Assembly: GCA_963709635.1 (NCBI GenBank)
Contig: CAVPXA010000026.1
Coordinates: 4,843-68,842 of the forward strand
DNA from: an uncultured Thermoleophilia bacterium
Lineage (GTDB): Bacteria; Actinomycetota; Thermoleophilia; UBA2241
Direction of reading: 5' to 3'
Length of the DNA stretch: 64,000 nucleotides
Shown here: positions 1 through 64,000 of the stretch, piece by piece
Layout of the letters: each line of letters starts with the position of its first letter
Position numbering within the stretch: the first letter of the stretch is position 1
Made by a program: the position numbers and the translations under genes
The notes under the pieces: model-generated
Told to the model about the DNA's origin: nothing
Seen by the model: the letters and a program-made list of their open reading frames with translations, nothing else
The model's database searches: none

Positions 1-2179
<2,179 letters not shown>

Positions 2180-2202
2180 AGCCGAGGGGCCGCGCCGGCC
2201 CG

Positions 2203-2627
2203 TCAGGCGAGCGCGGCCTGCAGCGTGTCCAGGGCCGCCTGCTCGTGCGCGTCCACGCCGTGGGCGGCCTCGGCCGTCACCCTGGCGATCCGAGGATGAA
2301 CGCCGAGAAGGCCTGCACGTCCGTGGGTGACTTGGCCTGGACGATCGCCTTGGCCTCGCTCACGCGCCTGGCGACCTCACCGGCCATGTCGGCCATGTCG
2401 TGGGTGACCTGCTTGTCGCGGCCCATCTTGATGTCGGCGGCGAGGTCGTGGATCAGCGGGCTCTGCGTGTCGGCCTTGGCGTGGGCCATGAACTTGGCGG
2501 CCGCGGTCGCCTCCTTGAACGTGTCCCAGAAGCCGTGGTCGGCCACGGCGAGGTAGGACATCGTGTCGGTGACCGCCCACTGGAGGATGTGCCACTCGTC
2601 CTCGGTGAACATCTCCTTGCTCGACAT
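2203..2627 (-). CDS. Hypothetical helical protein (apparent frameshift ~2290)
   Basis: ATG at 2627 with GAGGAG RBS; MSSKEMFTEDEWHILQW...; adding one base near 2290 extends it through IARVTAEAAHGVDAHEQAALDTLQAALA to TGA at 2203-2205. Confidence 0.65.
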
Positions 2628-2814
2628 GTCTTCTCCTCGTGGTCGCTGGTGCATCCCGTGGGCAGAGCCTATCGCGCCCGCCGTCACCCTGTGAAATCCC
2701 CCCTGCGGGGCGATGCGGGCGGCCTGGGCCGGGCGTAGCCTGCTGCGTGACGGGCGCCGGACGCGCCCCCGGCGCCCGTCACTCCCCTCACCTGTGCGGC
2801 GCCGGAGGTGGGCC

Positions 2815-3514
2815 GTGCAGCTCTCGCGACGCCAGATCATCGCCTACGTGGCCGTCGCCGTCGTGGTGGTCGCGGTCGGCGTGCGCTACGTGGTGCTCCC
2901 CAGGCAGGCAGGACCGCAGGAGGCGCAGGCCGTAGTGCTGGCGCCCGTGTCGTCACCCGGTGGCGGTGACGGGGTGGGGGGGCGGAGCGGCAGGGGGCGG
3001 AGAGGATGGCGGCGCCGCGCAGGCGCCGGCCGCTTCGCCGGCGCCGGACGTCGTGGTCTACGTGTGCGGCGCCGTGCGCTCGCCCGGCGTGGTGCGTCTG
3101 CCCGCGGGGGCGCGCGTCACCGACGCGCTCGAGGTCGCCGGCGGCCCGACGGCCAAGGCCGAGCTGGCCGCCGTCAACCTGGCTGCGCCGATCACCGACG
3201 GCCAGCAGATCGTGGTGCCCGAGCGGGGCGCCGTGGGCGCCCTGGCGGCGGCGCCCGCGGACGGCTCCGCGATCGCAGGCGGTGGGCTGGGCGCGAGCGC
3301 GAGCGCCGCCGCCGGCCCCGGAGCGATCGTCAACATCAACACCGCGTCGCTGGTGGAGCTCGACTCGCTCGACGGGGTGGGTCCGTCCACCGCGCAGAAG
3401 ATCATCGACTACCGCACCGCCAACGGCGGGTTCACGACGATCGACGAGATCAAGGAAGTCCCGGGCATCGGAGACGCCAAGTTCGAGGCGATGCGAGATT
3501 CCATCGCGGTGTGA
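2815..3514 (+). CDS. comEA: ComEA family DNA-binding competence protein (frameshift in G-rich stretch ~2960-2990)
   Basis: GGAGGT RBS + GTG; N-terminal TM; SLBB-like VYVCGAVRSPGVV...RVTDALEVAGG...NLAAPITDGQQIVVP; HhH INTASLVELDSLDGVGPSTAQKII...VPGIG. Confidence 0.93.
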
Positions 3515-3524
3515 GGAGCGGGCG

Positions 3525-5930
3525 ATGCACTGGCCGGCCCCTCCTCACGTCCTGCTCGGCGCGTACTGCGCCGGCCTGTGTCTGGTGCTGGCGTGGCGGC
3601 CGCCGCTCGCGGTGCTCCTCGCGGCCGCCGCTCTGGCGGCGGGCGTACTGGCCGTCGCGGCGCGCGCCGAGGCGGCGCCGCCGGCGGTGGCCGGACTGCG
3701 CGAGCGGCGCGTGGTCGCCGTGACCGCGGCGCTCGCGCTGCTGTTCCTGGTCACGGGCGCGGCGATCGGCGGCTCCCGGCTCGACGCAGCCGCGCGGTCC
3801 ACGCTGGCGGCATACGTCGGGCATCACGAGCCCGTCACCGCCGTCCTCACCGACCTCCCGGCGGAGAAGGACGGCCAGGTCACGCTCGCGGTGCGCGTCA
3901 CGAGCGTGGCCGGGGTCGCCGCACGGGAGCCCGCGCACCTGCGTCTGCGGCTCGAGGAGGGGCAGATGCTGGGCTACCGCCCGACCGGGCCACTCACGGA
4001 GGGGGCGCTGCTGCGGCTGCCCTCGGTGAGCGTCGAGCCGCTGCCGGAGCCGAAGCCCGGCACGTTCGACTACGGGCGGTACCTGCGTCGCCGCGGGGAG
4101 CACGTGCTGCTCGAGGCGGACTTCGCCGACCTGACCATCACCGGCCGTCGCGGCGGGCTGCAGGGGCTCGTCGACGGGCTGCGCCTGGCCTCGCGCTCCC
4201 ACCTGCTCGCCGGCGTGCGCTCGCCCGTGGCGGAGGTGCTCCAGGGCATGGTCCTCGGCGACGACGAGGGCGTGCCGCAGGAGACCATCGACGCGTTCCG
4301 CGTCAGCGGACTGCTGCACATCATGGCCGTGTCCGGCGAGAACGTGGTCCTGCTGTGCTCCATGTGGTCCTTCGCCTTCGCGCTGCTCGGCATCCACCGG
4401 CTGCTGCGCACGGCGCTGCTGCTGCCGGTGGTCGCCACCTACGTGCTGCTCACCGGCGCGTCGCCGTCGATCGTGCGCGCCGGGGTGGCCGGGATACTGG
4501 GCCTGCTCGCCGTGCTCGCGTCCCGGCCGAGCGACGGGTGGCTGCTGTGGCTGGCGCCGGCCGCCTGGCTGCTCACGGCGAACCCCAACAACCTGTTCGA
4601 CGTCAGCTTCCAGCTTTCGTTCGCGGCCGTGGCCGGGCTGCTGCTGCTCGCGCGGCCGCTCACCCGGGCGTTCTCCTTCCTTCCGGGGCCGCTGCCCGAG
4701 CAGGTCGGGGTGACCACCGCGGCGAGCATCTCGACGGCTCCGGTCTCCATGCTCACGTTCGGGTCCGCGTCGCTGGTCAGCGTGCCGGCCAATGCGGTCG
4801 GCGGGTTCGTGCTCGGGCCGATCATGTTCCTCGGCATGCTGTCGTTGCTCGGCGGGTTCGTGAGCGAGTGGCTGTCGGTGCCGCTGAACGTGGTGGCGGG
4901 GCTGTTCATCGGGTTTCTGCTGGCGGTGGCGCGGTTCTTCGCCGGGCTGCCCGGGGCGGTGTACACGTACCAGGGTCTGACGCTGCGGTTCCTGCTGGTC
5001 GCGGGCCTCGGCGCCGTGCTCGTGGGAGTGTGCGTGCTCGCGCTGCGGGCGGGCGGCGGTCTGGCCGGCTACGTCCGGGACCGCCGTCGCTGGCCGCCGC
5101 TCGCGGCCGCGACGGCGGCCGTGGTCGCGGCGGCGCTGCTCCTGGCGCCGGCGCCGGTACTGCCGCCCGACCGGCCGACGCTCACCCTTCTGGACGTCGG
5201 CGAGGGGGCGGCCAGCCTGTTGCAGGTGCCGGGCGGGCCGACGGTGCTCGTCGACGCGGGCCCCTCGCCGCTCGCCGTCACGCTGCGCCGTCACGCGGTG
5301 AGCCGCATCGACCTCCTCGTGCTCTCGCACGGGCACGACGACCACGTGGCGGGGCTCGCGGACGTCATCGGCGCGGTCCCGGTGAAGACGGCGCTGTTGC
5401 CGGACCCCGAAGACGGCTCGAGCAGCAGCGCCGCCGCGCTCGACGACCTCGAAGGCAGACTGCTCGCGGAGGGGACAGACGTGCGCCGCTGCACCGCGCC
5501 GCTGGACGTGACCGGCGACGCGTGGGCCGTGCACGTGCTGCCTGCCACGCCGGTCGGCGGCGTCGACCAGAACCAGCGGGAGAACGACGACGCGCTGGTC
5601 GTCGTCGCAGAGCTGGGCGGGCAGCGCGTGCTCCTCCCGGGCGACGCGGAGGGGCAGGCGCTGGAGGACCTGGGCCTGCCCCCGTGCCTCGTGGTAGCGG
5701 CGCCGCACCACGGCAGCGACGGGGGGTTCGACGCCCGTCTGCTCGCCGACCTCGCGCCGCGGCTGGCGGTGATCCCCGTCGGGGAGAACAGCTACGGGCA
5801 CCCCGACCCGGACACGCTCGGGGTGCTCGCGGCCGCCGGCGTACCGGCGGTGCGCACCGACGAAAGGGGCGACGTGGCAGTGGTGCTCGGGGACCGCGGG
5901 CTGGAGGTGCGCGTCGGGCGGCGGTCGTGA
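3525..5930 (+). CDS. comEC: DNA internalization competence protein ComEC/Rec2
   Basis: FDYGRYL, GLLHIMAVSGENV, SPSIVRA, DVSFQLSF competence-domain motifs; C-terminal metallo-beta-lactamase with LDVGEG, SHGHDDH, PHHGS, NSYGHP; directly after comEA. Confidence 0.95.
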   Translation: MHWPAPPHVLLGAYCAGLCLVLAWRPPLAVLLAAAALAAGVLAVAARAEAAPPAVAGLRERRVVAVTAALALLFLVTGAAIGGSRLDAAARSTLAAYVGHHEPVTAVLTDLPAEKDGQVTLAVRVTSVAGVAAREPAHLRLRLEEGQMLGYRPTGPLTEGALLRLPSVSVEPLPEPKPGTFDYGRYLRRRGEHVLLEADFADLTITGRRGGLQGLVDGLRLASRSHLLAGVRSPVAEVLQGMVLGDDEGVPQETIDAFRVSGLLHIMAVSGENVVLLCSMWSFAFALLGIHRLLRTALLLPVVATYVLLTGASPSIVRAGVAGILGLLAVLASRPSDGWLLWLAPAAWLLTANPNNLFDVSFQLSFAAVAGLLLLARPLTRAFSFLPGPLPEQVGVTTAASISTAPVSMLTFGSASLVSVPANAVGGFVLGPIMFLGMLSLLGGFVSEWLSVPLNVVAGLFIGFLLAVARFFAGLPGAVYTYQGLTLRFLLVAGLGAVLVGVCVLALRAGGGLAGYVRDRRRWPPLAAATAAVVAAALLLAPAPVLPPDRPTLTLLDVGEGAASLLQVPGGPTVLVDAGPSPLAVTLRRHAVSRIDLLVLSHGHDDHVAGLADVIGAVPVKTALLPDPEDGSSSSAAALDDLEGRLLAEGTDVRRCTAPLDVTGDAWAVHVLPATPVGGVDQNQRENDDALVVVAELGGQRVLLPGDAEGQALEDLGLPPCLVVAAPHHGSDGGFDARLLADLAPRLAVIPVGENSYGHPDPDTLGVLAAAGVPAVRTDERGDVAVVLGDRGLEVRVGRRS

Positions 5931-5934
5931 GGGG

Positions 5935-6714
5935 TCAGAGTTCCTTGCGCCGGAACGACCAGGCGGCGAGGAGAAGGAAGACCACTGCGAGGATGAGCGT
6001 GACCGTGATGGGCTGCGCCAGCGGGACGTCTTCACCCTTGAGCAGCGCTGTGCTGGCCGTGAAGACGCCGGCCGGCGTCCAGTCGCGCAGCGCGGGGAAG
6101 CCGGTGAGCGCGAACAGCACCACGTACACGGCGATGCCGGCGCCGGCCGCCGCCGCCTGCCGGTCCAGGGCGGCGGACAGCCACACCATGAGGCACACGA
6201 ACATCGCCGCCAGCGCCAGCCACACGGCGACCGACTGTACGAACGCCACAATGTGCGACGTGTCGAACAGCGTGATGGTGACGGCCACGCAGAGCGCCGC
6301 ACCGAGTGCGGTGGCGGCCATCACCACGACCAGGTTGGCGATGGCCTTGGACCAGACGAACGACGTGCGCGAGAGCGGTTTGGTGAGCACGAGGATCGCC
6401 GTACCGCTGCGGCGCTCGCCGGCCACCGCGGCGGCCCCCGTGATGATCACTACCAGCAGAGCGAGCTGGAGGAGGTTGCCCATGAACTGCGCGTAGGCGT
6501 CGATCGCGGTCGGGTCGGGATACTTGATGACGACGCCGGGCTGCCGCTCCGCCGTCATCTTGAGGATGGCGGGCGTGACGGCGGCCATGATGGGCGTGGT
6601 GAGTCCCAGGAACACGAGCACGCCGGGCACCACCCAGAGTCGCCAGGTCTTGCGTGTCTCGAGGAACTCCTTGCGTGTGAAGGCGCCGAAGCCGCGGAGC
6701 TTGAGGGCGCTCAC
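5935..6714 (-). CDS. ABC-2 type transporter permease (YxlG-like)
   Basis: KEFLE...W start, GERRSGTAILVLTKPLSR motif, about six TM segments, ends FRRKEL; GTGA overlap with the upstream ATPase. Confidence 0.88.
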   Translation of the reverse strand: MSALKLRGFGAFTRKEFLETRKTWRLWVVPGVLVFLGLTTPIMAAVTPAILKMTAERQPGVVIKYPDPTAIDAYAQFMGNLLQLALLVVIITGAAAVAGERRSGTAILVLTKPLSRTSFVWSKAIANLVVVMAATALGAALCVAVTITLFDTSHIVAFVQSVAVWLALAAMFVCLMVWLSAALDRQAAAAGAGIAVYVVLFALTGFPALRDWTPAGVFTASTALLKGEDVPLAQPITVTLILAVVFLLLAAWSFRRKEL

Positions 6715-8021
6715 CGTCGTGCTCCCTGCACGAGGTCGACGAAGACGTCCTCGAGCGAGACCTCGTCGGCCTCGAACCGCCGGAGCGGCAGGCCGAGGCG
6801 GGCGACCAGCGCGGGCACTTCGCGGTAGGCGACCTCGAGGTCGGTGACTTCGACGACGAGCTCGCGACCGTCGCGACGGACCGCGCCCGCCCACGGCTGG
6901 TCCGCGAGCGCGGCCCCCAGGCCCTGCGGGTCGGACGTCTCGATGACCACGCGCTGTGAGCCTCCGTGCCGCGCGCGGAGCTCGTCGATACCGGCGTGCT
7001 CCACGATCCGGCCGCCGGCCAGCACGGCTACGGTGTCGCAGACGCGCTCGACGTCGGCGAGGATGTGTGTGGAGAAGAAGACGGTGGTGCGGCCGGAGAG
7101 CGCCGCGATCATCTCGAGCACCTCGCGGCGCCCGATCGGGTCTAGCGCGCTGGTCGGCTCGTCGAGCAGCAGCAGGCGCGGCGAGTTGATCAGCGCCTGC
7201 GCGACGCCGAGGCGCTGCTTCATGCCGCGCGAGTAGCCGCCGACCCTGGTGGTCACGCCGCCGAGACCGGCGAGATCCAGCAGCGTCTCGATGCGCTCGT
7301 CGCGCGCGGCGCCGCGGAGGCCGAACAGGCCCGCGGAGAGCTCCAGGTACTCGCGGGCCGTCATCCACTTGTAGAAGCCGGGCACGTCCGGCAGGAAGCC
7401 GATGAACGCGTGCACGGCGTCGGCGTCGCGGGTGGTGTCAAGGCCGAACACGCGCGCCGTGCCTTCGGTCGGGCGCGCCAGCCCGGCCAGGATGCGCAGC
7501 GTGGTGGTCTTGCCGGCGCCGTTGGGCCCGAGGAACCCGAACACGGAGCCCTCCGGCACGACCAGATCGACGCCGTCCAGGGCGCGCGCCTTCTTGAAGT
7601 CCTTGACGAGGCCGGCGATCTCGATGGCGGGGCCGGCAGGTGCCCGCGTCGCCGACTGCGTCCCTTCGGCCCACGGCGCACGCGCTGCTCCCGGCGCGCC
7701 CGCTCCGGCTGCCTCCGGCTGCGCGTACAGCGCCGTCGCCGCCGCGTCCGCCGCCGGCCGGTCTTCGGACTCGTCCTCGGGCCGCTGCTCCACCGCCGGG
7801 GCCGGCACGCGCCCCACGGCGAGGTAGATGATCGACCCGGGGATGGCGAACAGCACGATCAGCAGCGCCCAGAGCCACTTCCGGTCGCCGAGCACGGCGG
7901 GACGCCGGATGAGGTCGGCGAGACAGAAGACGACCAGCGCGACCTCGGCCACCCCGAGCACGATGAGCGCGACGAGTGCCCCGGTGGGGAGCGTCGTCTC
8001 TGCCAGAGGTAGCACGGCCAT
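6711..8021 (-). CDS. ABC transporter ATP-binding protein with N-terminal PLDc_N (YxlE-like) membrane domain
   Basis: N-terminal DLIRR...KWLWALLIVLFAIPGSIIYLAVGR; Walker A GPNGAGKTT, signature YSRGMKQR, Walker B LLLDEPT, H-loop STH. Confidence 0.9.
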   Translation of the reverse strand: MAVLPLAETTLPTGALVALIVLGVAEVALVVFCLADLIRRPAVLGDRKWLWALLIVLFAIPGSIIYLAVGRVPAPAVEQRPEDESEDRPAADAAATALYAQPEAAGAGAPGAARAPWAEGTQSATRAPAGPAIEIAGLVKDFKKARALDGVDLVVPEGSVFGFLGPNGAGKTTTLRILAGLARPTEGTARVFGLDTTRDADAVHAFIGFLPDVPGFYKWMTAREYLELSAGLFGLRGAARDERIETLLDLAGLGGVTTRVGGYSRGMKQRLGVAQALINSPRLLLLDEPTSALDPIGRREVLEMIAALSGRTTVFFSTHILADVERVCDTVAVLAGGRIVEHAGIDELRARHGGSQRVVIETSDPQGLGAALADQPWAGAVRRDGRELVVEVTDLEVAYREVPALVARLGLPLRRFEADEVSLEDVFVDLVQGARR

Positions 8022-8109
8022 GGATCCCTTCACTCGTGGTCAGCCGCGAGTCATCCTAGTGCCGGCGCCGGCGGGCGTCGACCGGGCCGCGTGCTATCCT
8101 CTGGGCACG

Positions 8110-9147
8110 ATGGCCGACCCCGCACCGCTGCGCCCCGCGTTCCTTATCCTGGGCACGGACCGCCCCAAGGTCCGGCGCGCCGTGGCGCGCCTGCGCCAGC
8201 GGGTGGTCGACGAGGCCGGCAGCGACCTCAACGTGGTCATCCTGGACGCGGAGCACGACAAGGTCGACGAGTTCCTCGACGCCGCCGCGAGCCCGGGGCT
8301 CACGTTCGGCACACGCCTGCTCCTGGTACTCAACGGCCACAAGTGGAACGCCAAGGCGCGCCAGCAGATCGTCGCCTATCTGCAGGACCCCATGCCGGAC
8401 ACGTGCGTGGCGCTCGAGGCGGAGACGCTCGCGAAGTCCGACGCCCTGTACAAGGCCGTCTCCAAGCTGGGCGGCATCCTGGAGTGGGACCTCCCCAAGA
8501 AGTACCAGATGTCCGGGTGGGTGACACAGCAGGCGAAGTCCCGCGGGCTGCGCATGAGCTCGCATGTCGCCAAGCACATGCTCGACCGTTGCGGCAACGA
8601 CCCCGGTCACGCCGAGCGGCTGGACCGTGAGATAGAGAAGCTCGCCGCGTACTGTCGCGTCGGCGACGCGGCGGAGGCGGCGGGGGACGGCGTGCAGGCC
8701 ACCGAGGCCGATGTGGACGCCGTCTGTACGCCGGACGACGACGCCGTGATCTTCGACCTCATGGACGCGGTGGGGCACCGCGACCGCGCCCACAGCTTCG
8801 CCCTGCTCGAGGCGCTGTACGCCTCCGGCAATCCGCGCAACGACGCCAACGGGGTGCTCTACAGTCTCAAGCGCCACATCGAGCAGCTCGACGCGGCTTC
8901 GCAGTTGCCGCACGCCGACGAGTCGACGGCGGCGAAGCAGCTCAAGGTGCACCCCTTCACCGCCAGGAAGCTGCTGCAGCAGCGCGAGCGCTTCGACCGG
9001 CGCCGCCTCGGCCGCGCCTACCGGGCGCTCGCCGAGGCCGAGGCCGGGCTGCGCGGCCGCGCGCCGATCACGCTCGAGTCCGTCGGCGGCGTCAACGACG
9101 CCGACCGGCTGGTGGTGGAGCTGGCGCTGGCGCGCATGCTGGCGTAG
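8110..9147 (+). CDS. holA: DNA polymerase III subunit delta
   Basis: AFLILGTD start, REIEKLAAY, IFDLMDAV, KVHPFTARK; typical comEC-holA-rpsT context. Confidence 0.88.
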   Translation: MADPAPLRPAFLILGTDRPKVRRAVARLRQRVVDEAGSDLNVVILDAEHDKVDEFLDAAASPGLTFGTRLLLVLNGHKWNAKARQQIVAYLQDPMPDTCVALEAETLAKSDALYKAVSKLGGILEWDLPKKYQMSGWVTQQAKSRGLRMSSHVAKHMLDRCGNDPGHAERLDREIEKLAAYCRVGDAAEAAGDGVQATEADVDAVCTPDDDAVIFDLMDAVGHRDRAHSFALLEALYASGNPRNDANGVLYSLKRHIEQLDAASQLPHADESTAAKQLKVHPFTARKLLQQRERFDRRRLGRAYRALAEAEAGLRGRAPITLESVGGVNDADRLVVELALARMLA

Positions 9148-9163
9148 GGATGGCGAACGAGAA

Positions 9164-9208
9164 CGACGAAGCGGGCGGGCCGCTCAGGGCGGCCCGCCCG
9201 CTTCGTCG
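9164..9208. terminator. Perfect 20-bp hairpin between convergent holA and rpsT (bidirectional terminator-like)
   Basis: CGACGAAGCGGGCGGGCCGC-TCAGG-GCGGCCCGCCCGCTTCGTCG. Confidence 0.75.
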
Positions 9209-9227
9209 ATGTCTTCTCAGCCCCGCG

Positions 9228-9494
9228 TCAGGCGGAGAGGCGCGCCATGGTGTGGGCGACGCGACTCTTCTTGTGGGCGGCGTTGTTCTTGTGGAGGATG
9301 CCCTTGGCGGCAGCCTTGTCGATGCGCGAGGTGAGGAAGGTGGCCGTCTTGGTGGCCTCCTCGGTCTGGCCCTCGGCGACTTCGTCCTCGAGCTGCTTGA
9401 ACAGCGTCTTGAGGGTCGACTTGGTGTGCCGGTTGCGCAGCCGCTGCTTGGCGGCCAGGCGGATACGCTTCTTCTGCTGCTTGATGTTGGCCAC
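9228..9494 (-). CDS. rpsT: 30S ribosomal protein S20
   Basis: MANIKQQKKRIR...IDKAAAKGILHKNNAAHKKSR. Confidence 0.98.
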   Translation of the reverse strand: MANIKQQKKRIRLAAKQRLRNRHTKSTLKTLFKQLEDEVAEGQTEEATKTATFLTSRIDKAAAKGILHKNNAAHKKSRVAHTMARLSA

Positions 9495-9633
9495 GTGGTC
9501 CCTTTTCTCAGGCTAGGTTCGTGACAATCCCGGATGCAGTGGGGCTGCGTTCGGACGTGGGATGCTATCACGGGCGCGCCGGGCCGGGCAAACGTACTCG
9601 GGACCCGCGGTGGCGCCGCCGAGTGGCGGGGTC

Positions 9634-10091
9634 TCAGGGGTGGCTGGGATTGTCGCCGGACCCAGCCCTTGCGATCTCGCCCTTGTCGAGCCAGCCTGAG
9701 CGCATGCTGCCGGCCTCGAAGTCGTTCTCAGGCCGGCGACCGAGGGCGGGGTCACTCGCCTTCAGCCTCAGCCGGGCCTGGCGGCGCCACGCTCCGCGCT
9801 CGTCCTCAGAGAAGACCGTGTAGAAGACGGTCGCCGGCGGCGATCCGAGAGAGTCGAGGGCGGCGAGATCGTCGTGAGAACCCGGGCGAGCCTGGTCGGA
9901 GACGAGCGTCTGTCCGCGGCCGACCACGGTGTCGTCGAACGGGCCGGCGGCGAAGCCCTTCGAGTGACCGCAGCACGCGCCAGCGCAGCGCCCGGCCGCC
10001 GCGGCACATCCCAGGTCAGGACGATCGCTCCGGCGTGCAGCCGGCTCTTGAGATGGACCAGTCGCGGCTTGCGGTCGCGTCCGAACACCAC
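9634..10091 (-). CDS. Hypothetical protein, possible FN3-like beta-sandwich (two apparent frameshifts ~9960-10000)
   Basis: GAGGAGG next to GTG; segments IVLTWD / LRWRVLRS / GFAAGPFDD...VFYTVFSEDERGAW lie in three successive frames. Confidence 0.45.
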
Positions 10092-10168
10092 TCCTCCTCG
10101 TGGGGGCCGCGACCATCGTACCCTCGCTCGTCGCGAAAGCAGGCACGCGGTGGTACGGTGGCGGGGTC

Positions 10169-11364
10169 ATGCCACTCCGCCGCATCATCCCGTGGAAGCC
10201 GGTCCTCGCAGCCGCCGCGCTCATCGCCGTGCTCGGCGCCGCTGCCTGCGGCTCGGGAGGGGCGGCCGCGTCCGCAGAGGCGGCCGGCGGGAGCGCCGCC
10301 GCCACGACAGCCATCGCCGCATCGCCGGAGCCGGTCACGTCGCCCAGCCCCGCGGCCTCATCCGAGCTTGCCGGCTGGTCGAACCGCCGGCTCGCGGCGC
10401 AGCTCGTCTTCTGCAGCGTCCCGGCGACCAACCCGCTCGCCGGCAAGAAGTTCGCGCGCATGGGCGTCGGCGGCATCGTGATCCTGGGAGCAGGGGCGCG
10501 CAGCGGCATCGGCGGCGACCTCGCCGCCGTCCTGCGCGCCGCTCCGAACGGCATCCGGCCCTTCATCGCCAGCGACGAGGAGGGCGGGCTGGTGCAGCGG
10601 CTGCGCGACGTGATCTACCCGCTGCCCTCGGCGCGTGTGCAGGGCAGCTGGAGCGCCTCGAAGACCAGGGCCGCCGCGCGAGGCGTACGGCAAGCGCATG
10701 CGCAAGCTGAACGTGGCGGTCGACTTCGCGCCTGTCGCGGACCTGGACATCCCGGGCAGGTTCATCAGCGGGCAGCAGAGAGCCTTCTCCAGGGACCCCG
10801 ACGTGGTCGGCAGCCACGTCGTGGCGTGGATCAAGGGTCTCAGGTCGGCGCGCGTCCTCTCGACCGTCAAGCACTGGCCGGGGCACGGCTGGGCCGTCGG
10901 ACACGCACACCGGCGCCGCGCGCGTGCCCTCGCTCTCGGTGCTCCGCCGCTACGACATGGTGCCGTTCGAGAAGGCGTTCGACGCCGGCGTGCCGCTCGT
11001 GATGGTCGGGCACCTGCGCTCCAAGGGCCTGACCGGCGAGGAGACGCCGGCGAGTCTCTCGCGCAACGCGCTCACGTACCTGCGCGGGCGCGCCGGCGAG
11101 AAGACCGTCATCATCACCGACTCGCTCTCCATGGCGGCCACGACCAAGGCGCTCGGCATCAAGCTGCCGGCCGCCGCCGTGCGGGCGCTCAAGGCCGGCG
11201 CCGACCAGGCGCTGTTCGCCACCGGGGACCCCAGGCCGGTCATCGACGCCGTGACGGCGGCGATCAAGTCCGGGCGCATCCCGCGCGCGGAGGCCGAGGC
11301 CAAGGTGCTGCGCGTGCTCGAGCTGAAGCGCAAGGCCGGGCTGGCGCCGGTGTACCAGCCGTAG
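10169..11364 (+). CDS. Glycoside hydrolase family 3 (NagZ-like beta-N-acetylhexosaminidase) lipoprotein (frameshifts ~10680, ~10900)
   Basis: Lipobox-like LGAAAC; ASDEEGGLVQR, DFAPVADL, KHWPGHG, VMVGH, ITDSLSM, ALKAGAD motifs across three frames. Confidence 0.85.
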
Positions 11365-11448
11365 GCCTGGCTGGGCGGGCCGGCGCATCCGGCCCGTTCC
11401 GGCCGTACGTTCGTAAGGGCGGCCGGGCCGGGAGGCGGGGCCGCCCTC

Positions 11449-11457
11449 TGCTAGACT
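11449..11457 (+). promoter_or_regulatory. Extended -10 promoter element upstream of murJ
   Basis: TG-C-TAGACT in the intergenic region. Confidence 0.45.
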
Positions 11458-11568
11458 CGCTGCCGCCCGGGCGGCTCTGCCCGGGCGAGTCGGGCCCGCG
11501 GCTCCGCGGCCGCTGTCCGGGCTCGCCGGGCAGGAGAACCGCCCCCCGGCGGTCGAATCAGAGGACTC

Positions 11569-13143
11569 ATGAGCGACCACACGCGCAAGCTCGCCCTCGC
11601 GGCGGTCATCGTCGCCTCCGCCACGGCCATCTCCCGCCTCACCGGCCTGGGCCGCGAGGTCATCACCGCCGCCATCTACGGCGTCGACCCCTCGTACAAC
11701 ACCTTCGTCTCCGTCTCGGTGATCCCGCAGCTCGTGCAGCAACTCTTCGCCGACGCCGCCATCAGCGCCGCGTTCGTGCCGGTCTTCACCTCGCTGCTGA
11801 CCAAGGGGAGAAGGAGCGCGCCTACCGGCTGGCCGGCAACCTGCTGGGGCTGATCGTCGTGGTGGTCGGCATCGCGGTCGTCGATCCTCGCGCTCGCCGC
11901 CGGCCCGCTCACCGGGTGGATGTACCCCGAGCTCACGGCGACGGCCGCCGGCGCCGACCTGGCCGCTGACCTGCTGCGCATCCTCGTGCCGACGATCCTG
12001 CTGCTCTCGGTGGCCGGCGCGATCAGCGGCGTCCTCTACTCCTTCGAGCGGTTCACCATGCCGGCCGTGGTCTCCATCGTCTGGAACCTGACCATCATCG
12101 CCGCCATCGCGCTGTTCCACGGCTCGCTCGGCGTGGACGCCATCGCCTGGGGCATGCTGGTCGGCACCGTGCTGGAGGTCGTGATGCTGGCCGCCGCGGC
12201 GCGCTATCACGGGCGCTGGCTCTGGCCGCGGTTCGGCCTCGGCGACCCGCTGCTGCGCCGCGTGCTGCTGCTCATGGTGCCGATCACCATCACGCTCGGG
12301 ATCCTCAACTTCAACGCGCTCATCGGCACCTGGTTCGCGCAGTTCGTGAGCGACCGCGCCGCCGCCGAGATCGGGTACGCGTTCCGCCTGTACCAGCTCC
12401 GCAGGGGATCTTCGCCGTGACCATCGGCACGGTGCTGTTCCCTTCGCTCTCGCGGTTCGCGGCGCAGCACGATATCGGGCCGGTTCCGCGACACGGTCTC
12501 GCTCGGCGTGCGCCAGATGGTGTTCGTGAGCCTGCCGTTCGTGGCGTGGTTCGCCGTCATGCCGGCGGCGTTCGTGGAGCTGGTGTACCAGCGCGGCAAC
12601 TTCGACGCGACGGCCACGGTGGAGGTCGCCGGGGCGCTGGCCTTCTTCTCCGTGGGGCTCGTGTTCGCCAACGCCAACATCATGCTCAACCGGTCGTTCC
12701 AGAGCCGGCAGAAGCCGTGGCTGCCGATGTACGTGGCGATCGGCAACCTCATCGTCAACTTCGTGCTGTGCTGGCTGCTCTACAAGCCTCTCGGGGTGCC
12801 GGGGATCACGCTCAGCATGGCGACCGTCTCCGCGGTCAACTTCTTCGCGCTGTTCTTCCTGCTGCGCCGCGACGTGGGGCGTATCGGCGGGCGGGGGATG
12901 GCGACGGCCGCGGGTGGCGCGCTGCTGTGTGCCGTGGCGCTCGCGCTGGTCTCCTACGGCGTGTGGTGGGCGCTGGAGGGGGTCGCGGAGCGCGGCTTCT
13001 GGGGCCTGCTGGCCGCGGTGGTCGCCGCCGTGGTGGCCGGCGGCGCCGTGTACCTGGGGCTCGCCAAGCTGCTGCGGCTCGAGGAGCTCAGCGTGGTGCG
13101 GCAGGTGCTCCGCCGCCGCGGTCGCCGCGGCGCGACTCGGTGA
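11569..13143 (+). CDS. murJ: Lipid II flippase MurJ (MviN) (frameshifts ~11805, ~11880, ~12400, ~12480)
   Basis: SRLTGLGRE, AISAAFVPVF, YAFRLYQL, TVLFPSLSR, LVYQRGNF motifs; multi-TM. Confidence 0.92.
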
Positions 13144-13207
13144 GGCTCGGCGTCACTCGCTGACGCCTCCGCACGGCGGGACCGTTCATCTCCGCAGCGG
13201 CTGGGGC

Positions 13208-13319
13208 CCGGGCAGGTATGTGCGTTGCGGACAAGCACCACCAAGCGTACGCCCAGAAGTCCCATGGCATGTTTGCACGTACGTTTGGAGGTGCTTGTCG
13301 AGATCGCACATACCCCCGG
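13208..13319. repeat. ~110-bp lower-GC element with long imperfect inverted arms (REP/MITE-like)
   Basis: GGTATGTGCG/CGCACATACC, GACAAGCACC/GGTGCTTGTC and CCAAGCGTACG/CGTACGTTTGG pair in register around a ~26-nt loop. Confidence 0.7.
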
Positions 13320-13371
13320 CTGGGCGTCGCGGCGTGCGTGGCTGGGCGGGATCTGATCCCGGTGCCGGCGG

Positions 13372-13857
13372 TCAGGCGGCCGGCCGGCTGACGCGCGCGG
13401 CCGCGCGGCCGGCGAGCGCCCAGCGGACGAGCAGGGCGCCGGCGAGCGCGGCGCAGATCACGGCGACGGTCCAGAAGTAGGCCGCCCAGGCCGGCGCCAC
13501 GGTGGACGTCTCGCCGGGGCCGACGCCCATCTCGTAGTCGACCGGCGCGAGGAGGAGGTCGGCGGCGCGCGACGCGACGGCCGCCGCCAGCGCCGCCCAC
13601 CCGAGCAGGCACACGACGAGCCAGAAGGGCTGCCCGCGGCGGCAGGTGGGCCGGGCGAGGGCGAAGGCCGCCGCGACGACGAGGCCGGCGCCGACGAGCG
13701 CGGCCAGGCCGATGAGCAACTGCAGCCCGGCGCCGCCGTCGAGGCGGGGAAGACCTGCGCCGGCCTGACGCGTGAAGCTGTCGATGGCGACGACCGCGCA
13801 CCAGAGGACGAGCGCCGCGGCCGCGGCGAGACCGGCGATCCTGACGGCGATGCGCAT
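13372..13857 (-). CDS. Hypothetical membrane protein (about 4 TM)
   Basis: GGAGG RBS + ATG; four hydrophobic segments. Confidence 0.7.
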
Positions 13858-14055
13858 GGCTCCTCCCGCTCGAGCAAGCAGGACACCCGGAGGTTACTCG
13901 TCGCGCGGCGACTGGTCCAGAGGTCCGCGCACGCCGTACCGCAGGTAGACGATGCCGGAGGCGAAGCGGCGTCTCGAGCAGGTCCAGCTGGAGCCGGACC
14001 GGCGGCGGCGGCCAGGGGAGCCTCCCCCGGCGCTAAGCCTGTACAATCAGCGGTC

Positions 14056-15874
<1,819 letters not shown>

Positions 15875-15875
<1 letters not shown>

Positions 15876-16480
15876 TGAGCGGGGGCGCGGGCGGGCAGCG
15901 CGAGCCTGCGGCGCCGGCCGCTGCCCGGCCCCGCTTCGAGCGGCCGGACGCGCGCTTCCGCGAGTCCGTGCTGGAGGCGATCCACGAGTACCACGCCGAG
16001 GGGCGACACGCGGAGCTCGACGCGACGCCGTTTGAGGACCCCGAGGAGTTCGCGCGCTACTGCGAGGCGCTGAACAGCGCGGCGGCCCGGCCGGGCGAAC
16101 CCGACTTCTACTTCGCCCGGCTCAACGGCACCCCGCCGCCCGGCGAGTGGGTCGACGGCTACGTGCCGCAGACGGTGCTCTGGTGGGCGGCCGGCGACGA
16201 GTTCCTCGGCCGCCTCTCGATCCGCCACCGGCTGACGCCGCACCTGCTGTACCACGGCGGCAACATCGGCTTCGAGGTGCGGCCCTCCGCGCGCCGGCAG
16301 GGGCACGCGACGGCGATGCTGGCGGCGGCGCTGCCTCTGGCCGCCGAGCTCGGCATCGACCCGGCGCGCGTGGACTGCGAGGCCGACAACGTGCCGTCTC
16401 GCCGCGTCATCGAGGCGACCGGCGGCGTGCTCGACGAGGAGCGCGACGGCAGCTACTTCTTCTGGGTGCCGACACGGTGA
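15875..16480 (+). CDS. GNAT family N-acetyltransferase
   Basis: [10 protein letters not shown]...[33 protein letters not shown]. Confidence 0.88.
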
Positions 16481-17828
16481 GCGGGCGGCTGGCTGAGGGC
16501 CCGGCCGACCCCTCGCCGCGCGAGTCGGGCGCCACCACTCACAGCGTCGTGCCTCCCGTGCCCTTCGGCGGTCCCGTGCGCCACGTGTACGTCCACGTGC
16601 CGTTCTGCCGGGCGCGCTGCGACTACTGCGAGTTCGCCTCCGAGGCGCGTGGACGCGGAGGCCGGCGGGCGGGCCGGGGCGGAGGTGGCCCGCCGGCTCG
16701 ACGAGTACGTGGACGGTGTGGCCGCCGAGTGGGAGCGGGAGCGGGCGGCGCACGACGTGCGCCGCCTCCGCACGCTCTACCTCGGCGGCGGAACTCCCAG
16801 CCTGCTGGGGCCGGACCGGCTCGAGCGGCTGCTCGAGCTCTTCCGGCCTCATCTCACCGCACACGCCGAGGTGACCGTCGAGACCAACCCCGAGGACGTC
16901 GACGGTCCCTATGCGGCGTGGGCCGCGACGGCGCGCCTCAGTCGCGCGCCGGGCGCGCCCCGCGGCGTGCGCGTCTCGCTCGGCGCGCAGAGCTTCTCGC
17001 CGGGCTGCGCGCCGTGCTCGGCCGGACGGCGCAGGCGGATCCGGCCGAGGTCTTCCGCCGTCTGCGCTCGCGCAGGCGTCGCCAATGCCGGCCTCGACCT
17101 GATCCACGGCATCCCCGGGCAGACGCCGGAGCTGCTGGGCGCGCGACATCGCCGCGGTGCTCGACCTGCGGCCCGACCACGTCTCGTGGTACGAGCTCGA
17201 CGTGGTCGAGGGGACGGCGCTGGCGGCGCGGCTCGGCAGTGCGGAGGCCGCGCCCGGCTGCCGTCAGCCGGTCGCCGGCTCGGCCCACCCGGGCGCCGGC
17301 CTCGATCCGGACGCCATGCCGGCGGACCCGATGGACGACGTGCGCGCCGCCGGCTACCGGCGCATCGTACGCGAGCTCTCCCGCGCCGGCTACGACTGGT
17401 ACGAGGTGAGCAACTTCGCCCTGCCGGGACGCAAGGCGCGCCACAACGTGGCGTACTGGCGCGCCCGGCCCTACCTCGGCCTCGGGCCGGGCGCCGTGAG
17501 CACGGTGGGCGCCCGGCGCTGGCGCAACGCGGCGGCAACGGCGGCGTGGGCCGCGGCCCTCGCTGCCGGCTCGGCGCCGCCGCGCACCGAGGAGGCGCTC
17601 GACCCGGAGACGGCCGCCCGCGAGCGCCTGATGCTCGCGGCCCGCTGCGGCGAGCGCGTGCCGTTCGCCGAGGTGGCCGCGGTCCTCGACCCGGACGCGG
17701 CCGGCGGCCTCGCGCGCGCTGGATTGGTTTCCCTGCACAGTGGTACAATCCGCGTGACGCGAAAGGGGAGGCACGTGGCCGACGAGGTCATCGTGCGCCT
17801 GTTTCGCTCTACGCGTTTAAGGGGGTAG
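16477..17828 (+). CDS. hemW: Radical SAM heme chaperone HemW (several frameshifts)
   Basis: [16 protein letters not shown] (CxxxCxxC), [54 protein letters not shown]; lepA-hemW-hrcA context. Confidence 0.88.
17741..17749 (+). promoter_or_regulatory. Putative extended -10 for hrcA-dnaJ embedded in the hemW 3' end
   Basis: TG-G-TACAAT about 80 nt upstream of the hrcA start, in a locally AT-richer patch. Confidence 0.45.
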
Positions 17829-17829
17829 G

Positions 17830-18849
17830 TTGCCGCTCACCAGCCGGCAGGAAGAGGTCCTCCGGACCGTCATCGAGGAGTACATCGCACTGGGCGCCCC
17901 GGTGGGGTCCCGGCACCTCCACGAGCGCTACCAGTTCGGCGTGGCCGCGAGCACCATCCGCAACGACCTCGCCGACCTCGAGGACATGGGCATGCTGGCG
18001 CACCCGCACACGTCCGCCGGGCGCGTGCCCACCGACGCCGGCTACCGGCACTACGTCGACGCCGTCGTCACGGAGCGTCGCGACGGCACGCCGGCCATCC
18101 TCCTGGAGCGTGACCGGGCCGCGAACGAGATCGACGACGCGCTGCGCGAGACCGCCGAGGCGCTGTCGCGCGTCACCGAGCTCCTCGCCGTCGTCTCGGC
18201 GCCGGCCGTCACGACCTCCACGCTGCGGCACATCGAGATCCTTGCGCTCCAGCCGCGGCTGGTCATGGTGGTCCTCATCACCACGTCCGGCCAGGTGACC
18301 AAGCGCATGTTCTCGTTCTTCGACCCCGTTGATGAGGGCCTCGCCGAGTTCGCACGCGTGTACCTCAACGAGCGGCTGGTCGGCGCACAGCTCGGCACGC
18401 GCCGCGTCGCCGCGACGTTCGACAGCGCGGACCTGCGGCCCAAGGAGCGTGCGTTCCTGGACGCGGTCCGCCCGGCGTTCGAGGCGCCGGGACCGGGTGA
18501 CGTGGAGGGCCTGCACCTCGGTGGCGCGTCGCGGCTGCTCGACAACCTCTCTCGCTCCGGCGCCGGCCACCTCAATGAGGTGCTCGAGATGCTCGAGGAG
18601 CGGTACAACCTGCTCGAGCTGCTCGCCGGGGCGCTGCGCCAGGACGGCGTCTACCTGCGCATCGGCCACGAGATGCCGTCGCCGCCGCTGCAGGAGTGCT
18701 CCCTCGTCTCGACCACCTACGGCGTGGCCAACCGCAGCCTCGGCACGGTGAGCGTCATCGGGCCGACGCGTATGGACTACCAGCGCGTCATCTCGACGGT
18801 GCGGGCGACAGCCGACGGCCTGAGCGCGTATCTTGAAGACATCTGGTGA
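17830..18849 (+). CDS. hrcA: Heat-inducible transcription repressor HrcA
   Basis: PVGSR, STIRNDLADLE, HPHTSAGRVPTDAGYRHYVD, IGPTRMDY; TTG start. Confidence 0.96.
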   Translation: MPLTSRQEEVLRTVIEEYIALGAPVGSRHLHERYQFGVAASTIRNDLADLEDMGMLAHPHTSAGRVPTDAGYRHYVDAVVTERRDGTPAILLERDRAANEIDDALRETAEALSRVTELLAVVSAPAVTTSTLRHIEILALQPRLVMVVLITTSGQVTKRMFSFFDPVDEGLAEFARVYLNERLVGAQLGTRRVAATFDSADLRPKERAFLDAVRPAFEAPGPGDVEGLHLGGASRLLDNLSRSGAGHLNEVLEMLEERYNLLELLAGALRQDGVYLRIGHEMPSPPLQECSLVSTTYGVANRSLGTVSVIGPTRMDYQRVISTVRATADGLSAYLEDIW

Positions 18850-18873
18850 CCACCTTCTGACTGGGGCTGACCG

Positions 18874-20022
18874 TTGAAGCGTGACTACTACGACGTGCTC
18901 GGTGTGCGCAAAGACGCGGACGCGGGCGAGATCAAGAAGGCGTTCCGCAAGCTCGCCCGGGAGTGCCACCCGGACGTGAACCAGCACGACCCGCAGGCCG
19001 AGGCGCAGTTCAAGGAGGCCGCCGAGGCCTACGAGGTCCTCAGCGACGCGGACTCGCGCGCCGCCTACGACCACTACGGGTTCGACGGCCTGCGCGGCCG
19101 GCAGATGACGGACTTCGAGCACGTCGGGTTCGGCGACCTCTTCAACATCTTCTTCGGCGGCGGCATGTTCGACAGCGTGCTGCGCGACGCCGGGGGCATG
19201 TGGGGCGCGGCGGGCGGCAGCGCGCCCGCGCCGCGCGGCGACGACATCGAGACGCGCCTCGACCTCGCCTTCTCCGAGGCGGTCTTCGGCGTCACGAAGG
19301 ACCTGGAGGTCACCGCCGACGCGCCGTGCGAGACGTGCGAGGGCAGCGGCGCCAAGGCCGGTACCGGCCGCGAGCAGTGCCCGCAGTGCCACGGCAGCGG
19401 GCGCGTGCGCGAGGTCTCCAGCCTCGGCGGGTTCGGCCAGTTCATCCGCACCAGCACCTGCAACGTCTGTCGCGGCCAGGGCAGCATCGTCAAGGAGCCG
19501 TGTGAGACGTGCCTCGGCACCGGGCGCCAGCGCCAGACGCGCACCGTGCCGGTGGAGGTGCCGGCGGGCATCGCCGACGGCCAGCGCCTGCGGCTGGCCG
19601 GCGAGGGCGGCGCCGGCGCCCACGGCGGCCGCGCCGGCGACCTGTACGTGGCCATCCGCGTCGAGCCCGACGAGGGCTTCGTGCGCGACGGCGACGACCT
19701 CATCTACCGCCTCGACGTCACCATGGTCGAGGCCGCCCTGGGTACCACCGCCTATGTGCCGGCGCTTGACGGAGACATCGAGGTGCCGCTCAAGGCCGGC
19801 ACGCAGCCGGGCGAGGTCAAGACGTTCCGCAGCCGCGGCGTGCCGGTGCTGCAGGGCTACGGCCGCGGCGACCTCAAGGTCGTGGTCAACGTGCTCATCC
19901 CGCGCAAGCTGGACGACGAGCAGCGCGAGCTGCTCGAGCAGTTCGCCGAGCTGAGCGGCGAGACCACCTACGAGGCCGACCAGAGCTTCCTCGACAAGAT
20001 CCGCGCCGCGTTCCGCCAGTGA
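18874..20022 (+). CDS. dnaJ: Molecular chaperone DnaJ
   Basis: J-domain with HPD, G/F-rich region, four CxxCxGxG repeats, C-terminal domain. Confidence 0.96.
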   Translation: MKRDYYDVLGVRKDADAGEIKKAFRKLARECHPDVNQHDPQAEAQFKEAAEAYEVLSDADSRAAYDHYGFDGLRGRQMTDFEHVGFGDLFNIFFGGGMFDSVLRDAGGMWGAAGGSAPAPRGDDIETRLDLAFSEAVFGVTKDLEVTADAPCETCEGSGAKAGTGREQCPQCHGSGRVREVSSLGGFGQFIRTSTCNVCRGQGSIVKEPCETCLGTGRQRQTRTVPVEVPAGIADGQRLRLAGEGGAGAHGGRAGDLYVAIRVEPDEGFVRDGDDLIYRLDVTMVEAALGTTAYVPALDGDIEVPLKAGTQPGEVKTFRSRGVPVLQGYGRGDLKVVVNVLIPRKLDDEQRELLEQFAELSGETTYEADQSFLDKIRAAFRQ

Positions 20023-20071
20023 GCGTGTCGCGGCTGCACCGTCGCCTCGAGTCCGCGTCACGCCCATAGCT

Positions 20072-21079
20072 ATGGACCGACCTCGCTACACGCGCTACTC
20101 GCTGCGGCTGACGGCCGCCACCGCGCCGTCGCCGGACGCCGGCGTCCTGGCCGCCGCCGCGAGCCCCGACGACGACTGGTCGGGCGCCGCCGCGTACCAC
20201 CCCGGGCCGGACGCCCAGGCGCTCGAGTACACGGATGCCCTCGCCGTCGAGGCGATCCTCGCCCTGCAGCCCGCCGGCTGGCAGGAGGAGGACGGCGGGC
20301 GCAAGCTGGTGTTCTGGCTGGAGGACGGCGCCGAGGCGGACGCGGAGGTCGCCGAGGCGCTCAAGCGCATCGGCTCGCTCGGCCGCCTCGAGGTCAGGCG
20401 CGAGCCGCCCGGCTGGGAGATCGGCGTGGCAACGGTTCCACAAGCCGCACGTGATCGGGCGGCTCTACGTGCGCCCGCCCTGGTACCCGGCACGCGACGA
20501 CCTGCTCGACATCGCCGTCGAGGCCGGGCTCGCCTTCGGCACCGGCGGGCACGCGAGCACGCGCCAGTGCCTCGAGCTCATCCAGACGCTCCCGCCGGGG
20601 TCGCTCCTGGACCTCGGCTCCGGCTCGGGCGTGGTCTCGTTCGCGGCGCTCCGGCTCGGGTTCGGCCCGGTGACCGGCATCGAGATCGACCCAGTCGCCG
20701 TGCACGCGGCCGCCGGCAACGCGGCCATGAACGGCCTCGACCCGACCTTCCTCGTCGGCGACGCCACCGACCCGGCGTACCCGCTGCCGTCCGCCGACGT
20801 CGTGGTGGCCAACATCGCGCTCCGCCCGATCCTGCGGCTGGCGGAGCGCTGGAGGGAAACCGCTGCGGTGTCGGCCGGCGGCGCCCGCCTGCCGGCGCCC
20901 CGCCTGCCGGCGCCCCGCCTGCCGCCTCCGACGTGTCCTCGCCGCCCTCAGAGCTCCTGCTCTCGGGCCTGCTCGTCGAACAGGCCGATAAGGTGCTCGC
21001 GGCCTACCCGCGCTTCGCCGAGACGGCGCGCGTGGACGACGGCACCTGGCTCACGCTCCACCTCTCGAGGCGGACGTGA
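20072..21079 (+). CDS. prmA: 50S ribosomal protein L11 methyltransferase (frameshifts ~20425, ~20900)
   Basis: GLAFGTGGHASTRQCL, LDLGSGSGV, VVANI, LLLSGLL; follows dnaJ. Confidence 0.88.
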   Translation: MDRPRYTRYSLRLTAATAPSPDAGVLAAAASPDDDWSGAAAYHPGPDAQALEYTDALAVEAILALQPAGWQEEDGGRKLVFWLEDGAEADAEVAEALKRIGSLGRLEVRREPPGWEIGVATVPQAARDRAALRAPALVPGTRRPARHRRRGRARLRHRRAREHAPVPRAHPDAPAGVAPGPRLRLGRGLVRGAPARVRPGDRHRDRPSRRARGRRQRGHERPRPDLPRRRRHRPGVPAAVRRRRGGQHRAPPDPAAGGALEGNRCGVGRRRPPAGAPPAGAPPAASDVSSPPSELLLSGLLVEQADKVLAAYPRFAETARVDDGTWLTLHLSRRT

Positions 21080-22623
21080 CGCGAGTCGACGAGGACCGCC
21101 GGCAGGACTGCGGACCGGCCGAGGACCGCGGACCGGCTGGTCGTGGCACACCGGCCCCGGGCTGCGAACCGGTCACGACCCGCGTAGCCGCCAGCTTCGT
21201 GGGCTGCAAGGTCAGTCAGGCCGACGGGGAGGAGGCCCTGGCGGGCCTCGCCGCCGCCGGCCTCGAGCCGGTGGTGGCGCGCGAGGACGCGGACGTCGTC
21301 GTCGTCCACACCTGTTGCGTCACAGCCGAGGCCGAGCGCAAGTCGCGCCGCCTCGTGCGGCGCGCGGCCTCGGCCGGCGCCCTCGTGGTGGTGGCGGGCT
21401 GCGCCGCCGCGCTGCGCCCCGGGCAGTTCGAGGGCGAGGGCGTCACGGTCGCGGCGCAGCCGGACTGGGCTGAGCTGGCGAGCCGGCTGGTCGCCGGCGC
21501 CGGCGCGCAGAGCGACGACCGGAGCGAGGGGGATGTCTCGCCGGAGGCCGGAGCCACATGCGGCACCGGAAGAGGCTCCGGAAGAGGCTCCGGAAGAGGC
21601 TCCGGAAGAGGCTCCGACCCCCAAATGACATCACCCCCCGCGGCCGCGGGCGCAGCGCGAGAGACGCCGCGGGCGACGCTGGGAGCGCGCACGCGGCTGG
21701 TGCTCAAGGTGCAGGACGGGTGCGCCGGCGCCTGCACGTACTGTGTGGTGCGGATCGTGCGCGGCGAGCCCAGAAGCACGTCGCTGCACGCGGCCCTCGA
21801 GGCGGCGCGAGCCGGGCTCGCGCGCGGCTGCGGGGAGGTCGTGCTGAGCGGCATCGACCTCGGCGCGTGGAGGGACGACGATGCGGCTCGGACGGGCACG
21901 TCGGCCCGGAGTGGCGCGCGGCTGCCCGAGCTGGTGGCGGCAGTGGCCCGGCTGGATGGGCTGCGGCGCGTGAGGCTCTCCTCGATCGAGCCGCGGCACG
22001 TCACGCCGGCACTGCTCGAGCAGCTCGCGCACCCTCGCGTGGCGCGCCACCTGCACGTGCCGCTGCAGTCGGCCGACGATGGGGTGCTGCGCGCGATGAG
22101 GCGGCCGTACACGTTCGAGAAGTACCTGCGGGCGGTCGAGGGCCTGCGCGACGTGCCCGGCGGGGCTATGCTCAGCACCGACGTGATCGTCGGGTACCCG
22201 ACCGAGGACGAGGCGGCGTTCGCGCGCACACTGGAGGCGCTGGAGAGCGGCCTCTTCGGGCGCGCGCACGTCTTTGCGTACTCGCCGCGGCCGGGGACGG
22301 CGGCGGCGGAGCTGCCGCCCCTGCCGGCCGCGGTGATCAAGGAGCGCATGGGGCGCGCGCTGGCGGCCGCCGAGGCGGCCGCCCTGACCGCGCGCCGCGC
22401 CGCCCTCGGGCGCGCGGCAGAGGTGCTCGTGGAGGAGCGGCGCGACGGCCTCTGGAGGGGGTACAGTTCGGAGTACATCCGCTACGCGCTGCGCGGGCCC
22501 GCCCGGCGTGGCGAGCTGGTCACAGCGGTGGCCGGCGAGCTCGCCGGTGACGGGGTGAGTGGCGAGGTCGTGGCCGCGGGCGGGCGTCCGGGCGACACGG
22601 CCGGCGACGGCGGCAAGGAGTGA
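21076..22623 (+). CDS. mtaB: MtaB/MiaB-like radical SAM methylthiotransferase
   Basis: GCKVSQAD, HTCCVT, VAGCAA (UPF0004 Cys); KVQDGCAGACTYC; LSSIEP; HLHVPLQS; TDVIVGYP; HVFAYSPRPGT; prmA-mtaB context. Confidence 0.85.
   Translation: MTRVDEDRRQDCGPAEDRGPAGRGTPAPGCEPVTTRVAASFVGCKVSQADGEEALAGLAAAGLEPVVAREDADVVVVHTCCVTAEAERKSRRLVRRAASAGALVVVAGCAAALRPGQFEGEGVTVAAQPDWAELASRLVAGAGAQSDDRSEGDVSPEAGATCGTGRGSGRGSGRGSGRGSDPQMTSPPAAAGAARETPRATLGARTRLVLKVQDGCAGACTYCVVRIVRGEPRSTSLHAALEAARAGLARGCGEVVLSGIDLGAWRDDDAARTGTSARSGARLPELVAAVARLDGLRRVRLSSIEPRHVTPALLEQLAHPRVARHLHVPLQSADDGVLRAMRRPYTFEKYLRAVEGLRDVPGGAMLSTDVIVGYPTEDEAAFARTLEALESGLFGRAHVFAYSPRPGTAAAELPPLPAAVIKERMGRALAAAEAAALTARRAALGRAAEVLVEERRDGLWRGYSSEYIRYALRGPARRGELVTAVAGELAGDGVSGEVVAAGGRPGDTAGDGGKE
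21566..21616 (+). repeat. In-frame 12-bp tandem repeat (CCGGAAGAGGCT x4) in the mtaB linker
   Basis: Four exact copies encoding (GRGS)4. Confidence 0.9.
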
Positions 22624-22636
22624 GGGGTTGAGCGAG

Positions 22637-22978
22637 ATGGACGACTGCATCTTCTGCAGGATCGCCGCGGGGGAGGTCCCCGCGGAGCTGGTGAGCGAGG
22701 ACGCACACTTCGTCGCGTTCCCCGACGCACGGCCGGTCGCGCCGGTGCATCTGCTCGTCATCCCGCGCGACCACATCGCGTCGCTGGATGAGGCCGAGGC
22801 CCTGGCGCCCGAGGCCTCGGCCCGCGCGCTCGAGTTCATCGCCGCCACGGCGCGCTCCGCCGGCGTGGCGGAGAGCGGTTACAGAGTCATCACGAACACG
22901 GGTCCCGACGCCGGCCAGGAGGTCCAGCACCTGCACTGGCACGTGATCGGCGGGACGCGACTGGGAGGCATGGCATGA
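22637..22978 (+). CDS. Histidine triad (HIT) nucleotide-binding protein
   Basis: DCIFCRI, PVHLLVIP, AGQEVQHLHWHVIGG. Confidence 0.94.
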   Translation: MDDCIFCRIAAGEVPAELVSEDAHFVAFPDARPVAPVHLLVIPRDHIASLDEAEALAPEASARALEFIAATARSAGVAESGYRVITNTGPDAGQEVQHLHWHVIGGTRLGGMA

Positions 22979-23433
22979 GGGAGCTCGGCGCGATCGAACA
23001 GCGCATCAAGGACGACGGCATCGCGGCGCTCAAGGCGGGCGACAAGCGGCGCCGCGAGGCGCTCAGCGCCATCGTCGCGGCGCTCAAGAAGGAGCGCATC
23101 GACAGCCGCAAGGAGCCCACGGAGGCCGACGAGCTCACGGTGCTCAAGCGCGAGCGCAAGCGGCGGGCCGAGGCGCTCGAGGTGTACGAGCAGGCCGGTC
23201 GCACCGACCTGGCGGACCAGGAGAGGTACGAGGAGGAGCTCCTCAAGGGCTACATGCCGGAGGAGCTCACCGACGCCGAGATGGAGTCGCTGGTGGACGA
23301 AGGCATCGCAGCCACCAGCGCCGTCACGCCCAAGGACATGGGCAAGGTGATGGGCTGGCTCAAGCCCAAGGTCGCCGGCCGCGCCGACGGCAAGAAGCTG
23401 AGCGACCTGGTCCGCGGGCGGCTGGGAGGCTGA
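22975..23433 (+). CDS. GatB/YqeY domain protein
   Basis: ALKAGDK, KRERKRRAEALEVYEQAGR, DMGKVMG, GRADGK. Confidence 0.93.
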   Translation: MRELGAIEQRIKDDGIAALKAGDKRRREALSAIVAALKKERIDSRKEPTEADELTVLKRERKRRAEALEVYEQAGRTDLADQERYEEELLKGYMPEELTDAEMESLVDEGIAATSAVTPKDMGKVMGWLKPKVAGRADGKKLSDLVRGRLGG

Positions 23434-23437
23434 AGAC

Positions 23438-24457
23438 GTGACTGCTCCCACGCGCACGGTCATCGACCTCGACGGCAACAGCCTGGCGCTCGAGGTCGCA
23501 GGCGAGCACGACGCCAACCTCAAGATCCTCGAGCAGCGGCTCGACTGCAAGCTCACGCTGCGCGGCAACGTGCTCATCCTCGAGGGCGAGGCGGGCGCCG
23601 TGGACAAGGCGCGCGCCGCCATCGAGGAGCTGCTCGAGGTCGTGCGCGGCGGCCGGCCGCTCAGCCCGGCGATCGTCGAGTCGCTCATGGACATCGCCGT
23701 CAACTCCTCGGGCAAGCCCTCGGAGGTCTACGGCGACGTGGTGTGGACGCACCGCGGTCGCCAGATCGGCCCGCGCACCGTCAACCAGAAGCTGTACGTG
23801 GACGCCATCCGCAACAACACCATCACGTTCGGCATCGGGCCGGCCGGCACCGGCAAGACCTACCTGGCCACGGCGATGGCCGTCAGTGCGTTCTTCGGCA
23901 AGCAGGTGGGGCGCATCATCCTCACGCGGCCGGCGGTGGAGGCGGGGGAGAGCCTCGGTTTCCTGCCCGGCACGGTGAGCGAGAAGGTCGACCCGTACTT
24001 CCGGCCGCTGTTCGACGCGCTCTACGACATGATGGACGGCGAGCGGCTGGCGGCCCTCATCGAGAAGGGCGAGATCGAGGTCGCGCCGCTCGCGTTCATG
24101 CGCGGGCGCACGCTCAACGACTCGTTCATCATCCTCGACGAGGCGCAGAACACGTCGCCCGAGCAGATGAAGATGTTCCTCACGCGGCTCGGGTTCGGCA
24201 GCAAGATGGTGGTCACCGGCGACGTCACCCAGATCGACCTGCCGCACAACCGGACCTCGGGGCTGGTCACGGTGGCCGAGGTCCTGGACGATGTCGACGA
24301 CATCAGCATCGTGCACTTCGACGGGCACGACGTGGTGCGCCACAAGCTCGTGCAGCGCATCGTCAACGCCTACAAGACGCACGACGACCAGGTCGGCGCG
24401 GCGCGCGAGCAGCGCCGCGCCGAGGCCGAGAAGCGCCGCAAGGGGACGGAGACGTGA
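23438..24457 (+). CDS. phoH: PhoH family ATPase
   Basis: GPAGTGKTYLA, RPAVEAGESLGFLPG, LAFMRGRT, DEAQN, GDVTQIDLP, VVRHKLV. Confidence 0.95.
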   Translation: MTAPTRTVIDLDGNSLALEVAGEHDANLKILEQRLDCKLTLRGNVLILEGEAGAVDKARAAIEELLEVVRGGRPLSPAIVESLMDIAVNSSGKPSEVYGDVVWTHRGRQIGPRTVNQKLYVDAIRNNTITFGIGPAGTGKTYLATAMAVSAFFGKQVGRIILTRPAVEAGESLGFLPGTVSEKVDPYFRPLFDALYDMMDGERLAALIEKGEIEVAPLAFMRGRTLNDSFIILDEAQNTSPEQMKMFLTRLGFGSKMVVTGDVTQIDLPHNRTSGLVTVAEVLDDVDDISIVHFDGHDVVRHKLVQRIVNAYKTHDDQVGAAREQRRAEAEKRRKGTET

Positions 24458-24987
24458 ACGTGGTCGAGGTCGTCAACGGGACGCGCGCGGCCATCGACGA
24501 GGAGCTCGTCGCGCGGCTCGTGGCGCGCGTGCTCGAGGAGGAGGGCGTGCGCGGCGCGGAGGCCTCCGTCACGTTTGTCGGCGAGCGGCGCATGCGCCGG
24601 ATCAACCGCGAGTACCGCGACAAGGACGAGGTCACAGACGTGCTGAGCTTCCCGCTCGAGGAGTGGGAGGAGGACGAGGAGATCGAAGTGCTCGCCCCGG
24701 TCTCGCTCGCACCCGATCTCGGCGACGTGGCCGAGGCGGTCGTCGCCGGTGAAGACGGGCCGCCGCTGATGCTCGGCGACGTCGTCGTGTGCACCAGGCG
24801 GGCGCTCCGGCAGGCGGCGGAGGACCAGCTCCCGCCGTCGCTCGAAGTCGCCGTCCTGCTGGCGCACGGCACCCTGCACCTGCTCGGGTACGACCACGAG
24901 ACGGACGCCGGCCAGATGGCGCTCCGCCAGGCCGAGGTGCTCGAGCTCGTCGAGTGGGAGGGCATCGTTGTCGCGCCGTCGCGGTAG
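24454..24987 (+). CDS. ybeY: rRNA maturation endoribonuclease YbeY
   Basis: NREYR..DEVTDVLSF, LGDVV, HGTLHLLGYDH. Confidence 0.94.
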   Translation: MNVVEVVNGTRAAIDEELVARLVARVLEEEGVRGAEASVTFVGERRMRRINREYRDKDEVTDVLSFPLEEWEEDEEIEVLAPVSLAPDLGDVAEAVVAGEDGPPLMLGDVVVCTRRALRQAAEDQLPPSLEVAVLLAHGTLHLLGYDHETDAGQMALRQAEVLELVEWEGIVVAPSR

Positions 24988-25690
24988 CATCCTCACCAGC
25001 TTCAACTTCGCCTTCGACGGCATCGTCCACGCGCTCCGCACGGAGCGCAACATGTGGATCCACTTCGGCATCGCCGCGCTGGTGCTCATCGCCGCGCTCT
25101 TCTTCGCGCTCACGCGGCTGGAGGTCATCGCGCTGCTGGTGGCGATCTCGTTCGTCGTCATCACGGAGATGTTCAACACGGCCATCGAGCACGTGGTCGA
25201 CCTGGTGACCGACGAGGACGACCCGCGCGCCCGCGTCGCCAAGGACGTGGCGGCGGGCGCCGTGCTCGTCGCCGCCGTCAACGCCGTGGCGGTCGCCTAC
25301 CTCGTCTTCTACGACAAGATCACCAGCGTGCCGTACACGATCCTCAGCCAGCTGCGAGGGTCGCCGATCGACGTCACCGTCATCGCGCTGGTCCTGGTGA
25401 TCCTGGCGGCGATCGCCCTCAAGGCGCTGACGCACCGCGGCACGGCGTTCCACGGCGGCCTGCCGTCGGTGCACGCCGCCGTGGCCTTCGGCACCTGGGT
25501 GGCGATCACGTTCCTCGCCAGCGGCACGACCTTCGCGCTGCCGATCTCGGCGGTCACGCTGTTCCTCGCCTTGCTGGTCGCGCAGAGCCGCGTGCAGGCG
25601 AAGATCCACTCGCTGACGGAAGTGGCGGCGGGGGCGGCGCTCGGGATCGCCATCACCGCCCTCCTCTTCCGTATCTGGTACCCGATCTGA
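24968..25690 (+). CDS. dgkA: Diacylglycerol/undecaprenol kinase fused to a PAP2 phosphatase-like domain
   Basis: ERNMWIH, EMFNTAIEHVVD, AKDVAAGAV; C-terminal GGLPSVHAA and QSRVQAKIH. Confidence 0.88.
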   Translation: MSRRRGSILTSFNFAFDGIVHALRTERNMWIHFGIAALVLIAALFFALTRLEVIALLVAISFVVITEMFNTAIEHVVDLVTDEDDPRARVAKDVAAGAVLVAAVNAVAVAYLVFYDKITSVPYTILSQLRGSPIDVTVIALVLVILAAIALKALTHRGTAFHGGLPSVHAAVAFGTWVAITFLASGTTFALPISAVTLFLALLVAQSRVQAKIHSLTEVAAGAALGIAITALLFRIWYPI

Positions 25691-25706
25691 GCCGCAGGAG
25701 CCGACC

Positions 25707-26120
25707 ATGAGCCGCTCTCCAGAACCCGCCGAGCGCCTCCTGTTCCAGGAGGCCGTGACCGTGGCTGACCACGCCTACGCGCCGTACTCCGGGTACGGGG
25801 TGGGCGCCGTGGCCGTCGGCCCGTCGGGCCGCAGTCACCACGGCGCCAACGTCGAGAACGCGGCCTCCCCGGCCGGCCTGTGCGCGGAGCGGGCCGCGCT
25901 CGCCGCGCTGGTCACGCACGGCGAGCGGGAGCTGCGCTCCGTCGCCGTGGCGGCCGGGGACGGCTCGGACTGCCTGCCCTGCGGGATGTGCCTGCAGGCG
26001 CTCTCCGAGTTCGGCGACCCGGACCTGGTCGTGCGCCGCGGCGGAGAAGTCGTCGTGCTGCGCCTGAGCGACCTGCTCGCGGCTCCGTTCTCGCTCTCGA
26101 GGGAGGGTCCGGATGCCTGA
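25707..26120 (+). CDS. cdd: Cytidine deaminase
   Basis: AYAPYS, GANVENA, LCAERAA, PCGMCLQ. Confidence 0.94.
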   Translation: MSRSPEPAERLLFQEAVTVADHAYAPYSGYGVGAVAVGPSGRSHHGANVENAASPAGLCAERAALAALVTHGERELRSVAVAAGDGSDCLPCGMCLQALSEFGDPDLVVRRGGEVVVLRLSDLLAAPFSLSREGPDA

Positions 26121-27063
26121 GCCGCGCCACCCACAGGGTCAGGGCCTCGGTACGGGCGCATCCGGCGTCGGGGAGGGTGCAGACGGCTTCCGCAGCGGCT
26201 TCGTCGCCGTGTTCGGCCGCCCCAACGTGGGCAAGTCGACGCTGGTCAACGCCCTCGTGGGGCGCAAGGTCAGCATCGTCAGCGACCATCCGCAGACCAC
26301 GCGGCGTCGCATCACCGGCGTCGTCACCCTGCATGACTGCCAGGTCGTGCTGCTCGACCTGCCCGGGTTCCAGAAGCCGTTCGACTCGCTCACGCGGCGC
26401 ATGCAGAACACGGTGGACGACGCCCTGGAGGAGGTCGACGCCGCGCTGGTGCTGCTGAACGCCACCGAGACGTTCGGGTCCGGCGACCGCTACATCGCGC
26501 AGGCGGTCGCCGCGGCCGGGCTGCCGTCCGTGGTCGTGCTGAACAAGATAGACCTCGTGGACGGGCCCCGGCTGGGCACGCGCCTCGAGGAGGCGCATGC
26601 CCTCTCCGGGGACGCCGAGGTCCTGCCCGTCTCGGCGCTGCGCGGGGACGGGCTCGCCGATGTGCTCTCACGTCTCTCGGCGGCGATGCCGCCGGGCCCT
26701 GTCTACTTCCCGGAGGGCCAGCAGAGCGACCAGCCGCTGGAGCTGCTCATCGCGGAACTCGTCCGCGAGCAGGCGCTCCGGCTGACCCGCGACGAAGTCC
26801 CTCACGCGATCGCCGCCGAGGTGACCGCGATCGAGGAGCGCACCGACAGGCCGCTGGTGGAGATCGAGGCGAGCGTCATCGTCGAGACCGAGTCGCAGAA
26901 GGCGATCGTGGTCGGCAAGGGCGGGCGTGTGATCAAGGCCATCGGCAGCGGCGCCAGGCACGAGATCGAGGCGATCCTCGGCGTGCACGTGTTCCTCGAC
27001 CTGCGGGTCAAGGTGCGCAAGCGCTGGCGCCGGGACGACCGCTACGTCGAGCACCTGCTGTAG
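26113..27063 (+). CDS. era: GTPase Era
   Basis: GRPNVGKST, PQTTR, DLPG, NKID, EVPHAIA, KH motif IVVGKGG. Confidence 0.96.
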   Translation: MPEPRHPQGQGLGTGASGVGEGADGFRSGFVAVFGRPNVGKSTLVNALVGRKVSIVSDHPQTTRRRITGVVTLHDCQVVLLDLPGFQKPFDSLTRRMQNTVDDALEEVDAALVLLNATETFGSGDRYIAQAVAAAGLPSVVVLNKIDLVDGPRLGTRLEEAHALSGDAEVLPVSALRGDGLADVLSRLSAAMPPGPVYFPEGQQSDQPLELLIAELVREQALRLTRDEVPHAIAAEVTAIEERTDRPLVEIEASVIVETESQKAIVVGKGGRVIKAIGSGARHEIEAILGVHVFLDLRVKVRKRWRRDDRYVEHLL

Positions 27064-27135
27064 GGCGGCGAGGCCGGCTCCCGACTTGCTATACTCGCCG
27101 CCGCCGGTACGTGGAGCCGGGAGGGGAGGCGGGCC

Positions 27136-27819
27136 GTGCTGCCCGAGGAGATCGCCAAGACCATCGACCATACGCTGCTGCGCGCCGACGCCACCGCCGT
27201 CGACGTCGAGACGCTGTGCCGTGAGGCGGTCGCATACCACTTCGCCGCCGTCTGCATCTTCCCGCACTACGTGCCCATGGCCGCGTCGCTGCTCAAGGGC
27301 ACCGACGTCAAGACGTGCACCGTCATCTCTTTCCCGTACGGCGCCGACACGCAGCGCGTCAAGGCGCTCGCCGCCGACGACGCCATCGCCCGCGGCGCCG
27401 ACGAGGTGGACGTGGTCGTCAACATCTCCGCGTTCCTCTCCGGGGAGTTCGGGCTCGTGCGTGACGAGCTCACCGGGGTGGCGAACGCAGCGCGCGTGCG
27501 CGGCGGCAACCTGAGCCGCACCGTGATCGTCAAGGCGATCATCGAGACCTGCTATCTGGACGACAAGCTGAAGCTCCTGGCCTGCAAGATCTGCGAGCAG
27601 GCGGGAGTGGACTTCGTGAAGACGTCGACCGGCGTCGGCCCCCATGGGGCCACCGTCGCGGACGTCGAACTGCTCCGCGACAACCTCGACGCGCACATCG
27701 GCGTCAAGGCCTCGGGCGGCATCCGCACGGCGGCGGACCTCCAGCGCATGGTGGGCGCCGGCGCCGTCCGGGTCGGCACCAGCGCCGGCGCGACGATCAT
27801 GAAGGAGAGCCTCGGCTGA
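27136..27819 (+). CDS. deoC: Deoxyribose-phosphate aldolase
   Basis: [42 protein letters not shown]; TG-C-TATACT at 27087-27095 upstream. Confidence 0.95.
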
Positions 27820-28193
27820 TGGACGCCTCCATGGACCACGAGGCTTTTCTCGGGCTCGTGCGCTACAACGCCGACGGCCTGGTGCCGTGCGTGGTCCAGG
27901 CCGCGGAGGGAGGCGAGGTGCTCATGGTCGCCTACGCGAACGAGGAGGCGCTGCGCGCCACGCTGACCTCCGGCGAGGCGACGTTCTGGAGCCGCAGCCG
28001 CAAGGAGCTCTGGCACAAGGGGGGCACCAGCGGCAACGTGCAGCGCGTGCTCTCGCTTCGCCTGGACTGCGACCACGACACCGCGCTGATGACGGTGGAG
28101 CCGGCGGGCCCCGCCTGCCACACCGGCGCCGTGAGCTGCTTCCGCGACGAGGCGAACGGCGGGGCGGCCACGCGGCCCGCCGCCGGAGCGTGA
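27819..28193 (+). CDS. hisI: Phosphoribosyl-AMP cyclohydrolase
   Basis: [32 protein letters not shown]. Confidence 0.95.
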
Positions 28194-29899
28194 GCGCAGG
28201 CTCAGCGGGCGGCCGGCGCCGCGTCGGGCTCGCCGGCGTGCTCCTCGCCCTCGTCGTCGTCCTCGCCCTCGTCCTCCGCCTCAAGGGCATCGACTACGGC
28301 CTCCCGTACAGCTTCGTCAACGCCGACGAGAGCACGGTGGTGCCCAAGGCGTTCCATGCGGCGCAGGGTCACCTGAACCCGCAGTTCTTCTTCTACCCTT
28401 CGCTGTACTTCTACCTGGCCGGCGCGCTGTACGTGCTGGCCGCGCCGCTCTGGTGGCTCCTCGGCAACGGGAACCTGCTCGCGCAGACGTCGTTCGTCAC
28501 GGATCCAACGCCGTACTTCCTGCTCGCGCGCCTGCTCTCTGCCGCCATGGGGACGGCCTCCGTGTATCTCGTGTACCGGCTGGGCCGCGACGGCTTCGGC
28601 CGCGCGGCCGGCCTGCTCGGGGCGCTGTTCCTGGCCGTCGCACCGCTGCACGTCGCCTACTCGCACATGGCGGTGACCGACGTGACGGCAGTCGCCATCT
28701 CTCTGCTGGCCCTGGTGCTGCTGCACGGCGCGGCGCGGCGGGGAGGACCGCCGGACGGACTGCGCGGGGAAGCCGCGTCCGCCGCGGGCGCGGAGCGCGC
28801 CGCCGCCCGCCTGCTCGTGTTCGGGGCCGTGACCGCGGGGCTCGCGACGTCCACCAAGTACAACCTGGGCGTGCTGCTGCTTCCCGCCACCGTGGCGGCC
28901 GTGTACGCGTGCCGCGCGGAGGTGGCGCGGCGCGCGGCCGCCGGCGGCCGCGCCGCGCTGCTCTGGCTCCGCGTCCTCGCGGTGCGGGTGTACGTCCCCA
29001 TGGCGGTCGCCTTCGTCGTGGCGTCGCCGTTCGTCGTCCTCGACGCGCCCCACTTCCTGCGCGACTTCCGCCGCCAGAACCAGATCATGGACCGCGGCTG
29101 GCTGGGCTTCGAACACGTCGGCAACGGGTTCTGGTACAACATCACGCCCAATCTCACCGGGGCTATCGGCGTGGTGCTCGTGGTGCTCGGTGCCGCCGGG
29201 CTCGCCTGGGCGTTGTGGCGGCGCACGCGGCTCGACCTCCTGGTGGCGCCCTACATCCTCGTCTACTTCGTCTACAACGGCACCTGGAACGCGCTCATGG
29301 ACCGCTACCTGCTGGTCGTCGTGCCCCTCCTCGTCCTGCTCGCCGCCCGCCTGGGCGTCGACCTCGTGACCGGGGTGACGCCGCGCGCCCGCCGCGTCGT
29401 CCTCCCGCTGGTCGCGGCGGTGCTCGCAGTGGCGGTCGTCTTGCCGCTCGCCGCGTCGCTCAGGTTCGACCGGGAGCTGAGCGGGCGGGACACGCGGGAG
29501 ATCGCGCTGGCGTGGATCCAGCAGCGTATCCCGGCCGGCTCACTCATCGCCGTGGAGAACTACACCGCACCGCTGGTGCTGGAGGACCGGTTGCCTCACT
29601 ACCGCGCGGCGGGCCTGGATCCCGTGACGTACCGCATCCTGAGGCTGAAGCTCCCCGCGCCCGGGACGCCCGACCGCAGGCGTGACCTGGCGTTCCTGCG
29701 CCGTCAGGGGGTGCAGTACGTGATGGTGAGCAGCACCGTGTACGACCGCGTGCGCGCGGCGCCGGAGGTGTACCCAACGGCCGTCGCCTTCTACGAGGCT
29801 CTCGAGCAGCGGGCGGAGCTGGTGGAGGAGTTCCGGCCCGGGCCCGGCGAGCGCGGGCCGGTGCTGCGCCTGTACCGGCTGTCGGCGCCGAGGGACTGA
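28190..29899 (+). CDS. GT-C glycosyltransferase (family 39/ArnT-like)
   Basis: N-terminal TM then NADE acidic motif, FFYPSLY, ARLLSA, SHMAVTD, STKYN, DRYLL; multi-TM. Confidence 0.85.
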
Positions 29900-29939
29900 C
29901 GCCCGCGCCGGACTGACGCCGGCGCCGCAACCACCGCTC

Positions 29940-31016
29940 CTACCGCCGCCTGTCGCGGTCGCTCAGCTCGCCCGGGGCCTCGAAGGCCGCCGCTTCGACC
30001 TCGCCCTCTGTGATCGGCTTGCGGCCGGGGCGGACGATGGCATACGCGACGAACCCCGGCGGGATCGGCAGCCAGAAGTTGATGATGCGGTAGACGAGGA
30101 CGACGGCGACGGCCACCGCGGACGGCACGCCGAAGCTGACGTACAGCGCGATCAGGATGCCCTCGACGGCGCCCAGACCCCCAGGCGTGGGCGCCAGCGT
30201 CCCGATGGAGTAGGCCACGACGTAGCCGACGAGCAGGTGGCTCAGCCCGATGGTGTATCCGAACGCCGCGAACGTGCACCACAGGCAGAGCATGTCGAAG
30301 AACCAGAAGGCGCAGGCGAACAGCAGAGTGGTGCGGAAGGACCCCCGGTGCCTCACCATGCGCCGCATACCGGTGAGCAGGTTGTCGATCCACCCGTCGA
30401 TGTGGTGCTCCTTGACGGCCTCGCGGCGCAGGACGCGATTCACAAGCCGCGCGATCTGGTGGGCGCGGAGGCGAAGCCGGGTGGGATGGTTGTAGAGGTA
30501 CACGCCGTACAGGGTCAGCCACAGGATGAACACGATGAGCGCGATGCCGACCAGGTAGCCGAAGATCGAGTCGCTGCCGCGCGTGATGATCAGGTAGATG
30601 ATCGCCAGCGCGAAGAACAACCACAGCACCACGTAGTTGAAGAACTGCTGCGCGGCGATGGCGACGAAGATGATGCCGTGCGGCACCCGGTGCTTCATCA
30701 GCGCGTTGTAGGTGACGACCCAGCCGCCCACGCCGCCGGCCGAGAGGATGTGGCTCACGGCGAGTCCGCTCAGCGTGATGGCCCACACCTCGCGCAGGCG
30801 CATGCGGATGTCGAGCACGCGCAGGATGTAGCGGAAGAGGTTGGCGTAGCCGGCGAGTGCGGCGACCTCGAGGGCGACGGCGACGCCCAGCAGGAAGTAG
30901 CTCGCGCGCGAGATGTACTGGAGCGTCGCCTGTGTGTCGACCAGCTTGGGCAGCAGGAGGTACAGCGCCAGTACGATGACGGCGAAGACGATGATGCGTA
31001 TGAGGGTCTTCTTGAT
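29940..31016 (-). CDS. Lysylphosphatidylglycerol synthase TM-domain / flippase-like protein (YbhN family); start uncertain
   Basis: PTPGGLGAVEG and VLVYRIINFWLP motifs; multi-TM; the likely start is ATC after GGGGG. Confidence 0.85.
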   Translation of the reverse strand: MKKTLIRIIVFAVIVLALYLLLPKLVDTQATLQYISRASYFLLGVAVALEVAALAGYANLFRYILRVLDIRMRLREVWAITLSGLAVSHILSAGGVGGWVVTYNALMKHRVPHGIIFVAIAAQQFFNYVVLWLFFALAIIYLIITRGSDSIFGYLVGIALIVFILWLTLYGVYLYNHPTRLRLRAHQIARLVNRVLRREAVKEHHIDGWIDNLLTGMRRMVRHRGSFRTTLLFACAFWFFDMLCLWCTFAAFGYTIGLSHLLVGYVVAYSIGTLAPTPGGLGAVEGILIALYVSFGVPSAVAVAVVLVYRIINFWLPIPPGFVAYAIVRPGRKPITEGEVEAAAFEAPGELSDRDRRR

Positions 31017-31156
31017 TGCGTGCCCCCGTGGGTCGGCGGGCCCGCCCGCACCGGCGAGCCCCTTGCGCGGCCACGACAGTACCACAGGGCGGGTGGAGAC
31101 CGACTGAGGTCGCGAGCGCCAGGGGAGGGCACGCGACGCCCGGCGAACGCCTGCGC

Positions 31157-31588
31157 TCAGTGCTTCTTGCGGCCTCCGCGGCGCTGGCGAGAGGCAGGCG
31201 CGGTTGCGGCGTGGGTGTCGCCGAGCACCTCGCGCTCGATCTCGCCGCGCCGGACCCACGCGTAGGCCACGCAGGCCGGCACGCAGGTGAGAGGAATGAG
31301 GCAGAGGACGAACCAGCCCCAGCGCCCCGCCTTGAACGTGACGTAGAGCCCGTAGACGAACGTGGCCGCCCACCCGACCAGGAAGACGAGGCCGGCGACC
31401 GCGTACACCGCCTGGGGGATGAAGGTCACGTTGAGCGCGCGGGCGAAGACCTCGAGCAGCAGGATGATGAGCGTGACCGACGAGACGAGGAACAGGTTGG
31501 CGAGGCGGCGGAGCTCCAGGCGGGTCACGTCGTCGACGCGCGCGCCCGGCGCGTCCTTGTCGTACTTCGTCAAGCCGAAGAAGCTCAT
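31157..31588 (-). CDS. Hypothetical membrane protein
   Basis: MSFFGLTKYDK..., 3-4 TM segments, basic tail; GC3-biased codons. Confidence 0.7.
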   Translation of the reverse strand: MSFFGLTKYDKDAPGARVDDVTRLELRRLANLFLVSSVTLIILLLEVFARALNVTFIPQAVYAVAGLVFLVGWAATFVYGLYVTFKAGRWGWFVLCLIPLTCVPACVAYAWVRRGEIEREVLGDTHAATAPASRQRRGGRKKH

Positions 31589-31668
31589 CTCACCGCCGTC
31601 CCCGATGCATCGCCCGGCGCCCGGCCGGGCATGTACCCGGGGACGTATTGACCGGCTAAGTCTCAGGG

Positions 31669-32286
31669 ATGGACGAACGCATCTCAACCCCTCCGGGCGG
31701 CCATGCCGCCCTCTACGACGCAGTGATGTGGCCGTTCGAGCGCGCCGCCGTCGGCGGCTGGCGGCGGCGACTCGCCGCGCAGGCGCGCGGCCGCGTGCTC
31801 GAGATCGGGTCGGGGACGGGCGCGCAACTGCGCTGGTACGCGCCCGGCACCGAGGTCACGGCGCTCGAGCCCGACGCCGGCATGCGGGCACGCATGGAGC
31901 GGCGCGCAGCAGGGGTCGCCGCGCGGGTGCACGTGGTCGGCGGGCACGCGGAGGCGCTGCCGTTCGCGGATGCGAGCTTCGACACCGTGGTGAGCGCCTT
32001 CGCGCTGTGCACGGTCGGCGACCCGGCGGCGGCGCTCTCCGAGCTCCGCCGGGTCCTCACCCCGGGAGGCACGCTCCTCCTCCTCGAGCACGTCCACCTC
32101 GACTGGGAGCCGGGGCGGGGCATGCAGTCCGCCGCCGCACCGGCCTGGGCGTCCCTGGCCGGTGGGTGCCGCCTCGACCGCGACACGCTGCGCTCCGCGG
32201 TCGCGGCCGGCTTCCGGCTCGTCCACCGGGAGACGCACGTCGCCGGGTGGATCGTCGAGGCGGCGCTGCACAGCACGCATCCCTGA
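31669..32286 (+). CDS. Class I SAM-dependent methyltransferase
   Basis: VLEIGSGTG, LPFADASFDTVV, LCTV, RRVLTPGG, LEHV, GGCRLDR. Confidence 0.9.
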   Translation: MDERISTPPGGHAALYDAVMWPFERAAVGGWRRRLAAQARGRVLEIGSGTGAQLRWYAPGTEVTALEPDAGMRARMERRAAGVAARVHVVGGHAEALPFADASFDTVVSAFALCTVGDPAAALSELRRVLTPGGTLLLLEHVHLDWEPGRGMQSAAAPAWASLAGGCRLDRDTLRSAVAAGFRLVHRETHVAGWIVEAALHSTHP

Positions 32287-32397
32287 CGCCGCTCCCGATG
32301 TCCAAGGGCCCTCAAGCGAGAGGAAGAGGCGTCGTACGGCCCCGGTGCTACCCCGCGCGCGGGTACGCCGCAGCGTGCCGCTCCTTGGCCGGAGAGG

Positions 32398-32644
32398 AAC
32401 CCCCCGTGCCGCGTCGGTTTCGGCAACCCTCGACTATCGCTTGACCCATACCCTCTGGCGCAGATAGAGGGTTTGCTCAGGTAGTCGATGAACACCCCTC
32501 GCGCAACCCCTGAGCTCAGCCTGAGGCAGGAAATGAGGGTCGCCGAGACTGAGGGTCCCGAGGCCCCCTGCGCGAGCGTGAGCAGACCCTCGACTCAAGG
32601 TTGAAGAAGCACGCGCTCGCCGGCGTGGCGGCCGGCGCGGGGTT
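32398..32644. other. Unassigned structured non-coding region (candidate ncRNA or leader)
   Basis: Nested complementary segments (see findings); no family recognised. Confidence 0.35.
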
Positions 32645-32845
32645 GCATGAGCTTCGTAGACCTGTTTGACTACCGACCCGAACGAACAACGAGGCGCCCC
32701 CGCCGCCCTTCATCCGTTCGCCCCTTCCGTTCTCACCTTCACTACTGCGGCGTTCGCATGCGGGCCACGGCGTACCCGGCGCCGGATGCCCCTTGGCACA
32801 GGCTGGAAGCCGCTGCCTCTGGGGAAACCCCGTCGAAAGGACGTT

Positions 32846-33541
32846 GTGAGTCGATGCAAGAGTTGGATCGCGATCGTCGTGGTCCTCATCGTCGCCACCG
32901 CCCTGGCCGCTGTCGCCCTCCCGGAGAAGGCTGACGCCGCTTCCCTCAAGAGCAAGCTGCGCCAAGCCAAGCTCGCGCTCGATCAGTCCAGGGACCGCCT
33001 GCAGTCCGCCGAGGCCGCTCTCGCGGCCGCCGTCGCCGTAGACACACCCCTGGCGACCACTACCACCGACCCTGCCGCCACCCCGGCGCCCACGCCGACC
33101 CCCACGGCCACGCCCGATCCCGGTCTGACCGTTGAGGAGCTCAAGGCCAAGGTCGCCAAGGCCCGCAAGGCCGTGCGCGTCTGGAAGCAGCGCGTGCGCA
33201 GGCTCGCCAGGCAGTACAGGATGCAGCGCAACATGATCCGGTGGGAGCGCCAGCACCAGTGGAGGAAGATCATCGAGGTCGCCGCGGCCAAGTACCACGT
33301 CAAGGCCGACGGCATGTACCGCATGATGATGCGCGAGTCCGGCGGGCAGCAGTACGCCGGCTCGGACGGCGCGTTCAAAGGCCTCTTCCAGTACTGGACG
33401 GGCACCTGGGCCGCCAGCTGGAACCCGTGGCGCCATGACAGCATCTACGACGGGAGCTCGCAGATCTTCGCGACCGCGTACGCGATCCACAAGGGCATGG
33501 GTCCGCAGATGTGGACCACCACGTTCGCCTCGCAGTACTGA
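32846..33541 (+). CDS. Secreted protein with C-terminal lysozyme-like (SLT/Rpf-like) transglycosylase domain
   Basis: GAAAGGA RBS + GTG; signal peptide ending ADA; coiled coil; PT-rich linker; MMRESGG (catalytic Glu), GLFQY, TW. Confidence 0.75.
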   Translation: MSRCKSWIAIVVVLIVATALAAVALPEKADAASLKSKLRQAKLALDQSRDRLQSAEAALAAAVAVDTPLATTTTDPAATPAPTPTPTATPDPGLTVEELKAKVAKARKAVRVWKQRVRRLARQYRMQRNMIRWERQHQWRKIIEVAAAKYHVKADGMYRMMMRESGGQQYAGSDGAFKGLFQYWTGTWAASWNPWRHDSIYDGSSQIFATAYAIHKGMGPQMWTTTFASQY

Positions 33542-33549
33542 GTCTGTGA

Positions 33550-33659
33550 CGCCGCGGCGCCTCGCAGGCGCCGCGGCGATGACCGACCCCGCGGCGCCCC
33601 ACGGGCGCCGCGGTGTGACGACGGCCGCCGGGAGCTCCTCACGAGCTCCCGGCGGCCGT
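33550..33659. repeat. Three consecutive perfect GC-rich hairpins
   Basis: 13-bp (33550-33578), 11-bp (33589-33613) and 17-bp (33621-33659) stems. Confidence 0.8.
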
Positions 33660-33726
33660 TGCCGTCTGCGGCCCGGCCGCCGCGCCGCCGCCACCGCCGG
33701 GCGTGAACGCCGCGCCGTGGGCCGAA

Positions 33727-33985
33727 TCAGGCTCCGGGCGCCCGCCCCGCCAGTCGCGCGCCGGCCTCGTAGAGCCCGAGGCCGACCATGAGGCCGACGG
33801 CGATGGCGACGATGATGAGCATCGCCGAGCGCGAGGCTCACGCGGGCCGTGAAACGCACGGCGAGCAGCCACGGCAGCGTCTTGAGCGGCGCCGAGAAGT
33901 GCAGCGCCACGCCGAGCGCGAAGATCAGCGTGCCCACTCACGGAGCCGCCCAGCCCAGGTCGCCGGCGGCCGCCAGCTCCGCTGC
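33727..33985 (-). pseudogene. Remnant of a ThrE-like (threonine/serine exporter) membrane protein C-terminus
   Basis: LGWAAP*VGTLIFALGVALHFSAPLKTLPWLL then shifted AMLIIVAIAVGLMVGLGLY; in-frame TGA, apparent internal deletion, no start. Confidence 0.5.
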
Positions 33986-34096
33986 CGGTGGATAGTGCGT
34001 TCCCCGGCGGAGCGTGGCGCAACTCCGTGCGGCCCGTGGTCGCCGGTTCGCGCCGAGGTGCACGGGGGCGCCCGGATGCGTCAGAATGGGCACCGT

Positions 34097-34184
34097 GCCG
34101 GTGTGGCGGAACTGGTAGACGCGCTCGACTCAAAATCGGGTGCCCCGAAAGGGCGTGTGGGTTCGAGTCCCACCTCCGGCACCA
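34097..34184 (+). tRNA. tRNA-Leu (anticodon CAA)
   Basis: Acceptor GCCGGTG/CTCCGGC (one mismatch), D-arm GGCGGAACTGGTAGACGC, anticodon stem CTCGA/TCGGG with loop CT-CAA-AA, long variable arm, GGTTCGAGTCC T-arm, encoded CCA. Confidence 0.96.
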
Positions 34185-34345
34185 ATCTGACTGCTGTGGC
34201 GCGCATGCGCTCGCCCTGCCCGCTGCGCGGGCGCGCGCGAGGATGGCGTCTGGTAGGATTCCATTCCCGTATGCGACTGCGGGCTATGACGATCCCCTCG
34301 CCCTACGTCTTCGTCGGGCGAACATGCAGGAGAGGAGCGCTGCGC

Positions 34346-35029
34346 ATGACGGTGCGGCTCTTGGGGCTCAACTGCAGCCCTCGCGACAACAGCAACAGCT
34401 CGATCATGCTCGACACCGCGTTCGAGAAGCTCGACGCCACGTATCCCGGCGAGTGCGAGCACAGCGTCGTCCATCTGCGCGACCTGCACGTCGAACCGTG
34501 CAAGGCCTGCAACGTGTGCGGCAAGAAGAAGGACGGCACCTTCATCCCGTGCGTGCGCGAGAAGGAGGACGACGTCCAGGGCGTGCTCGACGCCATGGTC
34601 GCCGCCGACGGCATCATCGTGGCCACGCCGGTGTACTTCGGGCTGCCGAGCGACCTGTTCAGCAAGTTCATCATGCGCACGCGCCCGCTGCGCCACCAGG
34701 ACTTCAAGCTCGCCAACAAGCCGGTCGCCGTGCTCGCCACGGCGGGGCGCCGCTCCGGCGGGGCCGAGACGGCGATCCTGGCCACCTGGCTGCCGTTCGT
34801 GCGCAACGGCTGCCTGGTGGTCGGCAACGGCGACGGCAGTTGCCAGTTCGGCGCCTTGGGCTGGGCCGGCGGTCGCGGTCACATCCTCAGCGACGAGTGG
34901 GGGCTGGAGCAGGCGTTCCAGACCGCGCAGCGCGTGTTCACGCTGGCCGGCGTCCTCAAGGCCGGCGTCGAGGCCTCGGGCTACCAGAACTACATGCGCT
35001 TCTCGTACTCGCAGGGCACCCGTACCTGA
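34346..35029 (+). CDS. Flavodoxin-fold iron-sulfur flavoprotein (Isf / FMN reductase family)
   Basis: GLNCSPRDNSNS FMN loop, CKACNVC...C, DGIIVATPVYF, RRSGGAET; AGGAG RBS. Confidence 0.88.
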   Translation: MTVRLLGLNCSPRDNSNSSIMLDTAFEKLDATYPGECEHSVVHLRDLHVEPCKACNVCGKKKDGTFIPCVREKEDDVQGVLDAMVAADGIIVATPVYFGLPSDLFSKFIMRTRPLRHQDFKLANKPVAVLATAGRRSGGAETAILATWLPFVRNGCLVVGNGDGSCQFGALGWAGGRGHILSDEWGLEQAFQTAQRVFTLAGVLKAGVEASGYQNYMRFSYSQGTRT

Positions 35030-35059
35030 CGCTCCCGCCTTCGACCGGAAGGATCGCCA

Positions 35060-35308
35060 ATGTCCGACGCCGACACCATCCTCGAGTTCATCCGCGAAGA
35101 GGCCGACCTCGAGGACGAGGAGGTCACCGCCGACACGTCGCTCTTCCGCGATCAACTGCTCGACTCCATGAACCTCACGGCGCTCATCGCGTTCCTCGAG
35201 GAGGAGTTCGCCATCAAGGTCAAGCCGATGGACATCGTCTACGAGAACCTCGACACCGTGAATCACATGCTGGCCTACGTCGCGCGCAAGAAGGCGGGCG
35301 ATGCCTGA
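35060..35308 (+). CDS. Acyl carrier protein (DltC-like)
   Basis: 82 aa, acidic; LLDSM phosphopantetheine Ser; LIAFLEEEFAI...ENLDTV. Confidence 0.9.
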   Translation: MSDADTILEFIREEADLEDEEVTADTSLFRDQLLDSMNLTALIAFLEEEFAIKVKPMDIVYENLDTVNHMLAYVARKKAGDA

Positions 35309-35516
35309 GGCGGGCAGCGAGACACGCCCCGCGGCAGCGGAGGGGCCGGCGGAGGGCACGGAGAGCCCGGAGCCGGCCGCGCCCCGCACCAACTGGTTCT
35401 ACTACGGGCTGGGGCTGGGACTGCAGACGTTCCTGTGGTTCCTCCTCTTCATGGCCATCACCGTGGCCGTGCTGGTGGGCAACAAGCTCACCGAGTTCCG
35501 CTACGTCGGCTTCTGA
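35301..35516 (+). CDS. DltX-like small membrane protein (putative acyl shuttle)
   Basis: 71 aa, single TM, C-terminus EFRYVGF resembling the DltX/AlgI F-x-Y-x-x-F tail; start overlaps the ACP 3' end. Confidence 0.75.
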   Translation: MPEAGSETRPAAAEGPAEGTESPEPAAPRTNWFYYGLGLGLQTFLWFLLFMAITVAVLVGNKLTEFRYVGF

Positions 35517-35535
35517 CCACGCGCACAAGGTACCC

Positions 35536-37071
35536 ATGACCCCCGAGCCCCTGATGACCGATGCCGTCGCGCGCCTGCGCCGCTGGGCGGCCGAGCGCGC
35601 GGACGAGACGCTCCTGCGCACCCGCGGCCGCGTGTACACCTACGCGGACGTCGAGGCGCGGGCGACGCGGGTCGCGGCGGCCCTCATGGCCGCCGCCGGC
35701 CGCCGCGGCGCCCGCGTCGCTCTGGTGCTCGAAGAGTACGACCAGTTCTTCGTCTGCATGCTCGGCGCGTGGCTCGCCGGCCAGGTGGTCGTGCCGCTCA
35801 ACGTGAGCCTGCCGCAGGCGGACATCGACTGGCTCGTCGGCAAGTCCGCGCCGGACGTGATCGTCGTCCCGGGCGACGAGGCCTGCCCGACCGCCGAGGG
35901 CGGTCCCGTGCGCCTCGTCGTGACGGCGGACGCGGACGGCCTGGTGGACGGCCTGCGCGCGGCCGGCGGCGAAGCCGCCCCGGCCGTCTCCGCGGACCAG
36001 CTCGAGGCCGTCACCGAGGACGAGCAGGCGATGATCATGTTCACGTCCGGCACCACGGGTCTGCCCAAGGGCGTGCAGCAGACGCTGCGTGCCGTCTCCA
36101 GCAATGCCGGGCACGTCTCCCTGACGCTGGGCCTCGACGCCGGCGACCGCGTGTTCATCAACACTCCGCCGTACTTCACCAGCGGCATCTGCCACTTCCT
36201 CACGCTGCTGGCGGCCGGAGGCGGCGTGGCCGGTCAGCTCGGCTTCTACTTCGGCACCGGCCTGCTCGACGAGATGGAGGCCGAGGGCTGCACCGGCTTC
36301 GGCGGCGCGCCGGCCCACCTCGTGCGCGTCGTGGAGCCGATGGAGGAGCCGCGCGAGCACTCCTTTCGCTTCTGGGTGAGCAGCGGCGACCACCTGCCGC
36401 TGCCGGTGATCGAGAAGTTCCGCACGGTGCTGCCGGGTGTGCGTCTGTTCAACATGTACGGCCTCACCGAGGTGAGCGGCCGGCTCTGCATCCTGCCGCC
36501 GGCCGAGCTCGACCTGAAGGTCGGCTCCGTCGGCCGGCCCATCGGCGACATGCGCGTCGTCGCCCGCCGCGGCGACCTCACGGAGGCCGCGCCCGGCGAG
36601 CAGGGCGAGCTGTACGTCGCCGGCTCGCTGCTCATGCTGGGCTACCTGGACGAGCCGCAGATCACGGCCGGGACGCTCACCGCGCACGGCCTCAAGACCG
36701 GCGACTTCGGCAAGGTCGACGAGAGCGGCGCCGTCTGGATCGCCGGCCGCAAGGACGACATCATCAAGCGTGGCGGCGAGAAGGTCAGCATCATCCACGT
36801 GCAGGAGGCGCTGCAGGCGCTCGGCCGCTTCGCCGACGTGGCCGTGGTGGCAGCGCCCGACGACATCCTCGGGCACGTGCCGGTCGCGTTCGTCGTGCCC
36901 AACGAGCCCGAGGGCTTCCGGGCCTCCCGGCTGCTGCGCGAGCTGCGCGGCGTGCTGCCGTCCACCTCCCTGCCCAGCCGCGTGATCGCCGTGGAGCAGA
37001 TCCCGCGCACCGGATCAGGAAAGGCGATCAGGGCCGAGCTGCGCAAGATGCTCGCCGAGGAGCTCGGGTGA
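35536..37071 (+). CDS. Class I adenylate-forming enzyme (acyl-AMP/ACP ligase)
   Basis: MFTSGTTGLPKG, YGLTE, KTGDFG, GRKDDIIKRGGEKV, PRTGSGK. Confidence 0.92.
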   Translation: MTPEPLMTDAVARLRRWAAERADETLLRTRGRVYTYADVEARATRVAAALMAAAGRRGARVALVLEEYDQFFVCMLGAWLAGQVVVPLNVSLPQADIDWLVGKSAPDVIVVPGDEACPTAEGGPVRLVVTADADGLVDGLRAAGGEAAPAVSADQLEAVTEDEQAMIMFTSGTTGLPKGVQQTLRAVSSNAGHVSLTLGLDAGDRVFINTPPYFTSGICHFLTLLAAGGGVAGQLGFYFGTGLLDEMEAEGCTGFGGAPAHLVRVVEPMEEPREHSFRFWVSSGDHLPLPVIEKFRTVLPGVRLFNMYGLTEVSGRLCILPPAELDLKVGSVGRPIGDMRVVARRGDLTEAAPGEQGELYVAGSLLMLGYLDEPQITAGTLTAHGLKTGDFGKVDESGAVWIAGRKDDIIKRGGEKVSIIHVQEALQALGRFADVAVVAAPDDILGHVPVAFVVPNEPEGFRASRLLRELRGVLPSTSLPSRVIAVEQIPRTGSGKAIRAELRKMLAEELG

Positions 37072-37087
37072 ACCCCGGGGAGCCGGC

Positions 37088-38149
37088 GTGAGCAGCTTCC
37101 GGAGGGGCCTGCGCAACCGGAACCCACTGGTGCTCGTCGTGGCGCTGGCGCTCCTCGTGCCGGCGCTTCTCGGCATTCAGAGCTGGTTCACCAGCGGCTC
37201 CTGGACGGCCATCGCCGCGGAGCGCTGGGAGCGCAACTCGATCGACGACTACATGTTCGTCTCGTGGACGGTCGGCCACCTCAAGAAGAACCCGCCGGAC
37301 AAGCCGCTGGCCGTGCTGCTCGGCGGGTCGAGCGGCCGCGAGGCCCTCGTCAGCGGCCCCTCGCTGGCCCGCCAGGTCGCCGAGGACGGCGGGCCCGACA
37401 TCGTCGCCTACAACCTCAGCTCGCGCATGCAGCGGTACGCGCAGAGCTGGGCGATCGTCGACAACCTGCCTGACACGCCGACGACGGTGCTGGTCGGCGT
37501 GAACCTGGGCCGCTTCACGACCAGCCCCAAGAGCAACTACAACCAGGTCATCGGCCGCGAACTGCTGCTCAAGAGCGACTCTCTGCGCAGCTGGGTCGTG
37601 GACCAGTCCGGCGAGCACAAGTACTCGTACACGATCCTGCCGGGCATCTTCTCGGCTCTCACCTCCTACGTGCAGCAGAAGGAGAACGCCTGGCTGAACG
37701 GCAGGCAGGCCAAGCCGTACAAGGTGCATGCGTTCGACGGCCGCAAGGCCCTGCCGGAGGCGGAGAAGCAGGAGCTCGTGCAGAAGTGGCTCAAGGAGTA
37801 CTACCCTGCGTTCAAGAAGGTCCACAGGTTCGACGCGGCGATGCTCGATGGTCTCATCGCCGAGGGGCAGCGGCGCGGTCTGGACGTGGTCATCGTCGAG
37901 CTGCCGTGGAACAGGGAGGTCATCGGCGGCGCGTTCGACGACGCGATCGCCGCCTACCAGGCGCCGACACGCGAGATCGCCGAGAAGCACGACGTGCCGT
38001 ACCTGGACTTCAACGAGGCGCTCGGCCTCCCCAGCGAGTACTTCCTCGACCTCTCGCACCTGCGTCCCGAGGGGCGGGCGATCTGGCAGTCCGAGCTCGC
38101 CCGGCAGCTGGCCGGCCTCTACGACGACGGCACCCTGAGGACGAGCTGA
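37088..38149 (+). CDS. DltD/AlgJ-like SGNH-fold acyltransferase, paralog 1
   Basis: N-terminal TM anchor; LLGGSSGRE (catalytic Ser block); C-terminal DLSHL (DxxH). Confidence 0.72.
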   Translation: MSSFRRGLRNRNPLVLVVALALLVPALLGIQSWFTSGSWTAIAAERWERNSIDDYMFVSWTVGHLKKNPPDKPLAVLLGGSSGREALVSGPSLARQVAEDGGPDIVAYNLSSRMQRYAQSWAIVDNLPDTPTTVLVGVNLGRFTTSPKSNYNQVIGRELLLKSDSLRSWVVDQSGEHKYSYTILPGIFSALTSYVQQKENAWLNGRQAKPYKVHAFDGRKALPEAEKQELVQKWLKEYYPAFKKVHRFDAAMLDGLIAEGQRRGLDVVIVELPWNREVIGGAFDDAIAAYQAPTREIAEKHDVPYLDFNEALGLPSEYFLDLSHLRPEGRAIWQSELARQLAGLYDDGTLRTS

Positions 38150-38156
38150 GGCTCTG

Positions 38157-39230
38157 ATGGGCTCGTTCTCGCGCGGGTTCCGCAACCGCAACCCGCTCGT
38201 GCTCGTGGTCGCGGCGCTGTGCCTGGTGCCGGCGCTGCTCGGGTTCCAGTGGCTGTTCACCAGCGGCGCCTGGACGGCTATCCCGCTCGACACCGCGCTG
38301 CGCAACCCGGAGGACTCGTTCACCTACATCTCGTGGACGGTGGGCAAGGCCCGGCAGGACGGACCGCGACATGCCGGGCCTCTACCTCCTCGGCGGCTCG
38401 AGCGCGCGCGAGAGCATCGTGAGCGGCGAGGCGCTCGCCGCCGAGATCCGCGAGGCCGGCGGCCCCGAGGTGGCCGCCTACGACCTCGGCTCGATCAACC
38501 AGAACTTCGCCGAGAGCCTCGCCGTGGTGCAGAGCGCCCCGGACACGCCGGCCTGGCTGCTCGTCGGCATCAACCTCGGCCGCTTCACCGCCACCAAGGA
38601 CGTCAATGCGCAGCAGGCCGAGGGCCGCGAGTTCCTGCTCGAGAGCGAGGCCGTGCACGAGACTTCGTCTCGGCGAAGTGGGACCTCGAGGAGTACGCGT
38701 ACACCATCCTCCCGGGCATCTGGGCGTACATCACCGACTGGACGCGCAAGCACGGCGCCAACCTGCTGGAGGGCGACCCGCCGAGCACCGAGTACAGGTT
38801 GCACCGGTACTCGGAGAAGACGCGGCGCTCGGACGGCCACAAGAAGCGGCTCGTGACGAAGTGGAACGCGAGCCGCAAGCCCGTGTTCGAGAAGAACCGC
38901 GTCGCCAACCTGCAGATGCTGGAGGCGCTGCTCGTGGAGGCCAAGGAGCGCGGCGTCAACGTGGTGCTGCTCGAACTGCCGCTCAACGAGGAGATCGTCG
39001 GGGACAGCTTCGCCAAGTGCCGGCGGCAGTACCAGATCCCCGTCGGCAAGCTGGCGGAGGAGTACGGCTACCCGTACATCGACCTCAACGAGAAGGTCGA
39101 CATCCCCAGCCGTGACTTCCAGGATCTCTCGCATCTCATCGCGCCCGGGCGCGTCGTCTGGCAACATGCACTGGCAGAGGAGCTCGCCCGGCTCCTGAAC
39201 GCTGCGGACTCTGGAGGGAGTGGCGGGTGA
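38157..39230 (+). CDS. DltD/AlgJ-like SGNH-fold acyltransferase, paralog 2 (frameshifts ~38365, ~38660)
   Basis: Shares RNRNPLVLV, LLGGSSARE, GINLGRFT, YTILPGI and DLSHL with paralog 1. Confidence 0.72.
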   Translation: MGSFSRGFRNRNPLVLVVAALCLVPALLGFQWLFTSGAWTAIPLDTALRNPEDSFTYISWTVGKARQDGPRHAGPLPPRRLERAREHRERRGARRRDPRGRRPRGGRLRPRLDQPELRREPRRGAERPGHAGLAARRHQPRPLHRHQGRQCAAGRGPRVPARERGRARDFVSAKWDLEEYAYTILPGIWAYITDWTRKHGANLLEGDPPSTEYRLHRYSEKTRRSDGHKKRLVTKWNASRKPVFEKNRVANLQMLEALLVEAKERGVNVVLLELPLNEEIVGDSFAKCRRQYQIPVGKLAEEYGYPYIDLNEKVDIPSRDFQDLSHLIAPGRVVWQHALAEELARLLNAADSGGSGG

Positions 39231-40478
39231 AGATCTACTTCACGCTGTACCTGATACCGGTGGTGGTCTTCTCGCTGCTGGTGTTCTGGCTGCTGCTGCG
39301 CAAGGACACGCACCGGCTGATCTTCATGCTCGTCGTCAGCGTGGCCGTGCTGGCCGCGCTGCACCCTATCTTCGCGGCCATCGCCCTGGGCCTCGTGCTG
39401 GTCACTCACCAGCTGGTGGAGGCCCAGCGCAAGAAGAAGCTGCGCGGCGCGCGCGTCGTGCTCATCGCCATCATCATCGCGCTGGTCACGCTGGCCATCG
39501 GCAAGTACGGCCAGCGCGGCGCCCTGGCCCTGTGGTGGGCCGAGGGCGACTGGGTCGTCACCCACCTGCTCATGCCGCTCGGCATCAGCTACTTCGTGTT
39601 CCGCATGCTCCAGTACGTGTTCGACTGCATGCGCGGCGTGATCCAGGAGAACAGCCTGCTGCGCCTGGCCGCGTTCATGATGTGGATCCCCGACGTTCCC
39701 GGCCGGCCCGCTCGAGACCTACCAGGGCTTCTACGAGAAGCGCACCATCGGGTTCGACCGCCAGGAGTTCTACTACGGCCTGCGCCGCATCGCCCTCGGC
39801 TACTTCAAGAAGGTCTTCGTCGTCGACTTCCTGTTCGCGATCTTCTTCGGCAAGATCGTCAGCACCGTCGGCAAGACGGCCTTCGGCCCGGACGACGTGA
39901 GCTGGTGGTGGCCGCTCGCCTACTGCATCATCGTGTTCGTCCGCGCGTACTTCGACCTCTCCGCGTACACCGACCTCGCCATCGGCTTCTCGCGCCTGTT
40001 CGGGTTCCGCATCATGGAGAACTTCCACTTCCCGTTCTGGCAGAAGAACCTCAGCGACTTCTGGCACAGCTGGCACATCTCGCTGAGCACCTGGTGCCGC
40101 AACAACGTGTACTTCCCGGTGTTCGGCCTCACGCGCAAGCCGTGGCTCGGCCTGTACGCGAGCATGCTGGTCATGGGCCTGTGGCACGCGGTGGACCTCA
40201 ACTGGCTGGCCTGGGGCCTCTACCACGGCACCGGTCTGGTGATCCTGTCGCGCTGGGAGCGGTGGAAGAAGAAGCGCAGGAAGGCGCGCAAGAAGGCCGG
40301 CCTGCCGCCGGCGGCGAGCTACGAGAAGTACACCAGGTGGCTCGGCTACCCGGTGACGTTCCTCTACGTGGCGCTCGGCTACGGGTTCGTCGCCACGCCG
40401 AACTTCGAGCAGGCGCTCCGCGTGCTCTACAACGTCTTCCGCCTGCCGCTGGCGTGGCTGTTCGGCGTGCTGTTCTGA
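39227..40478 (+). CDS. MBOAT family O-acyltransferase (DltB/AlgI-like; frameshift ~39690)
   Basis: PLGISYFVFR, AGP, KKVFVVD, FDLSAYTDLAIG, ENFHFP, DFWHSWHISLSTW, catalytic GLWH. Confidence 0.93.
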
Positions 40479-40576
40479 GCGCCGTCCGCCGATCGCCCGG
40501 CCGAGCGCCCGTGAACCGCCGGCCACGCTGCGGCGTTTACCTGTGAGACCATTGAACCGGCCGGCTGAGGAGAACA

Positions 40577-41704
40577 GTGAGCCTGCGTGACATCCAGGAG
40601 AGGACCGGCCGGCGCGCGTTCAGCCGCGGCTTCCACCAGCGGAGCCCGCTGGTGCTGGCCGCGGCCGCCCTCATCACGCTGCTCGCGCTCGTCGTCCTGC
40701 AGGGCACGCTGTTCGAGGGCGGCCTGACCGTCGTCGACGAGGGCCGCCTGCTGCGCATCACCCACGACGACTACGTGCACGTCTCCGTCAAGGTCCAGGA
40801 GCTGAAGAAGGACCCGCCGAAGATCCGCACCGTCTACCTCTTCGGCGGCTCCGGCACCATGGAGTGCTTCGTCAGTGAGGCGTCGCTGGCCGCGGCCATC
40901 GCCCGCGACGCCGGCCAGCCGGTCCGGGTGGTCAGCCTGGCCGCGCACCAGGAGAGCATGGGCATGACCCTCGCCCTCGTCGACAACCTGCCCGAGGGTC
41001 CGGCCACGCTCGCCATCGGCCTCGCGCCCATCCGCGTCACCGGCAAGCCCTCGCGCGACGCGACGCTCCTCAGTGGCCACGAGCTGCTCGTGCGCAGCCC
41101 GCGGCTCGAGGAGCTCGCGCCCAGGTACTTCGGCCACGCGGCGCCCACCACCGGCGCGATCCCCGGCATCTTCGACTACGTCGGCTCGTACTTGCGCGAG
41201 CGCGCCTCGAGCGAGGCGCCCTGGGGAACCCGGATCATCTACGAGACGCACTACTACCCGTGGGGCGCCAAGGGGCACACGCAGCTCGGCAAGCGCCGCA
41301 ACGTGCTCTACGTGCTCGCCAAGGACGTGACCCTGTACCGCAAGTACGGCGACTACAACTTCGCCATGCTCGAGGAGGTCCTCAAGCTGGCCGGCGAGCG
41401 CGGGTTCGACGTGGTGTTCTACGACCAGCCGCTCAACGCGTCGGCGGCCGGCCCCACCTGGAGCGGCGTGGTGCCGGCTTACCGCAAGCGTGCGTCCGAG
41501 CTGGCCGAGCGCTACGGCGTGCCGTACGTGCACATCGAGCGCAACGTCGAGCTCACCGACCACGACTTCGCCGACCTCTTCCACCTGCTCGCGCCGGCGC
41601 GCCTCAAGTGGCAGCCCGAGATGGCGCGCCAGATCGCCGCGACCCTGCCGCCGCCCGACGAGCCGGTGGCGCAGGCCGTGCCCGTGGCCGTCACGCCGCG
41701 CTGA
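40577..41704 (+). CDS. DltD/AlgJ-like SGNH-fold acyltransferase, paralog 3
   Basis: AFSRGFHQRSPLVL + TM; YLFGGSGTME; VDNLP; IPGIF; DFADLFHL. Confidence 0.7.
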   Translation: MSLRDIQERTGRRAFSRGFHQRSPLVLAAAALITLLALVVLQGTLFEGGLTVVDEGRLLRITHDDYVHVSVKVQELKKDPPKIRTVYLFGGSGTMECFVSEASLAAAIARDAGQPVRVVSLAAHQESMGMTLALVDNLPEGPATLAIGLAPIRVTGKPSRDATLLSGHELLVRSPRLEELAPRYFGHAAPTTGAIPGIFDYVGSYLRERASSEAPWGTRIIYETHYYPWGAKGHTQLGKRRNVLYVLAKDVTLYRKYGDYNFAMLEEVLKLAGERGFDVVFYDQPLNASAAGPTWSGVVPAYRKRASELAERYGVPYVHIERNVELTDHDFADLFHLLAPARLKWQPEMARQIAATLPPPDEPVAQAVPVAVTPR

Positions 41705-41708
41705 CGCC

Positions 41709-42051
41709 TCATCCTTCCGGCAGCGCTCCAAGCAGCGGCGTGAGCCTCTCCAGCACCGCTGTCACCACCTCGTGAGGCGCCGCGCAGAGCAGCCGCACCC
41801 CGCCCGACCGGACGTCCACAGACGTGACGCGATCCGCAAGGACCACCCCCTGCACGGGGAACCCGGGAGGCAGCTCGACGCCAAAGGGCCGGACCTTGGT
41901 CTCCTGCTCGATGGGACACACTGAGACGAGCCCCGTCCTGGCGCTGTAGGCGGCCGGCGACAGTACCAGGGCCGGCCGCCTTTCGGAGGAGGCAGTCCCT
42001 GACGGATACCACGTCGCCTCGCCCGGGCGTCCACTTCGACCACAGCGTCAC
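41709..42051 (-). CDS. mazF: MazF/PemK-family toxin-like protein (frameshift ~42000; possibly fused to mazE)
   Basis: WTPGRGDVV, RPALVLSPAAY, GLVSVCPI, GVVLADRVTSVD. Confidence 0.75.
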
Positions 42052-42231
42052 CGGCAAGCCGGCGAGCAGGAACTCGAGTGTGGGCGACTGAGGAAGCGGC
42101 TCGATCACGATGCTGCGATGGTCGAGTCGGAGGTCGACCGGTGAACGGTCGTGCAGTCCGATGCTCCTCGCGAGGCGCTGAGGGATCCTGATCGCCAGAC
42201 TGTTGCCCCAGCGCTGGACCGTATACGGCAT
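42048..42231 (-). CDS. mazE: AbrB/MazE-family antitoxin (C-terminally short)
   Basis: VQRWGNSLAIRIP...IVIEP...TLEFLLAG; GAGGA RBS. Confidence 0.85.
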
Positions 42232-42248
42232 GGTGTCCTCGAAAAGCG

Positions 42249-42322
42249 TATCTGCAATGTGTCTACATGTGGTGCTCAGGCCTGCGGCAGCGGCCCATCT
42301 GTAGATACATCGTGTCTACAGA
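42249..42322. promoter_or_regulatory. Putative MazE operator repeats (GT[A/G]TCT[A/G]CA units)
   Basis: TCTGTAGATAC-ATC-GTGTCTACAGA palindrome (42298-42322) plus GTATCTGCA and GTGTCTACA direct copies just upstream of mazE. Confidence 0.6.
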
Positions 42323-42456
42323 AACCGAGTGGCCTGCGGGCACCCTATGTCCGCGAAGGAGGTCGGGACAGGAGGACGATCGGCAGGCCCAGGTGACGAT
42401 CTGGCACGGGATGACCTTCGAGGGGCTTCCGCTCCAGGCTGCGCTAGTATCGGCAC

Positions 42457-43438
42457 ATGGAGGGTGGAGACATCGAACGGGGAGCGGGCTCCCCGGATGC
42501 CTGGGTCACGGCACAGTCGCGCGACCCGGAGGCCGGTGTCACGCGGCGGCAGTTCCTGGTCGGCGGCGGCGTGCTCGTGGCGGCCGCCGCCGTGCTCGGC
42601 GCCGTGGGCTGGCGGTCGTGGACGGTGCGCGGCTACTGGTACCGCTTCACCGGCGCCTACGGGCCCTCCGGCACGCCGCCCCCTTCGTATCCGGTCGTGT
42701 ACCGCAAGGGCACGTTCCCCTCACCCCGGCTGGCCGAGCCTGCCGAGTACGAGGTCGCCTACCCGCCGGACGTGGATCCGGAGAACACGGAACTGGTGAC
42801 GGCCACCCCGGTGTTGATCTGCCTGCCCGGGAGGGCCCGGTCTGCAGAGGCGGTGCTGGAGGGAGGCATGCACTTCGGGGACTTCGTCGCCGACGCGGTG
42901 CAGCGGCGCGCCGTCACGCCGTTCATCACGGTCGCCGTGCGGGCCGGCGACACGTACTGGCACGAGCGGAGCAGCGGCGTCGACGCCATGGCCGTGCTGC
43001 TCGACGAGTTCATCCCGTTCTTGCGTGACGACCTGGGGCTCGGAGGCACGCTGGGCATCATGGGGTGGTCGATGGGCGGCTACGGGGCGCTGCGGGCTGC
43101 CGAATCGCGCCCGCAGGAGTTCCGCGCCGTGTGCGCGGTCAGCGCAGCCCTTTGGCGCTCCTACGATGAGGGAGTCGGCGATGCGTTCGACGACGCCGCG
43201 GACTACGCCGCGGACGACGTCTACGCGCACGCGGAGAGGTTGCGCGGACGTCGCGGTGAGGGTCGACTGCGGGGAGCAGGACCCCTTCTACGCCGCCGAC
43301 AAGGCGTTCGCCGAGGCGCTGCCGCGGCCGCCGGCGGGCGGGTTCGAGCCCGGCGGCCACAACGACGCCTACTGGATGCGCGTGGCGCCGGCCGAGATCG
43401 ACTGGATGGCGAGCGAGCTCGGCCGGACGGCTCCGTGA
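42457..43438 (+). CDS. Tat-signal alpha/beta-hydrolase esterase (frameshift ~43245)
   Basis: TRRQFL twin-arginine motif; GWSMGG nucleophile elbow; DCGEQDPF and GGHN C-terminal motifs. Confidence 0.85.
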
Positions 43439-43478
43439 GGACCACCGGGCCGCTCCGGATGCGCGCGCCGGTGAGAGC

Positions 43479-44549
43479 CTAGGCGCGCGGCACGAAGCGC
43501 TGCGCGTCCCAGGCGCCCTCGGAGAGGCGCCTCGTCACCGCCGCCGCGAGCAGAGCGCCGGCCTCGGCGTCGTCCGGCTGCATGACCTCGAACGCCGAGT
43601 GCATGTTGCGCACCGGGAGGCTGAACGAGAGCGTCGCGGCGTTGCCGGCGGCCATGAGCTCCTCGGCGTCGGTGGAGGTGTTGCCGGGCATCGCCTTGAC
43701 CTGCACCGGGATGCCCTCGTCCTTGGCCACCTGGATGGCGAGGTCGGTGAGGGCGAGGTTGCCGGCGGCGCCGCGGTGGATCACCGGGCCGGCGCCGAGC
43801 TTGACCTCGCCGCCGAGCTTCTTGGCGTCCATGCCCGGGTCGTCGCTGGCGAAGTCGACGTCGACGACCATGATCACGTCCGGCTGCCACTTGATCGCCA
43901 TGGCCTTGGCGCCCATGAAGGTGGTCTCCTCGTGCACCGTGAGCAGCGCCGTGAGGTCGGCGGCCGCAGGGGCGGAGGCGTAGTGCTCGAGCGCGCGGAG
44001 GCAGACGTAGACGCCGGCGCGGTTGTCGAAGGCCGGCGAGGCGTAGCGGCCGCCGGCCAGCTGGAGGAAGTTCGGCGGGAACGTGATCGGATCGCCGATC
44101 TGGACCAGATCCAGCGCCTGCTCACGGGTGGAGCAGCCGATGTCGAGCCACTGGTCGCTGAGGTCCGGGGCCTTGGCGCGCTCGTCTTTGGTCATCTTGT
44201 GGGAGGGCTTGCGGCCGACCACGCCGTCCACGGGGCCCTTGGAGGTCTGGACGATGAGGTTGCGGCCGGGGAGGAGCTGCGGGTCCACGCCGCCGATCTT
44301 GTCGAACGAGACGAAGCCCTTCTCGTCGACGTAGGTGACGATGAGGCCGATCTGGTCCGCGTGGGCGGTGACGACGACGTGCGGCGCGCCCTGGCCCTTG
44401 ACCGTGCCCCAGACGTTGCCCAGCGGGTCGCCCTCGGGCGCCGACAGCGCGGAGAGGCGCGCGCGCACGCGGTCGAGCACGGGAGCTTCGAACCCGGTGG
44501 GGGCGGGGGCGGCGCAGAGGTCGCGCAGCAGGTCGAGGTCGGTGGCCAT
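43479..44549 (-). CDS. M42 family metallo-aminopeptidase
   Basis: APTGFE, AHADQIG, FDNRAG, HEE, VDVD, STDA, RNMHS. Confidence 0.9.
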   Translation of the reverse strand: MATDLDLLRDLCAAPAPTGFEAPVLDRVRARLSALSAPEGDPLGNVWGTVKGQGAPHVVVTAHADQIGLIVTYVDEKGFVSFDKIGGVDPQLLPGRNLIVQTSKGPVDGVVGRKPSHKMTKDERAKAPDLSDQWLDIGCSTREQALDLVQIGDPITFPPNFLQLAGGRYASPAFDNRAGVYVCLRALEHYASAPAAADLTALLTVHEETTFMGAKAMAIKWQPDVIMVVDVDFASDDPGMDAKKLGGEVKLGAGPVIHRGAAGNLALTDLAIQVAKDEGIPVQVKAMPGNTSTDAEELMAAGNAATLSFSLPVRNMHSAFEVMQPDDAEAGALLAAAVTRRLSEGAWDAQRFVPRA

Positions 44550-44650
44550 GGAGTCCCTCCGGATGTTCGTGTGCTCGGGCGCCGGCGAGGCTTCGCCGGC
44601 CGGCCTCCGGCATCCTACCCGCTCGTGCCCCCGGCGGCACCCGCCCGGCC

Positions 44651-46747
44651 TCAGTCGGCGACCTCGACCCGGTTCTTGCCGTGGCTCTTGGCCAGGTACA
44701 GTGCGCGGTCGGCGGTCCGGACCAGGTGCTCGGCGTCGCCGTCGTGGTCGGGCATGCTGGCGATGCCGACGCTGATCGTGACGTGGACGCGCTCGTGCGG
44801 CGCGCGGCCGGGGAACTCCTCTGCCTCCACCGAGAGGCGCACGCGCTCGCCGGCCGTCAGGGCGCCGCCGACCGTCGCGAGGTCCGGTTCGGCGGTGCGC
44901 ATCTGCTCGGTGAGCCGGCGCCCGACGCTCTCGGCGCCGCCGGGGTCGGTGTGCGGCAGGATCACGGCGAACTCCTCTCCGCCGTACCGCGCCGCGATGT
45001 CCACGCCGCCGCGCAGCTGGGTACGCATGATCTGCGCCACACGCCGCAGCACGCCATCACCGGCGGGATGGCCGTAGGTGTCGTTGTAGTGCTTGAAGTC
45101 GTCGAGGTCGAGCATGAGCAGCGACAGCGGGAGGCCGTACCGCCGTGCGCGGACGACCTCGTCGCGAAGCCGCTCGTAGAAGAAACGGTGGTTGTAGAGC
45201 CCGGTCAGCCCGTCGGTGATGGCCTGCCGCGCGAGCTCCGCGTACAGGCGGGTGTTGTCGAGCGCCGCGGCGGCCTGGTTGGCGAGGATCTGCACGAGCT
45301 CCACCTCGTCGGAGTCGAACGCGCGGTCGTCCGGGCTGGAGATGTCCATCCAGCCCTGGACCGCGGCCTTGGTGGCCAGCGGCAAGACGAGCCGGCGGCC
45401 GGGGGCCGCGGCCGCCTGCGCCGCCTGCTGCTCCGCCAGTGCTCGGTCGACGAGGGCGTCCGGCGGGGCGGTGGCGCCGTCGCGGGCACCGGCCGGGTCC
45501 AGACACAGGACCGCGACCTCCGTCGCGCGGTGTGGGAACAGCGTGCCGACTCGAGACTCGACAGCGCCCACGATCTCGCCGCCGTCGAGCGACGCGCTGA
45601 GCTGACGGCTGATCTCGAGGACCTTGACGAGACGCTCGTTGCGCCAGGTCTCCCGTCGGAACCACTTCGCGTTGCGGATGGCCGCCGCGGCCGGCTCGCC
45701 CAGAGCTCTGGCCAGCTCGATCTCGTCAGTATCGAATGAGCGCTCCGGACTCGACTCGGCGATCTCCATGAGCCCGACCGTCTCGTCGCCGAACCGCAGG
45801 GGGACCGTGAGCATGGACAGCTCGTCCCACTCCCGCATGCTCGCGAGTTGCGCGGGCGGCAGGCCCGGGTCCTTCACCGTGTAGAGCCGCATGCGGCCGC
45901 TCTGGAGGACCTCGCGGTCCCATGGGTAGTCGTCGAGTGCGTACACGGTACCGGGCGGATCGGGGTCGCGGTGTCCGGGGTCGGCGTGGAACTCGGAGCG
46001 CCAGAGGATCGAGTCGCCCTCCTGATCGTACTCGTAGATGTAGCAGGACGGGGCGCCGAGCGCCTGCGCCGCCTCCCCGGCGAGACGCTGCAGGACCTCC
46101 TCGAGGACCACTGTGGAGGAGAGGGCGCGGCTCGCGCTCAGCAGCGCGTTGAGGCGCCTGTTGGCGGCGAGCTGCTGCTGGGAGGTCCGCGCATTGCCGA
46201 TGGCCAGCGCCGCCACGTCCGCGAGCGCCGTGACCAGGCGGACGTCCTCAGCGTCGAACTCGTGCCGATCGCGACGCTCGATGAGCTCGAGGAGGCCGAG
46301 GGTCTCGCCGCCGAGTTCGAGCCGCGCGTACAGCGCCGTCTGCTCTCCCCAACGCCGCATGCGCTCCCAGTCCGGAGACCCGGGCTCCTCCTCGTCCACC
46401 TGCACGACGGCGACACCGCCCTGCCTGAAGACGCGCTGCACGCCGGGGTGGTGGTTGATGTCGGAGTCGGCGCCGACGAAGGCGATGTCCTCTTCGGAGA
46501 GGCTCCGCGACCACGTCGCCTGCGTGAGCAGGCAGTCGCGCGCGGGCACGTACTCGTACACGCTGCACTCCCACACACCGAGCGTCATGGTGAGCTGCTC
46601 GCAGACGTGGAGGAGGGTGCGGGAGAGCATCGCGCCGGCGACGCTGGTACTCGAGCCGTGCACACTGGTGCCGCCCTGGCCGGGCTGGTTCGCCTTCTGG
46701 GCTGGGCCGGACTTGCCGGCGACCCTGTCGCTTGCGCCGTCCATCAT
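44651..46747 (-). CDS. Multi-GAF diguanylate cyclase (GGEEF)
   Basis: Two full GAFs plus a short third; TDGLTGLYNHR, DLDDFKHYNDTYGHPAGD, RYGGEEF, ADRALYLAK. Confidence 0.93.
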   Translation of the reverse strand: MMDGASDRVAGKSGPAQKANQPGQGGTSVHGSSTSVAGAMLSRTLLHVCEQLTMTLGVWECSVYEYVPARDCLLTQATWSRSLSEEDIAFVGADSDINHHPGVQRVFRQGGVAVVQVDEEEPGSPDWERMRRWGEQTALYARLELGGETLGLLELIERRDRHEFDAEDVRLVTALADVAALAIGNARTSQQQLAANRRLNALLSASRALSSTVVLEEVLQRLAGEAAQALGAPSCYIYEYDQEGDSILWRSEFHADPGHRDPDPPGTVYALDDYPWDREVLQSGRMRLYTVKDPGLPPAQLASMREWDELSMLTVPLRFGDETVGLMEIAESSPERSFDTDEIELARALGEPAAAAIRNAKWFRRETWRNERLVKVLEISRQLSASLDGGEIVGAVESRVGTLFPHRATEVAVLCLDPAGARDGATAPPDALVDRALAEQQAAQAAAAPGRRLVLPLATKAAVQGWMDISSPDDRAFDSDEVELVQILANQAAAALDNTRLYAELARQAITDGLTGLYNHRFFYERLRDEVVRARRYGLPLSLLMLDLDDFKHYNDTYGHPAGDGVLRRVAQIMRTQLRGGVDIAARYGGEEFAVILPHTDPGGAESVGRRLTEQMRTAEPDLATVGGALTAGERVRLSVEAEEFPGRAPHERVHVTISVGIASMPDHDGDAEHLVRTADRALYLAKSHGKNRVEVAD

Positions 46748-46848
46748 CCCCCGTTGATGCGTCGGCGGTACCGCTGCTTCGTGCACTGACCTTATCGACG
46801 GCGCGCCGTCGGGGCAAGAGGGCATGAGGCCGGGCGCGACGGGGCCGG

Positions 46849-48537
46849 GTGGTGATATCGTCGCGCCATCGAGACGTCGGCCGGACAAGACCGGCGGCCC
46901 CCGCGCCGCCGCTCAGCCCAGCGTCAGCGCCAGTTGCGGCGCCGGCGCGGCGTCGCGCTCCTTGCCGTCGCCGTCCTCGCGATCCTCCTCATCTGGCGCG
47001 TCGCCGCCTGCGGCGGCTGCGGCTGCGGGGGCGGGGAGGAGAGCCCAAGGTGGCCGGCCCGGTGCCGGCGCCGCCGGTGCCGGCCGTTGCCGGCGACGGC
47101 GTCAAGGTCGGCACGTTCCTCGGCAACTTCGGGCGCCGGTACTACGGGCAGGGCCCGGCGCCCAAGCGTCTCGACGTCATCTGGAAGCTCCAGCTGGGCA
47201 GCGGTATGTCCTCGGGCAAGAAGGACTCCGACCCGCCGAGCAAGTGGTCCGGCAGCGGCTGGACCGGCCAGCCGAGCGTCGTCGTCGACGGCGGCAAGAC
47301 CTACCTTCTCGCGAGCTCCTACGAGTACAAGCTGCGCAAGATCGACGCCGAGACCGGCAAGGTGGTCTGGGCGTACCAGTACGACGACATCATCAAGAGC
47401 AGTCCGGCGGTGTTCAAGAACCCGTCGCCGACGGGCCCCGACGACAAGTACATCGTCGTCGCCGGGTCGCGCCGCGGCTACCCGAAGAAGCTCGACGACC
47501 CGACCGTCGCTCCCGTCCGTGCCCTGACGTTCGGCAGCGGCAAGGAGCTCTGGCGCCTGCCGGTGCCGCAGACCAAGTCGTACAGCCGCGACGCCGACGG
47601 CAGCGGGTTCTTCTTCGACGGCACGTTCTACCAGGGGGTCGAGAGCGGGTGGTTCTACGCGCTCGACCCGCTCAAGACGACGGCGTGGGCCGAGGGCAAG
47701 AAGCCCGTCATCGAGCACCAGCAGCTGCTGATCGGCGACGAGCGCGCCGAGACGCACGGCAGCGACCTGGTGCTCGAGAGCTCGCCCTCGGCGGTCGGCA
47801 AGAACCTCTACATCGCGTCGGGCGCCGGCCACGTGTACGGCCTCCGGCGCTCGGACCTCAAGATCGTCTGGGACTACTACATCGGCTCGGACCTCGACGG
47901 CACGCCCATCCCCACCAAGAAGGGCCTGCTGCTCCAGAGCGTCGAGAAGCAGTACATCAAGGGTAAGGGCGGCATGCTGGCGCTCGACCCGACGAAGCCG
48001 CCGGACAAGGCGACCGTGTGGTTCTTCCCGACGGGCAACCGCGAGCTCGGCGACTGGAAGGGCGGCATCGTCGGGTCGGCGGCCGTCAACGACTCGTACA
48101 ACAAGGACGGCCAGTACCCGGCGCTCTGCGCGTTCAGCGCCATCGACGGCTACCTCTACGTGGTGTCGCAGGACGTGATGAGCGACGCGACTGTGAAGGG
48201 CCCCAACCTCGGCAAGGGCCTCAAGACACCGGTGCAGGTGGCGAGGATCTGGAACGGCGGGGCGATCTCGACGCCGATCATCGTGGGGGAGTCGCTGGTC
48301 TCGGCGAGCTACGACCAGCGCGTCCACCTCTTCGACATCGTCTACACGCCGGCCGAGGAGGGCGAGCCCGGCGCGCTCCCGAGCGCGAGCCGCGACGGGG
48401 GGTTCTGGACGGTCACGCTCGAGGAGCGCGATCAGTTCTTCACCAGCGCCGCCTTCGAGTCGACGCCCGTGCTGTGGGACGGGCGCGTCTACGTGGGCTG
48501 CCGCGACGGCTTCCTGTACTGCCTCGGCGACAAGTAG
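46849..48537 (+). CDS. Membrane-anchored PQQ-like beta-propeller protein (frameshifts ~46900, ~47040)
   Basis: TM segment RRRRGVALLAVAVLAILLIW in an alternate frame; WTGQP, DAETGKVVW, SSPAV, STPII, VYVGCRDGFLYCL repeats. Confidence 0.8.
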   Translation: MVISSRHRDVGRTRPAAPAPPLSPASAPVAAPARRRAPCRRRPRDPPHLARRRLRRLRLRGRGGEPKVAGPVPAPPVPAVAGDGVKVGTFLGNFGRRYYGQGPAPKRLDVIWKLQLGSGMSSGKKDSDPPSKWSGSGWTGQPSVVVDGGKTYLLASSYEYKLRKIDAETGKVVWAYQYDDIIKSSPAVFKNPSPTGPDDKYIVVAGSRRGYPKKLDDPTVAPVRALTFGSGKELWRLPVPQTKSYSRDADGSGFFFDGTFYQGVESGWFYALDPLKTTAWAEGKKPVIEHQQLLIGDERAETHGSDLVLESSPSAVGKNLYIASGAGHVYGLRRSDLKIVWDYYIGSDLDGTPIPTKKGLLLQSVEKQYIKGKGGMLALDPTKPPDKATVWFFPTGNRELGDWKGGIVGSAAVNDSYNKDGQYPALCAFSAIDGYLYVVSQDVMSDATVKGPNLGKGLKTPVQVARIWNGGAISTPIIVGESLVSASYDQRVHLFDIVYTPAEEGEPGALPSASRDGGFWTVTLEERDQFFTSAAFESTPVLWDGRVYVGCRDGFLYCLGDK

Positions 48538-48552
48538 GGCCGGGGGCGCCGC

Positions 48553-48617
48553 GGCGGCTGAGACAGCGGCCCGCTGGGGCGGCTGAGGCTGCGGCGCGAT
48601 GGGGCGGCTGAGGCTGC
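48553..48617 (+). repeat. Short intergenic direct repeats (TGGGGCGGCTGAGGCTGC, ~25-bp period)
   Basis: Two exact 18-mers (48575-48592, 48600-48617) and one degenerate copy. Confidence 0.6.
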
Positions 48618-48630
48618 CGCCGGAGCGGGC

Positions 48631-50247
48631 TCAGCCGGCGCCGAAGACGACGACTGTGTCCTTGCCCTGCCGCTTGGCCTCGTAGAGCGCCTGGTCCGCC
48701 TTCGAGACCAGGTCGGCGGCGTCGTCCGCGTGCACCGGCAGCGTGGCGACGCCGATGCTCACGGTGACGCCGCGCCAGCCGGAGACGACCAGCGGCGCGC
48801 GCGCCTCCGAGATCGCTACGCGGATGCGCTCGGCGGTCGTCACGGCGCCGTCGAGGGCGCCGCCCGGGAGCTCGGACTCTGTGGCCGGCAGGATGACGGC
48901 GAACTCCTCGCCGCCGTAGCGCGCGGCGCAGTCCGTGCCCTGCCGGAGCTGCGTCTGCAGGGCCTGGCCCACCACGCGCAGCAGCTCGTCGCCCACCGGG
49001 TGCCCGAAGCGGTCGTTGACGTCCTTGAAGTCGTCGAGGTCCAGCATCAGCAGGGAGAGCGGCTGGCCGTAGCGCCCTGCCCGCGCGACCTCGTCGCGCA
49101 GGCGCTCCCAGAAGTAGCGGTGGTTGTAGAGCCCGGTGAGGCCGTCAATGATCGCCTGCCGCTCGATGGTCTCCTTCTGCTCCTGCAGACGGTGGTACAG
49201 CTGGGCGTGGTGGATGGCGACGCCGGCCTGCTCGCCGAGCGCCACGCAGAGCGCGGTCTCCTGCTCGGTGAAGTGGCGCGGGTACACCGCCTCGCTCACC
49301 TCGAGCGATCCGACCACCTCGCCGCCGACTACCAGAGGGACCATGAGCGACGACATCTCGCCCCACTCGAGCAGTTGCCGGCGCATGACCGGGTCCAGCG
49401 TCGGGTCGTCGAGGCGCACCTCGACCGGACGGCGCGTCCGCACGACGGCGAGGTCCTGCGGCAGGTCCTCTATCGGGTACACCGTGCCGAGAGGTTCCTC
49501 GAAGTCGTGCGAGGGGTCGCGCTGGTAGTGGGCCAGCCAGACCATGGCGTCGGCCTCCGGGTCGTACTCGTAGATGTAGCTCGACCCGGCGTCCAGGGCC
49601 AGCGCCGCCTGCCGGCAGATGACCTCGAGGAGCTCGTCCAGGTCGAGCGTCGAGGTCATCGCGCGCGAGGCGCCGATCATGGCCGAGAGCTGCCGGTTGC
49701 GCTCTTCGGACGCGCGCGAGGCGCGCGCGTTGGCGAGCGCGATGGCCGCCAGCGAGGCCATCTGGCTGACCAGACGCACGTCACCCTCGGTGAAAGTCCG
49801 CTCGCGCTCCTTCTCGGTGAGCTCCAGCATGCCGAGTACCCGGTCGCCGTGCACGATCGGCGCCCAGATCGCGGCCCGCTCGCCCCAGAACTCCATGGAC
49901 TCGAACCCCGCCGTGGCGGCGTCGATCTCGTCGTCGGGATACGAGCACAGCACCTGACGCTGCTCGATGACGCTTCTGAACCCGGGAGCGTCGGCGAGGC
50001 TGTGCGCCTCGCCGACCCAGTCGATGTCGTTCTCGTTGGGGACGCGCGACCAGAGGGCCTGGGCGCGCAGGAGGCCGCGTGAGGCGATGTACTCATAGAT
50101 GCAGCACTCCGAGCACTCGAGCGCCTCGGCGATCTTCTCGGCGAGCTCCACGAGGGTGTCGCCGAGCAGGGCGTCCTCACCCGCCCCCCCGTGGTGCACC
50201 AGAGCGAATGAAGTGCCTGCCCTCTCGTTGTCGTCCATGATCCGCAT
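48631..50247 (-). CDS. GAF-GAF diguanylate cyclase (GGEEF); start 50247 or 50238
   Basis: Two GAFs; DGLTGLYNHR, DLDDFKDVNDRFGHPVGD, RYGGEEF, ADQALYEAK. Confidence 0.93.
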   Translation of the reverse strand: MRIMDDNERAGTSFALVHHGGAGEDALLGDTLVELAEKIAEALECSECCIYEYIASRGLLRAQALWSRVPNENDIDWVGEAHSLADAPGFRSVIEQRQVLCSYPDDEIDAATAGFESMEFWGERAAIWAPIVHGDRVLGMLELTEKERERTFTEGDVRLVSQMASLAAIALANARASRASEERNRQLSAMIGASRAMTSTLDLDELLEVICRQAALALDAGSSYIYEYDPEADAMVWLAHYQRDPSHDFEEPLGTVYPIEDLPQDLAVVRTRRPVEVRLDDPTLDPVMRRQLLEWGEMSSLMVPLVVGGEVVGSLEVSEAVYPRHFTEQETALCVALGEQAGVAIHHAQLYHRLQEQKETIERQAIIDGLTGLYNHRYFWERLRDEVARAGRYGQPLSLLMLDLDDFKDVNDRFGHPVGDELLRVVGQALQTQLRQGTDCAARYGGEEFAVILPATESELPGGALDGAVTTAERIRVAISEARAPLVVSGWRGVTVSIGVATLPVHADDAADLVSKADQALYEAKRQGKDTVVVFGAG

Positions 50248-50335
50248 CCTCTCGCCGGCAGAGGTATCGGTAGCACGACGTACGACCTGAATGGGACGTT
50301 CGTCGTCGGTCCCGGACCGGCGTCCCCTTCGCGAC

Positions 50336-51544
50336 CTAGTATCTCACCATGAGCTTGCGCGTGGCAGCGGTGAGCCCGTCGACGGTGAGCTCGAACATGG
50401 GGAAGACCTCGCGGACCTTGCGGATGGTCACGCTGCCGTAGGCGCGGTCCCAGTCCGCCTCGGGGATGGTGTTGAGCCACACGGAATGGTCGAAGTGGCG
50501 GCGCAGGCGCCGGAGCCACTCGATGCCGGGCTCGTCGTTGCCGTAGCCCCACCAGATGATGCCGTCGCGGGCCATGAGCTCGCTGGGGGCCATGGCCGCG
50601 TCGCCGACGATGATGAGCTTGTAGTCGCTGGGCAGCTCCTGGAGCACGCGCCGCGTGGAGATCGCCTCCGACGACGTCATGCGCGTGCTCGTGTAGAGCC
50701 AGTCGTAGACGCAGTTGTGGAAGTAGTAGAAGCGCAGGTCCTTGAAGTGGCTGCTGCGGTTCACGGCGCTGAACAGCTGGCTGCAGAGGCGGATGTAGGG
50801 GTGCATGGAGCCGCCGACGTCCATGAGCAGCAGCACCTTGACGGAGTTCTTGCGGCTCTTGCGCCAGACGAGGCTGAGGCGGCCGGCGTTGCTCGCCGTC
50901 TCCTCGACGGTCTCGTCGAGATCCAGTTCATCCGGCAGGCCCTCGTTGCGCGAGCTCAGCTGGCGCAGGCGCCGCAGGGCGAGCTCGAACTGCCGCACGC
51001 CGACCTCCTGGTCGGTGCGGTAGCCGCGGTAGCGGCGCTCACCGGCCACCTTGACGGCGCTCCTGTTGCGGCTCTCGCCGCCCACGCGGATGCCGCCGGG
51101 GTGGTAGCCGGAGTGGCCGAACGGGCTGGTGCCGCCGGTGCCGACCCACTTGTTGCCGCCGTGGTGGGCCTCGGTCTGCTCCTTGAGGCGCTCCTCGAAC
51201 ATCCTCTGGAGCGCCTCGAGGTCGAGGTCCTCGAGCGCGGCGGCCAGCAGCCGCCGCTCCTCCTCGCTGAGCCCGGGCATGGTCAGCGGGTCCGCGAGCC
51301 AGTCCCAGACCTCGTCCTCGATCTCCACCGGCGTCTCGATGCCCTTGAACATGTGCGCGAACGCCTGGTCGTACTGGTCGAAGTACGCCTCGCTCTTGAC
51401 CAGGATGCTGCGCGCCACCGCGTAGAACTCGTCCAGGCTGCTCGGCACCAGGCCCATGGCGAGCCCGCGCATGAGCGCGAGCCACTCCGTGACCGTGACC
51501 GGCACGCCGTAGAAGCGCAGCAGGAAGAAGAAGTCGGTGAACAC
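50336..51544 (-). CDS. vWA-domain protein (CoxE-like partner of MoxR AAA+)
   Basis: HHGGNKWVGTGGTSPFG, MIDAS DVGGSM, YFHNCVYD, IVGDA. Confidence 0.88.
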   Translation of the reverse strand: MFTDFFFLLRFYGVPVTVTEWLALMRGLAMGLVPSSLDEFYAVARSILVKSEAYFDQYDQAFAHMFKGIETPVEIEDEVWDWLADPLTMPGLSEEERRLLAAALEDLDLEALQRMFEERLKEQTEAHHGGNKWVGTGGTSPFGHSGYHPGGIRVGGESRNRSAVKVAGERRYRGYRTDQEVGVRQFELALRRLRQLSSRNEGLPDELDLDETVEETASNAGRLSLVWRKSRKNSVKVLLLMDVGGSMHPYIRLCSQLFSAVNRSSHFKDLRFYYFHNCVYDWLYTSTRMTSSEAISTRRVLQELPSDYKLIIVGDAAMAPSELMARDGIIWWGYGNDEPGIEWLRRLRRHFDHSVWLNTIPEADWDRAYGSVTIRKVREVFPMFELTVDGLTAATRKLMVRY

Positions 51545-51555
51545 GCCGCCCTCCC

Positions 51556-51654
51556 TCAGCGCCTGCGCTGGCCGATCTCGCGCAGCACGAGCACGGCGAC
51601 CACGATGGCGATGACGATGACGAAGAAGAGCTCGATACCGCCGATGTTCGGCAT
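51556..51654 (-). CDS. 32-aa single-TM micro-protein with TatA-like N-terminus
   Basis: AGGAG RBS + ATG; MPNIGGIELFFVIVIAIVVAVLVLREIGQRRR. Confidence 0.6.
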   Translation of the reverse strand: MPNIGGIELFFVIVIAIVVAVLVLREIGQRRR

Positions 51655-51698
51655 GGGGACTCCTGGCCTCGAGGGGCCGCGGCCGGGCAGGCCTGCGG

Positions 51699-52535
51699 CT
51701 ATCTGCGGCCGCGGCCGGACGCCAGCGCGCGCTGCGCGACGTCCACGTCGTGGTCCTTCTTGAGCAGCACGCCCATGAACGGCAGGCGCGCGGCGATCTC
51801 CTTGGGGTCGACCCCGCCGCGCTCGAGCGCCTGCACCCAGTCGATGAGCTCGCTGGTGCTCGGCTTCTTCTGCAGGCCGGGGAGGTCGCGCAGCCAGTAG
51901 AAGGACTGCATGGCGAGGTCGAGCAGCCGCTTGTCCAGGCCGGGCACGTGGACGCGCACGATGCGCTCCATCATCTCCTCGTCCGGGAACTCGATGTAGT
52001 GGAACACGCAGCGGCGCAGGAACGCGTCCGGCAGTTCCTTCTCGGCGTTGGACGTGATGAGGACGATCGGCCGGTGCACGGCCTTGACGTTCTCGTGCGT
52101 CTCGGGGATGTGGAACTCCATCTGGTCGAGCTCCCACAGGAGGTCGTTGGGGAACTCGAGGTCGGCCTTGTCGATCTCGTCGATGAGCAGCACGACACGC
52201 TCCTCGCTGGCGAAGGCCTCGCCCAGCTTGCCGGGCTTGATGTACTGGGCGATGTCGCTGACGTCGCTGTCGCCGAACTGGCCGTCGTAGAGGCGCTGCA
52301 CCGTGTCGTAGACGTAGAGGCCGTCCTGCGCCTTGGTCGTCGACTTCACGTTCCAGATGAGCAGCGGCATCTCGAGGCCCTTGGCGATGCTCTGGGCGAG
52401 CATCGTCTTACCGGTGCCCGGCTCGCCCTTGATCAGCAGCGGGCGGCTGAGCTGCACCGCGACGTTGACGGTCTGCATGAGGTCGGGCGCGGCGATGTAG
52501 TCGCTGGTGCCCGTGTACGTGAAGGACTGGCTCAT
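51699..52535 (-). CDS. MoxR family AAA+ ATPase
   Basis: GEPGTGKT, YDTVQRL, LLIDEIDKAD, ITSNAEKELPDAFLRRC. Confidence 0.92.
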   Translation of the reverse strand: MSQSFTYTGTSDYIAAPDLMQTVNVAVQLSRPLLIKGEPGTGKTMLAQSIAKGLEMPLLIWNVKSTTKAQDGLYVYDTVQRLYDGQFGDSDVSDIAQYIKPGKLGEAFASEERVVLLIDEIDKADLEFPNDLLWELDQMEFHIPETHENVKAVHRPIVLITSNAEKELPDAFLRRCVFHYIEFPDEEMMERIVRVHVPGLDKRLLDLAMQSFYWLRDLPGLQKKPSTSELIDWVQALERGGVDPKEIAARLPFMGVLLKKDHDVDVAQRALASGRGRR

Positions 52536-52743
52536 GGCGTGCGCTTTCGGTCGTTGACGTGAGCGGGGGGCGCGCCGAGGCGGCACCCTCGGGAGTGTAT
52601 CAGACGCGCCGCCCGGCTCTGCGCACCGGCCCTCGTCTCCGCCGCCCGCCTCTGGCCGCCTCCGCGGCGGGCCAACGCCGTTCGGCACCCGCCACGCGGG
52701 TACAACCCAGACAAGCCGTCGATGTCAACCAGAGGGGGAGGAC

Positions 52744-53217
52744 ATGAGACCGCCGATCGCCGACCTTTCCGTGGAGAGCACGTTCGCGCACTGCGCGCTG
52801 CTCGAGCCGCTGAGCGAGGCCCAGATCGAGGCCCTGGCCGAGCACAGCCGGATGGTGGTCCTCAAGGAGGGCGAGCCGCTGTTCGATCAGGACACGGTCG
52901 CCCACAGCCTGTTCGTGGTGGCCAGTGGGCGGCTGGCGATCAGGCTCGCGACGCCGTCCGGCCGGACCATCGAGGTGGTGGAGGTCGGCCAGTACGGCAT
53001 CTCGGGCTGGTCCTCGATAGTGGCGCCGCACGTCTACGTGGCCGAGGCGAAGGCACTGGAGGACTGCACCGTTGTCGCCATCTCCGCCGACGAGGTGGAG
53101 GCCATCCTGCTCCGCGAACCCGTGGCCGGCTACCAGGTGATGAAGAAGCTGGCCGGCCTCATCTCTGTGCGCCTGCGGGACATGAAGGAGGAGCTCGTCG
53201 AGGTGCTCGAGGGCTGA
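52744..53217 (+). CDS. Stand-alone cyclic nucleotide-binding domain protein
   Basis: GEPLFDQD...LFVVASG...GWSSIV pattern; no HTH; GGAGG RBS. Confidence 0.85.
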   Translation: MRPPIADLSVESTFAHCALLEPLSEAQIEALAEHSRMVVLKEGEPLFDQDTVAHSLFVVASGRLAIRLATPSGRTIEVVEVGQYGISGWSSIVAPHVYVAEAKALEDCTVVAISADEVEAILLREPVAGYQVMKKLAGLISVRLRDMKEELVEVLEG

Positions 53218-53740
53218 CGCGGGTCCGGCGCCCGCCGACACACTCAGGTCGGGCGCCTCGCCGCATACCCAGGTCCGCCGTGGCCGCCGTCGGCGCGGTC
53301 GGAGCCGAACCTCCGGCGGCGTTCCGGCGGGCCCGGCGGCGTTTCAGCGGGCCCGCGCTCCGGCCGCCGCGGCTCTGGTCGCCCGCCTGGACCGCAGTCG
53401 GTGCAGGGGCACTCTGTTTGTGGTCGCGCCGGGGCAGCCGTTTGTGGTCGCGATGCCCCCTGTGGCGAAGCCGTTTGGCGGCCGGCGCCCGGCGCGACGG
53501 CTCAAGTCCGCAGATGTGGTCCACAGTGTGGACGGAGATGTGGCCTCACGAGAGACCCACCCAGCAGGGACTACCAACGGCTTCCCTCCGCCGCATCGGT
53601 CCGGGGGGTGAGGTGCCAGTCGGTCCGTGGCGTGAGGTTGCGAGCCGCGGGCGGTGTGGCGTGGAGGTAGACGGCGCCACGGAGGGAGGCGTGCGCGGCA
53701 TCGGGTGCCGGGCAGGCGCCCGTCGCGGCGTCAGAGTGCC

Positions 53741-53782
53741 TTGACAGGGCCGCGTCGCGCGCCTAGCATGCTCACATTGTGA
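53741..53782 (+). promoter_or_regulatory. Sigma70-type promoter of athL operon with adjacent palindrome
   Basis: TTGACA-17 bp-TAGCAT followed by TCACA-T-TGTGA (53772-53782). Confidence 0.7.
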
Positions 53783-53923
53783 CCTATATGTCCGCAATGC
53801 GAGCACCAGGGGCTTTCTCGCAGGTACGCCACCATTCTGTGCTGCACGCGCGCCTGTGCGCAACGCGACCGCTCGACCACCCAGACGTTCGGCCAACGCC
53901 TGTTACCTGAAGGAGAGGACCAC

Positions 53924-56524
53924 ATGGGAGAGGTAGTCCGACTGACGAACTCGTCGACCGGGGGGCCGGTCTTCGTCTACGTCGAGGACGGCAAGATCGT
54001 CCGCATCACGCCGATGGACCTCGACGACGCCGTGGACGCGGCCTCGTGGAAGATCGAGGCGCGCGGCAAGACCTTCCAGCCTCCGCGCAAGACGACGTAC
54101 TCGGTCTACACCGCCGGCTTCAAGTCCATGATCTACTCCGACCGCCGGATCAAGACGCCGATGAAGCGCGTCGACTTCGACCCCAACGGGGAGCGCAACC
54201 CCCAGAACCGCGGCATCTCCGGATACGAGCCCATCTCGTGGGACGAGGCCACCGACATCGTGGTCAGCGAGATCAACCGCGTGAAGCGCGAGGCCGGCCC
54301 CGCGGCGATCCTCTCCAGCCCCAGCTCCCACCACATGTGGGGCAACGTGGGCTATCGCCACAGCACCTACTTCCGCTTCATGAACATGATGGGCTTCACC
54401 TACGCCGACCATAACCCCGACAGCTGGGAAGGCTGGCACTGGGGCGGCATGCACATGTGGGGCTTCAGCTGGCGCCTCGGCAACCCCGAGCAGTACGACC
54501 TGCTCGAGGACACGCTGGAGAACACCGAGATGATCGTCTTCTGGTCGTCTGACCCGGAGACCAACACCGGCATCTACGCAGCGCACGAGTCCACGCCGCG
54601 CCGCTACTGGATGAAGGACCTGGGCATCAAGATGGTCTTCATCGACCCGTTCTACAACCACACCGCCGGGCTCATCGGCGACAAGTGGTTCTCTCCCAAG
54701 ATCGGCACCGACCACGCGCTCTCCTTCGCCATCGCCTACACCTGGCTGACCGAGGGCACCTACGACAAGGAGTACGTGGCCACGCACGCCCACGGCTTCG
54801 ACGAGTGGGCCGAGTACGTGCTCGGCAAGACCGACGGCGTGCCCAAGACCTGCGAGTGGGCCGAGGCCGAGTCCGGCGTCCCCGCCTGCGAGATCCGCGC
54901 GCTCGCCCGCGAGTGGGGCAAGCGCAAGACCATGCTCGCCGCCGGCGGCCTGGGCGGCTGGGGCGGCGCCTGCCGCGCCTCGCACGGCATCGAGTGGGCG
55001 CGCGGCATGATCGCGCTCGCGACCATGCAGGGCATGGGCAAGCCGGGCAGCAACATCTACTCGACCACGCAGGGCACGCCCGTCGACTACGACTTCTACT
55101 TCCCCGGCTACGCCGAGGGCGGCATCTCCGGCGACTGCGAGAACTCCGCCGCGGGCTTCAAGTTCGCCTGGCGGATGTTCGACGGCAAGACCACGTTCCC
55201 GTCGCCGTCGAACATCAACACCTCCGCCGGCCAGCACATCCCGCGCCTCAAGGTGCCGGAGTGCATCATGGACGGCGAGTTCCAGTGGGCCGGCAAGGGC
55301 TTCGCCGGCGGCGACATCCAGCACCAGATGCACCAGTACCAGTATCCGGCCCCCGGCTATCCCAGGATCAAGATGCTGTGGAAGTACGGCGGGCCGTGGA
55401 TCGGCACCATGACGGCGACCAACCGCTACGCCAAGATGTACGCGGACCCGAGCCTCGAGTGCGTCGTCAGCCAGTCCATCTGGTTCGAGGGCGAGGTGCA
55501 GTTCGCCGACATCATCCTGCCGGCCTGCACCAACTTCGAGCGCTGGGACATCAGCGAGTTCGCCAACTGCTCGGGCTACATCCCCGACACCTACGGCCAG
55601 TGCAACCACCGCGTGATCTCGCTGCAGGCCAAGTGCATCGAGCCCGTCGGCGAGTCCAAGTCGGACTACCAGATCTACGCGATGATCGCCGAGAAGCTCG
55701 GCATCGGCCCGATGTTCACCGAGGGCAAGGACGAGCTGGCCTGGGTGGAGCAGTACTACAACGCCACCGACATGCCCAAGCACATGACCTTCGCCGAGTT
55801 CAAGGAGAAGGGCTACTTCATCGTGCCGGACAACCCGGAGCGCAAGAAGACGCCGGCCCTGCGCTGGTTCGCCGAGGACCGCGAGAAGGACACACCCGAC
55901 TGGGGCCCGCGCCTGAACAACCAGGTCGGCCGCAAGGGCCTGCAGACGAGCACCGGCAAGGTCGAGTTCATCGCCACGAGCCTCAAGAACTTCGAGGAGC
56001 AGGGCTTCGAGGACGAGTACCGGCCCTCCATGCACACCTACGTGCCGGCGTGGGAGGGCCCGCGCTGCGAGCTCGCCAAGAAGTACCCGCTCGGCATGCT
56101 GTCCCCGCATCCGCGCTTCTCGTTCCACACCATGGGTGACGGCAAGGACAGCTTCATGAACGACATCAAGGACCACCGCGTCCTGGTGGACGGTCACTCC
56201 TACTGGATCATCCGCATCAACCGCGTCGACGCGGCCGCTCGCGGCATCGAGAGCGGCGACCTGGTCCGCGCCTTCAACGACCGCGGCTCGGTGATCGTCT
56301 GCGCGCAGGTCGGCGAACGCACACAGCCCGGCACCGTGCACACCTACGAGTCGTGCGCCGAGTACGACCCCCTGGGCAAGCCCGGCCGGTCCGCCGACCG
56401 CGGCGGGTGCATGAACATCCTCTCGCCGGATCGCTACATGTCCAAGTACGCGTCGGGCATGGCTCCCAACACTGCCCAGATCGAAGTAGAGAAATGGGAC
56501 GGCGGCATCTACGAGACCGACTGA
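53924..56524 (+). CDS. athL: Pyrogallol hydroxytransferase (transhydroxylase) large subunit, DMSO-reductase family Mo-bis-MGD enzyme
   Basis: MGEVVRLTNSSTGGPVFVYV, SSHHMWGNVGYRHSTYFRF, HNPDSWEGWHWGG, GGWGGACR, PGYAEGG, ANCSGY match my recollection of the Pelobacter acidigallici enzyme; no signal peptide. Confidence 0.9.
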   Translation: MGEVVRLTNSSTGGPVFVYVEDGKIVRITPMDLDDAVDAASWKIEARGKTFQPPRKTTYSVYTAGFKSMIYSDRRIKTPMKRVDFDPNGERNPQNRGISGYEPISWDEATDIVVSEINRVKREAGPAAILSSPSSHHMWGNVGYRHSTYFRFMNMMGFTYADHNPDSWEGWHWGGMHMWGFSWRLGNPEQYDLLEDTLENTEMIVFWSSDPETNTGIYAAHESTPRRYWMKDLGIKMVFIDPFYNHTAGLIGDKWFSPKIGTDHALSFAIAYTWLTEGTYDKEYVATHAHGFDEWAEYVLGKTDGVPKTCEWAEAESGVPACEIRALAREWGKRKTMLAAGGLGGWGGACRASHGIEWARGMIALATMQGMGKPGSNIYSTTQGTPVDYDFYFPGYAEGGISGDCENSAAGFKFAWRMFDGKTTFPSPSNINTSAGQHIPRLKVPECIMDGEFQWAGKGFAGGDIQHQMHQYQYPAPGYPRIKMLWKYGGPWIGTMTATNRYAKMYADPSLECVVSQSIWFEGEVQFADIILPACTNFERWDISEFANCSGYIPDTYGQCNHRVISLQAKCIEPVGESKSDYQIYAMIAEKLGIGPMFTEGKDELAWVEQYYNATDMPKHMTFAEFKEKGYFIVPDNPERKKTPALRWFAEDREKDTPDWGPRLNNQVGRKGLQTSTGKVEFIATSLKNFEEQGFEDEYRPSMHTYVPAWEGPRCELAKKYPLGMLSPHPRFSFHTMGDGKDSFMNDIKDHRVLVDGHSYWIIRINRVDAAARGIESGDLVRAFNDRGSVIVCAQVGERTQPGTVHTYESCAEYDPLGKPGRSADRGGCMNILSPDRYMSKYASGMAPNTAQIEVEKWDGGIYETD

Positions 56525-56572
56525 AGCCGGTTCGACCGACCGGCTGGGCATGACTGAGAAGGAGTCTGCGAC

Positions 56573-57397
56573 GTGAAGCAATGGTACAAAGTCATCGACG
56601 TGGCCAGGTGCCACGACTGCAACAACTGCTTTATGGCCGACAAGGACGAGTTCGTCGGCAACGACTGGCCGGGCTACACCTACGCGCAGCCCCGCCACGG
56701 CCACCGCTGGGTGGACATCCTGCGGCGTGAGCGCGGCCAGTACGCGCGCAACGACGTGGCCTACCTGCCGGTGCCGTGCCAGCAGTGCGAGAACCCGCCG
56801 TGCGTCCCGGCGTCGGAGGGTTCCTTCTACCAGCGCGAGGACGGCATCGTCCTGATCGACCTGGAGAAGGCCAAGGGCATCAGCAAGGATGTCATGGGTT
56901 CGTGCCCCTACGGCGCCATCTGGTGGAACGACGCTCTGGACATGCCGCAGAAGTGCATCTTCTGCGCCCACCTCATCGACGACGAGACGTGGACGCCGCA
57001 CACCACGCGCTGCACGCACTCCTGCCCGACGGAGGCCATGGAGACGCTCCTCGTCGAGCCCGAGGAGATGCAGGCGATCATCGCCGCCGAGGGACTGCAG
57101 GAGTACCTGCCCGAGCACGGCACCAAGCCGCATACGCTGTACAAGAACCTCCACCGGTTCACGAAGAACTTCATCACCGCCGGCGTGCTGGTGGACGGCG
57201 ACTGCTACGAGGGAGCCACGGTGACGCTGCAGGGCGCCGCCGCGGACCCGCAGACCACGAACTTCTTCGGGGAGTTCAAGTTCGACGGGCTCGACGACGG
57301 CGAGTACACGGTCGAGGTGGACGCCGGCGGCAAGAAGTACTCCGCCGCGGTCACCATCGCCGGCGAGTCCCGGAACATGGGCTTCATCGAACTGTAG
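56573..57397 (+). CDS. bthL: Pyrogallol hydroxytransferase small (Fe-S) subunit
   Basis: CHDCNNC, CQQCENPPC, CPY, CIFCAH...CTHSC; C-terminal beta domain TNFFGEFKFDGLDDGEYTVE. Confidence 0.88.
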   Translation: MKQWYKVIDVARCHDCNNCFMADKDEFVGNDWPGYTYAQPRHGHRWVDILRRERGQYARNDVAYLPVPCQQCENPPCVPASEGSFYQREDGIVLIDLEKAKGISKDVMGSCPYGAIWWNDALDMPQKCIFCAHLIDDETWTPHTTRCTHSCPTEAMETLLVEPEEMQAIIAAEGLQEYLPEHGTKPHTLYKNLHRFTKNFITAGVLVDGDCYEGATVTLQGAAADPQTTNFFGEFKFDGLDDGEYTVEVDAGGKKYSAAVTIAGESRNMGFIEL

Positions 57398-57432
57398 ACC
57401 GGCGGCCGGATCCCGGCACCTGTCATGAGGTT

Positions 57433-57468
57433 GGGGAGGGGAGGGCCTACGCGGGCTCTCCCCTTCTC
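57433..57468 (+). terminator. Hairpin after bthL
   Basis: GGGGAGGGGAGGGCC...GGCTCTCCCCTTCTC with G-U pairs. Confidence 0.45.
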
Positions 57469-57519
57469 GCTCCGAGAGTCACGGGCCGCCCGGCGGGCCA
57501 CGGAAAGGCGAGTGCGCGC

Positions 57520-58074
57520 ATGAAGCAGATCGTGGTGTTCAACGGCAGTCCGCGTATGGACGGCAACACCGTGACGGTGCTGGACCTGGTCGCCAAAGGC
57601 GCCCGCGACAGCGGGGCGGAGGTCAAGTACTACACGCTGTTCAAGATGAAGTTCATGGCCTGCCAGAGTTGCTTCGCCTGCCGCATGAAGGACGACTGCG
57701 TCATCAACGACGAGGTGCACGAGGCGCTGCAGAAGGTCAAGGCGGCCGACGCTGTGGTGATCGGCTCGCCGATCTTCATGATGCAGATGACCGGCCCCGT
57801 GAAGAACCTGTACGACCGGTTCTTCCCGCTGATGGACGTGGACGGCAAGCCGCGGTTCGGGACCAAGAAGCTGCTTACGGTGTGGTCGCAGAGCATGGAG
57901 GACGTGCACACCTACGACTCCTACTACGAGTACACCGCGGCGATGTACCCGTCGTTCGGCTTCGAGTGGGTGGACAACATCGTGTGCCCCAACGCGAACG
58001 ATCCGGAGAGCGCGGATCGCGACGCAGAGCTCAAGATCCGCGCCTACGAGGCGGGGGCCGCGCTCGCGCGCTGA
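57520..58074 (+). CDS. Flavodoxin-fold iron-sulfur flavoprotein
   Basis: NGSPRMDGNT, CQSCFAC...C, IGSPIF. Confidence 0.9.
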   Translation: MKQIVVFNGSPRMDGNTVTVLDLVAKGARDSGAEVKYYTLFKMKFMACQSCFACRMKDDCVINDEVHEALQKVKAADAVVIGSPIFMMQMTGPVKNLYDRFFPLMDVDGKPRFGTKKLLTVWSQSMEDVHTYDSYYEYTAAMYPSFGFEWVDNIVCPNANDPESADRDAELKIRAYEAGAALAR

Positions 58075-58091
58075 GGCGCCCGGCGCCCGGA

Positions 58092-58134
58092 AGAGCGGGG
58101 CGGCGGAGGCGCAGCGCCCCCGCCGCCCCGCTCT
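58092..58134. terminator. GC-rich hairpin between convergent genes
   Basis: AGAGCGGGGCGGCGG...CCGCCGCCCCGCTCT. Confidence 0.55.
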
Positions 58135-58307
58135 CCCCGCTGCATCAGAGTCCCCAGCCGAAGAGCGCGGCGTCGTAGCCGCCGCTCGCGTTGGGCTGCA
58201 TACCGCAGGCTGGTGGCCGCGCCCCTCCGGCGCGGCCGTGCCCAGTGATGGCACTAGTATCGCCAGAAGCAGGGGAGTCCAGCCCCGTTGGACGCGCTCG
58301 GGATGGT

Positions 58308-59072
58308 CTAGAGGAGGCCGAGCGCCCGAAGGCGGGCGAGGCTGATCAGCACGTTCTCGTCCGAATCGTGCTCCAGGATCACGGTGGCGCCGGCCTCGCG
58401 CGCGGCGGCCATCACGGCCGGGACGTCGACCACTCCTGCGCCCAGGCCGAGGTGCGGGTCGTCGTAGTCGCCTTCGCCGTGGTTGTCGTGCAGGTGCAGG
58501 TGGCGCAGCCGCGCGCGCGGGTCGTCGAGCCACTCGTCCAGGCAGCCGCTGATGCTCGCGTGGCCCACGTCGAGGATGAGGCCGAGATCGCGCAGGTCGA
58601 GGTCGCCGGGGTGCGTGAAGTGGCTCATCCCGGCGCCCGGCATGTTCTCCACCACGATGTCGATGCCGTACTCGTCCTGCCAGGCGACGAGTGTCTCGAA
58701 CGAGCGGTCCAGCTGGGCGACCACGGCCGGGTCGCGGGGCTTGACCTCCGGATGCCAGTCGGGGTGGACCACGTACAGGACGGCGCCGATCTCAGCGCTC
58801 GCCTCCAGGTGCCTGCGGTGCTCGTCGAGCGCCTTGAGCCGTTCGGCGTCGTCGAGGTCCCAGATGCCCGTGTAGCCGAACGGCCCGTGCACGGAGTACC
58901 GGAGACCAGCGGCCTGCGCCGCCGCGAGGTTCCGCTTGCTGAGAAGCGTGTGCATGCCGAAGGAGCGGATCTCAGCGGCGGGGGCGAGCTCGGAGATGCG
59001 CTCGAGCGCCGCCGGAAGCAGGAGCTCCGAGTAGGCGCTCGTGGAGATGCCGATGTCGGGGGAACGCAGCAC
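58308..59072 (-). CDS. Sugar phosphate isomerase/epimerase-like (xylose isomerase/AP endonuclease 2 TIM barrel)
   Basis: SVHGP, VVHP, VENM, LDVGHA, HLHLHDN, DPHLGLG, ILE metal-binding motifs. Confidence 0.85.
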   Translation of the reverse strand: MLRSPDIGISTSAYSELLLPAALERISELAPAAEIRSFGMHTLLSKRNLAAAQAAGLRYSVHGPFGYTGIWDLDDAERLKALDEHRRHLEASAEIGAVLYVVHPDWHPEVKPRDPAVVAQLDRSFETLVAWQDEYGIDIVVENMPGAGMSHFTHPGDLDLRDLGLILDVGHASISGCLDEWLDDPRARLRHLHLHDNHGEGDYDDPHLGLGAGVVDVPAVMAAAREAGATVILEHDSDENVLISLARLRALGLL

Positions 59073-59308
59073 GGGGCTCAAGTATGCCAGAGCCGCGGGA
59101 CGAGAGCCTCCGGCGTCGCTCGCGAAAGGCCGGCAGGTCATCGCCCGCGTGCGTGGACGCCCGAGAGACGGGAATGGCCAGAGCAAGGCAAACGACAAAG
59201 GGGCCTCCCATGGGAGGCGCCGCAGGTGACCGGGCTCCCTTGCCGGTTGCCTTCGTGGACAGGAGGGTAGAAGCGCCGCAGTACCGTTCTGACGGAAGCA
59301 GGCACACC

Positions 59309-60397
59309 ATGATGGATGACGCTCCTGGGAAGCTCTACGGACGGCTCGCCGGGCTCGGGCTGGAGATCGACGGCTACCGGTTGGAGCGCCACGAACTGGA
59401 CGTGTCGAGCGGGTTCCGTCGCGTCACCACCGAGGTCGTGCTGGTCGGCGGCGGGCTCGAGGGCCGCGGGGAGGACGTGACCTATGCGGCCGAGGACCAC
59501 GACGACTACCCGGCGGAGCTGCCGCTGGCCGGGGAGTGGACGCTCGACGGATTCTCGGAGCAGTTGGGCGGCCTGGACCTGTTCCCCGGCAGGCCGCCCC
59601 AGCAGGAGTTCTTCCGGCAGTACCGGCGCTGGGCGTTGGAGAGCGCCGCGCTCGACCTCGCCCTGCGGCAGCGCAGGCTGAGCCTGGGCGAGGCGCTGGC
59701 GCGGCCCTACGAGCCCGTCCGCTTCGTGGTCAGCACGCGGCTCGACATCAAGCCCTGGCTGGCGGTCGACCCGGGCCTCGAGTTCAAGCTCGACCCGACC
59801 CCGGAGTGGGACGGGGCCCTGATGCGCGACATCGCCGCGACCGGCCGGGTGCGCGCACTCGACTTCAAGTCCTTCTACACGGGCTCGCCCGTTGACAATC
59901 CGCCCGACCCGGTGCAGTACCGGCTTGTCAGCGAGACCTTCCCGGGCACGGTCCTGGAGGACCCCGTCCTGGAGGGCCCGGCGCGCGAGGCATTGCGCGG
60001 GGAGGAGGCGCGCTTCAGCTTCGACGCGCCCATCCACTCCTGGGCGGATGTCGAAGCGATCACGGAGCAAGTCCGGGCCGTCTGCGGACCGGACTGCGAC
60101 GCGTTCGTGCTGCGCAGCCTCAACGTGAAGCCTTCGCGGTTCGGCAGCCTGCGCGCGCTGCTCGACTGCGTGGAGCGCGCGCAGACCGCCGGCATGGTCC
60201 TCTACGGCGGCGGCCAGTTCGAGCTCGGCGTCGGCCGCGACCAGATCCAGGCGCTCGCCAGCCTGCTCTACGCGGACGGTCCGAACGACGTGGCCCCACG
60301 CGAGTACCACGGCGAGGCGCACGCGGACGTCCCGGCCAGCCCGCTCGTCCCTCTGGACGAGCAGGGGCCGGGCTTCGGGTTCTCCTTCCGGATCTGA
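59309..60397 (+). CDS. Enolase-superfamily-like uncharacterised protein
   Basis: GRGEDV, ESAALDLAL capping domain; FKLD, DFK, EDP, FDAP, NVKPSRFG, YGGGQFE. Confidence 0.7.
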   Translation: MMDDAPGKLYGRLAGLGLEIDGYRLERHELDVSSGFRRVTTEVVLVGGGLEGRGEDVTYAAEDHDDYPAELPLAGEWTLDGFSEQLGGLDLFPGRPPQQEFFRQYRRWALESAALDLALRQRRLSLGEALARPYEPVRFVVSTRLDIKPWLAVDPGLEFKLDPTPEWDGALMRDIAATGRVRALDFKSFYTGSPVDNPPDPVQYRLVSETFPGTVLEDPVLEGPAREALRGEEARFSFDAPIHSWADVEAITEQVRAVCGPDCDAFVLRSLNVKPSRFGSLRALLDCVERAQTAGMVLYGGGQFELGVGRDQIQALASLLYADGPNDVAPREYHGEAHADVPASPLVPLDEQGPGFGFSFRI

Positions 60398-60648
60398 CGG
60401 CTCCTCGGAGCGTCGCTCCTGTGCCCGGCATCCGGGCCCTCGCCTGCTGCACTCTTGCCCGATGCGCGACTCTGAGTGATACTGCTTGGTAGTGCGTGTA
60501 TCTCCTATGAAGTTCATGTCACCGGCGGAAAGAGGGATCCGATGGGTGAGAAGTCGTGGACCGGAGGGCGCGACGACGACCTGCCGCGCGTGGACGGGTC
60601 GTCGAGCGGCGGGTTCCTCGCCGGCTGAGGCGTGCTACGGTCGGGCGC

Positions 60649-62547
60649 ATGATCGGACGTGAGCAGGAACTGGGCGCCGCGTGCGCCGTCCTGGGCGGCG
60701 GCATGCACCTGCTGCTGGAGGGCCCGGTGGGCTCCGGCAAGACGACGCTGGCCGCGGAGGCCTGCCGCCGGCTCGGCCGCGCGGCCATCCGCATCGACGG
60801 CGACGACCGCTTCTCCGAGAGCCGGCTGGCGGGCTGGTTCGACCCGCCGCTGGTGCTCCGGATGGGGTACGGGGAGGACGCGTTCGTCCCCGGCCCGCTG
60901 GTGCGCGCCATGCGCGAGGGGCGGGTCCTCTTCCTCAACGAGCTCAACCGGCTGCCTGAGGCAGCACAGAACCTGCTGCTGCCGGCCTTGGACGAGGGGC
61001 TCGTGGAGGTGCCGCACCTCGGGACGGTGAGCGCCGCGGAGGGCTTCCAGGTGGTCGCGACGCAGAACCCGGCTGAGTACGTCGCGACCGGTCATCTCTC
61101 GGAGGCGCTGCGCGACCGGTTCGAGCATCTGGTGGTGGGCTACCAGACGGCGGCGGAGGAAGAGGAGATCGTCGCCGCCGCGACGGGGTGCGCGGACGCC
61201 GCGCTGGTGCGCGCGGCCGTGCGCGTGACGCGCGGCACGCGGGTGCATCCGCGCGTGCGCCGCGGCGCGTCGGTGCGCGGCGCGATCGCCATGGTGGACC
61301 TGGCCGGCGCGCGGGACGACGGCTCCGGGCGCCGCAGCGCGTGGGACGATCGCGCGCCGCTCGCCGGCCGGCTGCGCGCGACGGCGGAGACCGCGCTGGC
61401 CACGCGCGTGGAGCTTCGCGACGGCGACGCCGTGCTCGGCGACGTGCTCGACGAGCTCGTCGACGTGGTCGTCGAGCGCGGGGAGGACCCGGAGGCGGCC
61501 GCCGCGGCGCTGTGGGGCGAGAGTGCGGACGGCCGGCGGACGCAGCAGGCGGGCGCGCGGGACGGCAGCGACCGGCGCGGTGCGGACGACCGCGACGCGG
61601 AGCGCCGGCCGGAGCCGGTGGTCTGTACGCTGGAGGACCGCCGCGCGCTGGCGGAGCAGCTGCGCGCGACGCCCGAGGACCTGGACGGCTGGCAGCTCGC
61701 CGGTGACCTGAGCGCGGGCGCGCTCAGCTACGCCGGCGAGCGCGCCTACCTGTGCGCGCAGCAACTGGCGGCGTCCGCCGTGCTGCAGCGCGCCGCCCGC
61801 CTCGTGGGTCCCGTCAAGGCCGCCACCAGGACCGTGCGCGAGCCGCTGCTGGAGCCTTGGGGCGGCGAGCTGGACGTGGAGGCCACGGTCGAGAACCTGC
61901 TCGGCAAGCCGCACCCGGAGCCCGGCGACCTCATCGTCCAGCGCCGGGTGGACCGGCGGCACCAGGTGGTCTTGATGCTCGACACCTCACTGAGCATGGC
62001 GGGGGAGAAGATGGCGCTCGGGGCGGTGGCCGCGGCGGTGCTCGCGCTCAAGCTGCGTACGGGCGACCTCGCCGTGGTGCTGTTCGCCGACGGCGCCCGG
62101 ACGGTGATGCGCTTCGGCGAGCAGGTCGAGCCGGCCGAGCTGGTCCGCCGCATGCTCGCCGTGCCGTGCGGCGGCGGCACGGACATCGCGGCCGCGCTCC
62201 GGCTCGGCCACGCCGAGCTCCAGCGCGGCCGCGACCCCGGCCGCTGCGGGCTCCTGGTGAGCGACGGCGTGTACACGAGCGGCGCGGACCCGCTGCCGGC
62301 GGCCGCGCGTTTCGGTGCGCTGCACGTACTTCTCATGGAGGAGCGGCCGGCGGTGCGCCCGGGGAGCGGCGGAGGCGCGGCCGCCGCCAGGTCGGGAGGG
62401 CCGGCGCCGGTCACGAGCTGGATCTCGCCCCGTCTGGCGGTGGGCGAGGCCGTCGCCCGCGCCGCCGACGGCGGCCTCGTCCGCGTGGACGGCTTCGCCG
62501 CCCTGCCGCGGCGCATGCTCGAGGTCGCGGACCGGGTGCTGCACTGA
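60649..62547 (+). CDS. MoxR-type AAA+ ATPase fused to C-terminal vWA domain
   Basis: GPVGSGKT, FLNELNR, ATQNP, LSEALRDRF; C-terminal ELDVEAT, DTSLSM (MIDAS), GGTDI, VSDG. Confidence 0.88.
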   Translation: MIGREQELGAACAVLGGGMHLLLEGPVGSGKTTLAAEACRRLGRAAIRIDGDDRFSESRLAGWFDPPLVLRMGYGEDAFVPGPLVRAMREGRVLFLNELNRLPEAAQNLLLPALDEGLVEVPHLGTVSAAEGFQVVATQNPAEYVATGHLSEALRDRFEHLVVGYQTAAEEEEIVAAATGCADAALVRAAVRVTRGTRVHPRVRRGASVRGAIAMVDLAGARDDGSGRRSAWDDRAPLAGRLRATAETALATRVELRDGDAVLGDVLDELVDVVVERGEDPEAAAAALWGESADGRRTQQAGARDGSDRRGADDRDAERRPEPVVCTLEDRRALAEQLRATPEDLDGWQLAGDLSAGALSYAGERAYLCAQQLAASAVLQRAARLVGPVKAATRTVREPLLEPWGGELDVEATVENLLGKPHPEPGDLIVQRRVDRRHQVVLMLDTSLSMAGEKMALGAVAAAVLALKLRTGDLAVVLFADGARTVMRFGEQVEPAELVRRMLAVPCGGGTDIAAALRLGHAELQRGRDPGRCGLLVSDGVYTSGADPLPAAARFGALHVLLMEERPAVRPGSGGGAAAARSGGPAPVTSWISPRLAVGEAVARAADGGLVRVDGFAALPRRMLEVADRVLH

Positions 62548-62722
62548 TGTCCCCTGCGAGGCGTTGGGGTGGAGCGGGCGTGCGGAGTGGGCGAGCGGAT
62601 CGAGTAGAGGGGTGAAGGTCGGTGCGCGGAGACTGGGTCCGTATCGCGTCAAGCGTATGCGGCACCAGTCAGCGCGAGGGCAATACCCCGCCCGGCGGGG
62701 ATGAGCGGACTTCGGAGGAGCG

Positions 62723-63259
62723 ATGACCGAGCGGGATGAGCTGATCGAGCGCGGGCTGGCGGCCGGCGCGGGCGCCGCGACGCTGCTGCGGCCGGAACAG
62801 GTGGTCACCGCGGAGTGGGTGCGCTGGAAGTGCCTGTACGGGTGTCCGGAGGCGGGTCGCTGCGTGACCTGCCCGCCGCACTCGCCGGCGCCGGAGCAGA
62901 CGCGGCGACTGCTCGAAGAGTACGAGACCATCCTGTTCCTGCGCTTCGACGTCCGGCCCGACGCCGCCGAGTGGACCCGGCCGGCGGCGTGGGTGCTTGA
63001 GCGCGTGCTGCGCCTGGAGCGCGAGCTGTTCCTGGGCGGCCGGCACAAGGCGTTCGCGATCGTCGGCGGCCGCTCGTGCGACCGTGAGAAGGTCTGCGGC
63101 TCGCCGGAGGCGTGCGCGAGCCGCGGCCGGCTGCGGCCAGGCCCGGCGGGCTGCGGCATCGACATCTTCTCCACGAGCGCTAGCGCCGGCTGGCCGCTGC
63201 AAGTGGTAGCGGCGGAGGGGGAGCCGTATCATCGCTACGCGCTCCTGCTCGTCGAGTGA
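62723..63259 (+). CDS. DUF2284 family Cys-rich metal-binding protein
   Basis: WVRWKCLYGC...CPPH, GIDIFST; GGAGG RBS. Confidence 0.8.
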   Translation: MTERDELIERGLAAGAGAATLLRPEQVVTAEWVRWKCLYGCPEAGRCVTCPPHSPAPEQTRRLLEEYETILFLRFDVRPDAAEWTRPAAWVLERVLRLERELFLGGRHKAFAIVGGRSCDREKVCGSPEACASRGRLRPGPAGCGIDIFSTSASAGWPLQVVAAEGEPYHRYALLLVE

Positions 63260-63346
63260 GGGGGGCGGCTCGGCGAGAGCGCGCCGGGGCGAGCGACCGT
63301 GATGCCAGTTGACGAACCGTGACACCAGCGGACGAAGGTTGAGGAC

Positions 63347-64000
63347 ATGACTCCGATCGAGCAGATCCAGCAGCAGCACGGCATCATCGGCCGCGAGGGC
63401 GAGCTGGCCACCGCGCTCGCCGTGCTGGGCGCCGGTCGCCATCTGCTGCTCGAAGGCCCGGTGGGCGTGGGCAAGACGACCGTGGCGCTGGCCGTGTGCG
63501 GGCACCTCGGGCGCGACACCGTGCGCGTGGACGGCGACGACCGGTACTCGGAGAGCAAGCTGACCGGCTGGTTCGACCCGCCGCTGGTGCTCAAGCAGGG
63601 CTACGGGGAAGAGGCGTTCTTCGCCGGGCCGCTGGTCGAGGCGATGCGGGACGGCAAGGTGCTGTTCATCAACGAGCTCAACCGGATGCCGGAGAGCGTG
63701 CAGAACGTCCTGCTCCCGGCGCTGGACGAGCGGCTGCTGCAGCTGCCGCACATCGGGGAGATCCGGGCCGCAGGCGGGTTCCAGGTGGTGGCGACGCAGA
63801 ATCCCGTGGAGTACGTCGCCACCGGCCACCTCTCCGAGGCGCTGCGTGACCGGTTCGAGCACCTCGCGCTGCTGTATCAGGGGGCGGAAGAGGAAGCGGC
63901 GATCGTGGTCGCCGAGACCGGCTCGGACGACGCCGCACTGGTGCAGACGGCCGTGCGGCTCACGCGGGCGACGCGGCTGCACCCGCGCTTTCGCAAAGGC
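63347..64000 (+). CDS. MoxR-type AAA+ ATPase, paralog of 60649 (3'-truncated by window edge)
   Basis: MTPIEQIQQQHGIIGREGEL, GPVGVGKTT, FINELNR, ATQNP, LSEALRDRF. Confidence 0.9.
   Translation, partial: MTPIEQIQQQHGIIGREGELATALAVLGAGRHLLLEGPVGVGKTTVALAVCGHLGRDTVRVDGDDRYSESKLTGWFDPPLVLKQGYGEEAFFAGPLVEAMRDGKVLFINELNRMPESVQNVLLPALDERLLQLPHIGEIRAAGGFQVVATQNPVEYVATGHLSEALRDRFEHLALLYQGAEEEAAIVVAETGSDDAALVQTAVRLTRATRLHPRFRKG

Follow-up and report, generated by a model that had tools for sequence, protein, structure and literature searches.

Gene organization of the locus

The window, by which we mean the whole stretch of 64,000 nucleotides analyzed here, carries a gene cluster on its plus strand in the order carrier protein, microprotein, ligase, SGNH protein(s), MBOAT, and SGNH protein. 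The host belongs to Thermoleophilia (Actinomycetota). The genes and features considered in this study are as follows.

34358-35029, + strand: FMN-reductase-like flavoprotein gene, directly upstream of the carrier gene (Pfam FMN_red, 3.7e-22)
35060-35308, + strand: 82-aa phosphopantetheine carrier protein (DltC/ACP-like) with the serine motif LLDSMN (Pfam PP-binding, 4.3e-10)
35301-35516, + strand: microprotein ORF, 71 aa, ATG start (open-reading-frame listing)
35394-35480, + strand: hydrophobic helix W32-G60 of the microprotein, a 29-residue stretch judged by inspection
35496-35513, + strand: FRYVGF hexapeptide of the microprotein, an FxYxxF acyl-shuttle-type motif; codon of the proposed acyl-carrying Tyr68 at 35502-35504
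35536-37071, + strand: 511-aa AMP-forming (ANL) ligase, presumed loader of the carrier (Pfam AMP-binding, 1.9e-63, and AMP-binding_C)
37088-38149, + strand: SGNH paralogue 1, DltD-like, membrane-anchored (AlphaFold model, pLDDT 93.4)
38157-39230, + strand: SGNH paralogue 2, DltD-like; two frame changes, with the segment of the catalytic Ser in the other frame (38371-38856)
39227-40478, + strand: DltB-type MBOAT with no C-terminal FxYxxF; conserved His in WHISLS and GLWH; split between two frames in the window
40577-41704, + strand: SGNH paralogue 3, DltD-like, 31% identical to paralogue 1 and kept downstream of the MBOAT in relatives

The initial annotation had described the microprotein as a 71-aa ORF with a single transmembrane segment, ending in FRYVGF with its Tyr codon at 35502-35504. 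The ORF listing and the DNA letters bear this out, and the transmembrane stretch was recognized by inspection. The 3' end of the gene reads 5'-ttc cgc tac gtc ggc ttc tga-3', in which TAC occupies 35502-35504, and the encoded protein terminates with LTEFRYVGF. The start codon overlaps the stop codon of the carrier gene (ATGCCTGA). The protein is composed of three parts: a variable acidic N-terminal region of 30 residues, the W32-G60 helix, and the invariant tail LTEFRYVGF. The helix is preceded by Arg and followed by Lys/Arg; because of these charges on both sides the positive-inside reading is ambiguous, and the orientation of the protein was left as inferred.

The 64-kb window contains 709 stop-bounded frames that are 40 aa or longer. 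Only one of them ends with F.Y..F, against approximately 0.0006 expected from residue frequencies, and it is the one located between the genes for the carrier and the ligase. A chance origin of the tail is excluded.

Conservation and distribution of the microprotein family

A database search identified 321 homologues of the microprotein at E ≤ 0.01. The ending TEFRYVGF was identical in 120 of 120 homologues among the matches listed, and the N-terminal region of approximately 25 residues varied freely. When 1.84 billion representatives were searched with the family profile, 57 members were retrieved at E ≤ 0.001. The tail F-x-Y-x-x-[F/Y] was found in 52 of these 57 distant representatives; it was FRYVGF in 46 of them, and the last Phe was replaced by Tyr in two. 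Family members range from 36 to 113 aa in length, and Q42, W46, F66, Y68, and V69 are invariant in the alignment of 48 sequences. Free variation of the terminal Tyr and Phe, which would have spoken against the initial annotation, was thus not observed: the Tyr and the first Phe are fixed throughout the alignment.

To describe selection at the DNA level, we used 23 distinct DNA versions of the gene. The pN/pS value for the last 45 codons was 0.36. The last nine codons showed no amino-acid changes and did carry synonymous ones; for example, Arg was encoded by CGC, AGA, CGG, or AGG. On this evidence from sequence comparison, the ORF is a real gene under purifying selection. In existing annotation, members of the family are either labeled just 'hypothetical protein' or not called as genes. 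Contigs of the RNA libraries X19 and X20 covered portions of the cluster with 88-99% likeness, which is no proof of transcription, and their bin cover of the micro-ORF was very low.

Of 36 genomes in the genus, 32 have the gene. The four genomes that do not carry it also have no orthologous MBOAT, their best MBOAT matches being paralogues with 31-33% identity. A scan of the genome collection gave 14 true loci, all in MAGs titled Thermoleophilia or Actinomycetes. Four matches, in Aquidulcibacter, Acidimicrobiales, Phycisphaerales, and Planctomycetota, were rejected, as the aligned part was limited to 18-22 residues in the variable N-terminal region. The phylum-wide search with the family alignment matched five of 401 genomes, and the matches were real only in G000 and one genus-mate. 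The other three (including G433) were noise, with E values of 3e-4 to 8e-4 for the N-terminal/helix part inside ORFs of 291-613 aa.

Two other identities of the microprotein were considered and rejected. A RiPP precursor was ruled out, as the conserved part includes the membrane helix and the cluster is without maturation enzymes. An outer membrane protein β-signal, suggested by the aromatic C-terminus, was dismissed because its Tyr is spaced differently and because the tail of this actinobacterial protein comes after just one helix.

Similarity of the microprotein to DltX and to fused tails

The FXYXXF motif and its acyl-Tyr mechanism are treated in parts of PMC12148441, PMC11035591, and PMC13653941. 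According to passages of PMC12148441, DltX carries the acyl-shuttle motif, other bacterial MBOATs have it fused at their C-terminus, and both DltX and PatA carry the acyl group on the invariant Tyr at the FxYxxF spacing. The background given in the initial annotation, namely DltX with FxYxxF and the motif fused in other MBOATs, agrees with these passages. Tails of the DltX type include FLYFGF (in a part of PMC11035591) and FIYNEF (in a part of PMC13653941), and the fused tail of Neisseria gonorrhoeae PatA is FIYANF (in a part of PMC12148441).

We compared the microprotein with known families by profile searches. Pfam PF12459 (DltX) did not match it at E ≤ 0.1. The same model found nothing at E ≤ 10 anywhere in the genome; in two control genomes it scored over the cut-off. 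When 20 distant family members were searched with PF12459, one was matched (E = 0.082). No NCBIfam family matched the microprotein. The search of its profile against the PDB returned only noise (helices of complex I ND4, E of 0.26 or worse) and no DltX chain. In the ESM Atlas, PF12459 DltX was found on 31% of the members of the look-alike cluster of rank 5 (score 0.87), which is a lead only. The hhalign comparison of the family with the fused tail region of an MBOAT paralogue in the same genome detected no similarity (E 0.17, probability 0.4%). As there is no profile similarity to either DltX or the fused tail, the motif could be convergent, and common descent with either is only conjectural.

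The carrier protein and the ligase

The carrier protein matched both ACP and DltC models of NCBIfam, all below their cut-offs. The best NCBIfam models for the ligase were of the fatty-acyl-CoA-ligase type, also under their cut-offs, and DltA was not among the best 25 models. In the PDB, the ligase matched FadD5 with 3e-45; DltA was found about 34th in the list with 4.9e-28. Judged by these matches, the ligase is not DltA-like, and therefore the pathway would not be D-alanylation as known.

The arrangement of these genes is kept in related loci. The gene set was common to 12 of 12 loci of the genus, and the order was mostly kept. Metagenome loci were counted for the 80 closest of 178 relatives, a set that leaves the most distant members (46-60 aa) outside. 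In each of the 75 loci with 250 nt or more available, the micro-ORF was preceded by the carrier gene. In each of the 70 loci that extend 300 nt or more downstream, it was followed by the ligase gene, which starts 16-91 nt past the micro-ORF stop. An MBOAT gene lay downstream in all 17 loci that were long enough to tell. By tblastn, the flavoprotein gene was located just upstream of the carrier gene in related loci with enough upstream DNA, among the loci listed.

The tail-less MBOAT

The MBOAT frame contains VMGLWH and ends at 40478 with LPLAWLFGVLF. An intact 416-aa relative matched a single NCBIfam model, TIGR04091 DltB (4.9e-49, covering positions 8-372 of 380), with a score of 167.5 bits that is below the curated cut-off of 375. 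The only PDB matches of the MBOAT profile were the DltB structures 6bug (7e-37) and 8jem (1.1e-36). From these matches, the partner MBOAT is assigned as a DltB homologue and not an equivalog. The AlphaFold model predicted for the MBOAT alone (36 close relatives) was poor, with pLDDT 64 and pTM 0.51, so the assignment to DltB depends on sequence.

A fused FxYxxF motif was present at the C-terminus in none of the 36 distinct intact relatives and in none of the 17 metagenome tails. The statement of the initial annotation that the MBOAT ends with WLFGVLF, without the motif, also holds in this respect for the 36 intact relatives. The three other MBOAT paralogues of the genome adjoin frames ending with EFLYFKF, AFLYFKF, and PFLYVQF; the fused tail is in frame with the Pfam MBOAT domain for one of them.

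We evaluated the interaction of the microprotein with the MBOAT by complex prediction using alignments A3 and A4 of a close relative. The median ipSAE was 0.43 (0.43, 0.45, and 0.16 in the individual runs) and that of the best control was 0.00, which places the pair in the weak band. Agreement between the runs covered 79% of contacts or more, and the partner had a pLDDT of 58 or higher. In calibration, the mark was passed by 116 of 157 solved complexes versus two of 215 mismatched pairs, and values of 0.60 or less comprised 18 of the 157 solved complexes and both passing mismatches. The multimer prediction that had been proposed as a check in the initial annotation, applied to the microprotein and the MBOAT, lends weak support to their binding.

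The DltD-like SGNH paralogues

No Pfam or NCBIfam DltD model matched the SGNH paralogues. We compared the model of paralogue 1 with known structures. The top 10 Foldseek matches were all DltD (3bma, 6o93, 7dxm, and 6pfx among them), and the TM-scores to DltD structures were 0.42-0.47. VIA-align gave a Z of 16.0 for TesA 1ivn, with an rmsd of 2.6 Å over 166 residues, and a Z of 14.4 for PatB. In the alignment of 58 paralogues (A5), the residues G80, S81, G137, D321, and H324 do not vary, and N275 reaches at least 90% conservation; paralogue 3 is included in this alignment and has the same invariant residues. According to the predicted structure and this alignment, the paralogues have an SGNH fold in which Ser, Gly, Asn, and Asp-x-x-His are kept, and they are DltD-like. 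The number of such paralogues varies from one to five per cluster.

Putative function of the microprotein

We consider that the microprotein, the product of a genuine gene and a single-pass membrane protein, probably plays the role of DltX within a Dlt-like machine for envelope acylation. By analogy with DltX, the acyl group is most likely carried on Tyr68. First, the ANL ligase would activate a carboxylic acid and attach it to the carrier (82 aa) through the phosphopantetheine arm, as suggested by the domain families. On the cytoplasmic side, the DltB-type MBOAT would then receive the acyl group of the carrier and, using its conserved His, may transfer it to Tyr68 in the putatively extracytoplasmic FRYVGF tail, as in the DltB/DltX pair. 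The microprotein helix would pack against the MBOAT, as suggested by the same analogy and, weakly, by the complex prediction. Finally, the acyl-Tyr tail could swing toward one of the membrane-anchored DltD-like SGNH proteins and enter its active site, and the acyl group would pass via the catalytic Ser to its acceptor, a polymer or lipid of the envelope.

Alternatively, the microprotein may be a structural or assembly subunit of an MBOAT-SGNH complex, with a stabilizing or tethering helix and a tail that serves as a docking peptide and not as a covalent carrier. Conservation spans the whole helix beyond the tail, including the invariant Q42 and W46, and the complex prediction, though weak, favors binding to the MBOAT; in addition, a regulatory role of the DltX and DltD helices is raised as a possibility in a part of PMC11035591. 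However, in passages of PMC12148441 an invariant Tyr at precisely the FxYxxF spacing is what DltX and PatA use to bear the acyl group, and the MBOAT is tail-less while paralogues in the same genome are tailed, so another component must supply the shuttle function. We regard the subunit role as unlikely.

Frame-shifts in the cluster bear on a second alternative. An additional C within a C-run at about 39685-39688 splits the MBOAT gene, and the frame of SGNH paralogue 2 changes at about 38362-38369 and 38662-38663. These frame-shifts had been missed in the initial annotation. If they were real, the system would be broken in this strain, and the microprotein would be a leftover of a decaying pseudogene cluster whose family is functional elsewhere. 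However, the extra letters are located in or beside short runs, and related MAGs have similar breaks in other cluster genes (the ligase in L021 and L028, SGNH genes in L029). Two other MBOAT paralogues of the genome have the tail off-frame from the domain match, which fits indel noise in the assembly. The letter at 39688 was absent from contigs of other runs, namely X1 (one contig, depth 3.99 of 3.99), X2 (two contigs, 15 of 68.8), and X19 (three contigs, 13.4 of 13.4), and those at 38363, 38658, and 38660 were absent from one X2 contig each, although the contigs omitting these letters may come from relatives of this strain. The window has intact genes for the microprotein, the carrier, the ligase, and two of the SGNH proteins. 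Thus, the frame-shifts are probably assembly indels, and decay of the cluster is slightly less likely still than the subunit role.

Lastly, an untranslated chance frame is hardly credible and for practical purposes already refuted: spurious long frames are common in high-GC DNA, as the 709 in this window illustrate, but the microprotein is under purifying selection at the protein level, has hundreds of homologues with an invariant tail (among the matches listed), holds a fixed position with its start coupled to the carrier's stop, and bears a tail hardly expected by chance.

Implications of a split shuttle outside Firmicutes

According to passages of PMC12148441, a free-standing acyl-shuttle microprotein occurs only in the Dlt pathway of Firmicutes, and other MBOAT/SGNH pathways are without one. 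The initial annotation had proposed a split, DltX-type architecture outside the Firmicutes dlt operon. Such an architecture in the class Thermoleophilia (Actinomycetota) is supported by the invariance of the motif, the tail-less DltB-like MBOAT, and the Thermoleophilia-titled relatives. It is likewise supported that the locus presents the split shuttle design in a phylum other than Firmicutes, paired with a ligase that does not resemble a D-alanine ligase. A full-text literature search found no published account of this system; an earlier mention in Schultz et al. 2023 or its supplements is possible.

We tentatively suggest, as a reading somewhat short of an even chance, that the cluster encodes an undescribed envelope acylation of Actinomycetota other than D-alanylation. 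A fatty-acyl/aryl-type ANL ligase and the carrier would supply a non-amino-acid acyl group to the DltB-type MBOAT, from which the EFRYVGF shuttle microprotein would deliver it to one to five DltD-like transferases with different acceptors. If this is true, it suggests a general rule by which MBOATs fed by carrier proteins use a detached shuttle and those fed by acyl-CoA use a fused one. The microprotein is an additional family to annotate, and it offers a testable handle on a cell-envelope modification in abundant uncultured actinobacteria of soil and sediment. The presence of fused and split shuttles within one genome provides a natural comparison for the evolution of MBOAT-SGNH relays.

Comparison with known acyl-transfer systems

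The microprotein resembles DltX (PF12459) of the dltXABCD pathway for D-alanylation of teichoic acid in Firmicutes as a small single-helix membrane protein with a C-terminal F-x-Y-x-x-F and an invariant Tyr. Both are encoded together with a carrier, an adenylating ligase, a tail-less DltB-type MBOAT, and one or more DltD-like SGNH proteins. The microprotein differs from DltX in having no detectable PF12459 match, in its greater length (71 aa) with a variable acidic N-terminal extension, and in its thermoleophilian host. The order of genes is also different from dltXABCD, with carrier, X, ligase, SGNH(s), MBOAT, and SGNH in this cluster. Moreover, the ligase is of a fatty-acyl or generic ANL type, unlike DltA, and one to five DltD-like paralogues are present instead of one.

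The hexapeptide logic is the same as that of the fused tails of the PatA/AlgI type, and the microprotein tail and one fused tail of the same genome both read E-F-x-Y-x-x-F. In contrast to this type, the tail is placed on a separate polypeptide, the MBOAT of about 415 aa has no extension, and the donor would be a dedicated carrier protein, where PatA/AlgI-type enzymes presumably use acyl-CoA. The three SGNH paralogues share with DltD an N-terminal membrane anchor and the SGNH fold with conserved Ser, Gly, Asn, and Asp-x-x-His. They differ in that generic SGNH esterases such as TesA outrank DltD structures by the VIA-align Z, and the gene is multiplied one to five times per cluster.

A conserved micro-ORF within a syntenic gene cluster

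The window sequence bore out the 71-aa ORF of the initial annotation. Residues 1-30 of the predicted microprotein have an acidic, Pro- and Ala-rich composition, W32 to G60 form a single long hydrophobic stretch, and the Tyr of the terminal FRYVGF (Tyr68, the proposed acyl carrier) is encoded by TAC at 35502-35504. The window contains 709 stop-bounded frames with a length of 40 aa or more; only one of them, the micro-ORF, ends in F.Y..F, against about 0.0006 expected by composition. Its start codon overlaps the stop codon of the upstream carrier gene (ATGCCTGA). The cluster comprises the following features.

34358-35029, + strand: FMN-reductase-like flavoprotein gene (Pfam FMN_red, 3.7e-22)
35060-35308, + strand: phosphopantetheine carrier gene, 82 aa (PP-binding, 4.3e-10)
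35301-35516, + strand: micro-ORF, 71 codons, ATG start, ending ...GNKLTEFRYVGF then TGA
35536-37071, + strand: AMP-forming ligase gene (AMP-binding, 1.9e-63)
37088-38149, 38157-39230 and 40577-41704, + strand: three paralogous membrane-anchored proteins (DltD-like SGNH paralogues 1, 2 and 3)
39227-40478, + strand: MBOAT gene, between the second and third SGNH paralogues

The carrier, microprotein, ligase, MBOAT and one to five SGNH-like paralogues were all present in 12 of 12 loci of the genus, with a slightly different order in one; paralogue number ranged from one (L025, L027 and L028) to five (L026) among loci L021-L032. L030 has one SGNH paralogue upstream of its carrier, and its MBOAT directly follows the ligase. 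A genome carrying two micro-ORF copies had two complete clusters (L022 and L031). We also examined 80 metagenome loci, the closest 80 of 178 relatives, and counted those with enough flanking DNA: the carrier was upstream of the micro-ORF in 75/75, the ligase downstream in 70/70 and the MBOAT downstream in 17/17.

The flavoprotein contains a Cys-rich CKACNVCG stretch and lies directly upstream of the carrier here and in related loci; its gene may be an operon member. A tRNA-Leu (CAA) gene (34097-34184, + strand) lies just upstream of it. Further upstream, 28217-31133 encodes a PMT_2-type glycosyltransferase (+ strand) and an LPG_synthase_TM family protein (- strand), which recur near the clusters of relatives; this region is an envelope-modification neighbourhood. 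On the other side, a frame at 41512-42231 (- strand), which over its first stretch of approximately 50 residues resembles the MazE/AbrB antitoxin fold (Pfam match, 8.7e-09), separates SGNH paralogue 3 from a TAT-signal alpha/beta-hydrolase gene (42457-43482). This frame may be an insertion, as the hydrolase closely follows the SGNH gene in several relatives.

Conservation and distribution of the microprotein

A word-indexed protein search identified 321 homologues at E ≤ 0.01. The best 120 of these (59-94% identical) all end in TEFRYVGF; among them the helix is almost invariant and the N-terminus varies freely. When 1.84 billion cluster representatives were searched in full with an HMM, 57 matched at E ≤ 0.001 and 52 of them end in F-x-Y-x-x-[F/Y] (FRYVGF in 46, FRYVRF in three, and FHYVGY, FRYVGY and FRYMRF in one each). 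Among the five motif-less representatives, the match stops at the helix in two, whose tails look frame-shifted, and the other three are long proteins matched in the helix or N-terminal region only.

At the DNA level, each of 27 loci (23 distinct versions) contained one open frame, and no more, ending in F.Y..F. Across the 23 versions, the last nine codons differed synonymously only, Arg being CGC, AGA, CGG or AGG, and pN/pS over the last 45 codons was 0.36. Conservation of the motif in homologues had been set beforehand as a test, and it was passed: F66 and Y68 were invariant in a 48-sequence family alignment, together with Q42, W46 and V69.

The micro-ORF was encoded in 32 of 36 genomes of the genus and in 0 of 24 genomes of the class that belong to other families; 400 further genomes sampled from the phylum yielded a single additional true match, in the same genus. 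Fourteen true loci were labelled 'uncultured Thermoleophilia bacterium' (12) or 'uncultured Actinomycetes bacterium' (2). One homologue, P0074 (73% identical), is labelled as a Krumholzibacteria MAG, which could reflect mis-binning or transfer outside Actinomycetota. Because of its homologues, its occurrence across the genus, the synonymous-only variation of its tail and its invariant residues, we take the micro-ORF to be a real, unannotated gene.

The cluster MBOAT is DltB-like and tail-less

The window MBOAT contains the WHISLS and GLWH motifs and ends in WLFGVLF, as the initial annotation had reported; likewise, 36 distinct intact relatives, of 414-417 aa, all lack an FxYxxF end. The intact 416-aa MBOAT of L033, a related locus with 93% identity to the window over the cluster DNA, was compared with NCBIfam models. 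It matched a single one, DltB (TIGR04091; E 4.9e-49); the match covered the model from end to end (positions 8-372 of 380) and scored 167.5 bits, below the equivalog cut-off of 375. Sequence matches of the MBOAT profile in the PDB were DltB structures only (6bug, 7e-37; 8jem, 1.1e-36), and the two conserved His motifs line up with these. In the four genus genomes that lack the micro-ORF, the orthologous MBOAT was missing as well, and the best matches were paralogues of 31-33% identity.

The source MAG (2.66 Mb, 37 contigs, 64.6% complete) encodes three more MBOAT paralogues (31-32% identical): two on contig C19 (L144:2242-4095 and about 5153-6718, - strand) and one on C12 (L145:1514-2926). Each adjoins a frame ending in a fused-type motif (...AEFLYFKF, ...AAFLYFKF and ...SPFLYVQF), so that both forms of the shuttle, fused and split, occur in a single genome. 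In one paralogue, the tail is in frame with the Pfam MBOAT domain (2.9e-36), which ends approximately 94 residues before the C-terminus. The tail and domain frames differ in the other two, which again suggests indels.

Frame-shifts in the cluster

The window MBOAT is thrown out of frame by an extra C within a C-run near 39688 (about 39685-39688); in SGNH paralogue 2 the frame shifts near 38362-38369 and is restored near 38662-38663. Compared with the closest relative, these are insertions of 1-2 bases. They are most likely assembly indels, as the clusters of relatives are intact at these sites (MBOAT in one frame in 12/12), other MAGs of the genus have frame breaks in different cluster genes, and contigs from other public sequencing runs omit the exact letters. 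The letter at 39688 was omitted by one contig of X1 (depth 3.99 of 3.99), two of X2 (15 of 68.8) and three of the RNA library X19 (13.4 of 13.4), and those at 38363, 38658 and 38660 by one X2 contig each. These contigs are 88-99% alike to the window and may originate from relatives, so an error in this strain is not proven; real mutations are the less likely explanation.

SGNH paralogues and ligase

The model of SGNH paralogue 1 was confident (pLDDT 93.4, pTM 0.92). Crystal structures of DltD filled the first ten Foldseek places (E 5e-6 to 8e-5, TM 0.42-0.47), and GDSL/SGNH esterases came next; VIA-align gave TesA (Z 16.0, rmsd 2.6 Å over 166 residues) and PatB (Z 14.4). Among 58 paralogues, G80, S81, G137, D321 and H324 were invariant and N275 nearly so. 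The Arg-rich N-terminus followed by a helix suggests a type II anchor, which would place the domain outside.

By sequence, the ligase is best described as a generic ANL enzyme. Its best NCBIfam models were of the fatty-acyl-CoA-ligase type, all far under their cut-offs, and FadD5 (3e-45), a gramicidin synthetase A domain and FadD13 led the PDB matches, with DltA down at 4.9e-28. After the TSGTTG loop it reads PPYFTSG instead of the FD-type A4 motif that we take to mark amino-acid-activating domains, a hint of a non-amino-acid substrate. As the ligase is closer to fatty-acyl/aryl-CoA ligases and NRPS A domains than to DltA, the transferred acyl group is probably not D-alanine.

Predicted complex of the microprotein and MBOAT

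The proposed complex prediction was performed as a two-chain co-folding of the L033 MBOAT and microprotein (alignments A3 and A4) with three controls. The pair scored above the controls, within the weak-support band (median ipSAE 0.43; runs 0.43, 0.45 and 0.16; best control 0.00), with at least 79% of contacts in agreement between runs and partner pLDDT of at least 58. The ipSAE mark was reached by 116/157 solved complexes and 2/215 mismatches in the benchmark, and scores of up to 0.60 at that mark came from just 18/157 solved complexes, yet from both passing mismatches.

Comparison with DltX

The microprotein is not a sequence member of the DltX family. PF12459 (DltX) did not match it, found nothing at E ≤ 10 in the whole source genome and matched 1 of 20 distant family members (E 0.082); no NCBIfam family matched the microprotein. 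The ESM Atlas match at rank 5 (score 0.87), a 45-aa cluster with PF12459 in 31% of members, is a lead only. hhalign detected no similarity between the microprotein family and the fused tail carried by an MBOAT paralogue of the source genome.

DltX is described in PMC12148441 as a membrane microprotein with a C-terminal FXYXXF 'acyl shuttle' motif whose Tyr is invariant, with D-Ala passing from DltC via DltB to this Tyr and then to DltD. The same text places the motif of other bacterial MBOATs on two extra fused helices, in pathways that it describes as having neither a carrier protein nor a DltX-like microprotein; on both the DltX tail and the fused motif it agrees with the initial annotation. 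Passages of PMC11035591 and PMC13653941 give the DltX tails FLYFGF and FIYNEF, respectively, and describe docking of the tail in DltB and DltD. Full-text literature searches returned no published description of the present microprotein family.

The claim of a split, DltX-type architecture outside the Firmicutes dlt operon holds, with a real micro-ORF beside a tail-less DltB-type MBOAT in Thermoleophilia. We consider it likely that the microprotein is a functional analogue of DltX, which would supply the tyrosine shuttle missing from the MBOAT in a Dlt-like pathway. The two systems share architecture, motif and operon logic, and the microprotein system extends the existing DltX-type principle rather than introducing a new one.

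Follow-up and report, generated by a model that had tools for sequence, protein, structure and literature searches.

We found an athL-bthL-isf-like operon in a 64 kb stretch of DNA (hereafter the window) that is best explained as a Thermoleophilia chromosomal locus, horizontally acquired and encoding a cytoplasmic pyrogallol–phloroglucinol transhydroxylase; judging from the sequence data, we assign this reading a probability of roughly 0.8. The predicted identity of the enzyme is established by its sequence, active-site residues, position in the tree and gene order. The transhydroxylase of Pelobacter acidigallici moves a hydroxyl group between phenols and thereby converts pyrogallol, which originates from gallate and tannins, to phloroglucinol with 1,2,3,5-tetrahydroxybenzene as a regenerated co-substrate. 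Tannin-derived trihydroxybenzenes pass into anaerobic fermentation by way of this enzyme, which gives it a bearing on the storage of carbon in peat and in wet soils; its true orthologue, beyond many look-alike paralogues, is present in a soil class that is abundant and uncultured.

Organization and composition of the operon

The features of the locus are listed in Table 1. The three genes named in a preliminary description of this DNA, for a Mo-enzyme, an Fe-S subunit and a flavoprotein, are all real and intact; none contains an internal stop, in agreement with the claimed absence of frameshifts. Ribosome-binding sites precede the operon genes, and the spacers measure 48 nt between athL and bthL and 122 nt between bthL and the third gene. 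The label ‘flavoprotein’ was right as to a real gene and can be narrowed to a conserved iron-sulfur-flavoprotein-like (ISF-like) third gene. A 432-aa ORF running from 56776 was rejected as the third gene, being an out-of-frame run across bthL. The promoter match was seen once against 0.4 sites expected from shuffles, and the hairpin has a folding energy of −53.5 kcal/mol (z = −4.73) that was equalled in 0 of 200 shuffles. Elsewhere in the window lepA and murJ show apparent frameshifts, and the sequence quality of the window is therefore imperfect.

Table 1. Coordinates of the operon and of neighbouring features in the window
Feature	Position	Strand	Description
athL	53924..56524	+	866 aa, ATG start; predicted large Mo-bisMGD subunit of pyrogallol–phloroglucinol transhydroxylase; AAGGAGAGG ribosome-binding site 6 nt upstream
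bthL	56573..57397	+	274 aa, GTG start; small Fe-S subunit; AAGGAG site upstream of GTG
Isf-like third gene	57520..58074	+	184 aa, ATG start, stop at 58074; FMN_red protein
Ser167 codon of athL	54422..54424	+	Corresponds to Ser175 of the P. acidigallici enzyme, inside NPDSW (alignment to 4v4c_A)
Asp23 codon of bthL	56639..56641	+	Replaces the fourth Cys of the first CX2CX2CX3C motif
Cys motif CX2CX2CX5C of third gene	57661..57699	+	Cys48, 51, 54, 60
Cyclic-nucleotide-binding domain protein	52744..53217	+	157 aa, stand-alone domain; Pfam PF00027 at 5e-15
Sigma-70-like promoter match	53741..53769	+	TTGACA-17-TAGCAT, ~155 nt upstream of athL; consensus match only
G+C-rich hairpin	58078..58150	+	Just 3′ of the third-gene stop codon; terminator-like, without T run

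The region from 54 to 58 kb has the lowest G+C content of the window (0.653–0.660, compared with 0.672–0.761 elsewhere), as would be expected if the contig were not actinobacterial, or if the operon had been inserted very recently or were an artefact of assembly or binning. We consider any of these extremely improbable. The low total G+C is due to the first two codon positions, the protein being highly constrained: the values at positions 1/2/3 are 0.55/0.46/0.97 for athL, 0.60/0.41/0.96 for bthL and 0.56/0.38/0.95 for the third gene, and the claim of a host-like GC3 holds, since the 48 other called genes of the window range from 0.89 to 0.99. Core genes (leuS, holA, rpsT, lepA, hrcA, dnaJ and era) also lie in the window. 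Furthermore, the part from 43 to 64 kb aligns with 77–94% nucleotide identity and in the same gene order to seven independent contigs, the longest of 534 kb (L001, L003, L004, L005, L008, L029 and L030), all of which have the operon flanked by the same genes. Six of these contigs are labelled Thermoleophilia and one Actinomycetes, which confirms an actinobacterial contig and places it in the class Thermoleophilia; an artefact or foreign contig is thus already contradicted. The 157-aa cyclic-nucleotide-binding protein upstream keeps its length and position in the 7 syntenic loci (cluster 37), and no HTH domain follows the cyclic-nucleotide-binding domain in any frame. As a conserved neighbour in the subclade of the window it is possibly a regulator.

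AthL is an orthologue of the characterized transhydroxylase

AthL matches the large chain of the P. acidigallici enzyme (4v4c_A) with 1712 bits, residues 1–864 aligning to chain residues 1–873, and the earlier remark on long, nearly identical stretches was accurate; the next PDB family is DMSO reductase with 271 bits. For the identity of ~83% we used P0016 (875 aa) as a proxy of the P. acidigallici enzyme: it matches 4v4c_A over the full length with 2050 bits, and AthL is 83% identical to it. Pfam PF21423 (AhtL-like first domain) is found in AthL at 1.5e-29, above the cut-off, and no NCBIfam equivalog of other DMSO-reductase-family enzymes reaches its cut-off. The N-terminus MGEVVRLTNSS is identical to that of the crystallized chain, and AthL bears neither a twin-arginine (Tat) signal nor an N-terminal Cys/Fe-S motif.

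The motifs SSHH, PDSW, GGWGG, PGYAE, GFAGG and NCSGY that had been named beforehand all occur in the translation and align to His144, Asp174/Ser175/Trp176, Trp354, Tyr404 and Cys557/Tyr560 (numbering of 4v4c_A). Together with Tyr152 and Arg153 these are the ten residues that we checked, all of which are present. We take them to be catalytic or pocket residues, with Ser175 as the molybdenum ligand, as in the P. acidigallici enzyme, for which residue roles were reportedly worked out by Messerschmidt et al. in 2004. According to the accessible part of PMC10100899, PgtL is serine-ligated. Nine of the ten residues are invariant in all 60 rows of the core clade described below and Arg153 is kept in 58; the serine equivalent to the Mo ligand does not vary in any of the 91 family rows. 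Paralogues with 62–67% identity retain all ten residues in 12 of 16 rows and carry Asn in place of Cys557 in the other 4. The ten residues thus fail to separate the core clade from these paralogues and are by themselves no proof of substrate specificity; the assignment of AthL follows from the 83% identity and from clade membership.

In the AthL tree the window sequence belongs to a core clade that comprises 60 rows and has a support of 100; the paralogues lie outside it. Members of this clade include Eubacterium oxidoreducens DSM 3217, Holophaga foetida DSM 6591, Parasporobacterium paucivorans and two Geopsychrobacteraceae, so AthL groups with validated producers (E. oxidoreducens, H. foetida, Geopsychrobacteraceae) and not with uncharacterized paralogues. 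By these comparisons AthL is a true orthologue of the characterized transhydroxylase, not a distant paralogue. One could argue that the enzyme acts on another pair of substrates, for example by hydroxyl transfer or by hydroxylation as in resorcinol hydroxylase, and that its label is an over-annotation: the family is much expanded in Actinomycetota, where paralogues of 62–67%, 49–57% and 36–38% identity occur within the same loci, and the checked residues are largely common to the closest of these groups. However, the identity to a near-copy of the crystallized enzyme, the position inside a clade of biochemically studied producers and a clade-specific gene order, with an Isf-like gene directly 3′ of bthL in 52 of 58 core loci from four phyla but in only 1 of 29 non-core loci, make this very unlikely.

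Probable horizontal acquisition and novelty of the trait

A careful tree unites the actinobacterial orthologues in a single clade (99/100) nested in the core clade, with Holophagaceae as its sister (97/98). AthL identity across phyla is 76–87%, and the transfer donor differs between the two trees. The nesting of the actinobacterial clade among other phyla fits an old horizontal acquisition, and the cross-phylum transfer with amelioration that had been considered plausible is consistent with both tree and codon composition. Under the transhydroxylase operon reading, the operon would have entered the ancestor of the actinobacterial clade by horizontal transfer and would afterwards have been inherited, fully ameliorated to the codon usage of the host and rearranged. 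It lies beside phloroglucinol-degradation genes in many relatives and alone in the subclade of the window.

The suggestion that the trait is new for this lineage was overstated. At least 19 actinobacterial species-representative loci carry an AthL orthologue, and Supplementary Data 6 of PMC12203004 (ISME J 2025), as far as accessible, lists 23 expressed pgthA-labelled genes together with PGR for a Thermoleophilia MAG of the order RBG-16-64-13, expression being from peat microcosms. Public data thus already hint at the trait in Thermoleophilia, and its novelty is modest. As these automatic labels cover 23 genes in one MAG, orthologue and paralogues must be mixed among them, and for many of the 23 ‘transhydroxylase’ is probably an over-annotation. 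The orthologue/paralogue split sharpens such annotations and offers a specific target for studies by enrichment and expression.

Pathway genes in the neighbourhood

As the anaerobic gallate/phloroglucinol pathway we considered UbiD decarboxylase, PGR, DPGC, TfD and TAL. A tblastn search of the 64 kb window with 11 representatives (E ≤ 1e-3) found no phloroglucinol reductase, cyclohydrolase, dehydrogenase, lyase, UbiD decarboxylase or Moco genes, and in the seven syntenic contigs none of these genes occurs in the 10 kb to either side of the operon. This separation would suit a genuine transhydroxylase in a cell that does not catabolize phloroglucinol and instead interconverts pyrogallol and phloroglucinol reversibly or shuffles hydroxyl groups among polyphenols, for detoxification or cross-feeding; the accessible text of PMC12203004 likewise treats pgthAB as a reversible phloroglucinol–pyrogallol step, and in its microcosms pyrogallol showed a peak. 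Other loci speak against it. At the actinobacterial loci L007, L012 and L075, three or four members of the set BKACE, SDR, 3HCDH and Cyclase stand immediately upstream of the core AthL; according to the part of PMC10470551 available to us, these are the four families of the characterized C. scatologenes phloroglucinol pathway. The same block occurs at L010–L013, L035 and L059, and the full four-gene set adjoins the orthologue in many other actinobacterial loci. Among close relatives, pathway candidates also stand beside the orthologue: SDR at L002 (97% AthL identity) and SDR-SDR-3HCDH at L019. In the Thermoleophilia MAG of PMC12203004, within the data accessible, a PGR-labelled gene lies three genes from a pgthA-labelled one. 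We therefore regard a lack of catabolism as unlikely. In the cell the operon would serve either to use trihydroxybenzenes anaerobically or to interconvert pyrogallol and phloroglucinol that are released from flavonoids and tannins.

The small subunit and a possible redox partner

BthL matches 4v4c_B with 357 bits over residues 2–274 and comprises a ferredoxin-like domain followed by a putative C-terminal beta-barrel-like domain, the sole evidence for the latter being weak matches of residues 209–266 to Pfam PF13620 and PF17210, both under the gathering cut-offs. Of the 12 conserved cysteines, which as a set would ligate three [4Fe-4S] clusters, BthL has eleven, with Asp23 in the place of the twelfth. 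Aspartate occupies this position in the window and in all 14 scorable actinobacterial BthL sequences, whereas 39 of 39 sequences from other phyla carry cysteine.

The third gene belongs to Pfam PF03358 (FMN_red, 6e-21). All 27 aligned homologues retain its Cys48, 51, 54 and 60, and a compact CX2CX2CX5–7C arrangement is an ISF-type motif by the definition given in the accessible part of PMC3164229. Neither the sequence nor a profile of the third gene matched a solved ISF chain at E ≤ 0.01, and we therefore name it ISF-like only. Its closest solved relative is the flavone reductase FLR (PDB 7d38; E = 1e-8 and 5e-10), a polyphenol ene-reductase (PMC7862272).

We hypothesize that the ISF-like protein, with its four-cysteine motif, is the redox partner of the BthL Fe-S chain. 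We tentatively propose, as a possibility short of an even chance, that it is an undescribed dedicated partner of the transhydroxylase that would swap electrons with BthL, whose three Fe-S clusters would have no part in a net redox-neutral reaction. The exchange could serve one of two purposes: it might restore the molybdenum centre once this has been oxidized or reduced off-cycle, or it might take up the two electrons freed when the enzyme first makes its 1,2,3,5-tetrahydroxybenzene co-substrate from pyrogallol. The actinobacterial Cys-to-Asp change would then retune this electron wire. If true, such a partner would explain both an electron-transfer subunit on a non-redox enzyme and the source of the co-substrate, and the conserved gene provides a testable handle on both.

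Comparison with known systems

With the P. acidigallici enzyme (PDB 4v4c, 4v4d and 4v4e; EC 1.97.1.2) the window shares the two-subunit architecture, the length and the N-terminus. AthL differs by an 8-residue deletion after residue 98, and BthL shows a lower identity than the AthL pair and has Asp23 instead of cysteine; moreover, P. acidigallici belongs to another phylum, while the host of the window has ~71% G+C and its operon a setting without pathway genes. Resorcinol hydroxylase RhLS and the catechol dehydroxylases of gut actinobacteria are also DMSO-reductase-family enzymes with phenol substrates, placed with AthL in the same serine-ligated branch in the accessible part of PMC10100899. 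In contrast to AthL, which falls into the transhydroxylase core clade in a tree of core-clade sequences and their paralogues, they catalyse net redox reactions. The third gene has the FMN_red fold and the compact CX2CX2CX5C at residues 48–60 in common with ISF (Methanosarcina thermophila prototype); FLR is longer (310 versus 184 aa), and similarity to it is limited to residues 8–116.

The pgthAB-labelled genes of the peat MAGs have the same predicted function as the AthL of the window, with expression documented in PMC12203004, the accessible part of which sets apart neither the true orthologue nor the third gene nor the Asp variant. These MAGs include the genus CAIQPS01, and an assembly bearing that name (L032) encodes a 91% identical fragment. 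Operons of Lachnospiraceae have an SSF transporter, regulators of the LysR and GntR types and Moco genes on their flanks, none of which is found near the operon of the window. The downstream gene order of the window matches the Geopsychrobacteraceae loci L036 and L037, and in E. oxidoreducens DSM 3217 (L026) a core-clade orthologue with 78% identity is followed by BthL and then by an Isf-like gene, as in the window.

Enzyme identity and operon layout

The large molybdenum subunit AthL aligned over residues 1–864 with the PDB chain 4v4c_A, the pyrogallol hydroxytransferase large subunit of Pelobacter acidigallici, at 1712 bits, the next-best family in the PDB comparison being DMSO reductase (271 bits). 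The small Fe-S subunit BthL matched 4v4c_B over residues 2–274 (357 bits). AthL carries the family-specific first domain PF21423 of Pfam, and no NCBIfam equivalog for other molybdoenzymes scored above cut-off for it. A database protein of 875 aa that matches 4v4c_A end to end (P0016, 2050 bits) is 83% identical to AthL; this figure is a proxy for the PDB chain and not the identity to 4v4c_A itself. According to the alignment, residue numbers in 4v4c_A equal those of the window AthL plus 8 beyond residue 98. In 4v4c_A numbering His144, Tyr152, Arg153, Asp174, Ser175, Trp176, Trp354, Tyr404, Cys557 and Tyr560 are all present (10/10), and every AthL motif quoted in the preliminary description was found in the translation. 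The functional roles of these ten residues follow the 2004 structure of the P. acidigallici enzyme. The Mo cofactor of this transhydroxylase is ligated by a serine (PMC10100899).

Features of the window
Feature	Position	Strand	Remarks
murJ	11569–13143		broken into three ORFs
lepA	13143–15875		three reading frames, about 14000–14800, 14840–15130, 15195–15875
tRNA	34097–34181		just upstream of second FMN_red gene
second FMN_red protein	34271–35029		252 aa, C-x2-C-x2-C stretch
carrier protein (PP-binding)	35060–35308		dlt-like set (35060–40478)
AMP-binding ligase	35536–37071		dlt-like set
MBOAT fragment	39897–40478		dlt-like set
GAF-GGDEF diguanylate cyclase	44651–46747	-	
GAF-GGDEF diguanylate cyclase	48631–50247	-	
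MoxR/MadB-like AAA ATPases, CoxE-type VWA proteins	50336–52586	-	
cNMP-binding protein	52744–53217		stand-alone
spacer upstream of athL	53218–53923		~700 nt
athL	53924–56524	+	866 aa, ATG start
bthL	56573–57397	+	274 aa, GTG start
third gene (FMN_red, ISF-like)	57520–58074	+	184 aa, ATG start
MoxR/MadB-like AAA ATPases, CoxE-type VWA proteins	60649–64000	+	
DUF2284 metal-binding protein	62723–63259		

The set of Mo-enzyme, Fe-S protein and flavoprotein genes read from the sequence at the outset was recovered as three co-oriented genes. The absence of frameshifts held as well, with no internal stop in any of the three, and GC3 is host-like as had been claimed: 0.97 (athL), 0.96 (bthL) and 0.95 (third gene) in a range of 0.89–0.99 for the other called genes. 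Total G+C, about 71% for the window, drops at 54–58 kb; because GC3 is host-like, the dip stems from the first and second codon positions of proteins under constraint. A 432-aa ORF from 56776 was rejected as the flavoprotein since it is an out-of-frame run over bthL, and the start was therefore set at 57520. Shine-Dalgarno-like sites upstream of the gene starts, short spacers (48 nt between athL and bthL, 122 nt between bthL and the third gene), a strong hairpin 3′ of the third stop (-53.5 kcal/mol, z = -4.73, equalled by 0/200 shuffles) and one sigma-70-like match ~155 nt upstream of athL mark the genes as a transcription unit. The fold of the bthL–third gene spacer was no better than shuffles (z = -1.14). 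The spacer upstream of athL yielded no riboswitch or other RNA in an Rfam search (no match at E ≤ 1), lacks a coding signal and is unconserved among syntenic loci.

Host and locus history

The window carries ordinary chromosomal genes (leuS, comEA/comEC, holA, rpsT, lepA, hrcA, dnaJ, phoH, ybeY, era), and its 43–64 kb part shares gene order with seven contigs (L001, L003, L004, L005, L008, L029, L030) at 77–94% nucleotide identity. These contigs reach up to 534 kb; the label is Thermoleophilia for six of them and Actinomycetes for the seventh. Given this synteny, the operon is a stable feature of a clade rather than a single-genome island or a binning artefact.

The breaks in lepA and murJ could reflect either indel-prone assembly or pseudogenes; the transhydroxylase operon is, by contrast, intact. 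The dlt-like set also holds a 353-aa unknown protein, and such D-alanylation-type genes are unexpected for a Thermoleophilia genome. Upstream of the operon the two diguanylate cyclases near the cNMP-binding protein make up a signalling-rich neighbourhood. The paired AAA/VWA genes on both sides of the operon and the DUF2284 gene are kept in the seven syntenic contigs and are not conserved in other lineages. For the AAA/VWA, DUF2284, TIM-barrel and 362-aa unknown flanking genes we obtained weak sub-threshold family matches and no tie to the enzyme.

Relatives and origin of the actinobacterial enzyme

Scanning a single genome for each prokaryotic species gave 205 stretches that code for relatives; of these, the best 80 were kept as 76 loci. 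Among these best 80 of 205, identity to the window AthL was 95–98% for the closest MAGs labelled Thermoleophilia, 83–93% for other Actinomycetota, 84–87% for Acidobacteriaceae MAGs and 82–83% for two Geopsychrobacteraceae; Holophaga foetida DSM 6591 stands at 87%, Parasporobacterium paucivorans at 83% and Eubacterium oxidoreducens DSM 3217 at 78%. A quick ML tree was computed from 91 of the 100 family members in the ORF cluster, those with 780 aa or more, shorter truncated ones being left out. The window belongs to a 60-row core clade (support 100), the transhydroxylase orthologues, outside which lie three paralogue groups with 62–67%, 49–57% and 36–38% identity. A more careful tree comprised 48 rows: 44 from the core clade, thinned to a limit of 95.5% identity, and four 65% paralogues as outgroup, from which we infer the root of the core clade. 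Here the actinobacterial orthologues group together in a single clade (99/100), their sister is Holophagaceae (97/98), and Oscillospiraceae are the deepest core branches. The larger quick tree has another acidobacterial group as actinobacterial sister (95), so the candidate donor differs between the trees. The nesting of the actinobacterial clade within other phyla, together with 76–87% cross-phylum identity, points to horizontal acquisition of the actinobacterial AthL. From the plant origin of its substrate the transhydroxylase has been argued to be a recent diversification (PMC10100899).

The small subunit carries a lineage-specific exchange. At the fourth position of its first CX2CX2CX3C motif, the window BthL shares Asp with all 14 scorable actinobacterial proteins (2 more were unscorable), and 39/39 proteins from non-actinobacterial phyla have Cys. 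The remaining eleven conserved Cys are present in the window BthL. Among these proteins the Asp is an actinobacterial signature.

A conserved third gene

For neighbourhood analysis the ORFs of all loci (from the best 80 of 205) were clustered and cluster representatives annotated; downstream counts include only AthL-family genes followed by 2 kb or more of sequence (58 core, 29 non-core). BthL lies 3′ of core AthL in 55/58 cases, and in 52/58 an FMN_red gene comes next, starting 858–1167 nt past the AthL stop. Non-core paralogues are followed by BthL in 14/29 cases and by an FMN_red gene in 1/29. Broken down by phylum, the third gene is in place in 21/25 Bacillota, 17/19 Actinomycetota, 7/7 Acidobacteriota, 3/3 Thermodesulfobacteriota and 3/3 loci without phylum name. 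Four of the six core misses have an inserted second AthL-BthL pair, with the FMN_red gene further downstream in two of these. In Lachnospiraceae (L054–L057) such a second pair, 65–66% identical, separates the core pair from what lies downstream, and the ISF-like gene of L056 and L057 is displaced further downstream.

The third product is a flavodoxin-like FMN_red protein. Its Cys48, Cys51, Cys54 and Cys60 are invariant in 27/27 aligned homologues, and a CX2CX2CX4-7C motif occurs in 50/54 third-gene homologues; such a compact Cys motif is a defining trait of iron-sulfur flavoproteins (ISF) (PMC3164229). The nearest solved structure is the flavone reductase FLR (7d38; E of 1e-8 by sequence and 5e-10 by profile), with similarity confined to the N-terminal 110 residues. 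As no solved ISF structure was matched, we call the protein ISF-like. With the Holophaga homologue as query, the Atlas gave nothing but 'flavodoxin family protein' clusters, our literature search found no publication connecting the transhydroxylase with an iron-sulfur flavoprotein, and the enzyme table in PMC8624197 lists athL and bthL only. Because this gene order has been kept through what are presumably independent transfers, we propose the ISF-like protein as a putative electron-exchange partner of BthL, so that electrons would pass between the two; this provides one testable mechanistic lead. The second FMN_red protein of the window shares 24% identity over 110 aa with the ISF-like protein.

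Phloroglucinol pathway genes

Beyond BthL and FMN_red, AthL neighbours are lineage-specific: Lachnospiraceae carry an SSF transporter, LysR and GntR regulators and Moco genes, and UbiD/UbiX lie near AthL in several lineages. In many actinobacterial loci (L007, L010–L013, L031, L034, L035, L046, L059, L075) between one and three AthL-family genes adjoin a BKACE/SDR/3HCDH/Cyclase block, whose four families are those of the phloroglucinol pathway characterised in Clostridium scatologenes (PMC10470551). No such gene occurs within 10 kb of the operon in the window's subclade, and tblastn with 11 representatives against the whole 64-kb window gave zero matches at E ≤ 1e-3. SDR or 3HCDH genes lie nearby in L002 (97% AthL identity) and L019. 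Compared with the PDB, the SDR that stands for the neighbouring clusters retrieved only generic SDRs, and no named phloroglucinol reductase (PGR) was among the best 60; the SDR is a candidate PGR by gene-cluster composition only. Loci L007, L010–L013, L019, L034, L059 and L075 hold up to three AthL-family genes from different clades (core, 62–67%, 36–38%). Such multi-AthL actinobacterial clusters combine IclR regulators with the phloroglucinol pathway and often adjoin trpA and a BldD-like regulator.

Comparison with published data

Our literature search yielded no publication joining Thermoleophilia with pyrogallol enzymology (matches were phenol-oxidase assays or gut surveys), tying Holophaga foetida to phloroglucinol, or combining CAMPER, polyphenol and Thermoleophilia. 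The trait, which the preliminary description did not know to be described for this lineage, is already on public record for it: 57 MAGs from 13 phyla express PGR or pgthAB genes, and undescribed actinobacterial genera, RBG-16-64-13 included, are named (PMC12203004). In Supplementary Data 6 of that study a Thermoleophilia MAG (order RBG-16-64-13, genus CAIQPS01) has 23 distinct pgthA-labelled genes in one sample, one of them sharing a contig with a PGR-labelled gene. The pgthA labels were assigned automatically and clearly lump the orthologue together with paralogues; an assembly bearing the CAIQPS01 genus name (L032) encodes an AthL fragment, 91% identical. The observation in the preliminary description is confirmed and its interpretation partly supported: the orthologue assignment stands, horizontal acquisition fits the tree, and the novelty for the lineage was overstated. 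Relative to these records, the analysis newly identifies which clade holds the true orthologues, its nested, single origin in Actinomycetota, a conserved ISF-like gene in third position and the Asp variant in BthL.
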